A DNA stretch of 64,000 bases, taken from positions 53,218,280 through 53,282,279 of the forward strand of contig NC_068983.1 in NCBI RefSeq assembly GCF_001194135.2, given 5' to 3'. The position numbers and the translations under genes are program-made. Position 1 is the stretch's first letter; every line of letters begins with the position of its first letter. The notes under the pieces were generated by a model, which did not search any database, had not been told where the DNA came from, and saw only the letters and a list, made by a program, of their open reading frames with translations. The DNA is from Octopus bimaculoides. Taxonomy: Eukaryota. This document shows positions 1 through 64,000 of the stretch, one piece after another.

Positions 1-340
1 GGCCTGGCAAACCAGAAGGCTGCACCAGGCTCCAATCTGATCTGGCAGAGTTTCCACAGCTGGATGCCCTTCGTAACGCCAACCACTCCGAGAGTGTAGT
101 GGGTGCTTTTACGTGCCACCAGCACGAAGGCCAGTCAGGCTGTACTGGCAATGGCCATGCTCAAAATGGTGTTTTTTATATGCCACCTGCACAAGAGGCA
201 GTCCTCGCAATGACCTCGCTCAAATTTTTTTTTTTTCACCTGCCACCAGCACAAGTGCCAGTAAAGCGATGCTGGTAATGATCACGCTCAAATCGTGCTA
301 TTTACATGCCAATTCATCAATTTTTAGGTTTGTTAGTGAA
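1..340 (-). mobile_element. Fragment of abundant (GAT)n-tailed retroposon-like repeat family
   Basis: Core GGCTGCACCAGGCTCCAATCTGATCTGGCAGAGTTTC..CTGGATGCCCTT recurs at ~8810, ~23670, ~34020 and inverted at ~36000 in this window; other copies abut (CAT)n/(GAT)n tracts. Confidence 0.7.
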
Positions 341-1289
341 TATCAGATTACAGAGCAAAGGACTCTACCAAAATCTTCTCCAGATCAATAAATGCTTGAT
401 ATAAGGGCATACTTCTAGATATGTACTTTTTTTTGTATGTGTTCCACTAATAATTTACCATCAGTGGTAGTTTTCCTGAGACAAAGCTGAACTACATTTC
501 ATCAAAGCTAATCCTGTCCCTAATCAGTTTTGTCATAATGCTTTCTATAATTTTCATAACCTGATCCAACAGTTTAATGCTTTTACAGTTTCTGTTTTCT
601 TATGCATTTTCTTTGCTCTTCTAGCAGTTATATGATAATACTGCAGACCCAGTCGTTGGCTTGAACATCTTCTATTGTATTGTTTGAATTATTTTTCGAT
701 TGACTATCCTACACCATATTTCTCCAGGTAGTTTATGCCTCTTGGTGACTATCCTCAATGGTTTAGTTAATTTCCCTACATTCACATTCCTAAATGCTGT
801 CAACTAGATGAAAGATCCTTTTGTAGGGCTTATATGATGTAGGTGTTCCCCACACACTTTCCATATTCCACACTCTCTTCCTAGCCTGTTTCTTTCCAGT
901 GCCAGTGAAAGCCAGTCTACTTTTATCATTCCATATATACTTCTTAATAAAATCTTGATTGCTGATTGTGTGTGTGTGTGAGAGAGAGAGACACAGAGAG
1001 AGGGTGAGCATTACATTTGTTATATATATATATATATATATATATATCAATTACATCATCATCATCATCATTGTTTAATATCTGCCTTCCATGCTGGCAT
1101 AGGTGGGACAATTTGACAAGAGCCAGCCAAGCAGAAGCCTGCACCAGTCTGTTGAGGATGATTCAGTCAGCATAGGTGACTGGGAGATGAGAGATAGAGG
1201 ACTGAGTGATAAAAAGGTGCATGAGAAGGGAGATGAGGAATAGGTCGATGAAAGGGTAGTCATGAAGGGTCTGCAAATGTAGATTTAGC

Positions 1290-2630
1290 AGGGTACAAAA
1301 TATTTTAATCTCAAAACACTACCCTCTTACTACAGTACATTTTTCTGTGGGTAATTGAGTTTTCAGCATCACCACATATTAATAATCATTACAGTCTATT
1401 GCTGTCTCCTCTGTGAGATTCAGCCTTCACTAATATGTTCTAAATTCTCCTTAGTCTTCCTCTTCCACATTAATTTGGAGCAGTTTGCACTTCCTTATGC
1501 AACAGCCATCCTCCATGCACATCACATACCGACACCATCACAGCCTTCTTTCTTGTACACTGCACCTGATTTCTCTTATAGCCAGTATCCCTCTCAGCTC
1601 AGTTGTACTCTGGTATTCATGCACATCTAGTGGAACATGCTAGCTTCATTTCTTTCCAACCATCACACATCTTCTGCTTTCAAGGTCTACAACTCACTGC
1701 CATGGAGCATTGCAGCACTTTTTCCATAAGTGTCATATAATCTGTCCTTCACTCCAAAAGAAGGGATCTTAATTGCCTGGAGAGGCAATTCTACCTGAAC
1801 TTTTTCCAATGCAGTCTAACCCTGGGTACTTAACTTTCTGAATAGCTATTTCCTCTGCTAATTATGATACCTAGGTAACAGAAGCTATGAACTATTTCAA
1901 GTGACCTTTCCTTGCATATCAGAAAATTTATTTCTGGTATACTCTTAGTATGCATTGCTCCAGTGCATCTACCTCATACAAAGCATGTTGTCTCCATTAA
2001 CCTGCTGGTGGTTCCGCTACACTTGTTGTATCTCTGTAGAATTCACTGAGTAAAGTGAATTCCTACCTATTCCTTTTCAGCATATCATACAATGCCATTT
2101 CTCTGGTGTTACTAGAGTCCTGTCTTCTTTCTTACTTTATAACACCTTAGTCTTTGAAAAGTTTACACTGACACTTCTCACTTTTAAGTTTTGCTTCCAT
2201 TTCTGGTGATTTTTTGTTCTCTAATTCTACTATAGATTGAGATATAAAATCTAAATTCTCAGCATATAGGAAATTCTGTGGACATTTGGTCTTAGACTCC
2301 TCTGTGATGGCCTGTAGGATCATGATGGACAGAAGAGATGTTGAATACTGATTCTTGCATGCTAAATTCATCACTGAAGTCATTGTTGACTCTCACTTTA
2401 TTTGCTGCATTTTTGTACATAGCTTGTACAACCCTCACAAGTCCTTCTTTTACACCTTGTTTCCTTAGTGACTGTCAGATTGTAGAGCATAGCCTGGGTA
2501 TAAAGCCAAACTGCGTTTTACCTTGGTTAACTCTGTTTCTAATCAATTATGCAATGACTCTCTCCATGTTCTTCATAATTTTGTCCAACTATTTGATGCC
2601 TCCACAACTTCCTCTCTCTATATAATATCT
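1290..2630 (-). mobile_element. Degenerate RTE-type non-LTR retrotransposon, RT and C-terminal region
   Basis: Minus ORF 2147-2383 contains SLLSIMILQAITEES..FLYAENL (decayed SPLLF..LYADDL); FCYLG motif near 1870-1885; multiple stops. Confidence 0.75.
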
Positions 2631-3551
2631 CTTTTACCTTTGTAGCAGTTTACAAGGATATATAAATATGCATCCTTAAATGTATATATATTACATATAT
2701 TACATGATACACACACTACAGTGTTACCTGTCATATAACAGGAAACTTTGGAAGTATTCTTTTGCCACCATGAGTAATATCAGGAAACATGGCATTTATG
2801 CAATAATTGTAATTTAAATTTGATCAAATGTTTTGGTGATTGTACAAAATGATGAAATGAAGTCTAAGAAAAATATTTATTAACTTAATATAAAGTTGAA
2901 TAAAACGAATTTCTCATTTGTATATTTGCAATAAATATGATATTATTTTTCTGAATTTTATTTGTACAGTCACAACTATTCCATTGAAAACCTATCTCTG
3001 CAAATTTCATTAACAACTTCATAATTTTCTCAAAGGTGTAAGGTACTCATGCTGGACCTCTTATGTTAATCCTCCTTGTAGCTTTCTTTTACCCTCTTCT
3101 CTCAAAATAATATAAAATGTTACTTGAGAAATTTACCAACCAGCTACCAACATTTATATTGGCTGTTATTAAATATATTTTCTCCCTCACTGTATGTAGC
3201 ATTCTTATACCCATTATCTCACCCTATAAACTATTTACCAAGTTTATCTTTCTAATTAAACTGTAGTTATGCCTCTAAGTGTATGCATGTGTGTGACTTT
3301 GACAGAAGAGTGTATGTATGTGTGTGGAAGCATGTGTCATGTATTTGGTATCTAACAACTACATAACTTTTTCTCATCTCTAGCTTTCCCTGTACGACCA
3401 CATGTCAACTTCTGCATTCCTCCATCAACATCTACTTCTTATGATGCCTCTCTCTCTATCTCACTTTTACATTCACTTGTTCTCACTTTATGATATAAAG
3501 TATGACAGAAGCTGTCAACCAATCAACCAGTCAACAGACATTCATATTGGC

Positions 3552-3587
<36 letters not shown>

Positions 3588-3803
3588 TAAGTCAGTGAAC
3601 TGGCAGAATCATTAGCACACTGGATGAAATGCTTAGTGGTATTTCAACCATCACTATGTTCTGAGTTCAAATTCCATTGAGGTTAATTTTGCTTTTCATC
3701 TTTACAGGGTTAATAAATTAAATACCAGTGAAACACTTGGGTTGATGTAATCGACTATTCTCTTCCCCAAAATTTCAGGCCTTGTGCCTATAGTAGAAAG
3801 GAT
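3588..3803 (+). mobile_element. tRNA-derived SINE (family with CTTTCATC-TTT-GGGGTC-ATAAA core)
   Basis: Head CTGGCAGAA..TGAGTTCAAATTCC and core similar to copies at 19027, 30561 and 37794; flanked by (ATT)n. Confidence 0.75.
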
Positions 3804-3969
3804 TGTTATTATTATTATTAGTAGCAGTAATAATATTAGTATTGTTATTCTGTAGGGGGAGTTGACTTTGCCTCTCATCCTTTTGGGGTCAATAAAATAG
3901 GTACCAGCTGAACACTGTGCTTGATGTAATAGGCTTGCCCATTCCTTGTGTCAAAATTTGAAACCATTA

Positions 3970-6900
3970 TCATTCTTCTTCTTATTATTATTGTTGTTGT
4001 TGTTGTCATTCTGAAAGACTCTCGGACAGCTCTTAATTACCGGTTATTCTTTACTTGAAAGCAGGCAATAACAAATCACCAAAGGTTTCAAGTAGTGCCT
4101 TCTCCTGTGACTCAAAGAGACAATACTCTCCTTAGAATGGGAGCTGTACCCAATGATGCTGTCTTCTGGATCATCTTGAGCCTGACAGCAGCTTCAATAT
4201 TCTTAATATGTTTTTCAAAGCCCTTGGAAACTGCTCCTAATGCTCCGATTACCTTCGGTATCACTATTACTTTCCTCATGCTCCATAACTTTCCTATTTC
4301 ATCCCACAGTGGCTGGTATTTCTCAATCTTTTCTATTTCCTTACATTCCATCCTTGAATTGCCTGGTATCACAACATCTATTATCTTTATTTCTTTTTCA
4401 TTTTTATGGATGAGCATGATATCTGGTCATCTTGCCTTTATGAGTATTTTGTAATGTCTTCTATTACTCTCTCTGGCTTGTGTTCATAGCATGGTTCGGC
4501 TCTCTTGAGGTTTACTTCATCGCACAACAGCCAGTGGACATATCGGACCACATTGTTGTGTCTCCTTTTATATTCATGTTGTGTGAGCTGACAACACTCA
4601 CTAACAATATGGCTTATACTTTCTCCCTTCTCAGAGTACATCTTACACTGTGGCAATTCAGTGCTTTTATCAATGTGATATTTGGAGTAGTTTGTTCTGA
4701 GAGCTTTTCTTGAGCGCTGCACACTAATGCCTCAGTTGGCCCTTTTAAGTCTCCTTTCTGCAGCCATTGTCAGGTTCTATTCCAATCAATCTCATCTTTA
4801 TTGTTCAAGAACTGATTGTGCATTTTCTTGTCCTGCCAAATTTTCTTCATCTGCTCTCTCTGGTCTTTCATAAACTGTGTTGGATCTACGGCTTCATTCA
4901 CTTTTAAGGTTCCCTGCATTTTCACTACTTCAACCATTTCTTCTTCACTCCCCTTGACATACCAAGCCAGGCTATTCTCCTCTTCCCTTACACAACCTTC
5001 ACAACACATCAATCCCTGTCCACCTTCCCTCCTCTTTACATATAATCTTGACACATCACACTTGGGGTGTAGTTCCTTGTTCATTGTCATTAATTTACAT
5101 GTTCTCCAGTCTATCTCTTGTAATTCATTCTTCTTCCAAGATACTATTCCTGCCCCATATTTCATCAAAGCAACTGCCCACATGTTAACTGCTCTAATTT
5201 TATAGTGGTCATTTAGATTCGACTGGAGCACAAGCCGAGTTCTCAAATACTCTTTCTTGTACATTTCTTTCATTTTGTATTCATTCATCTTATCTCTTTC
5301 AATGATACCCAGGTACTTATATCCTTCCTCTCCGATCTCTCTTATAGTTTCACCACTTTCCAGCTGGATATCACGGCTTTTACTGATTTTCCCCCTTTTG
5401 AGAATCATTACACCACATTTCTTGATCCCAAATTCTGTGCCAATATCTTTGCTAATCATCTGCACAGTTTCCATCAAACTCCCAATTTCTTTCTCAGTCT
5501 TAGCGAATAGCTTTAGGTCATCCATAAACCACAGGTTGTTTACTTTCACCCTGCCTAGCATGTACCCCAGATGCATCTTTCTTAAAACACTCATTAATGG
5601 CAGTATTCAGACAACAAATAGGAGAGGCGACAGATTGTCCCCTCAAAAGATTCCTCTTTAAATATTTACCTCTCCTAGCTTATCTCCCTCTACTGTGAGT
5701 TCAGTTTGCCATGTTGTCACTGAGTTTTGTATTAACTTCAGGATATTGCGGGAGACCTTAAGTAGTTTAAGGCTTTCAATAATCCACGATTGTAGGACCA
5801 TGTCATATTCTTTCCTGTAGTTCACTCATGCCATCGCCAAATTTTTGTCTCACTCTTGCAATCAGCCAAGGTAGTCTTATCGATTAGTAATTGATCCTTT
5901 GTTCCTCTGCTCTTATGTCTACACCCTTTTTGTTCCACTGGTCGTAGGTCGTTCTCATCTAGGTACTTATAGATATTGTTTGATATGGTGCCCGTCATCA
6001 GTTTCCACATCAGTGGCAAACAAGATATTGGTCGGAAATTTCCAACCACATTCCCTTTACTTGGGTCCTTCTGGTATAGTATCCTTCTTCCATTTGTCAT
6101 CCAGGCCAGTACTTGGATGTCACTACTCAGTATTTCATCCATCTGTCTCACAATTCCCCTGTGCAGAGCTGTCAAGTTTTTAAGCCAAAAGCCCTGAACC
6201 CCATCTGTGCCAGACACTTTCCAGTTTGGAATTTTCCTGCATTGATCTCTAATCATCTCCTTGTTTATTCTGAAATCCTCCTGCTGATACTCTCCACTCT
6301 CCTCTTTGAATGTCTTTAACCACTCTACTTCAGTTTCGTGTTGTTTCTCTCAAGACCATATGTTTGTCCAGAATCTTTTGCTTTCTTCAGCATCCGGCAC
6401 AGCTTTTTCACCTTTTTCTTTCCTATCCAGTTCCTAATAGACTTGTTTCTGATTTTATTCAAAATGTTTGTTTAATCTGTACTGCTCAGTTATCTGTTCA
6501 TATCTCTTTAGTTTATGTTTTTTAGCTTCCAACCTCTGTTTTAATTCCTCAATCACAACATTGTTTCCCTTTATCTTCACCCTATACTTCCTCTCTAGCT
6601 CAAAATATTTCTCTCGCTGAACTTCATTTCTGTTTTTTACCATTCCAGAATATTAATATGCTTTCTAGTCTCGTTAATAGACTGCATTATTCTCCTTTTC
6701 CATCATGGTTCCTTCAGGTTATATTAACATTTACCTTTGGCTTTCAAACCAAACTTCCGGGCTATAAAGATCAAGATTGCATTTTTCAGATTGTTGATGT
6801 TTGTGATGTTGTCATTCTTGATATCATCATTTATCTTCCTAACTCATTCGTTGAGTCTCCTTCTGTCTACTTTTTTAAACCCCCATATGAAAGCTCTGTT

Positions 6901-7770
6901 TATCAGAGGTCCAAATATCAATGATTTCATTTAAAATGGATATCTGTTCCATCACTTTCCTGATCAAAAATCTCAGCCTCATACTCATTTTCTTCCTTTA
7001 ACTCTACTGCCATAGTTTCACTATCTGCATTCTCTTCCTTATCTTTCCGTTCACTGCTGGTCTTACTGTACCTAAGCACCCGTCTGTTAATGCTTTCTAG
7101 TTCAACTGGAGATAACCATTTATTCTTTCTGATGGCTCTAGCTTGGTCACACAGATTCTGTTCACTTAATTCAAATAGGCCTCTGTTGCTCCATCTGTGC
7201 ATTCTTTTCCTATATCCCCTAGCAGGTACTTCATTATCAGAAAGTAGCACTCCATTACAGCCACATTCATTTCTTTCATCCACCTTCTTTCAGCAGTTGC
7301 TTGATGACAATTGGGTCCATGCTGCTCACCTGTGGGGCACCCACCAGGTGAGAGACCTTCACAAGGCATTCCAGCCTCATTCATGCCATTCTTATTTCTA
7401 TTTTTATTTGACATTTCAGCACTCATGATGAGAGTTAGTGAATTTTAGGTTACACAACCATCAGTATTTTATTTTTCCTGTGACACCATCACTGACAAGA
7501 TCTCCACCCTAGGATATAGGATTCCTGTAATCCTGGTTTAATTTTTGGAGTCTCCATCTTCTAGAAGGAGTGTTCAAGCATTATGATTGCTTCTGCCTCT
7601 TAGGTATATGCTATTTTGGTGGCCGTTACCTCATAAGTGTTCATTAGCCTTTATACAGGTCTTGTTCTTCTTCTTGTAGGGTGTCAAAATAACAAGAATC
7701 ATACACCCTCCTCACAGAGCAAGGTTTGCGGGGTTGCCGGTTTAGTTGTCAACATCCCAACCGAAGAAAA
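3970..7770 (-). mobile_element. Near full-length but inactivated R4/Dong-like non-LTR retrotransposon (RT plus restriction-like endonuclease)
   Basis: Collinear minus-strand ORF pieces: N-terminal RW..EMN.AVMECY/GYRKRMH; WKVSGTDGVQGFWLK; FRPISCLPLMWKL; EQKGCR..SRGTKDQLLID; GIF*GDNLSP; FMDDLKLF (~5510-5530); YKYLGI; zinc-knuckle-like ESISHIVSEC..EYKRRHNNV; PDIML..IIDV..EKIEKY nuclease; ends in (AAC/AAT)n tract at ~3975-4005; frameshifts and stops between pieces. Confidence 0.9.
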
Positions 7771-7965
7771 AAATAAACAAATAAATACTTCAATCCCTGT
7801 CTGAATACAGGGAAGAGGTGGTGGGCACATCAGCCTCATGGCAAAGCGGTCTTTTTATCACAGTAGCTAGATAGAAATATTTGGAGAAGATAAATAAAAA
7901 AAAAGAAAAGGCGAAGAGGAAATGTTTAAGAAATGTACTACTAGCTTCATGGCAAAGCGGTCTTT

Positions 7966-7966
<1 letters not shown>

Positions 7967-8002
<36 letters not shown>

Positions 8003-8022
8003 GATTATTATTATTATTTTTA
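7967..8022. repeat. (ATT)n microsatellite
   Basis: Directly visible. Confidence 0.95.
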
Positions 8023-8655
8023 TTTAAGATATTGCACAGTATCCAATATCATGATGTTGATTGAAGATATTGTGTCTACCAGGGGTTTGTACTGTCTGTC
8101 AAGTCACAAGAACCCCAGTCTGACAGTACTTTATGCAATATGCCTGAGCTTCTGATGATGATGATGATGATGATGATGATGGTGATGGTGGTGGTGGTGA
8201 TGGTGATGATGTAATTCAAGCATTATACAGCCTCTCCCTGGCTGAAATAATAATGCAATCACATTTTTTCGATGCTATTGACATATGGAAAAAGGAGGAG
8301 GAAGTTTTCCTGATGAACCTTTTCATACGTTATTGATTCTTTCTCAAAGAAAATATACCTGGCTTCCTTTCTGCAACCACTAGCATAGTTCAACTGATAT
8401 ATATATAAAGCAGTCGCAAATTTGATTAACCGAATTTGCATATTTGTGCATTGACAGCTTGTCATTAATTAAACAATATCTATCTCATGCACAACAGTGT
8501 AAATCAGAAGAACTGAAATATTACAAAGCTTCACTGTAGGTTTTGCCCCATAATCTTTGTCTGACCAATGTCTTTTAAGTGAATTTAGGAAATGGAAGCT
8601 GTGTGGAAGTCCATCGTGTGTGTGTGGGGGGGGGGGTGTATGTATCTATATGTGC

Positions 8656-8705
<50 letters not shown>

Positions 8706-8740
<35 letters not shown>

Positions 8741-9075
8741 TTAATGTCTGTTGACCATGCTGGCATGGGTTGGATGGTTTGACTGGGCTGGCATGCTCGA
8801 AGGCTGCACCAGGCTCCAGTCTGATTTGGTTTTCTATGGCTGGATGCCCTTCCTAACGCCAACTGCTCTGAAAGTGTAATGAGTGCTTTATATGTGCCAC
8901 TGGTATGGGTACCATTTGCGCGACACCAGTATCTGCTACGACTGTGATTTTGCACGGATTGACGGGTTTTCTTCTCAAGCTCAAAATAATGCTAAAGTTC
9001 TTGGTCATTTCCTCCGTGAGGTCCAACACTAGAAAGGAACCCAGCCACTTTGCTGCCATCACACCCAATGCTCAG
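8706..9075 (-). mobile_element. (GAT)n-tailed retroposon-like repeat copy
   Basis: (CAT)n then TTTAATGTC..CCATGCTGGCATGGGTTGGA..GGCTGCACCAGGCTCC core. Confidence 0.75.
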
Positions 9076-12000
9076 AGAGAGAGAGAGAGAGCAAAAGAGA
9101 ATATATAAATTTTACAAGGAAAAGTCACTATCAACCTTTTCCTTTTAAAAGTTAATAAATATATACGTAACTAAAAAGTATTGAGTAATCCTTTGGTTTG
9201 CTATTAAATTGTTGTTATGTCATTTGACTTACTAAACAATCACTTTCATTTATATGTTTTCACAAGATGAGTTTTACATAAATAATACACAAAAAACAAA
9301 AGGGAGAAAAAGAAAACATCACATGTTACTTTAAGATTTTCATACGAGAAAAGTTTTTGTGAATAAATTTTAGCGTATCTTGTGACCAAAAGAGGTTTTA
9401 TAGCAGGAGAAAAATCATATCTGACTGGCATCCGGGTTTTTGCTGTCATTTGGCTTATCTAGGTGATTCTTCCATCATAAGTAAAGACTATGTTTGATTT
9501 ATTTCAGATTAATTGATAAAATAGGCACATTATGCATGACATTTCCAAAGGGAGGGACATAACTTTTGGTCTGTGTTTTCTTTTTCTCTTGCTTCATATG
9601 TACTTTTAATAGGAGTATATGTTGGTTAATATTTTCAGGAAATAATATTTATACTCATATAGAACGAAGGAGCTTCTTTTTATTAATTTCATTACATTGT
9701 TTCAATATATTATATTAAAGTTTTTATGATAATGAGCTAGACAGTAGATTGAGTTTATTGACAAAAAATAATAATAAAGATATTATTCTAATCTTATATC
9801 ATCAAAGCATCGAATCATTTTTTATGTTGTTCTCTTTGAATATTTCGTGCAGCTGTTTTTCGTTCATATTTTCTCATCATACTGAATTCTTTTGCCTAAG
9901 TTCTTCCTGATATTCTCCTTGCTGTTGTTCGTTCATATTAATCCTTCACACTTCTCTCAATGTCGTTGCCTATAAACAGCTATGTTATTACTGTTCATGT
10001 GCCCTATATGTATCTGTTTACTGTCTCTTCAATATTGTTGGCAACTTTCACATTCTTACTCATTCATGTGTTGGCTCTTCTTACTCATTGGTTTGGTCTT
10101 AAATTCTTGTTTTTCCTGTCTGTTTTACTGTCATCTTTTATCTGTGTTGTTTCATTCATTTTCTTGCTACTGAAAGTCTTTGATTTTATTCCATGGTGAA
10201 TCATAATTAAGTATAAAATAAGAAAAAAATTCATTGTGCAAAATATCTTACAAAAGCGCAAAAAGATATTAAGTAAAAATTCTTTATTTATCATAGACAG
10301 AGAAGGACTTGTACCTCTAGAGACTAATAGTTTTGTCTACAGTAGCAAGAAAAATCTAGTGGGTTCTTTTGTTTCAAAACTTCCAACCCAAGGGAAATAT
10401 TAGCTTACAGGAAAACATGTGTTGGATGGCAACAAAAAGAGCATCTGGCTATAGAAAATCTGCCTCAACAAATTCTTTCTGATCTATGCAAGCATGGAAA
10501 AGTGGTCATTAGAATGATGATGATGTAATATTGGAAATGTGGTGGTAATTGAAATCTTGCAAATATCAAGCCTTTAAATTTGGATACATAGATAATTAGA
10601 ACCATTATGAAGAATGTAAACAAAATAAAGCTTCTGCCAAGGCAATCTCATTATTGTCAGTAAAGGTAACTTATTCAAACAATAAATATTTGGAAAAAAG
10701 GAAGATATATTTGCTGTATGGGTAGATGATGAAAAGAAATGCAACATGAACTTAAACTAAGTGATCATTACAATCATTTATATGATGAAGAAGATTATTT
10801 AAAAACATTCATAGCTAGCAGTGTTTGGTATGATAGATTCAAATGTGTGGCTTAACCTACACAGCATCTGCATTTCTGGAGACTCTTCAAATGCAGACAT
10901 CCAAGCAACCAGGGTGTTTCCCCAAGGTTCTTAAGAATAGCATTGAATAAGGCAACTTCTCTCCCCAACTTATATTTAATGTAGAAAAAAAGAGAAGACA
11001 TCATTTAGCTCTGCTACTTGGTGGTAATCTTTCAGTAGACTTTAATAATATCAAGGCCTAATATTGTGGCTTCATACTACCATTGTATTTTCAAGCAAAC
11101 CAGCAACTCTGCTGGGGGCTTGTTGCTTGATTGTATGCTACATACCTTTGTTGTGCAGTTTGTTTTGCTTGATATCAACATTACCTGTGTCACTGGATAC
11201 TAGTTCATTTGCAGCATTCATACCCAGTGATGATTGAAGCATCCCTGCCAGAAGCTTGGTTCATAGTAGAACTATTTAAAAAGGATGACAACTCAATAAA
11301 CTTTGCAGATATGAGTTATAGAAGTGACTTTCTCTCAGTTTGTCATGTCTTCACTGAAACGGTATAAAATATCCAAAGTATATGAAAACATATGCTGCAG
11401 CATGTAACAGCATCCATGCTGACAGATCCATTGTGTGCTGACAAGCTTAGCTCCAATGGATATTCATATTTTCCTTCTTGTTTTGAGTACTGATGCACAG
11501 TAGCCTGAGCTATAAAGTGGTAGAGTTGCTACAGTATGGTGAAAAATTCTCTTCTAACCTTTATATTTCATATGCAGTCAATCTCAAACAGGTGAGTTGG
11601 TGTTACACAATATATGTTGACTGCAAATAAGACCTTGGCTTGCAGCTTCACTTGAACATCCATTTTTTCCTTTATTTTTTGCTCATCATCAAAGGGTCAG
11701 CATAACATTGGTAGCACATAACTGGGTCTCAACACCAGTAGATTTCAGCACTGTATAGATGAAGCTGCTAATTGTCAAATATATTCTTTGTGGATAGCAT
11801 TGCCTGAAAACATAAACTACAAGTTATAACTATTCAGTTTCCAAAATGCTCTTCTTTCATCTTTTGATAATGCAAAAGAGTCTTAGACACTTGGACCATT
11901 TCTTTCTTTAATTACTGATACCATTATAGGAAGGAACTAATTTTCAAAATTATAGTGTAAATATTTTTCACTGACAATTAAGTTATATTTGATATCATGT

Positions 12001-12489
12001 CTATTATTTCTTGCATATTTCTTTGTACTTTTCACCATGTTCACATCTTCTTTGGGAAATATGTTGTGGTGAAGTTAATCATAAAATGAGGCCCATGTGA
12101 GTAGATGGTGCATGTATGCACAAATTTGCTTTGAATGGGCTTTGTTGATCATGTATTAGCACAGATGTATTCCTTTCTTAAAGATTTCTATTGCAGTCCT
12201 TCCTTTTAGAAGAAGCTATCTTTTCATCCATCGTGCAATTGTTGTGAATAAGTGTCAGCATCATAAAACATGGTCCTTTGTTTCTAATCTTCTATGAAAA
12301 CATGTCCAACCATGATGGAATATTACCTCGCTTGTGAACATGTGTGGGTTGGCAACATGTAGGGCATTTGGCCATAGAAAATCTAAATGAATTCTGTCTG
12401 ACCTATTGGCATGAAAAAGTGGAGGTTACAATCATGAGAAACAGAGAGAGAGAGAGAGGGAGAGAATCATAGTGTCGTAATCTAAGAAT

Positions 12490-12780
12490 TGTAAAACAGA
12501 TACTAGTATTTGTCACACACTGTACTAACATTATCTGATACAGAAGTCTATATTTGGTGTAGAATGTGAAGACATTATATCAAATGGTGATAGTTTACTT
12601 AAGTTTCACTTAGCAATTGCTCGCAGTTGTACAACAGCTACACACTCTTTAACAAACTCACCATCAGTGTATGGCTTCACTTTCTTTGTAGTTAACTTGC
12701 ACATTTCATAACTTCTGTTAAGGAAATCTTTTTATTATGTCATTTGAAATAGAATGCTGTTTGCATAAAGTTTCTTTTAA
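12490..12780 (-). mobile_element. hAT (SPIN/GTF2IRD2-like) transposase fragment
   Basis: Minus translation RSYEMCKLTTKKVKPYTDGEFVKEC matches the recalled ASY...AK..KPFTDGEF.KEC signature; flanks decayed. Confidence 0.65.
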
Positions 12781-13609
12781 AATTGATAGAAGTTTTTCCT
12801 ATTCATTATGCTTGATCAAATTGTAGGCTTTGAAGATAGTAGTTTTTATAAACTACATCTGAATCTACAAATAATTCATACTATTTTTGATATAGTTTTA
12901 TTAAAAATAATTATATGTCTATTTCTCATCAAAGAACTAAAGTCAGCAATTCATTTTCTCAGTTCTGTCATAGAAGGGATTTTATCTATGCGGTTTATAA
13001 ACTCATTTAAAAATCTTTAAAAAAAAGCAAATGAACTACAAAATTTTATTTGGTTATCACAAATTTATTTATGCCTTATGGGCTATTGAAAGCAACTTAT
13101 CTTTAATCAATGTTTTTCAACTGTCAATGTTATATGTATATATATTTGAAAACTTCGTTAGCAAGCTGTTTCAAACTTAAAATGAAGGTAAAATTTCACC
13201 TATGGGTAAAGGGTTTCCTAATCTTGACGTAAATAATTCAATTATTGGAGTAATAAAAATTAACTGATAGCACATGGCATAACAAAAGAAGAACAAATAA
13301 GGATAATTAAGAGCATAACTAAAACTGTTGAATATGTGAAATTTTTGGTTGTATGAATGGAATTTGTCTTAGATAATTTTTATGAGAGTATACATTTATA
13401 TAATACAGTGATATGTTTTTGTGAGACTCAATCATTGGTCCAATTCCAATTTCTACTCAAAACTACCTAATTCATCTCACAAATGCCGTTATAAGGGTAT
13501 GAGTGTCACATCATCTTGTTTTTCTGTTTATGTATGTAATTATATTAATTTAATAAAAACATCTACTTACTATTCATTATGGCCTTACACTCCACATTAT
13601 TTTATGAGA

Positions 13610-13647
<38 letters not shown>

Positions 13648-13657
<10 letters not shown>

Positions 13658-13709
13658 GGTTTTTAAACTTTTAAATTTTCATATAAAAGTTTAAAAACCT
13701 TATAATATA
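13648..13709. repeat. Perfect 26-bp inverted repeat with 10-nt spacer
   Basis: TATATTATAAGGTTTTTAAACTTTTA (13648-13673) is the exact reverse complement of 13684-13709; abuts a (TA)n tract. Confidence 0.95.
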
Positions 13710-14051
13710 AATATAAACTGTGAGAACGACCCTTAAGGAATCTAGTTAATTATCTCCTAAGGTAAGTTCTTATGCTATATTAGTAACGGTTGCTACATCC
13801 TCTGGAAAAATATATATATATATATATATATCAATGTGTTCAATCCTCTGGGAAAGCCATCAGTGTCTCTCCTAATTTGTTTATTCATTCATATAAAAAT
13901 GTTATTCATGGAAATCATGCAATATTTCAATAAATTAAAACAAGGAGCATGTAAGTTATATCTAACTTTTCATTCAAATGTAAATGTAGAATGTTTTGAA
14001 AAAAAGGTAAACGCTTCATAAATTTCATATTTTCTTTTTCATTTAATTTAG

Positions 14052-14102
14052 GTGTGCCATTATATAAAACAATATTTAAAACTGAATCTAATACAACAGA
14101 GG
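14052..14102 (+). CDS. Putative 51-nt phase-1/phase-1 coding exon A, (G)VPLYKTIFKTESNTTE
   Basis: Pyrimidine tract plus tttag acceptor; GAGG|gtaaat donor; stop-free, frame-preserving; splice sites conserved in the paralogous copy at 24922. Confidence 0.55.
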
Positions 14103-14493
14103 GTAAATCCAAACATTTCTACAAAGATATTCACGTTTTCACTTTCATTATGTGTATAAATTATTCACATATAGTCATAAATAAGAAATCACCTATTTTC
14201 ACAAATCACTTTGAAATTTCTTGTCATCTAAATTATCTTTTTTTATCATTATTTTGTGAGAATTCATTCATCTGATATCACTAAAGAAATATAATGATGA
14301 CTGTTTGTGTTGGTACTGTCTGTGATTCTTTAGATATATTTTTCCTGATGTTATCACTCAGTATATAGTATATCTACTGAAATAACTCACTTCACAATTT
14401 CAATGTTCACCATATTTAGTTATTTTGTATTTTTAGCATCAGTCATTGTAGTCTTATATCATTTGCCTAATTTTCGTTGTTCTTACTCATATA

Positions 14494-14538
<45 letters not shown>

Positions 14539-14879
14539 TTGAAAAAGCAAAAAGAATTTTATTATGGATAAAAACAAATATTTACATTTTCATTAAGATA
14601 TGTTATGCTACTGGTTTCAATCATTTTGAACGACAATTTAGTTATGCTGAAATAAGAGAGAAAATGAATTGAAATAAATTAAATAAAGTTAATTTAGTTA
14701 ATTTCATTTAATTTTACCTTTTATTTCAGCATGACTAAATCATCTTTTAAAGAGATCAAAGCCAGTAGCATATTTTGGTAAAAATGTAAATGCCCTTTCT
14801 TTTATCTACGATAAAGTTCTTAAAGCAATTTTTCTTTTTGTATTTTTTTGATATAACTGTAGTCATGTGAAACCTCTTA

Positions 14880-14915
<36 letters not shown>

Positions 14916-17463
14916 TGTGTATGTTTGTATGTATTTATATATATATATATATGAATATCTTCAACGGTGTTGTTAGACATTTGTCTGTATGTCCATACAT
15001 TATTAAATATATAATGCATATGTTTATGCATTATTAAATCTCAAAGTTTCTGAAATGAGTTATTGTTAAGACAATTATTATTTTTGAGACTATTTCCTCC
15101 ATGTTTAAAGATGAAACAGTGTTTTACTATTTACATCTACAATGTTGATGTTAATATAAAGAAAAATGTTTCATCTCTTATAATGAGGTTAATTGTTGTA
15201 ATAAAAACAATTGTATATGAATTGTGTTGAGACTTATTTCTTTTCTTTTGTGTCAGTGATTTACTCATTATACTAATTACATTTAAATTAAATAACCAAT
15301 TTGTAAGAAGTTATGGATCATTTCATGTTATCTAATGTGACTTGAAGGATGAAAGATCAAGGAATCTCTATTGGTGCTAGTGATCTGGAAAGCATTGGGT
15401 TTGGTCCTACACCTTTTTCTAACAATTTCCATAAACAAGTATTTACAGAAAAGCAAATCTTACCTAAAACTGTGTTTATTATGCTAAGATAACTGATATA
15501 CTAGCAACCACATAAAACTGTAGATGAAATAAATTGCTAAAGCAAAATATACTGATTATCATGATTATCAGTACACACACACACACACACACATTACACA
15601 CTCACATACACACACACACATTACATACAAAGATGATATTACCAAACCAGAAGGGAAAGCATGTGCAGTAAGCATATATGATATTTCTTTCTCTGAAAAT
15701 ACTAAACCTTCTATTCTCTAGAACATGTGAATACGAAGAAAGAAAAACCAATTTTGTTGGTGACAAAGATCAAAAGTATATGAATGGAATGAAATATTGT
15801 TTGCAAAGAGATTGAGAATCTATCATAGAGTTATGACACTTTGCTATTTCTAAGAAAGCCCACATTCAGTACTTTGCCAAATCCACATCAAAGAGATTGA
15901 ACTTCCTTTATGTAGTCAGAAGATACTGATCCATAATACAACCTACTGTATATTATTTCATTGATAAATACAGCCCCATATAATTTTCTGGCATACCTTG
16001 AACTGTCAACAAAACATATCAAATCAAATTCAATGGGAACCATTGCAAATTCTCGTTTTCTCTCCTCTGTGAATATCTTAATGTATAGATTTATATTTAT
16101 TTGTGGTGAGTAAATCAATTATCAAGAACTGTTTCCAATTTCTCATTTCTATTTACTTGTGTCTTCTCTGCATCTACTTTTCTTTGGTTAAGATTATAGC
16201 AGCTCATCTGAGCTGGTGTTCTCTATACTTTCTCTATCATAAGATGTTACTCGTATCCATATCTATTAATTCTCAATGTCTATGTATGGTTATATTTCTA
16301 AGAATCCATTCATAGTTGGATTTATCTGAAAGACTTCTGCTTACACATTTGCATAAACAAATTGACCTCCAATTATTTATATTCAGTGATATGCTATATA
16401 TACCCATACTTTGTAACTCAAAAGGTTTCAGTAATCTTCAGGATCTTTCATTGAGCAAATCTTTGATCAAAGGTATTCAAGTGATGACTGTCCATTTTAT
16501 TTTAACCCCTAAGAATTTACTCTGGCCTACATTATCCATTATCCATCATGTCCGTTCTTTAAGACTGTTGGGTGGGGTGTAAGGGATCATATACATGCAC
16601 TTTCACTGATTCATTGCCCCTCATTTTGTGCGTTTTATTGGGATTTCAGCAGTATAATTTTTCCACATGTTATAAGTTTCCTTCTTTGGTCCTTCATGCT
16701 CTTCGTTACATTTGCCATTAATGTTAACTGAATACGTAATGCTACAATTTTAGATCTACTCCATCATTCTAATGAGACAACATTTTTCAGTGAAAATTAC
16801 AAAATATACTACATAGAAAGCAACAATGAAATAATCAATATAGCAGATTGACTAAATTCTAATAAATATTTTCTAAATTCTGTAAAAGATCAAATACTTC
16901 TGATTTGGATTATGAAATAGTTCTGATGATGCTACTTTTCACTCAATAATTACAAAAACTACTAAAATACAAAGTTTTTTTTGTGCATTGATGATAAAAA
17001 TCAAGACAAATTAACATGCTAGCCTAGTCAATATAAAACATAGAAAAAGCTATTTTTTATTAAAAGATATATAAAGTTGCTTTCTGTTAGTGCATTAATA
17101 ATTCTGTATTTTTGCTTGTGATATCACATTTAAATTGCAGAATTTTAACTTGAAGTGCTTAGAAGTGAATTTGCATTAAAAAACTACAGAAAATAGACAT
17201 TGGAACATTACATAATAAATATCTTAACAGCAACACTAGATCATTAATAAGAAACTTCATGACCATGTATGTATAGGTGTATGTACATAAACATATGTGC
17301 ATGTTATGTATATATGTGCGTGTTATATATATACATACATATATAAATTTATATGCACATATATATTTGTGTGTGTTTGTGTGTATATATATTATATATA
17401 TTTATATGTATGTATATGTAAATATATATATAAATATATATATATATATTTATATATATATAT

Positions 17464-17473
17464 NNNNNNNNNN
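17464..17473. other. Assembly gap (10 N) within TA/TATG microsatellites
   Basis: Directly visible. Confidence 1.
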
Positions 17474-17531
17474 TGTATGTATGTATGTATGTATGTATGT
17501 ATGTATGCATGCATGCATGTATGTATGTATA

Positions 17532-18402
17532 CATGGTGCAGAGATTATATTGTCATCTAAATTACGCAAAAATGAAAGTAACACTGACATCTCATTTTAA
17601 AAGATATATTTACCAAAATTACATAAAAATATCTTGAAATACTAAAGAGTAAATTTCTTCAATAAAATCGCCATTGGCCTCAACCATAGCCTCCAAACGA
17701 TTTCGGAATCTCCTGCAACTCTTTTGGATGATCTCTTTATTTAAGTTGGTGAATGCTGTCATAATCCTTGCCTTCAGTTCATCTTCAGTGTTACAAGAAG
17801 TTTTGTTGGTCTCCCACTCCACTATACTCCACACATGATAATTAAGGTGGTTGCAGTCTGGAGAGTTAGGTGGCCAGATGTTAGGGGTGGTGTGGTTGCA
17901 GAAATTGTCTCAAAGCCATGACTGGGTTCTCCTGCTTTTGTGGTATGGTGCAGAGTCCTGTTGCCAGACATAGGGTCTTCCAGCAGCCACCTTCTTGACC
18001 CAGGGCAGCACTACCTCCTCCAGGCGCTTGATGTAGGCCTCTGTGTTGAACCTGAGGCTGTGTGAGAAGATGAATGGAGGTATAACATTGCCATCACTAG
18101 TGATCACTCCAAACACCATGATGTTAACTGGATGTTTGATTTTTATCACTCTCAGTACATTTCCTCAGATTGACAACCAAACACCCTGAAATATTCATAT
18201 TGGAGCTTCCAGCATGAATGTCAAGAGGTACAGCATATCGTCTCCAAATTTCTGGCAGTGTGAATTGTATCATGATGCTGTTTTTCTCACTGATGGTGCC
18301 CAACTGGCCCTACTATACTGTGTAGTCAACAAGACAAAAAACAAGCAGTGCACATGTGCGAAATTAAGAATATAAAATGGTGACAATTTACCAACCGCAC
18401 CT

Positions 18403-18404
<2 letters not shown>
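17532..18404 (-). mobile_element. Internally deleted Tc1/mariner-superfamily transposon
   Basis: Minus ORFs with KHPVNIMVFGVITSDG..YVWQQDSAPYH and WPPNSPDCN..VWSIVE; imperfect TIRs CA(T/A)GGTGC...ATTGTCA(T/C)C; TA-rich flanks. Confidence 0.85.
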
Positions 18405-18460
<56 letters not shown>

Positions 18461-18521
18461 TACACATACACATGCACACACCACACACACATATATGCAT
18501 ATACATATATACATATATATG

Positions 18522-18559
<38 letters not shown>

Positions 18560-18664
18560 ACAAGAAGGTAGAATGTAAAGGCTTTAATCAGAACCACAAC
18601 AATTATTTCTGTGCCTTAGTAACAGTTGTCAGTTGTTGGTTCATATATTATACATATTATTATA

Positions 18665-19598
18665 AGAGGTGGCATCAAAAAGTTTCCAGACTAGTTCTGT
18701 AGCACATTAACGGGTGGCAGCATATAGTTATGTGTGCAGTGAGAGCTGGCAGTGACCATCAGGAGGCAGTAAGCTGAGTGACACTGCTGTTTTTACTTTG
18801 CAAGTGGTGAAATTTGTGTTTTTGTGATCACATATATGTTGTAGTCTGTGATTTTGTCATGGACAGAAACAAAGAGCCAGACCATCAATTGAGAGTTCTA
18901 CTGTGACATTTTGAAACATTTGAGGGAGGACATTCTGTGAAAGCTACCGGATCTGTGGAGTGTGAGGAATTAGATTTGTCATGATTACAATGCCCCCTGT
19001 CACCAAGCTCTCATTACTCATCAGTTCCTTGTTTCTTTACTGCTCACAAGGGGCTACACAGAGGGGGAAAACAAGGACAAACAGATTAAATCGATTATAT
19101 CGACCCCAGTGCATAACTGGTACTTATTTACTCGACCCCGAAAGGATGAAAGGCAAAGTCGACCTTGGCGGAATTTGAGCTCAGAACATAGCGGCAGACG
19201 AAATACCATTAAGCATTTCGCCCAGTGTGCTAGCGTTTCTGCCAGCTTGCCACCCTCACTCATCAGTTTCTTGCCAAATATAACCTGGTATCACTTCTGG
19301 ACTCACCTTATTCACCAGATTTAGCACCTGCAAACTTCTATCTCCTCCCCAAGATGAAAAAGCAGCTCAAAGGTCACTGTTTTAACACTGTTGTTGAAAT
19401 CCAGAGCAAATTGCAGAAGGTCCTTGACTTTCTTAAGGAAAACAACTTGCAGGCTGGATTCTAAAAGTGGCAGGAATGCTAGGACCAGTGTAGTGTTGTG
19501 CAAGGTGACTATTTCAAAGGAGATAATTTTAAAACCTAGGTAAATAGATTATTTTTTATTAAACATAACTAGTCTAAAAACCTTTTGATACCATCTTG
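18665..19598 (+). mobile_element. Internally deleted mariner element interrupted by a SINE
   Basis: ~30-bp TIRs (AGAGGTGGCATCAAAAAGTTTCCAGACTAG / CAAGATGGTATCAAAAGGTTTTTAGACTAG) with TA flanks; HDYNAPCH..SPYSPDLAPANFYLLPKMK C-terminal transposase remnant. Confidence 0.85.
19027..19257 (-). mobile_element. tRNA-derived SINE with 11-bp target-site duplication
   Basis: ACTCATCAGTT at 19016-19026 and 19258-19268; head GGCAAGCTGGCAGAAACG and core CTTTCATCCTTTCGGGGTCGA. Confidence 0.9.
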
Positions 19599-19773
19599 TA
19601 TAAATAGTATATAAATATGATCCAGCATTAGTTGTGTTCTTGCATGTCATCAGGTGAGTACACAGCTATTGCTGGATCATATTTATATAATATTTAAATT
19701 ATTGCAATATTTTGTTTTGTTTCAGAGAAAGGTTATAATTTTATTCGCTTTGATGACTACAGGTTGCACTACT

Positions 19774-20177
19774 CTCTCTTTTACTCTTTTACTTGTTTCA
19801 GTCATTTGACTGTGGCCATGCTGGAGCACTGCCTTTAATCAAGCAAATCGACCCCAGGACTTATTCTTTGTAAGCCTAGTACTTATTCTATTGGTCCCTT
19901 TTACCGAACCGCTAAGTTACGGGAGCGTAAACTCACCAGCATCAGTTGTCAAGCGATGTTGGGGGGACAAACACAGACACACAAACATATACACACACAC
20001 ATATATATATACATATATACGACGGGCTTCTTTCAGTTTCTGTCAACCAACTCCACTCACAAGGCTTTGGTCGGCCCTAGGCTATAGTAGAAGACACTTG
20101 CCCACGGTGCCCTGCAGTGGGACTGAACCTGGAACCATGTGGTTGGTAAGCAAGCTACTTACCACACAGCCACTCCT
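19774..20177 (-). mobile_element. tRNA-derived SINE, second family
   Basis: Head AGGAGTGGCTGTGTGGTAAG..GGTTCAGTCCC, internal TG/TA tract, tail TGAAACAAGTAAAAGAG; related copy at 39828-40212. Confidence 0.8.
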
Positions 20178-20185
20178 ACTCCTAT

Positions 20186-20190
20186 AAAAA
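20186..20190 (-). terminator. Pol III T-run terminator of tRNA-Glu
   Basis: TTTTT on the minus strand 6 nt downstream of the tRNA 3' end. Confidence 0.7.
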
Positions 20191-20196
20191 TAAGCA

Positions 20197-20268
20197 TTCC
20201 CATGCCGGGAATCGAACCTGAGCCGCCTGGGTGAAAGCCAGGAATCCTAACCACTAGACCACATGGGA
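20197..20268 (-). tRNA. tRNA-Glu (anticodon UUC)
   Basis: 72 nt TCCCATGTGGTCTAGTGGTTAGGATTCCTGGCTTTCACCCAGGCGGCTCAGGTTCGATTCCCGGCATGGGAA; perfect 7-bp acceptor stem, CCTGG/CCAGG anticodon stem, A and B boxes; one A-C mismatch in the T stem. Confidence 0.9.
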
Positions 20269-23200
20269 GTACTAATAATTTCGCACTAATAATTTCCATT
20301 TACATGTTTAGCAGTAGGATTGCCATCAGTCCATCAAAATACTCTGTCAAACCAGAAGTTCACCAATATGTTTCTTTACTACTACTGTCTTTATTTTGTA
20401 TGTTTTCTACATCCATTGTATGACATTCTTAACTTACCTCTGGATTTTGTTATTCTTTTACTTCTTCTATGTTTCTATTTTTCTACTTGAGTGTAATGCC
20501 AACAAGCTGGAATATTGTAAAATTTGCTATAAATTCAGTGCACCAAACTTCCACAAAGTCTTATGTACACATTCATCATCATTCTTTTAATGACACTGTA
20601 AACCACTCCATTACGTTGATGTTTGAATGTTCATGCTGCTTCATTCTGACATGTTTCTGGGTGTTATCCAGAACATGAGCTATAATGTGGGAGGTTGGTA
20701 CATCAGATGTATTCAGACAGAGTTGCCACACAGTTTGTCAGTTCTAAGATTATAGTAGTATTAACAGAGCAATAGAAGAAGAAAATAGATCAATAGATTT
20801 ATAAAGTTGTGAATGAGTTTACCTACTTCATAGAATATACTTCTTTTATTGTTTTCTTGTTGTAACTTGTTCTTTGAATTTTTCATAGAACTGAAATGAT
20901 TACTAACAGTTTTTAGTATGAAATTAATGGCATGTACAATCATATTTCAAATTTGTGTGTAGTCTCTTATGATCTGTTCAGATTCTATTTTATGAAAGTT
21001 TTTCTTGAGGTAATATTATGAAAAATAATTGGTTTGCTCTGCCATGTTTTAAACATGTTGAGCAAACATTCCAGAAATCGTTTTTATACAAATATTTGTG
21101 AACGCTTATTAGAACACATTATAATATCAGCTTGTTAACATCAGAATTATAGAATATTATTTTCCATTTACAAAAATGTTTCACACATTTTACGCTAACA
21201 AAGCTTTGCCAACAATTGTGATGTAACAGTATTTCATATCCATTTAGTGAAGGTGTTGGGTTCCACAGACATTTCTGTAATCAATAATTTTACTGAGATG
21301 CATTCCAAGTTACAAATTACATAAATATATGAATCTCTGAAGATTTCACCCACCTTTTTTATGATAGGCTTGCACAGAGACCAGGAAAAAAACTAGCAAA
21401 TAATGAAATCAGTAGTTATACATAACTCACCTCCATCATACTTTCTGTGTGATTAAACCTGACATTTCTATGAAATAGATCACCAGACGCTGACTGAGAA
21501 TAGCATTGAAATATAACTTATTTAGAAAACGTGGATCAGGACAGATATCTAACACACCTAATATATAAATTCAACTGCCACTAATTAAAAAATAATCTTA
21601 AAAGGTTAAATGATGTCAAAAATATTATAATTAACCTCTCACAAGAACTTGAAGTATGTCTTACAATTGTGAAAAATTTCATCCTTTGTATGCTATACTC
21701 ATCACTAACTACACTCAAAAGTAAAGAATCAATTTTGCTTTTTAAAAACCAAAAGGAAAGAAAAGAAAATTATTTAAAACTCAGTAGGAAAGCATTTAAA
21801 GCTTTGATTATTTTATTCATTTTTGTTTTAGCTGTTTTATTTTGAGAATGATCTTTCCAAACATTTCACATTTCCAATCAATGGCAAATGTAAAAAAAAA
21901 AACAAATTAGTAATTATTGACTTCAGATATTTGAACAAGGACTTAATTTTTTTAGGAAAGGAGTATTGGTAATTCTTTCATTGAAATTGGAAGGAAGAAA
22001 AGCAAAGACAACTCTAGCAGGATTGAAATCTGAATGTGAAAGGCTATATCTAAATTCTGTGAGGCATTTAGTCTGGTATACAACTACATCTGTCTCTCCA
22101 CCACTCTATAAAGTAATATCATCAATAATTTCATTCATGAATGCCGTCATAACTTCTATTCCACAAAGTTCAACATAATGGATTTTCTATTTAAAAAAAC
22201 AGATTTAATCAATTATTGAAAACATTATAAAAATTTGAATGTCTGTATTTCTTATAAAGTAAAGAAAATCCTGGAGATATATTAAAACAAATACATAACC
22301 TTTAGCCAGTGTTTAATATGTTGATCAGTCAATTGTTTATTAGTTCATTGAAAATGAAGATAAAAAAAGAAAAGGAAATTCAACACATCGGAAGAGAATA
22401 TTCATATTAAATATAATGTTATTGTTTCATAATATCTTTGAATAATTGTGTTTATATTGATATCAAGATTATTGTTATATGTACATTTATAACAATATTA
22501 TCTTCATAGAAAGCCACCAGAGTAGCTCTACAGTTTGGTTCTGTATTTGACAAATAATTTTCTATTGCATTCATGAAATTATTTTTATCTTTACTTTGTA
22601 ACAGTAAACAATAGATACAGTAAAAATGCATAGAAATAATATTTCAAAAATATGGAACTCATTTCTGATGGCTGTGAGGAAGTTTCAGTCAAAACAAATC
22701 AAACAATTTTTCTTTTTATTGGCATATAGCATAGTTTTATAAACTCTCAATTTGTATTACACAGTTGGGAATTACTCAGACTATTTTATGGCTTGGTTAC
22801 AGAACAGTAATTGCACAGAAACGGCTTTACAACTGATATCACATTTTCCCTCTTGTCCTGTAAATATAACTTTGTGAAGTTTAACCATTTGAAGAGCTGA
22901 CAAAGCTTAGATAAGCTTGAGAGAAAATGTTTACATACTTCAGGAACCAACTCATGCTAGCATTTAAAAATAGAATATGTTTAATACTGTATTATGCATT
23001 AAATTGATATTAACCTTGTGTGGATATTTTGTGTTAAACCTAGATTTGGGGATTTTCATATTTTGAAACAATTCCTCTATCATTTTGTTTATTTTATTTT
23101 GGGTTATTAGAAAACTAGCACTGGCACCTAGTAATTCCAGTGTATTGTGTAAAAGTTACATACTAGTGTGGAAATTACATACGTGTGTGTGAGTGTTAAT

Positions 23201-23586
23201 GTATGTCTGGGTGTGTGTTTACACACACACAAACACCCACACATACATTCACACTCATAGACATGCATAGACATTTGTAAGTAAATAGTTGACAGTACCT
23301 CTAAACTAGGAAAATCATTATTTTATGATTTGGCATGAATCCAGGCAAAGTGTTTTTTTTAGAAATAATGAAAATTAACAACGGATTAATTATAGAGATT
23401 GGTTTCTAAATAACAAACCAGTATATATGAATATGATATTAATCTTTAAACCATTAACAATGTATCTTTAAAGGGAGTGATCAACATTATATCTCTATTA
23501 TGAAGTTTTGTAGATTGTCACTCAAGAAAAGGAGTCTTTCTAGGTGTTTGTTTTTGTTTCAGTTCCTACACCCATATATATATATA

Positions 23587-23716
23587 TCATCATCATCATC
23601 ATCATCGTTTAATGTCCGCTTTCCATGCTAGCATGGGTTGGACGATTTGTCTGAGGACTGGCGAACCAGATGGCTGCACCAGGCTCCAATCTGATCTGGC
23701 AGAGTTTCTACAGCTG

Positions 23717-23720
<4 letters not shown>
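23587..23720 (-). mobile_element. Truncated (GAT)n-tailed repeat copy
   Basis: Same core as the copies at 1 and 8706; ends in a (TA)n tract. Confidence 0.75.
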
Positions 23721-23772
<52 letters not shown>

Positions 23773-24921
23773 CAGATATAGGAAGATGGTTGGATAACAA
23801 GCTGTTAGAAGCTCTCTTAAGATATATTATTTGTCATGTAATGATTAACATTACATTCATATATATTAGTTTGTTATTAAGTATTGCTGTTAATCTGTAA
23901 TCTTTTCTTACACTGTATGATTGAAACCATGGAGAAAATATTCTGTGTTTACTCAGTCTCAGAGCACCATTACAATAGAATGTTATCATTGTCTAGACTT
24001 CAAAATGTAAATCTTGGATTTACAAACAAAATGTATAAATTTTTAATGAAATAAGAATATTCTATGTTATTTTTCTACTGCATCTTATGCTGAAAATGGA
24101 TTAAACTGAATACCATCACACTTTTGTTTTTCATGTTTTGCAATATCTGAGATAATCTTGACACTTGTAACTATAGTTATAATTTTTCTACTTAATGGTG
24201 TGATCAAGAATTATACAAGCCATGAGATTGGCTATCATATCTTCTGTTTGAAATCTATAGAACTTTATTTTTCTGTAATAAATTTTCAACATATTTTAAA
24301 ATGTTATAACTCATTTTGTTGCCCTTATCATGACAGAGCACTACATTTATATATATAATTTTTTTACACCTGTATAGAAACGTTATTTAATCCCAACCTC
24401 TGTATATTTATGTTTTGATGCATAGAGTTAATTGTGTTTGTCTTTATAAGTTAATAGGAATAGAAGATTTACTTCAATCTATTACATGCACAGATTTAAG
24501 TTCAGTCATGGATTCCATGCTATTAAACTATTTTTAAATGTTTACTTGGTTGCATTTTGCTTAGAATTATTAAAGCTTTTGAAGTATAATGAAATTAAAC
24601 CATCTACTCAGCTACAACAATTACTCACCGCCTTTGATTTTTAAATTTTCAGATAAACACAAAAGTGAAGTGAATATATTTTATTAGTTATTTCTGATTT
24701 TTTTTTTCTTCAATGTCAGAGACTGAAATTTTATCCTCTTTTGCCATTGAAACGTGTTTAATTGAAATGTTGTTCATATTTTAGTCTCTAAATATAAGCT
24801 AAGAAATCTTAATTGATACTTGAAATAAATTTAATTTTTCATTTTTATGTATAGTTAAAATATTTCAAAAAAAACTTTTTCCATTTTGATTATGAGTATC
24901 ATATTTTCTCTTCCTGTTTAG

Positions 24922-24972
24922 ATATGGCACAAAATGAAACAATATTTAATAATGACTTTAAGAACACAGAGG
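24922..24972 (+). CDS. Putative 51-nt phase-1/phase-1 coding exon B, (D)MAQNETIFNNDFKNTE
   Basis: ttttctcttcctgtttag acceptor; GAGG|gtaact donor; 37/51 nt identical to exon A with no indels. Confidence 0.55.
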
Positions 24973-27819
24973 GTAACTCAGAACATTTCTATAATGTTAT
25001 TCACAACCATCACGCTAGTTATGTTTATAAATGAATTATTCACATACATTCATAAATATGAAATCACCTATTTTCACAAATCACTGTCAAATCACTCTCT
25101 AAAACTTCCTCTATTCATGCCTCAATTTTATCTATTGAAATTCCAACTATTAAATTATGTCTTTACTATACTTCAAAATTTGAATGACTTTGGTTGAATA
25201 TTGGAACAACATGCCAACTTCGTGTGCTTTTAATAACTATGTTATGCTTGATGTTTTGAATATCTATTTTTGTTAAGTTACCATCACTCAATAAATTTTT
25301 CACGTATAAACATACTTCACAATCAAAATTGTATTTAACTTTACTAAACACTTTTGTTTTCCCTGTCTCTGTTCACAAGATTATTCCATATTCAGTTTAT
25401 TGTAATATTTTTTGTTCATTATTTTCTATTCATAATGATTTCCCCACATCTTTAAATTTAATGATTCTATCTTCCAGTTTTCTCTCCCTTTCCAATTGCT
25501 ATTTTTGATATGCAGTCTGGTAAAAAGACCATTTCTAATTAACATATTATGCTCATGTTATGGATAAAATGTAAAATATAAAAGTAATTCTTAAGAAAGA
25601 TTAGTTAATACCATGCAGGAAAATACAAATTAAATTCTAACTCATAATATATAAACAAAACAATAACTGCAATATACTTCTATTAAGAATGGAATGATAG
25701 GCATTGTTTATTTCAACAAGGGCTGCTGTCAGTTTAGTTTCTCGTGGTTTTGGGTATTTTTCGTGATCTTTATTACACTGAGCATTTGAAATCCGTTGGT
25801 ATGGCTCTTATTTATTCCTTCTTCCAACGTTGTTTGCAGGATGAAAATTATGTAATACTTGTTGAATAGTAATTCATGCTACACAGCGCTTGTTCAGGTG
25901 ACACATTCAAGGTTTTTTTTTTTTATAGACAAGATGGATGGATATAGTATTTTCCCTATCTGCTTGTCAAGTTGTCCTCCTTTTTTCATGGCTTTTGCAA
26001 CAAATTTTTTTTTACCTTCTTGTCGTTCTTCATGAAATCTTAAACCCATTAATTTGTATTTTAGCTGGCAGTTATCTTTCATAATACAATGTAACTTTGT
26101 CCGAATGACGGGCAAAATTTTACAAGTTTCCAGTCAGTGAATGTCATAGTTGTAGATTGCTTGGTTCTAAGCTTAGCATAGAAGAATGCTAAAATGCAAA
26201 GCAAGAGACCACAGTTTTGGTAAAATGGGTTAGATTTACTATAAGATAGTTTGGTTAGCAAAAATCTAACATATCTATTCTAAGATCAAATCTTATTTTG
26301 CTTCTCATTTATCTTTTCCTCAGTTCTATTTGTTCTTCTCCCTTTCTGCAATATTTTTGTTTTTGTTTTTTTTTTCCTATTGTTTTTTTATGTTTTACTT
26401 TTCAATATAGAAAAGTTCCTCAGATCTTATATATGCTATATATGTGTCTGTGTATTTCTATATAAATGAGTACGAATGTATTATCAGTATATGCATACTC
26501 TAGTTCAAGCTAAAATAGATGTTATTTAGTAGTATGTAAAATTAATTTCTACATTCACAACAAATCTTAGGTAGATTAAATTGTAACAACATTCATCATA
26601 AAGATGTGCATTGATTAGGATAATATATTGTAGATCAGATTCATATCACCAACATATTAGTACTATGAATAAAAAATATATATGAAATAAGGGCTTTCAT
26701 TGGTTGGGTTGCATGTGAAGACCTGGGCAATGTTTTTTTTTTTGTGCATAGAATACTGGAAGCTACTCATGCATAGCAAGTCTCTCCTATCCACACCAGT
26801 GATGTTGTTCAAGGAAAAAGGTTATTGCTTTTGGGCCACAGTTTAGCAGTAATGTTATTACAGGCATTGTTCATTGAACACAAAGAACTGGAATAAATAC
26901 TGCAAGGCATCTCATCCAATGCTCTAATAGTTCTGCCAATCTACCACCCTGAATTGGTGAATTTTGTTTCATTAACTCTAAAAGGAAGAAATGCAAAGTT
27001 GACATTGACTGCAAAATGTCAAAATAAAATGCCATTATGCATTTTATCCATCTCTCTAATAACTCAGCCAATTTGCTGCCTTCATAGTACCATGGACTAA
27101 TTGTGAAGTAGACAACTAAGGTTCTATTGTAAAAACAATATGGTGATGATGGTAGTCTTTTGTAGTCCAAGAAGCACAGTCATGCAATTTCTTGCTGAAC
27201 AACCTGAACGAATGAGTTGTTTATAATGCTCAAATGTATTTACTGTACATTAGCTGACTTCCTCCATCAAATCAACATTGACTGATCAGGTGCATGGTGT
27301 ACCACATGTCAGGTGCCAAAGTGATTGCAAAGCAATGTGGAATGAATGAGCTCACTCCAAAAAAAATAGCATAACCTGGTCCACGTATTGAAACCCTCAT
27401 CTTGCAACTATGAGAGTAGCACCCAAACCACTAAGCTATGTACCTTCACATGAAAAATATAAAATTGTCCATTATCACTTTTACTTCAATAAAAATCTTT
27501 CCTCCTCTAAATTGAAATTGCATTGCAAGAAATATTATTCTGAGTTATTATTCCCCTCTTATGAAATTTAAGGTAATCTACCTCTGCACAAAGTTCATCA
27601 TAAGTTTTAAACAAACTTTTGATATGATTCCTTAATTCCTGATGTTTGATAGTCATTTAGTATCATCAATAATTTGTGTTATCAAACATGTAAGAATTGT
27701 TTTGACCAACCTGAGAGCCATGAGGATATATACTGAGTCATCTCATAAATAATGAAGTTTTTTCAATTGCATGAACTAAAAATCAGAGGGAGACAGGATA
27801 AACTACTTGCATCAACTTG

Positions 27820-29101
27820 CTATTAAGGCAGGTAGTAATTTTACCTTGTACTTATTCTTAGTGCAAATTTTGAAGAGTGCAGTTCGATTTTAACAATTAT
27901 TTTTTCAAAGCTATAATGGAAATGACAAAGGAGCATATTTGGCATATTTTGTATTATGAGTTCAATAAAGGCAACAACGCAACAGAAAGTGCGCAAAATA
28001 TTAATGCAGTATATGAGGATCAGACAGTAAACATAAACCAGTGTCAATGGTGATTCCAGAAATTCTGAGCTGGAAACTACAGCCTAGAAGATGAGCCTCA
28101 TCCTGGAAGATATGTAGATCTTAATGAAGACACTCTGCAAGATCTGTTGATCTTGATGAAGACATCCTGTGAACCCTGGTGGAACAAAATCCCATTGTGA
28201 CTGTTGAGGAACTAGCAGGAAGCTTGGATTTGGTCATTCAACCATTCATCGATACCTGTGTGCCATCGAAAAAGTCAGCAAATTGAGTCAATGGGTTCTT
28301 CACAAACTTTCCAATTCTAATCATACACAGAGAGTGAATGTGTGCTCTTCTTTGTTATCATGTCTCATGAATGAACTTTTTTTTGGCCCAAATAGTGACT
28401 GGTGACGAGAAATGGGTTCTCTATAAAAATGTCAAGTGCCTAAGACAGTGGGGTAGGGAAAGGAAAAACACTAGCAACTCAGGTTAAAGAAGGTATTTAA
28501 CCATGTAAGGTGTTGTTATCTGTTTGGTGGGATGTGAAAGGTTTAGTTTACTTAGAATTTTTAAACCCAAACCAAATGATAACAAAGGGGGATACTGCAA
28601 GCAGCTTGAGCAGCTTAAGTCAGCACTAGAAGAAAAACAACCATCTTTGGTTTCAAGATGAAAGGTGTTCTTCCATCAGGATAATGCTCAGNNNNNNNNN
28701 NAAGATGAAAGGTGTTCTTCCATCAGGATAATGCTCAGCCACATACAGCAAAGATGACATTCCAAAGGCTGGAGCAGTTTGAATGGGAAACGATGCCCCC
28801 ACCCATCAGATTTGCCGGACATTGCCCCATCTGATTATCATTTATTCTGCAGTCTTCAAAATCATTCAGATGGAAAAAATATGAATTTTGCAGATGAGGT
28901 GAGGATAGTACTGAAGGAGTATTTTTCATCATGGACAAGTGAAGTTTGGATGAAGGGGGCCTTACAAGTCTACCAGATAGATGGAAGAACATTGTAGAAA
29001 ATGAAGGAGAGTATATTTTAGAATAAAAAAGAACTTTGTTTATTTTAATTTTGAAAAATAAAAGAAGTATAAATGACTGCATTATTTATGGGATGACCTA
29101 A
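27820..29101 (+). mobile_element. Decayed near full-length mariner (DD34D-type) transposon
   Basis: ATG at 27916: MEMTKEHIWHILYYEFNKG..SLEDEPHPGR, WVLHKL, VTGDEKWVLYKN, HQDNAQPH, DIAPSDYHLF; right TIR ..TTTATGGGATGACCTAA-TA; stops and an assembly gap inside. Confidence 0.9.
28692..28701. other. Assembly gap (10 N) flanked by a 37-bp identical overlap
   Basis: 28655-28691 equals 28702-28738. Confidence 0.95.
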
Positions 29102-30560
29102 TATATATAAAAGTTTATTTTAAATTCTGGATTCAAATGCTAGCAAGTTAAATAATGTAAGAATTGTCTATATTAAGTTTGATTGCAAATTAAATGTATA
29201 TAACCTACAAAACTGGTAACCAAACAAAATTACATGACACACTATAGAACAAGGCAGGGTGAGAATTACTTCCAGAATAATATATCATGCAATTTCTTTT
29301 GAAAACTAATTGCAAAATCTACATCACAAACTATTTTATTCCAGATACTGGATAATATGCAAGCATTATGGCATATTTGTATACATGCGTATGTATGTGT
29401 GTGTTTGTATGAGTGTATGTATGTGTGTGTGTAGCCACATATGAGGATGGTTCTAGCCGTATGAAAAGTATTTAGGCTTTTGGGTACTCAACCCACATTT
29501 TCTATATAGAGGTTATAAAACTAAAGTAATTTGTGAGTAAATCTTAGAACTACTTACTTTTTGCAATAAATGTGGTGTATTTCTTTGCAGTTTACTGTCT
29601 CACTTCACAGTGAAACTCGAATTGTAATACGTAACAGATTTAAAGATAAATATACTATCTGGAGCCATTCATTGTCTCCATCAAATCCTTCTTATTAATG
29701 ATCTTTGAATTGAATTATAAATCATAAGTCTTAAACTATTCAGAGTATGTATGTCACCAGTGAAGTTTGGAATTGAGATTCTTTAACTACCATTCCAATG
29801 TTCTTTATTAAATTTTAGCTCTCAGCAACCATGTTCCTTCACAATACAGCATTTACTAAATGTAAGGATTCATTATTGATGCCAAATGTAATAATTTATT
29901 TGCTGTAGAATGCATTTTCAAATATAATCTATATTATGTACAATGACTCTGAAATTAAGGTGCTGCACCAGTAGGCCATAAGTTCATATTTTACCATTAG
30001 AGTTATTGTGTCGTGTATCTGAGCTGGAGATATAGCTCTGTTTGCTCCAGTTTGCTTGACTGAACAAAAAACAGGCTCCACTTTTTATTTAATGGTTGAG
30101 TGGTTAGTTATAAAAAGGGCAACCAGTTGTACAGAGGATAACTCCAACAAATAAATCATTCATTCATCTAATTAATCATAAGAAATAACTTTTTTAGCAA
30201 TGTCCTTAACTCTTCTGACACAAAATTCCCAGAGACTGTTTCTAGTTTTGTGATACAAACCCTTTCATTTTAAAGTGTTCAGATTTAAATTAAAACATTC
30301 CATCATAATCTTGTGAAAGAAACTGTCTTTAAGTTATGTTTTGAACATTATTGTTGTAATGAAAAAGCTAGTTATTTTAATAAATCCATATAGATTCTTG
30401 GTTGTTTCCAAAATTATTAAAGAAAAATTGGCATATTTCAGCAAAATTATGCTAAGGAAATTGATACATTCATGTGGTGTCATAATTTAATGTTATGTAA
30501 ATTTTAGTTGAACTATACTTGCTTTTACATTCTTTTAATGTGTGTGTGTGTTTGTGTGTG

Positions 30561-30779
30561 TAAGGTGGCGAGCTGGCAGAAATGTTTGCACATCATGCAA
30601 AATGTTTAGCAATATTTCATCCATCTTTACGTTCTGAGTTTGAATTCCACCAAGGTTGACTTTGCCTTTCATCTTTTCGGGGTCAATAAATTAGATACCA
30701 GTTGCATACTGGGGTCGATCTAATTGACTGGCCACCCCTCCTCCAAAATTTCGAGCCTTGTGCCTAGAGTAGAAAAGGA
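30561..30779 (+). mobile_element. tRNA-derived SINE
   Basis: AAGGTGGCGAGCTGGCAGAAA head, GGGGTCAATAAATT core, CTTGTGCCTAGAGTAGAAA tail. Confidence 0.85.
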
Positions 30780-32058
30780 TGTGTGTGTGTGTGTGTGTGT
30801 GCATTTCATTGACTATCCTTTATCTTTCTCATAACAAAACCAACAGAAACCTTAATTGCTATCTGCACATTCCAGTACATTCATCCATAGTTGATTTCAC
30901 TGTGGTTAGTTTGTTAACATTTTATTATCTAGCATTCATTTCGAATTTTTCTATTGATATTCATTCAGTCATTTTAGTTTTCTTTGTTGTTAAAATTATC
31001 CTCAACTTGTTACCATCTTTTGTGGATTGCTTAGTTTCTGAAAACACACCAAACATGTGTTCAGATGATGCCAGAGAATTTGAAATCCCCTCAAATCCAT
31101 CCACTGTATTGATCTTTATATCATCAGTATTTAAATTTTTAGTGCAAGTGATTTTTTAACCAATCAAATAATTCCTGAAGTTGTAAACCACATTCATGAC
31201 AGGTTACAGATACAGATTTAAGCTTAATGAACTGCTGCCTCTTGATATCAGGAAGAATGAAATTTCCGAAAATGTTGATGAGCTGTAAAGTAACAACAGT
31301 GTTTTAGAAATTGATGTTGGAGATGGTGCTAATCACCCTCATTGTCCAGATGATCTGAATCCCAAGGATATTTTTGAAATGGCAGTGGTGAATAACTTGA
31401 ACTATCCACGCTTGATGTTCATAAATTATTTTCATCTTACAGTCACAAATATGGTGTTTGTTAAAACTGGTTTCATCAATGCCATTGTATATAGTATGTG
31501 TTTGCCTTCAGTGAAAAGTGGAGAAAGTTGTGAGTGAAATAAAGAGTCCTTTGTAAAAACAAAGTGTTCATATATTGGGAATATTTTGTGTAACCAGCCA
31601 CTACTTTGTTAAGGTTTTCCTGTATCTTCTTAATAGCTTTTTATTCATATGATTTTGTCTCAAACAAGGTTTGTAAAAGAAGGTATGGAAGGTCTTGAAT
31701 GAGGGTACTAAGCCAGAAAGTTCGTCAGAGCCATGGCTTTAACATCCATATAGAAAAGATACAATGAAGATATATATTTCTTTTTTTTTTCAAAAATGTG
31801 AGCCAAGGAGCCCAAGCTAGTAGAAAGAAGTGACCCACCATGTTCAGAACTGGATACTGAACTTGATCAAGTAATTAAGATACAAAGAGGAAACACCAGT
31901 TGAAAGATGACAGCATCATTCATTGCAAAGTTGAATGGTGGCCTTATAGAGATGTAAGATATTCTCGGGTGTAAAGCATTTGTGAGCACAGAGGAGGGAT
32001 TGTGGTGGAGGCTATTTGACAACTCTCACTTGAAAGTTGGGGAACTGTGGAACCAGAT

Positions 32059-32089
<31 letters not shown>

Positions 32090-32739
32090 TTTTTGATACT
32101 AAAAGACTCTAAGATCATTGTTGCTACATTCCACTGATAAGTTCAATACTGATTGTCAGTGTCATGAAATAATAGTTTTTCACATTTTGGAAAACTCTCT
32201 CCTCTTTTTTTCTCTGCTACTTCATCAATCTTGCCATCTTTTATCATTTTTGTTTCCCTACTTCACACTTTCTTTCTTTGTCTCATCATTCTGATCTCAT
32301 CTCTAATTTTCTTCCAGTATTTTTTGCAATTCCCCACACACACACATATATATATACATAGACAGACAAATGTCTACGTGTGTGTGTGTACACATATAGA
32401 CACATGTGAATATGTGTGTGCACATGTAGACATGTAAATACATATGTACAAAACAACTGATTACCAAAAGAAGAGCAAAATATATAGTGTTTAGTTGAAC
32501 CTGAAAACACTGCAAGGTGTTATTTAGAGTTTCCTGTTTGATGACTGATTGCATGAAGCTCAGATCAACATTTTTTAAAGATTTTCAGCTTCAGTAACAC
32601 TCAATATACATACATATACATACAAGTACATCTATATATATATCTATGTATGTATATATGTTTATACATGTGTGTGTGTACATATATATAATGTATGTAT
32701 ATGTATATTTGTACATATTTTCATAGTTAGGTCATCTAT

Positions 32740-33470
32740 AAAGGTCTCTATGAGGTACTGCCAGACATTAGACATGGTGAGTGACCCACTGTACTGCATT
32801 TCAGCCAACTTTACAAGTATGCTTATTGTAAGTGCAAAAAGGAATTCTTGAAATGGTACATCCAGCAACAATACCTTTCTCAAGCTTGTGCCATTGTGTT
32901 GTTATAGAAGCAGCAGAGACTCTTACACTGAAGCTGTAATAATCAAAAATGAAGTCCCTGAATCTATCTGGCATATGGGACCTGTTCAGCACCTCTTCAA
33001 CCAGCTTAAAGTCTTTGGACCCCTATGCATTTTCAAAATTCTGTTTTAACACTGCCAAGTCTATTTTCGTTTTACAAGCTTTTTTGATCAACTGGATGAT
33101 ACCACCAAAGTGCTTCAGACACACAAATACTTTTAGGATTCTGCTTTTCTTAACTGTAGAGGTTCTGTTAAGTGTAGGGATTCTTCAGGAGGTATTATGT
33201 CAAGTGACTAGCAACAATGTTGAGAAGTATCTTCCCTTAAACTTTGAGTAGTGTGATTCTTCTAAACTGTTTGATGCTTTTTGGCTCTTCTAAAATATGG
33301 AACACACTTTGGCAGCTCTTGTACAACTTGTAAGACAGCTTAGTCCTGAGGTTGAACCTGCCCTGGCCTTCTTGACCACTTCCTAGATTTCCTTCCAAAT
33401 TCCAGAATTGTTGAAGGTCAAGGACTTGTAGTGTTCTAGAATTACATCCCTGCAAGATTCACTGAAGGAG
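32740..33470 (-). mobile_element. HERO/R2-superfamily-like reverse transcriptase fragment
   Basis: Minus translation IDLAVL..FENA*GS..KLVEEVL..HMP..FIFDYY..WHKLEKGIVAGCTIS, plus LQQFWNLEG..GQGRFNLRTK; family assignment from recalled motifs. Confidence 0.65.
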
Positions 33471-33644
33471 GCTCTGCAGTGAATGTGAGATTCACCATTA
33501 GAGCATGAATTCAGTGCTGCACTTCTGCCTCAACAACAATTTTGTAATTTCACATGGGTTTGTGAGAATGCTAGCTCAGATCATGACTATATCTTCCCTC
33601 AGTTCATGTATAAGCATGCGTATATATGTATGTATGTATGTATG

Positions 33645-33675
<31 letters not shown>

Positions 33676-33947
33676 TTTTTTTTTTGTTTCTTCCTTTGAT
33701 ATATTTATCTTCATTGTACACTTCTCTGATTACTGTTTTACTGCTTTATATATTTTTATGCTTTTTCAGGTATATCCATTTGCCTGTCTGACTCCTAGTA
33801 TTATTTGTTTGTAACCTCTTTGTTTCATATTCTTAATCATTTTATTTATATGATTTTTATCTATCCATATCCTATGCAGAATATGTCATGGATACTTTGC
33901 AAATTGATAATTTGCAAATTAATAGCAACTAATATATATACATATAT

Positions 33948-34500
33948 CATCATCATCATTTAACGTCCATTGTCCATGTTGGCATGGTTGGATGGTTTGG
34001 CTGGGCTGCCACATTGGAGGCTGCACCAGACTCCAGTCTGATTTGGCATGGTTTTCTATGGCTGGATGCCCTTCCTAACACCAACCACTCTGAGAGTATG
34101 ATGGGTGCTTTTACGTGCCACTGGCATGGGTGCCATTTGCATGACACCAGTATCTACTATGTCTGCGATTTTGCTCTGCTTCATGGGTCTTTTTTTCAAG
34201 CATGACATAATGCCAAATGTTTCGGTCATTGCCTCTGTGAGGCCCAACACTCGAAACGAACTCAGCCACTTTGCCTCCGTGAGGCCCAATGCTCAAAAAG
34301 GAAGTCAGCCACTTTGCTTCCATGAGACCCAACACTCAAAAAGTGTTCTTTACATGCCACCAGCACGGGACTTCTACCACAGGTTCCCTCCACAGAGATT
34401 GGCACTTTTTCACACATGAGCTGCCTTCATCCATACACATCCTATGACCATACCAGCACAGCCATCTCTCTTGCACAACACATCTGATGCCTCTTATGTA
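33948..34500 (-). mobile_element. (GAT)n-tailed repeat copy with internal 42-43 bp tandem units
   Basis: Family core plus units at 34229-34270, 34271-34313 and 34314-34343. Confidence 0.75.
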
Positions 34501-34504
34501 TATA

Positions 34505-34564
<60 letters not shown>

Positions 34565-35440
34565 AATTATATCATATTACATTATAATATATTATATTAT
34601 ATTTATGTGTGTATGCATATATATATATGTGTGTGCAAGTATGTGTGTTAAGTAATATTATTGATTGCATGACATTATTATATACCAGCTGACCCTATGC
34701 TGTCAAAAATGATGTCTAATTGTAATATTTTATATATAAAATGGGTTCAAAAAGGTGAAAAAAGTATCAGTGCTTCAACTGTGTGCGTGTGTGTGTGTAT
34801 GCATGTGAGCATGTGTGTGTGCATATTTATACATTTATATGTATGAGTAGCACAATCTGTAGTGGACACAGTTTTCTATATTTTGTCACAGTCTGCTTCC
34901 TTCCTTTTTAAGTGTGTCTATTTTTATATATATATATATATATGTGTGTGTGTATGTGTAAAAGTGCGTGTGTCTGTAATTCTATTTTCTATGTATCTTT
35001 CTAAATAAACATACACAAACATATGTACACTCAGTCAAATATATAAACATATTTTACACAAACATTCACATTCCTCCCTTTTACACGCAGAGACATATAC
35101 TCACACAGAGTTGAAGCACTGTTTGATTTTTGTTTCACCATTGACTTTTCACCATCCCACTTTCATCAGTGAATCACCCCTTCCTTTCTCATTCATATGT
35201 TGTGTCAGAGAAATACACAAGAGTATTATTATGGTAGATTATAATTGTAGAAGATACACGACATTCTCTTTGCCACTTCCTCTCTCTCATTGCTATTACT
35301 GTCTCTCACTCCCTCTCAGTCATGGTTATTACTCTCACTACTTCTCCTTCACTGAATCACTATTTTCTCTCCTCTTCCTTCACTATTTACTCTGGCTGCA
35401 TGATTTTGGACAAATATATATATATATATATACACACATA

Positions 35441-35480
<40 letters not shown>

Positions 35481-35769
35481 TATACATGTATATATATATA
35501 TATATATACATGTATATATATATACATGTATATATATTCTCATTCCTATACATAGAAGTCATCCCATAACTTTATTTTGTTAATCATGTACCTTTTTGTT
35601 CAGTTTTGAGTCAAATAATTTATTATTATATTATTCGTACCATATCCGTTTACCAATCAGATGTGTTGGAATTGTTTCTTTTTTTCTTTTTCTTTTATGT
35701 CTGGAAATAATTGATATTACTGTGTACATACATATGTATCTGTGTGTGTGTGTGTATGTGTGTATGTAA

Positions 35770-36065
35770 AGTTCCTTGTCTTGCAAGTTACTTGGTGACC
35801 CTGCAGTTGCTGGTGACATGGCCAGTACCATGTAAAAAGCATCAAGTCTACACGGCGAAGTGGTTGGCATTTAGAAGGGCATCCAGCTTTAAAAACCATG
35901 CCAAAACAGACCTTGTTTGTGCTGGAGCCATGTAAAAAGTGCTTAATCCATCCTGCAGGGTGGTTGGTGTTAGAAAGTGCATCCAGCCATAAATGCCATG
36001 CCAAAACAGACAGAAGTCTGGTGCAGTCTTCTACCTGGCTGGATTTATGAATGATGTTGATGATG
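35770..36065 (+). mobile_element. (GAT)n-tailed repeat copy in the opposite orientation
   Basis: Reverse complement aligns by eye to 34010-34120; ends in GATGATG. Confidence 0.7.
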
Positions 36066-36604
36066 ATATATATAAATATATTTATATACTAGCTGAGTAT
36101 CCTGCCCTTGCTGGGTAATTTTTTCTCAATAGAATGCCTTGGCAGATTTTGGGAATAGCATACTCACATGCTGGATTTTCTCCATTTTGATGGGGATTTT
36201 CAAATTTTTTCCCACTACACCCTTGAAAATGATGGAAGGAGGAACATTTTATGAATCACTCCTCTCTGTTTCTGGACCAATTTTGTTTCTGTACTATGCA
36301 CTTTTAGACAATGGGAGGTGCCTTTTTAGTGAAGGAAGGAAAACAAAATTGTTTTGAAAATTTATGAATTTTTCATCTTCCCCTCTCCCATTCAGTACCA
36401 GTTTCGGCCAATTTTTTTCTTTATGCATTACACTTAAAATCAATGGAAAAAGCCTTGAAAGTTTTAAAAAAGGAAATGGCAACCACCATTGCAATCCTCA
36501 CTTTATTTATTTTCAAACAGGAAATGAAACAATTTAAGAACAATAGTGAAATCATTATTTACATTATTTACATTTGACAGATATTTGTCTTCATCTTGTT
36601 TGTT

Positions 36605-36650
36605 AACACAACATTTCAGCTGATATACCCTCCAGCCTTCATCAGGTGTC
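36605..36650 (-). ncRNA. Minimal type I hammerhead ribozyme motif
   Basis: GACAC-CUGAUGA-A-GGCUG(GAGGGUAUAU)CAGCU-GAAA-UGUU-GUGUU: stem I GACAC/GUGUU, stem II, catalytic boxes and GUU triplet are all readable. Confidence 0.7.
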
Positions 36651-36896
36651 TTGGGAAAATTTCGAACCTGGGCTCTCATTCCTAAGGTATTTTTCAATGT
36701 TGTTGTTATTGTTGTTGTTGTTACTATTATTATTGTTATTATTATTATTATTATTCAGGTCACTGCCTGGGGTTGAACTCGGAACCTTGCCCACGGGCAT
36801 ATGGCGTAGCGGTTAAAAGCACGGGCTACTAACTCCAAGATTCTGAGTTCGATTTCAGGCTGTGACCTGAATAATAATAATGATATTAATAATAAC

Positions 36897-36927
<31 letters not shown>

Positions 36928-36974
36928 TCGAAAAATACCTTAGGAATGATAACCGACGTTCAAAATTTCCCTAA

Positions 36975-37016
36975 AACACCTGATGAAGACTGGAGGGTAT
37001 ATCAGCCGAAATGTTG
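36975..37016 (+). ncRNA. Degenerate hammerhead ribozyme motif, second copy
   Basis: AACAC-CUGAUGA-A-GACUG(GAGGGUAUAU)CAGCC-GAAA-UGUU; 3' strand of stem I largely deleted; one mismatch in stem II. Confidence 0.55.
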
Positions 37017-37793
37017 AACAAACAAGATGAGGACAAATATCTGTCAAATGTAAATAATGTACATGATTCCTCATCTCTTAAAAAAAATAAGCAAAACACA
37101 GGCATACAACTGAGTTGTAGGTAGATTTACTTCTGCCTTTATAGCGCATAATGAAAACATTGTAGGAATCTATGCAGCATGTGTACTACAGCAGTACTAT
37201 GCATAGCATTAATACTGGGATTGAAAGGCAGGAGTGAATTATGCCTATGTAATCTGCAAAACAATAAAATAGCTTGCATTTTATGCCTAGTAATCAGAGT
37301 AACCTTCATAACCTTATTGAATTAGGTGCATATTTTGCCATGAGAGGAAAATGTTACTATCGATCTATTTTATTCAGGGTTGGCACTGCCTACCTTGGCT
37401 ACCCAGGTGGCACATCCCTGACATACATATATATGAATGTATGCATATATGTATGTATACTTCTATATATTTATAGACATATATGTATATATATGTATAT
37501 GTATATATTTATCATCATCATCATTATCATCGTCATCAATTGACATCTTTTCCATGCTGACATGGATCGAGCAGTTTGACATGAACAGATGAGCCAAAAG
37601 GCTGTGCTGAGTTGTAATGTCTGCTTTAGCATGGTTTTGAGAGCTGGATGCCCTTATTAATGCCAACCACTTCACAGAGTGTACTGGGTGCTCTCTTCAT
37701 GGCACCTGCACTGATGAGGTCAACAAGTATCCATGAGACAGGCCCCTTCAACTCAGTGGGGTTAAGAAAGTATAATAGAAGGACAGGAGCAGG

Positions 37794-38021
37794 CAGCGAG
37801 CTGGCAGAAACGTTACCCCGCCTGGCGAAATGCTTAGCAGTATTTCGTCTGCCATTACATTCTAAGTTCAAATTCCGCCGAGGTCGACTTTGCCTTTCAT
37901 CCTTTCGGGGTCGATAAATTAAGTACCAGTTACGCACTGGGGTCGATGTAGTCAACTTAGTCCCTTTGTCTGTCTTTGTTTGTCCCCTCTATGTTTAGCC
38001 CCTTGTGGGCAATAAAGAAAT
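37794..38021 (+). mobile_element. tRNA-derived SINE with 15-bp flanking direct repeat
   Basis: AAGGACAGGAGCAGG at 37779-37793 and 38022-38036; body nearly collinear with the 19027-19257 copy. Confidence 0.9.
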
Positions 38022-39827
38022 AAGGACAGGAGCAGGTATCTTGCTGAAGAGTTGGAAAGAGAGAGGGAGGGAGAGATAGAGAGAGAGGTGGGGAGGAGCA
38101 TGTGGTCAAGGTACCAAGTGGATATGAAAGAAAGACCAGGACAGAGATACAGAAAAGGTGGATGGATAGGTAAGTATGCTTGAATGAGAATAGTGTGAAA
38201 GATAATTAGAGATATGGAATGAGCTGAATGCAGAGAATATAATTTAAGTTGAGGGGAAATGAAGGAAGGAAATAAGGTGTCACAAAAGATTAATATGTGT
38301 GTGCGTGTGTGTGTAATGTACATATACATTAATTCTTAAACCTTTGCCTTTGATGAACTATAGTTTTGTCTAGTAAATTTTAGCCTTATTTTCAAACATG
38401 ATATCCATGAGAATGGATCCATACTGACAGTAGAACCGTATCTGGCCCTGCCAACCTTTACAACAGTTATTAATTTTGTTACACTACCTCCGTTTGAATT
38501 TGTGAATTATATTTCTACTAGGTGGTAGGTACCACTGAGAATATTGGATTGAGGGTAGGCAACAAGTTTCAGAGAAAACTTACCAGTTTTCCTGATAGTT
38601 ATACAACTTCCCTTTCAGTTTCTGTATCTGCAATTTTCACACATGTTATTGTTGAGAATTTGACTGTGTAATAATAGTTTAGAATATACCAAAATTAATT
38701 TCTTTATATAATTTTAAATTATTTAATTATATACTTTCTCTTTTCTAAATGCGAAGATAAATATTTTTATTTCATAAATTCTATTATTAACTGCCATGAA
38801 CATCAATGGAGAGAAGTTGCTAATATGATATTATCAATTAAATTTTGGAAAAGTTGCATCAATTATATTTTGACAGAATCACTAGAGACTGAAATTTCCT
38901 CGTCTTAACTATAAAATTCACAATATATAGCCATAATAATGTAACATATGTATCAGAATATAAGTCACTGAGTGTACAAAATGAATCCAAAATGTTTATT
39001 ATAAAATGTAGGTATTGAGTTGTACTTACAGTTTCAGACTACCTGGCACTGTTTCACTAGAGTAAGTTTCAAGTGTTACTCTTGATTCAATGTATGAGAT
39101 TTTTCAGGCAAAGGAAGCATGTTTTCAGCATGTTTTGATATATGTTGAGCAAAACCAACAGTTGTAACCTGCAGTATATAAAAGTTATGATAGTTATAAG
39201 AGTTTCTACTTGGTGAAAAGGATGATATTCCAGTAGTCATTGATGCATTGATGTCTGGCACTTACTGCTGAAGAGTTATAGACTCAAAAGTCTTTTAACT
39301 CTTTTCTTACAATATTTCTATTGAAATACATTGCCTTTCTGTCACTTAATCTAAAAAAATAATGAATTTAGTAAAATATCATTATTAAGCTGGTGTTTAA
39401 AAACTAAATTAATGAAATTTTGATGGAAAGGTTTAATTTAGATCGATTTAAAACAGGTGCAATGTCAGGTATATTAATGATCAGTAAAATGCTTATTTTA
39501 AGTTCACTACAATGCAATACAGTCTTAGTTTTAAATTTAGGCCAACTAAGTTCAAATAATGGCAAAACACTGTCACTTACCTACCATAAATATGCACCAA
39601 ATGTGTCTGGCTGGTGTGACACAAGCATTAAAACCTAATTGCTTAAGCATAGATTATTTAACAGGAATTAACATGGTGTCAAGTATAACTTTATCTTTTG
39701 AATCAAATTATTTACTTACAATATAGTGTAATATTGTCATATTATAGTAAGGTACACAGCTGATATTCTCTTCAATTTGTAAAACTCTGACTTTCTAGCT
39801 TCAAAAGACCATGAGTTGTTAAGATTT

Positions 39828-40212
39828 AGGCACTGGTATGGGTGTGTGGTAAGAAATTTGCTTTCCATAAACCTAGGGCAAGTGTTTCCTGCTATATCCT
39901 TGGGCTGACTAAAGCCTTATCAATAGACTTGATAGACAGAAACTGAAAGAAGCCTGTTATGTGTGTGTGTGTGTGTGTGCAGGCATGCACTGTGTCTATT
40001 TGTGTGCATGTGTATGTATGTATGTGCATTTGAGTTTGTTCCCCACCACTGATTGACAATCAGTGTTTGTGTGATTATGTCCCTATAACATAGAAGTTCA
40101 GCAAAAAAGACATACTGATAGAATAAGTATTGGGTCAATTTGTTTGACTAAAATTCTTCAAAGTGGTGTTCCTGTGTGGCTTGCAGTCTAATAACTGAAA
40201 CAAGTAAAAGAA
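39828..40212 (+). mobile_element. Decayed SINE of the 19774-20177 family
   Basis: GTGTGTGGTAAGAA head, GGGCAAGTGT, GAAACTGAAAGAAGCC, TG tract, CTGAAACAAGTAAAAGA tail. Confidence 0.7.
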
Positions 40213-43200
40213 TCTTTAAAAAATATTTGGTATTTAAAACCTTGGTTTTAGGGCGAGATTTCGACGGTTCAAAAATTCCATCCAATATACCACTTTTAGG
40301 CATTTCAGAATTATTAAAAATAATTTGATAGTAAATTACAATGAAAATTTATCTCTTTTTATGTGGCTAGTGATGGTTAATTTGTTTCATAAATAAGGTT
40401 GCAGCCTAAAATTTAGGATTTTTCTGTATGTTGGTGTATAATTATGAAAATTAAACTATGAGAAGGTTGATTATCCCTAAAATTCTGTCATGTTATTGTA
40501 TTGTTTAAATAAAAAACAAAAAATGTATTAAATTCTAACAGTTCTGAGTATCAAAATATAAAATCGATAAAGAGATTATGAAGAAAATAAATTTTAAGAA
40601 AGTTGGCAAGTCCTTCTACATTCATGTCTGACTTAAATTAAATTTATAAAAATTCAACACAGCATACAATAAGATTGTCTCAATGTAAATTTACACCATC
40701 TATATGAAAACTATTCAATATATATATATACACACACATTTTTATTTGATAGACTCTACTGTTTCAAACTTTGAAATGCTTAATCAGTGTGTTAATCTTT
40801 TGTGGAGATAGTTTATATGTGTGTTTTGACATTGTTAGGAATCTATTGTAGAATATCAATAAAATGTAATTAGGGTAGCTAAGAGCTGTTAAAGTTACAC
40901 TTTGTGAGACAGGTGAAGGATATTAGTGTAATCAAAGTAAGAATGTATATAGTTATGGTTGTTTGACAAGAAATCATTGATATTGAGAAAAAAGAGGTGG
41001 GGGGAAATCAGTTCACATCCTTTATACCCGATTTGAGTAACTGTTCTTATGATATTTCAAGTCATCTTTACTAAATTTATTCGAATTAAAAGATTTCTGC
41101 TGTTTATCATTACTGAATATTTCACTAGGTGAATTATTTGTGACCTTTGAAGTGGATTGTAGATTCAAACTATTGTAAGAAGAGATGTGATTATCATATC
41201 CAACACAGAATTTGCTTGGAGGATATTTGGACAGCAATTAGATTGTTTCTTGTCTTGATTAGCTGGAACATACATATGCATGCTTCAATATTTTATAGAA
41301 GTTTCAAGCAGAGAAAAAGAAGGAACATTGTTACTTATGAACTTATGGATAACAGCTATGCTTTAGGTGGTGCTGAGAATGACAACCAGAACATTAGCTT
41401 TCATTATTGCTGAAATGTTGGTCAGAATGTTATATTACATTGTAAAGATGAGAAAAGTAGCTTACAATATATCTGTACATGTGAAGCCAAAAAGAAATTG
41501 AACAGTATAGTATTTGTGAAATTTTCACTGAAGTTCAAAAAATATAAACAATTGGATACCTCTTAAAATTTCCTAACGAGTAACAAAACTGAGTAATTGA
41601 GCTTTGATAAAAAATAATCATCCATTGAGGATTGAGAAATATTTATCTTAGTAAGTTTGTACATTTAGCAGTTGTAAAATTTGTATTTTAATGATTGTTA
41701 ATTTTTATTCCTTAATTGACACTTGGGTATGGTATTGACAAACATGAAAACTTCAAAAGGATAAATAAGCAAGTTAAATACAGTGGAAAATAAAGTGTTA
41801 AATTAAGTTAAAAGCATTTCCTTAATGGTTGACACCTATCCCTTGCAATATTTTTTTCTGGTACTGGCATTTAAAAAATTGTTTTTCTCATAGAATGTTT
41901 TAACTACAGTTGAGTGAGAATTTTGAGAGAAATGAACAGAATTGGAATCAAAAATGTGGTACAGACATTTACAAAGATCCAGTCTTAAGTTTTGCATTAC
42001 TCCAGTGTTATTAATAAATAAACAGTATTTTCTAATAACTTTAATACTTAGCATCATTATTAATGAATTATACATTGTTGAATTCTAAGCTATTTTGGGT
42101 AACGTAAAGTAATTTTTAATTCTTATTTAAAGCATTGTAGAATTTTATAGGTGTTTTTAAAATAGAATTTTCAGGTCTTTTGCAATAATCGAAATAATAG
42201 TATCTAACACAAGCACAATAGCAGCTAATTTTGGCAGAGAGGTATATATATGATGAGAACCCATAGACAGCCTTGCTGAAGATTCAAAATATAAATAAAT
42301 ACTGCAGGTGATTTCATGATATGACAGTCTTCTGATTTTGTCAGTCCACAGCTCTTAATGGTAGAGCAGATATATCAATTATTGTTAATATTACTGGTAT
42401 AACTTCATTATCATTAATTGATTTATGGCAACAAGCAATGAGTAAGAGAAGAATGGAAGTAGTTACAAGGAATATGAAACAGGTAAAATTTGGTTTGCAT
42501 ACAAAACAATTTCAATTTATAGCATGAAGTAGAAACACAGATGCTAAAAGAACCTTCTTGATTAGTTACAAATAACTTTCTTTTGTACTGATGTACCAAG
42601 ATATAGTAAGATGATCTCATATGTTTTGTAGTAAACTGCAAAAATTTAACTGAGATTATTTACACAATTAATTGCTAAAAACTCCTTTTAGGCATGTTTG
42701 TATTACATTATATTGCATATGTGAAACCCAATAGTATTTTAAAATAACATGTAGAATGTGCCCTCTGAAGCATTTTCACAATTATATTGTTCTTACCCAG
42801 ATAACTGTTACAATATGTCATACACTAAAGTCTGATAAACCACAGGACAAATATGTGTGAAAAGTGACTTAAATGTGTTGTCATGTTGTTGTTTAGCCTC
42901 CAGCCAAATCTAATCCAGCAGACTTATAAATTAAATGTGCATGAGACATCTCATCTTTCTTATATCAGGAACTATATTATCCAGTGTATCCTACTTGATT
43001 TAAGCTGGTAGAGTGTAATTTGAGAGAGATTTAATTACTTACTGATTCTAGATCATTAAATCTCCAAAGTACTTCATGTTAATTAAGTAATTCCTAAGAG
43101 TGCTGAATATGAGGTTAGTACTAGCAATAATAACCCCAAGAAGGAATTTAGTAAGCAGATGGATAACCTCCTGTTTTTAAGCCTCTTGATTTGTTCTGCC

Positions 43201-44381
43201 TTTTAAGATATCACACAAGTGTTTGCAGAGAAGTAGCCGTTTAAATATTTAAAGTGTTGATCTCTTAATTTTCATTGTACTATCATTTATCTTTTTGCTG
43301 GTGCATTTTCATCTGAGGGAAAACAATCTGGAGAAACTGCTCCTATAAATATACAAGAAACTTTATGAAGGACACACTTTGAGGCATTTGTACATTCCGT
43401 GTGAAGACAGATGGGTATTAAGTTAGAGATTCTGCAATTGTTATAGAGGACCAAGGAATTGGAGTTACCAGATATTTAGTCTTTTACATATTAATCAAAA
43501 CATCTGTTGTCTTGATCAATATATACACAAAGACTACACTTGCATTCAGATCTAATGTTAATGGATGATACTTGCTAGGTGAAGAAAACAAAAGAGATAA
43601 ACTTAGTTGTTTAATAATAAAAGTAACTGCAGTAAAGATAAAGTAGGAGTGGCTAATTAAGAGAATCATCTGAGAAATGTTGGTTACACAGAGAAAATGT
43701 TACCAGATCAAGACAAATAGATATCCAACACTGATATGAAATCAATAAATAGAGTAATTGTTATGATGAAGATGCTTTACATATATCATTTAATAGATTA
43801 AATTCTCTTTTACATAAAAATAATCTATATACACTCATCAATGAAAATGTTCATCTACTTTCTCTCAAATATCTCGGTCATAAAATTATTTTATCAAATT
43901 CAAATTAACTAGCTTACATTATGAAATGTCAAATTAAATTTGATATATTTGTGGATAGACATGTTAATTTAATTTTAAATATACACTGAATATTTTATTG
44001 AATATCCTATTTGGTTTTAACAAAATTATCATTCTTTCAAATGTAGTCACACTTTCTATTTCCTCATTCAAAAGTATATCTGTAACTATTCATTCTTTTT
44101 TATGTTGTCTAACATATATGAAGTCCTGAGATGAATTATTAATAAGATCTTTAAAAAATGAATTAGTATTAACCTTACACTTTGTTAGTCAAAGTACACT
44201 GTATTTTGATCAGTGTATTCTGTAGTAGTCCTTCAGCCTCATATTTCAGTGTATGCATAGTTTAGAGTAAAATATAATGCCAGGCCTTTATTTTTAATAC
44301 AGATTTCAATTCCATTATCTTCTTTTAAAAGAAGAGTATCATACTAATGATTAAAGTTTGTGGGTTCAATTCTGGTCTAAG

Positions 44382-45282
44382 TACCAGGTCCAATCAATAA
44401 GTGTCTGGACTGTTACCATAGTAACAATGCTAAAGCATGCAGAGTGAAGCCACTTAGCACAGATTGACTGTGAACTCTGCTGTGCATGTGCATTAAGTTT
44501 TAACATTCTAGCTCACTTCTGCTGTTTACAGCAGTGCTTGGAAGGAAGGTGTGTAGTGTGTGAATGTCACATTGACCATGACAGAGAAAGTTGTCATAGT
44601 GATACCTGCTCAGAAGCCTATGTAAAGTTGCAGAAAGTGTATGGAGAGGAGTGTATGAGCTGCACACAAATGTATGAGTGGTTCAGACGTTTCCAAGATG
44701 GCTGAAAAAATGTCGATATTGACAAACATTCTGGGAGATCTGCAACCAGCAGAACTGAGAGGAACATTGCAGATGTGCATGAAACCAAGAGGAGAAATTG
44801 TCAAATCACCATCCGTGAGATGTCAGAGGATGGTTACATATTAGTTACAGTTCAGTTCAGTCCATTATCTCTGAAGATTTGGGTATGAGATGCATGTCTG
44901 CAAAGTTTGTGCCAAAACTGCTTTCAGCTAACCAAAAAGACACTCAGGTTTCAGTCGCACAAGATTTCTCCTTGATTGTGCTGAGAACAATGAAAACTTT
45001 TCGAAATCTTTGCATAGGCCTCTGAGCAGGTATCGCCAAGCTTTTGGCAAAATTTGATGAAGATTCTCTGCTCAACTGTCTCTGTCATGGTCAATGCAAC
45101 AATCACACGCTACACCCTCCTTCCTAGCACTGCTGTAAACAGCAGAAGTGAACTAGAACTTTAAAACTTAGTGCACATGCACAGCAGAGTTTAAGGTCAA
45201 TCAGTGCCAAGTGGCTTAACTCTGCATGCTTTGGCTTCATTACCATGGCAACAGTCCGGATACTTATTCATCAGACCATGTA
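44382..45282. mobile_element. Mariner fold-back derivative with two 5' ends as long inverted arms
   Basis: Arms 44382-44637 and ~44998-45282 are inverted copies, each containing TIR, leader and the transposase start (ATG at 44578); the middle encodes only the N-terminus (..MYEWFRRF..AKFVPKLL); TA at both ends. Confidence 0.85.
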
Positions 45283-45789
45283 CATCCACACTCACACACA
45301 CACAGCACAGTGTATTAGCAGTGAGAGAAATTACTATTAGTCACAAGCATTGGTTTCATTCAACTAAATTTATATGTGCATGCCCATGAGTGTTGTTTTT
45401 ATGTATGTTGTCTTACTTGTTCTCCAGAATCCCTGACTGGTCTCTTGTTCAGTCATTAGCTATAAATCTTCATTTGACAAGTTGAGTGATAGTGTGGTTG
45501 TCTCATGCTCATATTTTGGTGATAGTTCTCAGGTTTATTGTGGCTAAGCTGATTTTTATTATATAAGTATATATTTCTCTCAAATGTAACATTATTGCTA
45601 TTCCTTCACATCATCTCTATCAACCTAGCTCATCACATCAACTGTGATGAATTAGGGAGTAATCACAAGAATATCATGTGATCCCACTTTCTTTCATAGA
45701 ATTTTCAGATGAGAGAAAGCCTGTAGTAATTCTGAACAACAAATGTTATAAGTAATTTACACAAATCCTTTAAATATACCTCAATAAGA

Positions 45790-46400
45790 AGTTGATGATG
45801 ATAAGACCGAGTTTATGGTTTTCAATCAACTAAAAGAACACATTGAATCATCAAAGGGTGTAAAGGACTTCAAATATCTGGGATCAGGGATAGAAAGCTC
45901 AACGAGAGACAAAGCAAAGAAATGAATCAACATGGTCAGCAATGCACAAGATGTCCACAATATGGGAAAGAAATCTATGGGAATGACTTCAAAGTACTTT
46001 TCTTTTGGATTTGCAGTAGAAAGCATACTGATATATGGATCTAAATACTGGACACTTACAAAAGTAATAGAAAGCAGGTTATACTAAGATGTTAAGGAAG
46101 GTGAAGAACATTTCCTGGAAGCAATATTTAGCAAATAGTGCATTATATGGAAATATGCTGTTCTTAAAAAAAAAATAAATAAAACATCCAACAGTGTAGG
46201 TTTAAGCTTGTGGAACGTTGGCAACAAAATGATGATGATGATGAAGTTGTATGTAAACTATTGTTATGGAAACCAGTACATAGTAAAAGAAGAGACTTTG
46301 TTGAATATATGGGTAATAGATGCTGGAGGACACCAACCTTGAAAAAATGTGTTACAGAATTGACGGAGGACAGGGAAGCTTGGAGGAGACTGGTCAGTTG
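45790..46400 (+). mobile_element. RTE-like LINE 3' remnant
   Basis: VKDFKYLGSGIES..AVESILIYGSKYWTLTK..MLRKVKNISWKQ. Confidence 0.7.
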
Positions 46401-47028
46401 GATTTCAAATGCTTTCACATGAAACATGAAGTTAATACGATGTAAACATTGTTCAGCACTACAGATTGCTATCTCAGTTTAGATTTGGTTCATTAACTCT
46501 TGATGTGCATCTATCTATCTTGTCAAAGAATGATCTCTCTAAAAACAAAATTGACATTTCTCAGCATTTACATTTGTTGAAAGAAAGTATTTCTCATTTA
46601 TAATGTTAGCTTATTCACTTCTGCATTAACTGGCTCTACTAAATCCTTTTGCAATTTACATAGATCTCTCTGTAACTAAACTCTCACCACCACCAAAAGA
46701 AAAAGAGAAAGGAAATCTGATAGATGTGTTAAATATTTGTCCATTTACTGACTGAGTTAGAGTAAGTTAAACATAAGCAGCCATATCATAGACTGGAAAT
46801 CAACTTCATAGGCCTAACAGACAGATTTATCTTAAAGAAGATAGGTTTGTCTTGAGAATAATAGAAAGAAAGCTATAAGAAAGAAGTCATCTGAGATGTA
46901 CAGTTTAAATTGTTTGACAGCTTCAATAAATACTAGTAAATTCTGTGTCTTTTAGTTAACTAGAATATATTTAGATGAGAAGGTCTAATAACATTGAAAC
47001 ATCCTTTGCTTTCACTGGCCAACTTTAA

Positions 47029-47212
47029 CCTTTGTGTTAGAATTCTGTTGAAATATACTTTCTTTATTTCAGTTCATTTTGAAAATAATGAAGGACCTTA
47101 TAAAATGACTTTTTTATTATTAAGCTATTGTTGAGAAAATAAATGAACATTAAAATTTGATAGAAGCTTTTAATTTATATAACTTTAAAACAGTAAGATG
47201 GTATCAAAAGGG
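47029..47212. mobile_element. piggyBac-like MITE
   Basis: TTAA at 47025-47028 and 47213-47216 with CCTTT/AAAGGG ends; a related decayed copy starts near 39296. Confidence 0.55.
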
Positions 47213-49379
47213 TTAAAAATAAAATCATAATCACACAGTATTTTTATCCTTTCCTCAAAAGTTTTGATTAACTGAATGTATTTTAGTTATTCCATTGATT
47301 TTAGATTTGAAACAGTCATAAAGGGAGGTTTGTCTACTAAGTGCATTGATAATCTCAGTTAATGAAAGCTTTACAACACACTGTTTTACATATGTGGGAT
47401 CCTACTGTGTGTATATCAATATATATATATATATATAAAATATTAGATTAGGGAGTTGAGAATAGCAACAAATGAAATTTAGGTCACTACTTGCAATATG
47501 TCATCAAAGTAGATGCAAAAAAAACTAAACCTAATGTCATTGATTTCTAATATATGCACAATGTAACAAATTTTGGGCCAGTGTTATAGTGAATATATTG
47601 ACTCCAGTAATTGATTGGTACTTTATTTTATTGATCATAAAAGAGTGAAAGGTTAAGTTCACTATGGCAGGAGTAAAACTCACTATATAAAATTTTTTGT
47701 CTGATGCTCTATTGATTTTACCAATTCTGTTTTTGTTATAAATAAAAGCTAGACTAATGGTGGGCAGAAATGGTGAGTGTTAGACTAAATGTCTTGTGAT
47801 ATTTAGTTACATCTTTTTACATTCTGATTTTCAGTTACCTTTAACTCAACTTTATTTAAAACTAATATGCTAGAATCTATTACTTGAGTATCACAATTCC
47901 TCTGTTAATATGTATTTATGTATCTGCTTTCCAGTACATGACAAAATAACTTTTGATAAAAAGATGACTTGAAAAATTTGTAAATTTATAAAGCCAGGGA
48001 TGATGAGGAAATTTTTAATATTTAGGTTCCATTGTTTATACCTGAATTTTACTATTTTGATGAAAATCACACACATTTAGATTTTAAAGTTGTTCATATA
48101 AATATTAACACCAAGACTTGAAGTTTAAGATGAATAAATGCAAAATGGTTATATGGATTTGAATTAAACACTGCCATGTTCTGAGTTGTTGTTAAATCAG
48201 TATTTAAAGAAATTAAATATATTGCAAAACTGATCAATTTATGTCAGCATAAGACTAGTTAAAAGAAATAATATACAGTCACTTGTGCTTCTGAAAGCCA
48301 TTGAAGAAACCCATCTACTACAACAGACGGTATTTCATACGTAGAAAATAATTTGTGTAAAATCTGAACCAAATATTGTACAAAATTACCATTCAATTCT
48401 CAATAGATTTATAACTATCAATTTTGGGTTATTATTACTGTGTTTCAGACATATATGATCACTTAGGCGTATTCATTTGTTACAAAAATAATATTTTTTG
48501 AAAATACCAGTATTGGTTCCTCTTGTTTGAAATTTCATCTAACATATTGTGTATTGCACTGATTTAACTTTGTATTTGTATATTCTGTACATCATATGTC
48601 AAAGAGTCAACTCTTTTCCATAGCATTTTTATCATTGTTGCACCTGAATCTTTTTAACCCATTCATCTTGTTCTTAGGCTTTATTTAGGAACCTGTTCTT
48701 GACTTATCAGGTGTAAAATAAAATATTGTAACGTTTGTTGAAGTGTTTCATTGAGTTTGGAGATCTTGATAACATGCACCTCCTTCTTAAGAATTGGATG
48801 CTGTTAGGTCTCAAGGAGCTCTGCTGGTTTTGATAGGTTTTAAGGAGTACACTGTAAAGTAGGTTAACTGTTTTTTAAAAATAATTATAATGTTGTAAGT
48901 TGAGAGTTTTCTAATATCCCCTGTTGAAACATTTTAGAGAAATATTATAAATTACTGATATGAAATTCTGCTTTACATTCCATTTTATAAAATATTCATG
49001 CATAGATTTTATCTTGGAGACAATAATAACATTTGCCAGAGATTCTCTATGATTGGAATTGTTTCGTATCAAAACTTAATCTACTATTGCAACGCAGTTA
49101 TTCTTTTTTTTTTTTTATTGTGTTATCCAGGAAATTACTAAAGTGTTGTGGGTTGCAACTAATAGAATACAGCAATTCTTTATTATGGCACACCAAGATT
49201 CTACAGCTTACCATTAAGTTATCATATTCTTTGACTATTTTAAGTTAATTTGAAAATATGGATTGAATTAGATAAAAAGCAGTGATAATGGAATTGCTGT
49301 ATAAATTTGCATTATGTTGACTAAAACTGTAGCAACCATTCTTTATTTGGGAGAAGTTTCAAATTAAGGAAAGCATTTG

Positions 49380-49724
49380 GCTGTTATCAATTGTATAAGC
49401 TTAACCTTGATCTTCCTCATCTTCAAGGCTATTTTTTCCACTACAAAAGTTTTGGAATCAATGTTGAACAGTAGATTATTGATAGTCTTCAAGCAAAAAA
49501 GTTTGGTTGATATTGTCACCAGTTTCTGCAGCTTTGCACTTTATATTGAACTTATACAATAAAATCACTTGAATAAACAAGAATAAATAGAGAAACTAAT
49601 CATTTACATAAATCAATAGGCAAAAATCTATGCTTCAAAATGGTATGTTGCATATGGTTAAATAAAAGTTTGCTCTAAAATAAGCTTCAAACGACAAAAA
49701 GTGTATTTATTTTTGCACCAACCT
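49380..49724 (-). mobile_element. Mariner 5' fragment
   Basis: TIR AGGTTGGTGCAAAAATAA at 49707-49724; ILLYKFNIKCKAAET..FQNFCSGKNSLEDEE. Confidence 0.7.
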
Positions 49725-50962
49725 CAGAGTAAATTGTGAATTTCTTTAGTAGTGTTTTATAACGAAGTGTTTTTCAAAGTATTTTATATTTTAAAAATAT
49801 TCTATACCATTACAGATTGTTTACTGCTTTTTTGAAAGTATACCAGAGAGAATATCCAACACTGTTTGTTTAACTTTAGTAAATAATTCTGAAAAAAATT
49901 ACTTCTAACAATTTTTTTCATAGATAATTCTAACTATATAAACATCTTGCCAGACATATTTCATGTTAAGAGAAGAGAATTCTTGCAGCTATATTTTTCT
50001 CTATAAACAGACCAATAATAATTTTATTTAAACTGTGTGTGTGTATGTGTGTGTGTGAGTGTGTATTATATACTGACATAGAGATAGGAAGAGAGAGAGA
50101 AAGTGAGAGGCTTAATATTATTTACCAATGATATAACCTTAAATGTTTGTATTTGAATACGCTACTTCTAAAGATCTTAGCTGCCCATACATTCAAGTGT
50201 TAGCTGAACTGTTTATTTATGTGACTACTTCGGTACGCAATCATGTTTTCTATTCAATCATTAAGAACAAAAGGTTTCCTTTACTCTCCAATGCAAGATA
50301 TTTTAACTGCTGCAGATACTTTCCAGCATTATTGATTGAAATACTCTTCTGTCTAAAAGAGAAGGCTTCTTCTTCAACTCATTCTGTATTTCCATTTGAT
50401 AGAAGTTATTATTTACATGTATATCATTAACATTTTTAATAATAATGATCAGTTCGACTATAATCTTTATATTATGATGGATTTTTACTGGAGTTTTTTT
50501 ATAAATTTTTTAAATATTTTTCTCTTCCAATTCAAAATCATGTGAAAAGTTTTTATTTATTTTCAATATTGAAAGGTTTATAAAAACTGTTGAATGTGTA
50601 TTAGCTTTGAAAGAGTTACATTAATCAAATATCTAATACTAGCAAACTGTATTTCACTTTTCTAAGAGTTTTTGCAATGGTTTCAATATATTTTATTTAT
50701 TGAAATATATTCAAAAACAATAATTTTGTGTAAACATTAAAACAAATTTTGTCCTGATATGTAAAAAAGTTTATAAATTCGTAACAAAAATTATTGTATT
50801 TTATCAGTTCATTATTTTTTGTTATTTGTGATTAGTACATTAACATCATTGAAGACTGGGTTTTTGCATTCACTTGTGCCATATTCCTCACCATAACATC
50901 TATTAATACATCACCAGCCTTCACTTGGATATATATATGTGTGCGTGTGTGTGTGTGTGTGT

Positions 50963-50994
<32 letters not shown>

Positions 50995-51419
50995 CTCTCT
51001 CTCTCACACACACACATCATGAATTTTACATCTGCTTTCCATGGTTTGGATAGTTTGAAGAGTTCAGGAGAGTGGAAGACAATGTTTTGCTCCAATTTCT
51101 CAGTTTTGCTTCAGCTTCTATTGTTCTTCCTAATGCCAGTCACTTTACAGTGTAGTGGAGGTTTTTTCTTTTTTTTTTTGGGGGGGGGGTCTGGATTATG
51201 TTTCCTGTTCTTTACTTAATTTTCGAAAATGGTGGGGTTCATTATTAGTATTCTCGTTTATGAGAGCAGTTGAGTTTATTTCAGATATTCTCATTTTAAT
51301 AATCATCTCTGGTTTATCGTTGAGAGGACATTGATGTTGCCTTGGTGGAGGTTTGCACTCTCTGGGTGCTCTTAATAATGTTGTATTTTGCATTCTCAGA
51401 ATTATATAAAATCTTTAGA

Positions 51420-51903
51420 AATCATACTCTGAGCATCAAGACCCAAGGTCAAGGTCTGTTTAAACTACATTGAATTACAATGTCTACCCTGTGCTGATGT
51501 ATGCAAGTGAGGCATGGTCTATAACATTTGAAATGAGAAAGTGCTTTGAGAGCTGTGAAAGGTGGTTCTTAAGAATATTGAGGATAGCATGGACAAAGTA
51601 TCTAGACCTAGGCTGTGATAAATAGGAAACTTCTTCATGAAATAAGGGCCATGAATCTGAGATTTCTTGGTCATGTGATGAGGAAAGAGGACCCGGAAAA
51701 TTTAGTAATGACCAGAAAGACTGAAGGAAGAAGAAGCAAAGAAAAAAGAATGATATGGATTTCAAGCTTGACATATTGGTTGGAAGGAAAAAGCATTAAA
51801 CATCAGAAAGTAGAACTCAAAGAAAACAAAGAATGAAGAATTGTAACAGGCCATGATCGGCTATGTCCTACATTCTGGACGTGGCACCTAAAGAAGAAGA
51901 AGA
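51420..51903 (+). mobile_element. RTE-like LINE 3' end
   Basis: VYPVLMYASEAWSI..LRILRIAWTK..LRFLGHVMRKE..EGRRSK; (GAA)n tail at ~51890-51903. Confidence 0.75.
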
Positions 51904-53281
51904 ATGTTGTCTGCTAGATTGATTGGTCCCTTTGAGTCATTCTGGGAGACCCGTTTTCTCCCATGTGTATGTGTATGAAACAATTAGAAAAAAAAAAAAC
52001 TAGCACTGTATAAATCATGGTGATTTTCTGTTACTGAGCATGCATCACAATTCTTGACTGCAATTTTTTTCTGTTTGAAATTGTTGTTGACAGCCACATT
52101 AAAATTCCAGACATTTTGAGTAAAAAGCAGTTGGGAAATCAATTTTTATATATAATCGCCTTCTTTTTGAGTTGTTATGGTATTTATTTTTCTTGTAAAT
52201 TAAACTGAGCTAAATGTTTTTTTTTTCTTTCAGTGTAGTACTATTAATACCATAAACAGAAAAATTGCATCTTAAAAGCAAAAGAAAATAATCATTCCTC
52301 TTCTAAGAGAAAAAATTCTAAGCACTTGCTTTAATTGCCTTTATAAAAACATTTTACAGTAATTTATTTTATGTCAGAGGACACAAAGTTAGCTCTTAAA
52401 GTCCCGTATATCAGAAAGATTTCTTATATATTTTATCTCTTTTATTATCATTTTAGTTTGAATGCAATATAACAATAAATATTATCTTCATTTTTCCATA
52501 TCTGTTTAATATTTCTTTTCTGAAATGTTATCTGCAAATATTCCATAGCATATTGCTAAAATGAATTTATTAATATGCCAGACACATGGAAATATATATA
52601 CATATACATCTATACAAACACACTTAATATGCATTATTCAGAATGAAGATGCATGACCAGAATGTATATTTTTTCTAATCCATCAATCATATTATATGTT
52701 TGTTCTTGTTATAGAATTGAAACTAATGTATTAGAAGCTAACCTTCTTCCCAAATTCCTGCTCATGGACTAAACTGTGAGCTGTTTTACAGCATCTTAGG
52801 AAAACAAGATCTTTATTGGGTCTTCATTTGTGACCATTTATATTGTATAGGTTTTTTTTAAAAATAACTTAATGATATTCATGAAAGCATAACAATTGTT
52901 GTTGTTGTTGTTGTTGTTTGTTTGCTTTGTTCTTTTTATTGTAGACTCCATCAACAACCCAGAAAAGTTAATTCATATGACATGTTAAAAATTTTTATTA
53001 GTCGAGATAATGTAAATATTTTGTTGGATTTAATTCTATGACTTTGTTTAAGATCTCATGCGTTTTAGTTACTTAACTTTGGGCTTTTGGCAATTTAAAA
53101 AGCAAAATCAATTGTGAAACATCATTACAATTAAAATTTTTTGGTCTATTAATCTCGTCTTTAGAGTGAGCAGTATTAAAGCATTGGTACCTATGACAGT
53201 GGATAAGAATGTCATCTCCATGAGTTTAAAAATAATGGTTCCTAGTTCAAATCATGTTTGTCTGTACATACATACACACAT

Positions 53282-53318
<37 letters not shown>

Positions 53319-53861
53319 TACACATACATACATACATACCTTGTTGTTGATTTTGAAATTCCACTGAAGGATCTAGGTTAGAAACTAGCTCTTTCTCTAT
53401 TGGCAAGAAATTTTGAAATAAATTGAATAATGGATACATTCATATATACATATACATACATGCATGCATGCTCTAGAAATAAAATATTTGGGAATAATCA
53501 GAAATTCACGTATAGGATAAATATAAACATTGTAAATGCACATTCTAAAGATGAGGCTAATATTATGGAAAATAGTAGTTTTATTAATTAATACATCTTA
53601 TTTCTTTGTCCAATATTCTATTTTCATTCTGCACATTATGTCATGGTGCATTTTTCACATATTAATTTCTTATGAAATCTAATTATCTTGTATATATTTC
53701 TTTCATATTATCACTTAATATTCAATGATAATGTTTTCCCTGGCATTAATATTTAAGCTTGGTTAAAGAAACCTAAGGATATATAAGATATTAATTATTA
53801 GTTGTAGTTTCCACTTAATGTGTAGAACATTTTCTTAATTATTATTTCTATTTATTTTCAG

Positions 53862-54084
53862 ATTTAATGGCTCGTTATCGACGAAGCTTTCAGAACAATG
53901 CAAACAACCATAAAGCTCCAATAGTAATTGAGAGCAGCATGAGGGCATCACATCAAATTGTCAGTCATGTCTTGAACATTCTTCTAGAAGAAGTTATAGG
54001 TTTTACTAATGTCATTGTTAAAGATATTGAAACCATGAACACCACAGTAATGCTTAACAGAATTGTTGGCTGTCCAATATCCAG
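53862..54084 (+). CDS. Internal coding exon (phase 1 to phase 2) of a receptor with a Venus kinase receptor-like N-terminal ectodomain
   Basis: Strong tttctatttattttcag acceptor; CCAG|gtcaga donor; 223 nt stop-free: (D)LMARYRRSF..PIVIESSMRASHQIVSHVLNILLEEVIGFTNV..TMNTTVMLNRIVGCPIS(R). The pattern R.SHQI.S..L.I.LEEV.G..NV resembles invertebrate VKRs as recalled; family call unverified. Confidence 0.7.
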
Positions 54085-54239
54085 GTCAGAAAATAATTAT
54101 AATTTCTTCTATATTTTACAGTAGACAATTATTAAAAAATATATCAGTATTTGAATGTTTACTAACATATTTATTGATTTATTGTCATTTTTTAATATGC
54201 ATATTTGGATAATTCTTATTGTGTTCTAATTCATGCTAA

Positions 54240-55290
54240 CCGATGGATTTCAAGATGTGGGGGATGGCTTCACCATATGATTGCAAATTGACAAGTTCTT
54301 CAACTTGAAAAGACATCCGGATGACTCCAAAATAGAGGAGGACACAGTGTGTGAGTTCCTGTTTATGAATGACTGCTCTCAATGCAGACTCAGAGTCTGA
54401 GATGCAGCAGCACATGAACAGGTTCTTCTCTGTATTCTATGAATTTGGCCTCATTATCTGCTCAGAAACTAAAGCCAGTTATTAACCATTCCCTCACAAG
54501 AAATATGCGGTACTTGCACCTACACTCAAAAATTGGGCTCTACCGACCATTGAAACATTCACCTACCTTGGCAGTACTCCTTTCAGAAATACAACATTGA
54601 AGTCAGTTGCAGGAATACCAAAGCCAGCATTACCTTCAGTACACTTTGTAAGAATGTTTCCATGAGTGAGGACTTCAACTGCTAAACCAAAATGAAAGTC
54701 TACAAAAGCTGTTGTTTATCAAAGTTTTATCCAGTAAAATATGGTCTGTCTATAGCAGGCTTGTAAAGAAGCCTAACAAATTTTCATCTTCTGAGTTGTC
54801 TGTCTAAAATACTGCACATTCATTGGCTGAACAAGTTCCCAGACACCAAGTTGTTCAAACGCATTTGCACTGACCAGTATGCATTCCCACTTTCCTGTAT
54901 GTGACCTAGTTGCACTTGTCTGGTCACATCGCCTGAGTGGATGATGAATAGCTTCCAAAATATTGTTTCTATATTGAGTTGGTAGTTGTGGAATGCTTGG
55001 GCAGTGGACAGTGCAAATACTACACAGATACATTAATGATCTACCTAAAAGTCTTTAGCGTTAAATGAAAGTCATGAGAGACCCTTGGTGCAGGCTCAGA
55101 GTCTGAGATGCAGCAGTGTATAACATGTCCTTTTCTGCCTTCTATGACTTTGGCCTCATCATCTGTACAAAAAGAAAACTGAAGTACCAACCAGCACCTC
55201 ACAAGGAATATTATTGAACCACCTGCTTTTATAATGAAAGATCATCCTCTTCAAACCGTTGACACACTCACATGTCTTGGCAAACTCTCT
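54240..55290 (+). mobile_element. RTE (BovB-like) LINE remnant with a second partial copy
   Basis: FLFMND..SESEMQQ..FGL, IETFTYLGS (54549-54575), KMKVY, SGHIA; 54383-54505 is repeated at ~55090-55212. Confidence 0.75.
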
Positions 55291-56999
55291 CTCAAAAGTT
55301 ATCTGTGTTGGAATTGTCAACAACTCTTAGACATATGCATGAATGATACCATAGTCATTATCCAGTATGAATAGACAAATAAAGATTGTATTCTAACTGA
55401 AACCTATGTTTTTAAGAAAGAAAATTTAAAAACTAATCAGCTGCATGGAATTTTCCAATTATATTTCTTAGTTTATATTAAATGATTGAAACAAGTTCTC
55501 TAAGAAAATAAATTTATCTTTCTTCTTTCATTGAGTTGGTCTCGTATTATTGTATTTTTTTATTGTATCTCTCGTCTTCATACTTTCCTTATCTGTTTCA
55601 CACTGTTAACTTCCACTCTCTTTGTCTTCAGTACATAAATCGTCTGATAGCAATAAAAAAAAAATACTGAAGTAATTTATTTTCATTTTATACTTTTTAC
55701 AGTTTTTTCAAAAAAGACAATAACAAATTTTTTTGTTCATTTTTCTTTCTGTATATATTTTTCATTATTCTGAATAAAATTAATATTGAAGCTTATTATT
55801 GCTTTTTTATTTAAGCAGAGAAACATTTTTATGAAGGATTTGGGTGTAGTTCATTGAATCAACTGAAGTAATTATAGGGGCTATATTTTGCTGACCCCAC
55901 TCAAATGAAAAATAAAATTGTCTTTATTTTTCTACAAATCCAGCCACCAGTAAATGCATCTATCCCCTATATATTTCTTCTTGTATACTTCAGGTCGTTT
56001 TATGACACACTTTATTATAAAGTTGGGGAAACTTTTTTTGATAAACAACTTCTAGATATGCTTTCTTTTAATTCTCTTTATACTATTTTATGTTTCTATG
56101 AGAAAAAGTAGTAAATTTATAACCAAAGTAAGCTTTATAGCTTATTTAAATCAAAGTAAACTTTATAGCTTACTTTAGTTCAATTTACTGTATTTTTGTT
56201 TTTCTTCCTTGCTTAGATTTCACAAATATCTCTTCTTATATTTGCAAAAAAAGAAATCTTTTGAAGATTTTTCATACATTATTAGTTATTTAAGTGTTTT
56301 CAACAAAAATGCAAAGAAATGTTATCATCCATTTCAACAGATTGAAACTATTTTTCTTACAATAGACTCCTTTCAAACTAAAATGGCTAGCTATATTACT
56401 TGTGGGTTTAGAATTAAAACTAATGATGTCCTTCATATGAGAGAATTAATTGAATAACAAAGTGCATGATTAAAATAATACTTAGAATATGCTTCATATA
56501 CTTTTAGGTATTAATTTGTTAAATGTAACATTAAGTGTGTGTATGTGCATGTGTGTGTGCATGTGTGCGTGATGTCATCACTTGTACAGAAATTACAAAA
56601 AGAAAGGTGGAGTAACATTACTTTGGTACTTATTTAGATACTGTTCTCTCTGAAGTTCTACCTTTTAGGCATTGTGCAACTACCTATCTCTTTCTCTCAC
56701 TCTTTACTACTGCTTGTTCTCTAATTTTCTTTATTTTCTCTCTCTTGCTTCTTTCCTATCATTCTGTAATAATTTTATCGAAGTAATGCTGTATTATAAT
56801 GACAACATTAATGGTTGTATCTCTACATGATACTACAGTTACAGCTGACTACTACTGCTATACTTACTCTTGTGAACTCCTGTCTCTGCAGCTTGCTATA
56901 GATGTCAGTGAAACTTTTAGTAAATTAAAGCTTGATTGAAACTAACTCTCATTTTGGGTCATTCACACATCAATTTAATTTACCAAAACTGCAATTATC

Positions 57000-58100
57000 A
57001 GTATGAAATATGGACTATGACCCTAAAAGTTCAGTGTGATACTGACACTTCTTGAGGCTTTACACATCATTAAGCATTGGCTTTTTACATTATCAGAGTA
57101 TAGAGTTACTTATGAAGGAACTAGTGACTTTTATCCAAGACTCCTAGTGAATTCTATTCCTCACTAAAATTTTGACACTATTTGTAAGTGCACTACCTAC
57201 AACAATACTTTATCAGCTTAAGAAAAAAAAAGTCAATGAAATCATAGCACGTGGCTATCAAAGAATCAAAGAATTGATCATGGAGTTTATTGTTGATTAC
57301 AGTAGTTTTTCAAAATCACATCATAGACTGTAACATCAAAAGTGTCATGGCTGAAATGTACAGTAGCAAATGTATTCATGATTCAGCCTAGTGAAGAAAA
57401 CAAAACTCCAGTTTTCACTTCAGTCAAATAGCTACGAAAGATTCTCAAAATTATGATACTTCTCTTCGAGTTAAAAACTGTGCTGTAATTTCCACTAAAG
57501 TTGTTAGAAAAGAAATATTAAATAATGAAGCAAATCAGTTCTCCACAAGGATGTCTTTTGTGTAGCTGCATCTTATTTGGATCAAAGATGCTATATCTAC
57601 AGGAATTTTCACCAGCATCATGCCTTCAAATTTCTAGCCTATGATACTATTTGTTGCATGAATATTAAAAGGAAGATGATGTTTTTAAAGGGCTGTCAAA
57701 TCTAAAAAGAGCAAGTTTGCTCTTCCAGTCTTTCTGTGGCACTTGTTAAGCTGCTATCATTGACTGAATTGTTTATGGAATTTCTTTAAAAGGACTCATT
57801 GACACAGTTTGTTCTGAAAACCTCGCCAAATTGCTGACTAAAGACTCTAAGAATATGTTGTATTAATAGTTTCAGTCATATTGACTATGTCAATCAAGAA
57901 ATATTCTTATCTAGAATTAAAGATAAAAGACTAGCATTTTCCATGGTATTTCTGTGCAAACATTCAAAATAGAAACTGTCTCTCAATGGGACTTGGAGAT
58001 TTTCTCTCTGGCTTCTTGAATCTAAATATAAATCATTTGATACTTATTTCATTCTACCAGAAGTGAATAGAAAGCTCAACGAAGATATTATCAAGTGAAG
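57000..58100 (+). mobile_element. Possible highly decayed hAT transposase remnant
   Basis: AASYLDQR (cf. AA.YLDPR) near 57565 and R.LNEDII near 58070; nothing else alignable by eye. Confidence 0.3.
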
Positions 58101-60641
58101 TCACTTACCCTGACAAGAAGTACAAATCATCAAACGTAACAGTGAAAGGAATTTAATAGCTGACTATTTCAAAACTATTAATAAGTCCACCCCCTTTGAA
58201 GCTTAATTAACAAAATATCTTCTTGCAAATATATTTCATAATCTTGTATTATGTAGTGCATATCAGTAAGTTGCAATACAGTTTGGTAAGAGAGTATTTA
58301 CCATTTTTGAGGCAGACAATTATTACTTCAATTCAAATATCTTTATCATGGTTTTCTTAGTTACATTAAGTTTTACAAACTGTGTTGTGTATTTCCAATG
58401 AATTATAGAAAAGTGTATTCAGAAAAATGAGTTGGAAGGCATGTATTCCTATTTAGATGACATTACCATATATGGTGATACCAAAGAGGAACATAAAAGT
58501 TTATCCATATTCTTAAAAGTTGCTCATTAGTCTGAATAATAATATATGTAAATTTTTGATTGAATCTGTCTATATACCATATTATCAAATTCATCATCAT
58601 CATCATCATCATCACCACCACCACCACCAATACCACCACCACTATCACCAGTGTCCACCTTGCCATGCTTGTATGGGTCTGATAGAATTCATTAAGGCAG
58701 ATTTTCTGCATCCAGATGCCCTTCTTGTCACCAACTCTCACTTGTTTCTAAGCAAAAGTAATATTTTCCCATGGCCAGAGATTGTTTTCACAGAAGATGG
58801 AAAATGAGGGACTCTTCCAGTATGACAGTGTTTCTTGTTTACAACCATCATGTGATGTCAACACAAGAAGACAAACACACATACATAAACACAAAATATA
58901 AACGATTGCCTCCAGCTTCTGTCCACCAAATGCACTATTATTTGGGCTTATAATAGAAGAAACCTGCCCAAAGTGTCAAATGGTAGAACAAAACCTGAAA
59001 CTACATGGTTAGGAAGTGAACTTCTTAACCACATAGTCATATCTGCTGACTAAATCAGTTGTAACAAAGTGTTTTCTTTTTGCATTTAACTTCATTAAAA
59101 GAAATGCCTGTACCCACTAAACAACCTTTATTTGGGTCTATCAGCATTTTATTCTCAGTGGTTTCTTTACCTCTCTATCAATGTTCAGTTTTTGCTCTCA
59201 AAGAAAAAAGTAAATTAAAAGCTGCTATTAAGGAGTCTGTGGAAGATGAAGTAGGTGAATATATACCACTTACTGTCAAACCAGATGTTTCTTAAGCTGC
59301 CTTCAGAGCTACTCTTTATTAAAATGATAGGCTTATAGCATTATTTTCTTGATCACTAAATTTTTATAGAAAAATACTGTATAAGAGGAGAAAGAGATTT
59401 ATGCAGTAGTTGAGACTGTCAGAACATGTCCCACTTTTATTTATGTAGATTATTTACACAACTCACTGATCAGAAATCCATAGTTTACATGTTTGATATA
59501 ATACACAAAAATAATATAAGAAGTGAGAAAATACCATGGTGGTGATTAGAACTCATACATTCCATTACAAAATTTTACTGCTTCCTGGATCCCTTAATGT
59601 TGTCAAAGATGCACCAGGAGTTCTGAACAACTTCTTAAAACTTCACCCATCTCTCCAGAAACTTTTGTAATATGGGGCTGACATATTTTGTTTGTTCAAG
59701 TACAAAATGTTGTACATTTGGTGAGTAATATTATATGTATTGTTTCTGGATGCCATATTTGTCAAAAAATTAAATCCACAATAACTATCCAGAATTACAT
59801 CAGCTCATCAGCTGTATTCATTCCATTCACTGTAAAAGTATTAATTTTTAAGGGTCTTTTACTTTCACCATCAAGTTATAAATGTCTGAATGTAATCAAT
59901 GGATTTCCAATTTTCTGTTTGCTTTCTTTAGTTGCAACATTTCTGCATCGACTTTCATTTCAAGTTTGTCTACTTATTTTTTTGTTTTTGTTTTTGATTT
60001 ACCTGGATATATCAACTCAGATCAACAAACCACTTTCTTGGAATCTTTATTAAAGCCTTTCTTACATGCTAGAGGTTTCCCAATTAGCCACTTGACTCCA
60101 TACCACTCTAACAAAGTTGGTACTGTGAATTTTAATTCGGTTTCTTGTAGAAAAAAAACATGGTACTAGCTCTAGAATCTTAAAATGTACCTATCCCTAC
60201 ATGGCTATCTGTTTTACTTGATGCTTTACATTCAATGCAAACCTTATTGCCTACATCTTCATACTCAACACCTCATGAGCATTGCTTCAACTTTTAGCAG
60301 AAACCTAACTTTTCTCATGTATAAAGTTGCTCATCCATGATAATAACAACTGTATGACTTTTCAAAGAAGTTGAACTATTAGAATCAGATCCCCACAGCA
60401 ACCCAATCAAATTCTACAAAATAGGGAACTGTATAACTGTATACACTAATTGTACTGTATCAGTATCAGTTACTGGTATTCAAAGACCCATTGAAAAATA
60501 TGGCTACACTTCAAAATTTTGTATGATTACACTTTTAAATATTTTTATATTGTACATGTGTAGTTTTATATTGTGGAGTGGGTAATAGTTGTATGGAAAT
60601 AATTTGTTCATTCATTTAATGTTCATTTTTTTCCCTGCTAG

Positions 60642-60669
60642 GTTTGAGTTAGATGAAGATATATTTCAG
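60642..60669 (+). CDS. Candidate 28-nt microexon (R)FELDEDIFQ following the 53862-54084 exon
   Basis: Long pyrimidine tract ending ttccctgctag; its phase-2 start matches the upstream donor; CAG|gtttga donor is only moderate. Confidence 0.3.
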
Positions 60670-63254
60670 GTTTGATTTTATGGCTAAATTCTCTTCCTGT
60701 TGTCAAACTTTACTTGTTTTTCAAGTAAGAATTTTTTTGTTTTATATTTCACTGACCTTCAAAAGTGCAGGAAGACTGGTCATAATGTCCATAAGGAATA
60801 TAAACATCATTTGCTGCTTCACTCCATTAAAGTCATGGGATAGCAATATTAATATACATACAAATATATGCATATGCTTACACACACGCACATACATTTA
60901 TACATATATATGAAATGATTCCTACACTTTCTATGTAAAAAAAAGAGTGGGGTTATAGATGGAAGACAGGTCCAAAGTAATCTACTGTACAATTAAATCT
61001 GAACATACAGGGTTATCAAGTGAACTCCTTATCACAAAACCATGTCTGCACTAATGTGGTATCATAATAACAATAGAAATGATTGATTTTCCACAAGATG
61101 ACGCAATTTCTTCCTACTGCTGCTGCTATAGCTATAGTCTGCTAATTCATGTCAATAGAAGTTTTGGCAAATTAAAGCCTAATTTATACCAAGTTTCATC
61201 TTGGATTATTGACAATTCACACTATTTTGCTTGAGCAGTGTTGGCCATTTCTTTCTGTGTTTCCTTATTTTTCTAATCAAATCAAGAAAATCGATGTTTC
61301 ATATATTCCGTCTAAATGTTTGTTTAAATTTATTCTTTAATTAACTTAAGTTTGTGAAATGTTTCAAAGATTGTTTTCATTAAAATATTCAGTGATGAAT
61401 GAAAATCATAATTTATATAGAGAGAGGAGAAATGAAAACGAAGAAGAAAAAAACCCATACCATTGTATCTATAAAAATATAATAAAATTGATCATAAAAT
61501 GTATTTAATCATTAGATATGCAAAAGCTTATAAAAATGATTTCATAGTATTTTTATGACTGCTAAATATTATCAATGTTCAGATTATTTTAATCTCAAAT
61601 AGATTAATTTAAAAAATGGTTGACACTGTTCATTTAATTATAAACTTTCAGTATCCTGGTATTAATCTATGCTATAGTGGAGATCTCATTAAAAAATCAA
61701 TGCAACAGATGTTGCTAATCATATTAAGGTTCTTTCTAACTAGAATATTTCATTCACTGATATGCAATATTAAAATCACTGTACTTAAATTTTAAAATGA
61801 AATTTTTCATACAGCATATAATTAAACTTTTAGAATTCTCTGTAACAAATTTAATTAAGTCACAAAATATGTTGTTATTATATGTAAATTAAATTTATTC
61901 ACATGATCAATTCGTTCAGTCACTCATGAACTCTAATTAATTTCAGTCATGTATATTTAAACTATTTGAAGAAATTAATCCATTTCATTTCACAATGCTG
62001 TTAAAAAAACCATTATTAAATTATTTAAACCTCTAAATAGAACTCCCAGATAATTATAAAACTTGTTAATAGTTATAAATATTACATGCTTCAAGTGAAA
62101 TGTTGCTGATATTTTCCACTTTTTAGAGCTCTGATTGCTCCACAACATAAGTAACAAAGTTCTAAACTATATGCTCTCGAATTTTTATATATATATACAT
62201 ATATGTAAATAGAACATTTTAAGAGAATAAATTTCCTGATTTTTTTTCAGTTCTAACCTGGAAGACAGGTAAATTATTTATTTTTCTTTATTTTTAATAT
62301 ATTGGCTCATTTCAAATATTTTTGCTGTTATGTATACTTGCCTTTAGAATTAAAATTTTTTATCGCTCAGTAAAATCTATGAATGTTTTTAAATGTTATC
62401 AGTATATAAAATTAAGTTATAAGTATATCTCTCTAGTATCCATTACTGAAGCTAGGACTCATTAAAAATACGTTAATTTGGGAGACATGCCAGTTGAAGA
62501 GAACAATAATGAATATATATTATAAGTTAATTAAAACCCATTTTTGATAAAGTATTTCCTATTTTAAAGATAATAATAGTTATAACATTCATAGCAATAA
62601 ATTAGTATATCTAAAATTTGTTCATATTAATCTTTTGTTGGTCTTAATATAAGCTCAGTATACTTTTGGAGACTCTGTTATCAGATATGAATTTTGTAAT
62701 CATTTGTTAGTGAGAAAAAACATACAATGGTTTTAGATTATAATTCTGAGCAGATATACTTTTTTATAAGCAGAATGTATTATTTGATTCTCTAGTTAAC
62801 AGCATTTTTTTCTATTTGGTACAAGTAAATTTAATTTCATTCATGAAAAATGACTGGTCACACTCATTAGTAAATATTAAATTTTTAGTCATTTACCATT
62901 AGTTAGTGTGAAATATACATTGTAAATTATTTTTAAAATTCTATCTAAGTCCAGTGATCATATATCTTTTTTGGTAAGTAATGTATGAAAGAGCTTAACA
63001 TAATTTTTAGAATGTGTATTACACTGTTCAGTAATATTAGCATGAGACATGAATTTGTAAGTTCTACATGGATAGTATATCAGGTTAATACATCCAACAT
63101 TACTATTCTTAAGTGGATTGAACCTTGCTGATATGAGGATGATAATTGGGAGGAGGTGGAGCAGATAAAGTTGTTTTTTGTTTCTAAAACACCTCATAAA
63201 GAAAATCAGATTTACTTGAATAGGGTTCATGTTGGACCCTATTCGATTAATGTT

Positions 63255-63290
<36 letters not shown>

Positions 63291-64000
63291 TTGTTACTTT
63301 GAAGTTTGGAAATATAGTTAATCAATTTAGCGAATTTCTTAGTTAACCTTAAACTGGAAGGTCTGGTTTTCCAATAAATTTAAAATGAAATTTGGGCAGT
63401 GACTAATTTTTAGACTAAAAAATGAGTATTTTCCAAACATTAAAATTACTTGAGTCAATTTCATTGTCCTTTTAAAGGTATATGGTCTTGAAATAAATAA
63501 CTACTTTGATTCAGCTGATGTGTATACTAATTACTCAAAGCAAGGAAGGAATCATTTCATTTTACAATACTGTTAAAAAAATAAAGGCCTTGTTAAATTA
63601 TTTACTTTATATAAATGACCAGCTTATAAATGAAGACAATAGCTTCTTTGCAATATAAGTGCTTGCATATGATTTTGCATATAACTTTTAATTCCATAAC
63701 AACAAAAATTATTTCTTATATGACTAGGGAATAAGAAAAGCCGTTTTGGTAGAAAGATGTATATTTTTTATACAAGAAAAACCGCTGCTTTTTTTATGCA
63801 TAATATAACTGTTTTCATATTGAAGTGAAGAAAAAACATTCGGTATTGATTAATAGAAAAAAGCAATTATGAAAAAGTATTTTTGCATCCTTGTTGACTT
63901 TGCATAAAAAAAAATTATAGAAATCACAAAATTTTACTTAATGCTGCTTTGTAGAAGTTAGCTTCAATTGATTAGTCTGCTTTGAGGGGAAAAAAAACAA

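What the first reader, a model, noticed from the sequence alone, without database searches (positions are those of the whole stretch)
14052..24972. Two paralogous 51-nt symmetric exons 10.9 kb apart: a candidate cassette or mutually exclusive exon system in a receptor N-terminus
Seen: both exons have pyrimidine tract+AG, end in ACAGAGG|gtaa, are 51 nt, phase 1-1, stop-free and 37/51 identical. They lie in a duplicated block (~13895-14460 vs ~24760-25420) with conserved downstream intron (GAAATCACCTATTTTCACAAATCACT identical in both). Either exon splices in frame onto the 53862 exon (..TE-DLMARY). Each encodes an N-glycosylation sequon (NTT in A, NET in B). Inference: exon duplication gave this receptor either a tandem 17-aa glycosylated extension or switchable N-terminal variants. 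I know of no description of this in VKR-like receptors. No docking/selector complement was spotted by eye.
Basis: partly seen in the sequence, partly recalled or inferred. Interest (0 to 1): 0.75.

Follow-up and report, generated by a model that had tools for sequence, protein, structure and literature searches.

The report
Duplicated exon-like block in receptor intron
Two diverged copies of a 265-base segment that look like 51-base exons lie far upstream of a genuine, strongly conserved exon of a Venus-kinase-type receptor gene, but nothing shows that they code for protein, so an old non-coding duplicate is somewhat more likely than a new splicing switch.

Summary
The sequence facts hold. Two 51-nt segments (14052-14102, 24922-24972) are 37/51 identical. 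Each follows a pyrimidine tract plus AG, precedes GTAA, and is open in the phase that joins the exon at 53862. The homologous block is only about 265 bp (13957-14217 vs 24826-25092, 72%), not the ~600 bp claimed, and the window holds no third copy.

The 53862-54084 exon is real. It matches exon 2 of VKR-like receptor tyrosine kinases with both intron positions conserved, and it differs at 1 of 223 bases from a related species whose introns are 85% identical.

Exon status of A and B is unproven. All 13 in-frame differences change the amino acid. The proposed frame ties for the lowest amino-acid identity of the six frames. The best-conserved part is a UCAC-rich stretch 60-115 nt into the supposed intron. 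The nemertean and bivalve genes join exon 1 directly to exon 2. No transcript or orthologous DNA could be retrieved, and no docking complement exists.

In favour: neutral divergence would keep all the splice-like features in only 2-4% of simulations.

My estimate is non-coding intronic duplicate ~0.55, real lineage-specific cassette exon(s) ~0.3, and a docking-type mutually exclusive system ~0.03. RNA junction reads would decide.

The parts
13957..14217 (+). Copy A of the duplicated ~265-bp block
   Evidence: 72% identical to 24826-25092 over 272 columns, E 1.8e-35. A profile built from both copies finds no third copy in the window; the next best match has E 0.17.
14052..14102 (+). Candidate 51-nt exon A (phase 1-1; VPLYKTIFKTESNTTE). 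Exon status unproven.
   Evidence: Pyrimidine tract plus AG before it, GTAAAT after it, open frame. No coding signature against copy B.
14163..14217 (+). Best-conserved part of the block in copy A: UCAC/YCAY-rich stretch holding the identical 26-mer (14185-14210)
   Evidence: 50/55 identical. The 26-mer is unique to the two copies. 8 YCAY and 6 TCAC in the 120 nt after exon A, placing it in the top 1.3% and 0.15% of windows.
24826..25092 (+). Copy B of the duplicated block
   Evidence: In the 1.5 kb around B the only significant match in the window is copy A.
24922..24972 (+). Candidate 51-nt exon B (phase 1-1; MAQNETIFNNDFKNTE). Exon status unproven.
   Evidence: Pyrimidine tract plus AG before it, GTAACT after it, open frame.
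25038..25092 (+). Best-conserved UCAC/YCAY-rich stretch in copy B, holding the identical 26-mer (25060-25085)
   Evidence: 9 YCAY and 7 TCAC in the 120 nt after exon B, placing it in the top 0.8% and 0.05% of windows.
53862..54084 (+). Genuine coding exon: second coding exon of a VKR-like receptor tyrosine kinase, encoding the start of an OpuAC-like N-terminal domain. Phase 1 at its start, phase 2 at its end.
   Evidence: 23 homologs in the representative library, including Tubulanus XP_074645062, which has ANF_receptor plus a tyrosine kinase domain. Intron positions match those in Solemya and Tubulanus. 1 difference in 223 nt against a related species whose introns are about 85% identical.
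17464..17473 (.). Assembly gap between A and B
   Evidence: Flanked by (TA)n and (TGTA)n. It lies in the supposed intron and the join cannot be verified.
28692..28701 (.). Assembly gap between B and C
   Evidence: The 37 bases before and after the gap are identical (AAGATGAAAGGTGTTCTTCCATCAGGATAATGCTCAG), inside a mariner-like element. This is an unmerged overlap, so B and C are contiguous.

Best explanation
A and B are two old, diverged copies of a ~265-bp piece of non-coding DNA. They lie in the very long, transposon-laden first intron (or upstream region) of a VKR-like receptor tyrosine kinase gene. The only demonstrable coding exon of that gene in the window is 53862-54084.

The ancestral piece happened to contain a pseudo-exon: a pyrimidine tract plus AG, 51 open bases, then GTAA. 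About three of this quality occur per 64-kb strand of this AT-rich sequence. It was copied once, either by a small local duplication or as a short non-autonomous element, and both copies still show the pseudo-exon.

What is shown:
- the duplication and its limits;
- the absence of any protein-coding signature;
- the reality and identity of exon C;
- the direct exon-1-to-exon-2 structure in two other phyla.

What is inferred:
- the transcript normally splices from an unseen signal-peptide exon upstream of the window straight to 53862;
- if anything in the block is under constraint, it is the UCAC-rich 55 nt at its 3' edge (an RNA-binding-protein or DNA-binding platform, or an element terminus) rather than the 51-mers.
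For: - No coding signature. All 13 in-frame differences are nonsynonymous, spread 5/4/4 over codon positions, and 5/16 residues are identical. Over the 88-nt ungapped stretch the proposed frame has 13/29 identity, tied for the lowest of the six frames, and nearly every frame shows 2 synonymous vs 18 nonsynonymous differences.
- Conservation does not peak on the 'exon'. Identity is 64% upstream, 65% in the pyrimidine tract, 72.5% in the exon, 68% at intron +7..+60 and 91% at intron +61..+115.
- Homology is confined to about 265 bp and stops abruptly just after the most conserved stretch. Sequence that diverged at the same rate would still align if a larger unit had been duplicated.
- In Solemya and Tubulanus, exon 1 (signal peptide plus C-L-x-x-x, ending G|GT in phase 1) splices directly to the exon-C homolog. 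Batillaria and one Logan-derived N-terminus also have only a short linker.
- No protein in 5.8 billion resembles any translation of either block.
- No exon carrying a start codon and signal peptide lies upstream of A or between B and C.
- Open frames, sequons and pseudo-exons are common at this base composition.
- The surrounding sequence is typical repeat-rich intron.
Against: - Neutral divergence of 28% would keep the pyrimidine tract, AG, GTAA and open frame together in only 2-4% of simulated copies.
- Both 51-mers kept exactly the same length, while the rest of the alignment carries gaps in 16 columns.
- An 11-nt stretch across the donor (ACAGAGGGTAA) is identical in both copies.
- Both copies carry a sequon, at different positions (about 2.5% joint chance).
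- A 26-nt identical run is unlikely at 72% identity (p about 0.04). The UCAC/YCAY cluster sits where intronic splicing enhancers of alternative exons usually sit.
- No hallmark of a mobile element was found: only two copies in 64 kb, no tRNA-like head or known RNA family, and no terminal inverted repeats or target-site duplications on inspection.
Confidence: 0.55

Rival explanations
1. A and/or B are real, lineage-specific cassette exons made by exon duplication. Each, when included, would insert 17 residues with one N-glycosylation sequon between the signal peptide and the first strand of the receptor's N-terminal domain. Because both are 51 nt and phase 1-1, they could be included independently. 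The conserved UCAC/YCAY cluster 60-115 nt downstream of each would act as an intronic splicing enhancer of the Nova/Pasilla type, making inclusion tissue-specific.
For: - Strong acceptor-like and donor-like signals are retained in both copies; 2-4% is expected under neutrality.
- Equal length with no indels. Correct strand and phase for exon C. The last base is G, as in exon 1 of Solemya and Tubulanus.
- Only 6 such candidates exist on the plus strand and two of them are these.
- The YCAY/TCAC cluster is in the top 1% / 0.1% of windows and is conserved between copies.
- The region is no more structured than shuffles (z +0.8 and +0.7), which is compatible with a single-stranded protein-binding site.
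- The linker before the domain varies in length among homologs (about 11-20 residues), so an extension is structurally tolerable.
Against: - No coding constraint in any frame.
- The exon is not the conserved core.
- Absent from the homologous genes of two other phyla and from all protein databases searched.
- No transcript-derived protein containing exon C exists in the databases, so no junction could be seen.
- The required upstream signal-peptide exon was not found.
- With both exons included the linker would be about 43 residues, far longer than in any homolog.
Confidence: 0.3
2. A and B form a mutually exclusive exon pair. Selection would work through competing RNA structures: a docking site pairing with a selector next to each exon, as in Dscam-type clusters.
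For: Same length, same phase, paralogous origin, and a conserved intronic element next to each exon.
Against: - The best complement to the conserved 26-mer anywhere in the window is -19.7 kcal/mol, against a microsatellite. 16 of 30 shuffled versions did as well or better.
- Because both exons are multiples of three, including both does not break the frame, so nothing enforces exclusivity.
- The exons are about 10.9 kb apart, so steric exclusion is impossible.
- Only two copies exist; there is no array.
Confidence: 0.03
3. The block is a member of a dispersed short mobile-element family (SINE or MITE size), and the splice-like motifs are incidental parts of the element.
For: - The size is about 265 bp, with an abrupt 3' boundary directly after the most conserved stretch.
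- The host intron is full of mobile-element remnants.
Against: - Only two copies in 64 kb, even with a profile search.
- No copy in the 4.6-kb contig of the related species.
- No tRNA-like head, known RNA family, poly-A tail, terminal inverted repeat or target-site duplication (inspection).
- No exact match to the conserved core in the metagenome collection (a weak test).
- Genome-wide copy number could not be measured.
Confidence: 0.15
4. Copy A is a decayed or mis-assembled first exon. An in-frame ATG at 13991 is followed by a signal-peptide-like translation (KKGKRFINFIFSFSFNLG) running into VPLYK...
For: The translation upstream of A looks like the n-, h- and c-regions of a signal peptide, and the exon ends in phase 1 with G like exon 1 of the homologs.
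Against: - The reading is ATG TTT TGA: a stop two codons after the ATG.
- The hydrophobic look is simply what a pyrimidine tract translates to.
- In copy B the matching stretch is not hydrophobic (LKYFKKNFFHFDYEYHIFSSCLD) and is out of frame because of indels.
- The conserved Cys-Leu that follows the signal peptide in three of the four available homolog N-termini is absent from A.
Confidence: 0.02

Closest known systems
Venus kinase receptors (VKR): receptor tyrosine kinases with an extracellular Venus-flytrap module (Ahier et al. 2009, PMC2680970; Vanderstraete et al. 2013, PMC3703292)
   Same: Exon C is homologous to the second coding exon of proteins with ANF_receptor (Venus flytrap), a transmembrane segment and an insulin-receptor-like tyrosine kinase (P0022; the Solemya locus). 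Lophotrochozoan vkr genes are reported to have several exons before those encoding the flytrap.
   Different: - The homologs found here carry an extra ~360-residue N-terminal domain with weak OpuAC / glycine-betaine-binding similarity. The passages of the VKR papers that I searched do not describe it.
- The term 'alternative' does not occur in the 2013 family paper.
- Only one exon of the gene is in the window, so full membership cannot be shown here.
Tandemly duplicated alternative exons, including mutually exclusive clusters with docking/selector RNA pairing (Dscam1 exon 6 type). From general knowledge, not tested against a database.
   Same: Two paralogous candidate exons of identical length and phase in one intron, each with a conserved adjacent intronic element.
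   Different: - No protein similarity is retained (5/16).
- No docking complement.
- About 10.9 kb apart rather than closely spaced, and only two copies.
- Symmetric length means exclusivity is not enforced by frame.
- Use as exons is unproven.
Cassette exons controlled by downstream YCAY clusters bound by Nova/Pasilla-family proteins. From general knowledge of the Nova 'RNA map'.
   Same: 8-9 YCAY motifs (6-7 of them UCAC) within 120 nt downstream of each candidate donor. This is conserved between copies, in a region that is not more structured than shuffles.
   Different: No binding or splicing data. The motif cluster could equally be part of a repeat or a DNA-level element. Enrichment was measured only against this one window.
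Intronic pseudo-exons and short duplicated or mobile intronic segments
   Same: - Exon-like signals without coding constraint, in an AT-rich, repeat-laden, very long intron.
- A background of about 3 comparable pseudo-exons per 64-kb strand.
- A small, sharply bounded unit of homology.
   Different: Both copies keeping every splice-like feature is less than expected by chance (2-4%). No mobile-element hallmarks were found.

Membership tests
VKR-like receptor tyrosine kinase gene (host gene) | Sequence homology of the encoded peptide to family members | tested here: met
   The exon C peptide hits 23 proteins at E<=1e-3, including full-length Tubulanus P0022. A profile of 22 homologs retrieves 29 more, including a Batillaria N-terminus.
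VKR-like receptor tyrosine kinase gene (host gene) | Venus-flytrap (ANF_receptor) module, transmembrane segment and tyrosine kinase domain in the same protein | not testable with these tools
   Those exons lie outside the window. They are present in the homologs: P0022 has ANF_receptor at 1.4e-52 and PK_Tyr_Ser-Thr at 8.4e-89. In Solemya the neighbouring gene call has ANF_receptor plus Pkinase.
VKR-like receptor tyrosine kinase gene (host gene) | Conserved exon boundaries with family members | tested here: met
   Exon C starts after a phase-1 intron (..cag|AT) and ends in phase 2 three codons after Gly-Cys, exactly as in Solemya and Tubulanus.
Protein-coding exon (A and B) | Splice acceptor and donor signals, and an open frame in the phase of the neighbouring exon | tested here: met
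   About 3 such candidates per 64-kb strand are expected by chance.
Protein-coding exon (A and B) | Coding constraint between paralogs: excess of synonymous change and frame-specific amino-acid conservation | tested here: not met
   0 synonymous vs 13 nonsynonymous differences in the 51-mers. The proposed frame ties for the lowest identity of six frames (13/29).
Protein-coding exon (A and B) | Exon better conserved than flanking intron | tested here: inconclusive
   Exon 72.5% vs 64-68% in the immediate flanks, but 91% in the distal downstream stretch. Cross-species comparison was possible only for exon C.
Protein-coding exon (A and B) | A counterpart in homologous genes or proteins | tested here: not met
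   Solemya and Tubulanus join exon 1 directly to exon 2. No protein matches any frame of the blocks.
Protein-coding exon (A and B) | Presence in spliced transcripts | not testable with these tools
   No transcript-derived protein containing exon C is in the databases. No RNA-seq access.
Mutually exclusive exon cluster with competing RNA structures | A docking sequence complementary to a selector next to each variable exon | tested here: not met
   Best duplex -19.7 kcal/mol. 16 of 30 shuffles were equal or better.
Mutually exclusive exon cluster with competing RNA structures | Paralogous exons of equal length and phase | tested here: met
   Both 51 nt, phase 1-1, 37/51 identical.
Nova/Pasilla-type YCAY-regulated cassette exon | A cluster of YCAY motifs within about 200 nt of the regulated exon | tested here: met
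   8 and 9 YCAY in 120 nt against a mean of 2.4. TCAC counts of 6 and 7 against a mean of 0.48.
Nova/Pasilla-type YCAY-regulated cassette exon | Protein binding and protein-dependent inclusion | not testable with these tools
   Needs CLIP or knock-down data.
Dispersed mobile element (SINE/MITE) | Many copies; terminal inverted repeats or a tRNA-like head with an A-rich tail; target-site duplications | tested here: not met
   Two copies only in the window. No tRNA or Rfam match in the blocks. No terminal repeats or target-site duplications on inspection. Genome-wide copy number is not testable here.

The most novel reading that the evidence does not exclude
The two 51-mers are real, lineage-specific, independently regulated cassette exons created by exon duplication. 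Each would add a 17-residue glycosylated spacer ahead of the N-terminal ligand-binding region of a VKR-like receptor. Each would be controlled by a conserved UCAC/YCAY intronic enhancer that was duplicated together with the exon. This would be a splicing-regulated N-terminal variation not described for this receptor family.
Probability: 0.25. Interest if true: 0.45.

Novelty: new member of a known kind. Interest (0 to 1): 0.27.

Why it matters
If the 51-mers are used, a poorly known invertebrate receptor family would gain switchable, glycosylated N-terminal spacers. VKRs have reported roles in reproduction. The locus would also be a clean example of an exon duplicated together with its splicing enhancer. 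That would interest people who work on VKRs or on the evolution of alternative splicing, but it would not change a field.

If they are not used, which I think somewhat more likely, the locus is an ordinary intronic duplicate. It is then a useful caution: in 32% G+C DNA, pyrimidine tract plus AG, short open frames, GTAA and N-x-T sequons are cheap.

The solid gains are elsewhere:
- exon 53862-54084 is firmly identified as exon 2 of a VKR-like gene, with intron positions conserved across three phyla;
- these lophotrochozoan receptors carry an extra OpuAC-like N-terminal domain.

Tried and rejected
1. Orthologous DNA for A and B. Exact look-ups of the two longest ORFs across the blocks found nothing. 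A search with six concatenated ORFs from both strands of both blocks gave no hit at E<=10. Only exon C could be compared across species (L001).
2. Transcript evidence. Exon C retrieves only genomic ORFs, with no spliced product.
3. A third copy or an exon array. Self-BLAST and an nhmmer profile found none.
4. Not supported.
5. A docking/selector complement. Not above shuffles.
6. A structured RNA or known RNA family in the blocks. No Rfam or tRNA hit. Folding z-scores were +0.8 and +0.7.
7. A minus-strand gene. The minus frame KCLDLPSVVLDSVLNIV / KCSELPSVFLKSLLNIV has the highest identity (17/29), tied with one other frame. That is within the 13-17 range of all six frames, and copy B has stops.
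8. The signal-peptide exon in the window. Scans for ATG plus a hydrophobic stretch plus a phase-1 GT donor, with or without a Cys-Leu motif, gave only candidates inside repeats or with weak donors. Examples are 7132-7225, 18990-19119 and 37179-37248.
9. Copy A as a first exon with its own signal peptide. Rejected because of the TGA two codons after the ATG and because the frame is not conserved in B.
10. The 'CLD' just upstream of exon B as a homolog of the Cys-Leu after the signal peptide in other species. Rejected, because those codons lie in the pyrimidine tract with no ATG or hydrophobic stretch upstream.
11. A haplotype or assembly duplicate. Rejected, because 72% identity is far too low.
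12. An exact scan of the metagenome collection for the conserved core. No match; this is uninformative for an animal genome.
13. The organism could not be named. The best homologs are lophotrochozoan. The related species is known only as run SRR11869384, which appears in no paper in the library.

Full report
**1. What is in the sequence**

The window is 32.3% G+C and has two 10-N gaps, at 17464-17473 and 28692-28701.

Segment A is 14052-14102 and segment B is 24922-24972. Both are 51 nt and 37/51 identical. Each is preceded by a pyrimidine-rich tract ending in TTTAG. Each ends in ACAGAGG and is followed by GTAA.

Skipping the first two bases (intron phase 1 on both sides), they read VPLYKTIFKTESNTTE and MAQNETIFNNDFKNTE without stops. 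A carries NTT and B carries NET. The final G plus the AT that opens the exon at 53862 gives Asp and continues LMARYRRSF. B also begins with AT, so A to B is in frame as well.

**2. Extent of the duplication**

BLAST, Smith-Waterman and a more permissive BLAST over 6.4 kb on either side all give the same block: 13957-14217 vs 24826-25092, 197 of 272 columns identical (72%), E 1.8e-35 to 1.3e-41. The next collinear match has E about 0.9.

An nhmmer profile of the two copies finds no third copy on either strand; the next best match has E 0.17.

The right edge is abrupt. Homology ends a few bases after the most conserved stretch.

**3. The gaps**

Gap 1 lies between (TA)n and (TGTA)n microsatellites inside the supposed A-B intron. 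It touches no candidate exon, but the join cannot be verified, so the 10.9-kb spacing is only an estimate.

Gap 2 is flanked on both sides by the same 37 bases inside a mariner-like element. It is an unmerged overlap, and B and C are truly contiguous.

A, B and C each sit on a different contig of the scaffold.

**4. The host gene**

The peptide of 53862-54084 has no Pfam hit on its own. Its only close relative is P0001, an ORF on a 4.6-kb Logan genomic contig. That contig is about 85% identical to the window over 53452-58053, so it comes from a related species.

Against that 85% background, the exon differs at 1 of 223 positions, and the change is synonymous. The first 100 nt of downstream intron are 96% identical. 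This is what a constrained exon looks like in this genome.

An exhaustive HMMER search found 23 relatives. They include:
- a full-length Tubulanus polymorphus protein of 1353 aa with ANF_receptor, a tyrosine kinase domain and a weak OpuAC match in the N-terminal third;
- a Solemya velum gene model, followed immediately by a model with ANF_receptor plus kinase.

Exon C is the second coding exon. In Solemya, exon 1 encodes MILTVSWRECLLLITQLSTLYASCLEKH and ends ..CATG|GTGAGC in phase 1, and exon 2 starts ..ccag|AT. In Tubulanus, exon 1 encodes MLKLIAMLLWLTMVDPFVTARCLNQT and ends ..ACAG|GTACGG. Exon 2 starts 85 bp later. In both species, and in the window, exon 2 ends in phase 2 three codons after a conserved Gly-Cys.

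**5. Are A and B exons? Evidence against**

- *Coding signature.* All 13 differences within the reading frame change the amino acid. They fall 5/4/4 on codon positions 1/2/3, and only 5 of 16 residues are identical. Over the 88-nt ungapped stretch, the six frames give 13-17 identical residues out of 28-29. The proposed frame is tied for lowest. Nearly every frame shows 2 synonymous against 18 nonsynonymous differences. No frame behaves like coding sequence.
- *Conservation profile.* Identity is 64% upstream, 65% in the pyrimidine tract (with a 4-nt gap), 72.5% in the exon, 5/6 at the donor, 68% at intron +7..+60 and 91% at intron +61..+115. The core of the block is not the 51-mer.
- *Homologs.* The two annotated genes join exon 1 directly to exon 2. 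All four available N-termini (Tubulanus, Solemya, Batillaria, one Logan product) have about 11-20 residues between signal peptide and domain. With neither A nor B, the window's gene would fit that range. With both, the linker would be about 43 residues.
- *Database matches.* No protein among 5.8 billion matches any frame of the blocks.
- *Missing first exon.* No exon with a start codon and signal peptide lies in the window. The first exon is probably upstream of the window, and A and B sit in a first intron of more than 50 kb. That intron holds reverse-transcriptase and Mos1/mariner remnants and SINE-like repeats.
- *Size of the duplicated unit.* Sequence that diverged at the block's own rate (72%) is still alignable. 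The lack of homology outside 265 bp therefore means the copied unit was small. A small unit fits a transposed or patch-copied fragment at least as well as an exon duplication.

**6. Are A and B exons? Evidence for**

- A scan with strict criteria finds 6 candidates on the plus strand, two of which are A and B. The criteria were at least 75% pyrimidines in the 18 nt before AG, a GTAA donor, length 30-150 and a multiple of three, and an open frame in phase 1-1. The minus strand has 3, and composition-preserving shuffles average 2.8. One ancestral pseudo-exon in a 50-kb intron is thus expected by chance.
- Keeping all four features in a copy after 28% neutral divergence occurred in only 2.0% (starting from A) and 3.7% (starting from B) of simulations. 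The criteria were fitted afterwards, so this overstates the case.
- The 51-mers have no indel, while the rest of the alignment has gaps in 16 columns.
- Each has a sequon at a different position: 15-17% chance each given the composition, about 2.5% jointly.
- A 26-nt identical run has p about 0.04 at this identity.
- The 120 nt after each candidate donor hold 8 and 9 YCAY motifs (window mean 2.4; top 1.3% and 0.8%). They hold 6 and 7 TCAC (mean 0.48; top 0.15% and 0.05%).
- The region is not more structured than shuffles (z +0.8 and +0.7).

From general knowledge, a downstream YCAY cluster is the classical arrangement for Nova/Pasilla-dependent inclusion of alternative exons. That is a resemblance, not a test.

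**7. Mutually exclusive splicing**

The best complement to the conserved element anywhere in the window is -19.7 kcal/mol, against a microsatellite. 16 of 30 shuffled elements do as well or better. Because both exons are multiples of three and about 10.9 kb apart, neither frame nor steric hindrance would enforce exclusivity. I give this reading about 3%.

**8. Weighing**

The retention of splice-like signals and the conserved UCAC-rich element argue for function. Three points argue against coding exons: the lack of any coding signature, the absence of the exons from homologs, and the small, sharply bounded unit.

My estimates:
- non-coding intronic duplicate (local patch or short element), possibly with a constrained UCAC-rich core: about 0.55. 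A dispersed mobile-element family (about 0.15) is one variant of this non-coding reading and is not additional to the 0.55;
- at least one real, lineage-specific cassette exon: about 0.3;
- docking-type mutually exclusive system: about 0.03;
- decayed first exon: about 0.02.

**9. Comparison with what is known**

The host gene belongs with the Venus kinase receptors (PMC2680970, PMC3703292). Lophotrochozoan vkr genes are reported to have 15-18 exons, with several before those encoding the flytrap. The 2013 family paper does not use the word 'alternative'.

If real, A and B would be a new instance of duplicated cassette exons, which is a known kind. If not, they are an ordinary intronic duplicate carrying a pseudo-exon.

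**10. Verdict**

Interest is low to moderate. Junction-spanning RNA reads, the genome-wide copy number of the block and the orthologous intron of the related species would settle it.

Noticed in passing
window 53862-54184; L001 317-622: Exon C differs at 1 of 223 bases from a related species whose introns are about 85% identical, so synonymous sites are conserved too. The first 100 nt of the downstream intron are 96% identical. Constraint beyond the protein sequence (splicing control or RNA structure) may act here.
   Followed up: partly
P0022 residues ~30-390 (Tubulanus), L002 and L003; window 53862-54084 encodes its first ~73 residues: The VKR-like receptors homologous to this gene carry an extra ~360-residue domain ahead of the Venus flytrap. 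It has weak similarity to bacterial glycine-betaine-binding proteins: Pfam OpuAC E 4e-4, just under the cut-off, and PDB 4xz6 E 0.024. The searched passages of the VKR papers do not describe it. The intron positions flanking its first exon are identical in a nemertean, a bivalve and this window.
   Followed up: partly
window 28655-28738: The 10-N gap at 28692-28701 is flanked by the same 37 bases on both sides, inside a Mos1/mariner-like element. This is an unmerged contig overlap, so the assembly carries a small false duplication here.
   Followed up: yes
window 20197-20268 (-): A tRNA-Glu(TTC) lies between A and B (Rfam 57.7 bits; also found by ARAGORN). It could be a real tRNA gene or the head of a tRNA-derived SINE.
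   Followed up: no
window 14552-14821: A ~270-bp stretch matches its own reverse complement (73% over 277 columns). It is a foldback or palindromic element about 335 bp downstream of block A, with no counterpart near B.
   Followed up: no
window 13991-14051: An in-frame ATG TTT TGA lies upstream of exon A. It is followed by a translation that mimics a signal peptide (KKGKRFINFIFSFSFNLG). I judged this an artefact of translating the pyrimidine tract.
   Followed up: yes
window 37179-37248 (+): An ORF, MCTTAVLCIALILGLKGRSELCL, is followed by one base and GTAATC (phase 1). It looks like a signal peptide plus Cys-Leu, as in exon 1 of the homologs, and lies between B and C. The donor is weak, the split base is T rather than G, and it sits next to repeated sequence. 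If it were the real first exon, A and B would lie upstream of the coding region.
   Followed up: partly
window 4100-7400 (-), 27877-28053 (+), 44538-44705 (+), 17619-18149 (-): Mobile-element remnants: a reverse-transcriptase fragment (RVT_1, E 3e-4), two Mos1 transposase HTH_48 fragments (1e-13 and 1e-7), and a further ORF pair (17619-18149) that looks mariner-like by eye but had no Pfam hit.
   Followed up: partly
window 19026-19250 vs 37796-38026, 3600-3754, 30564-30727; 23578-23720 vs 33932-34068, 8718-8846: Two short dispersed repeat families (77-83% identity) each have several copies in the window. This shows what a true multi-copy element looks like here, in contrast to the two-copy A/B block.
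   Followed up: partly
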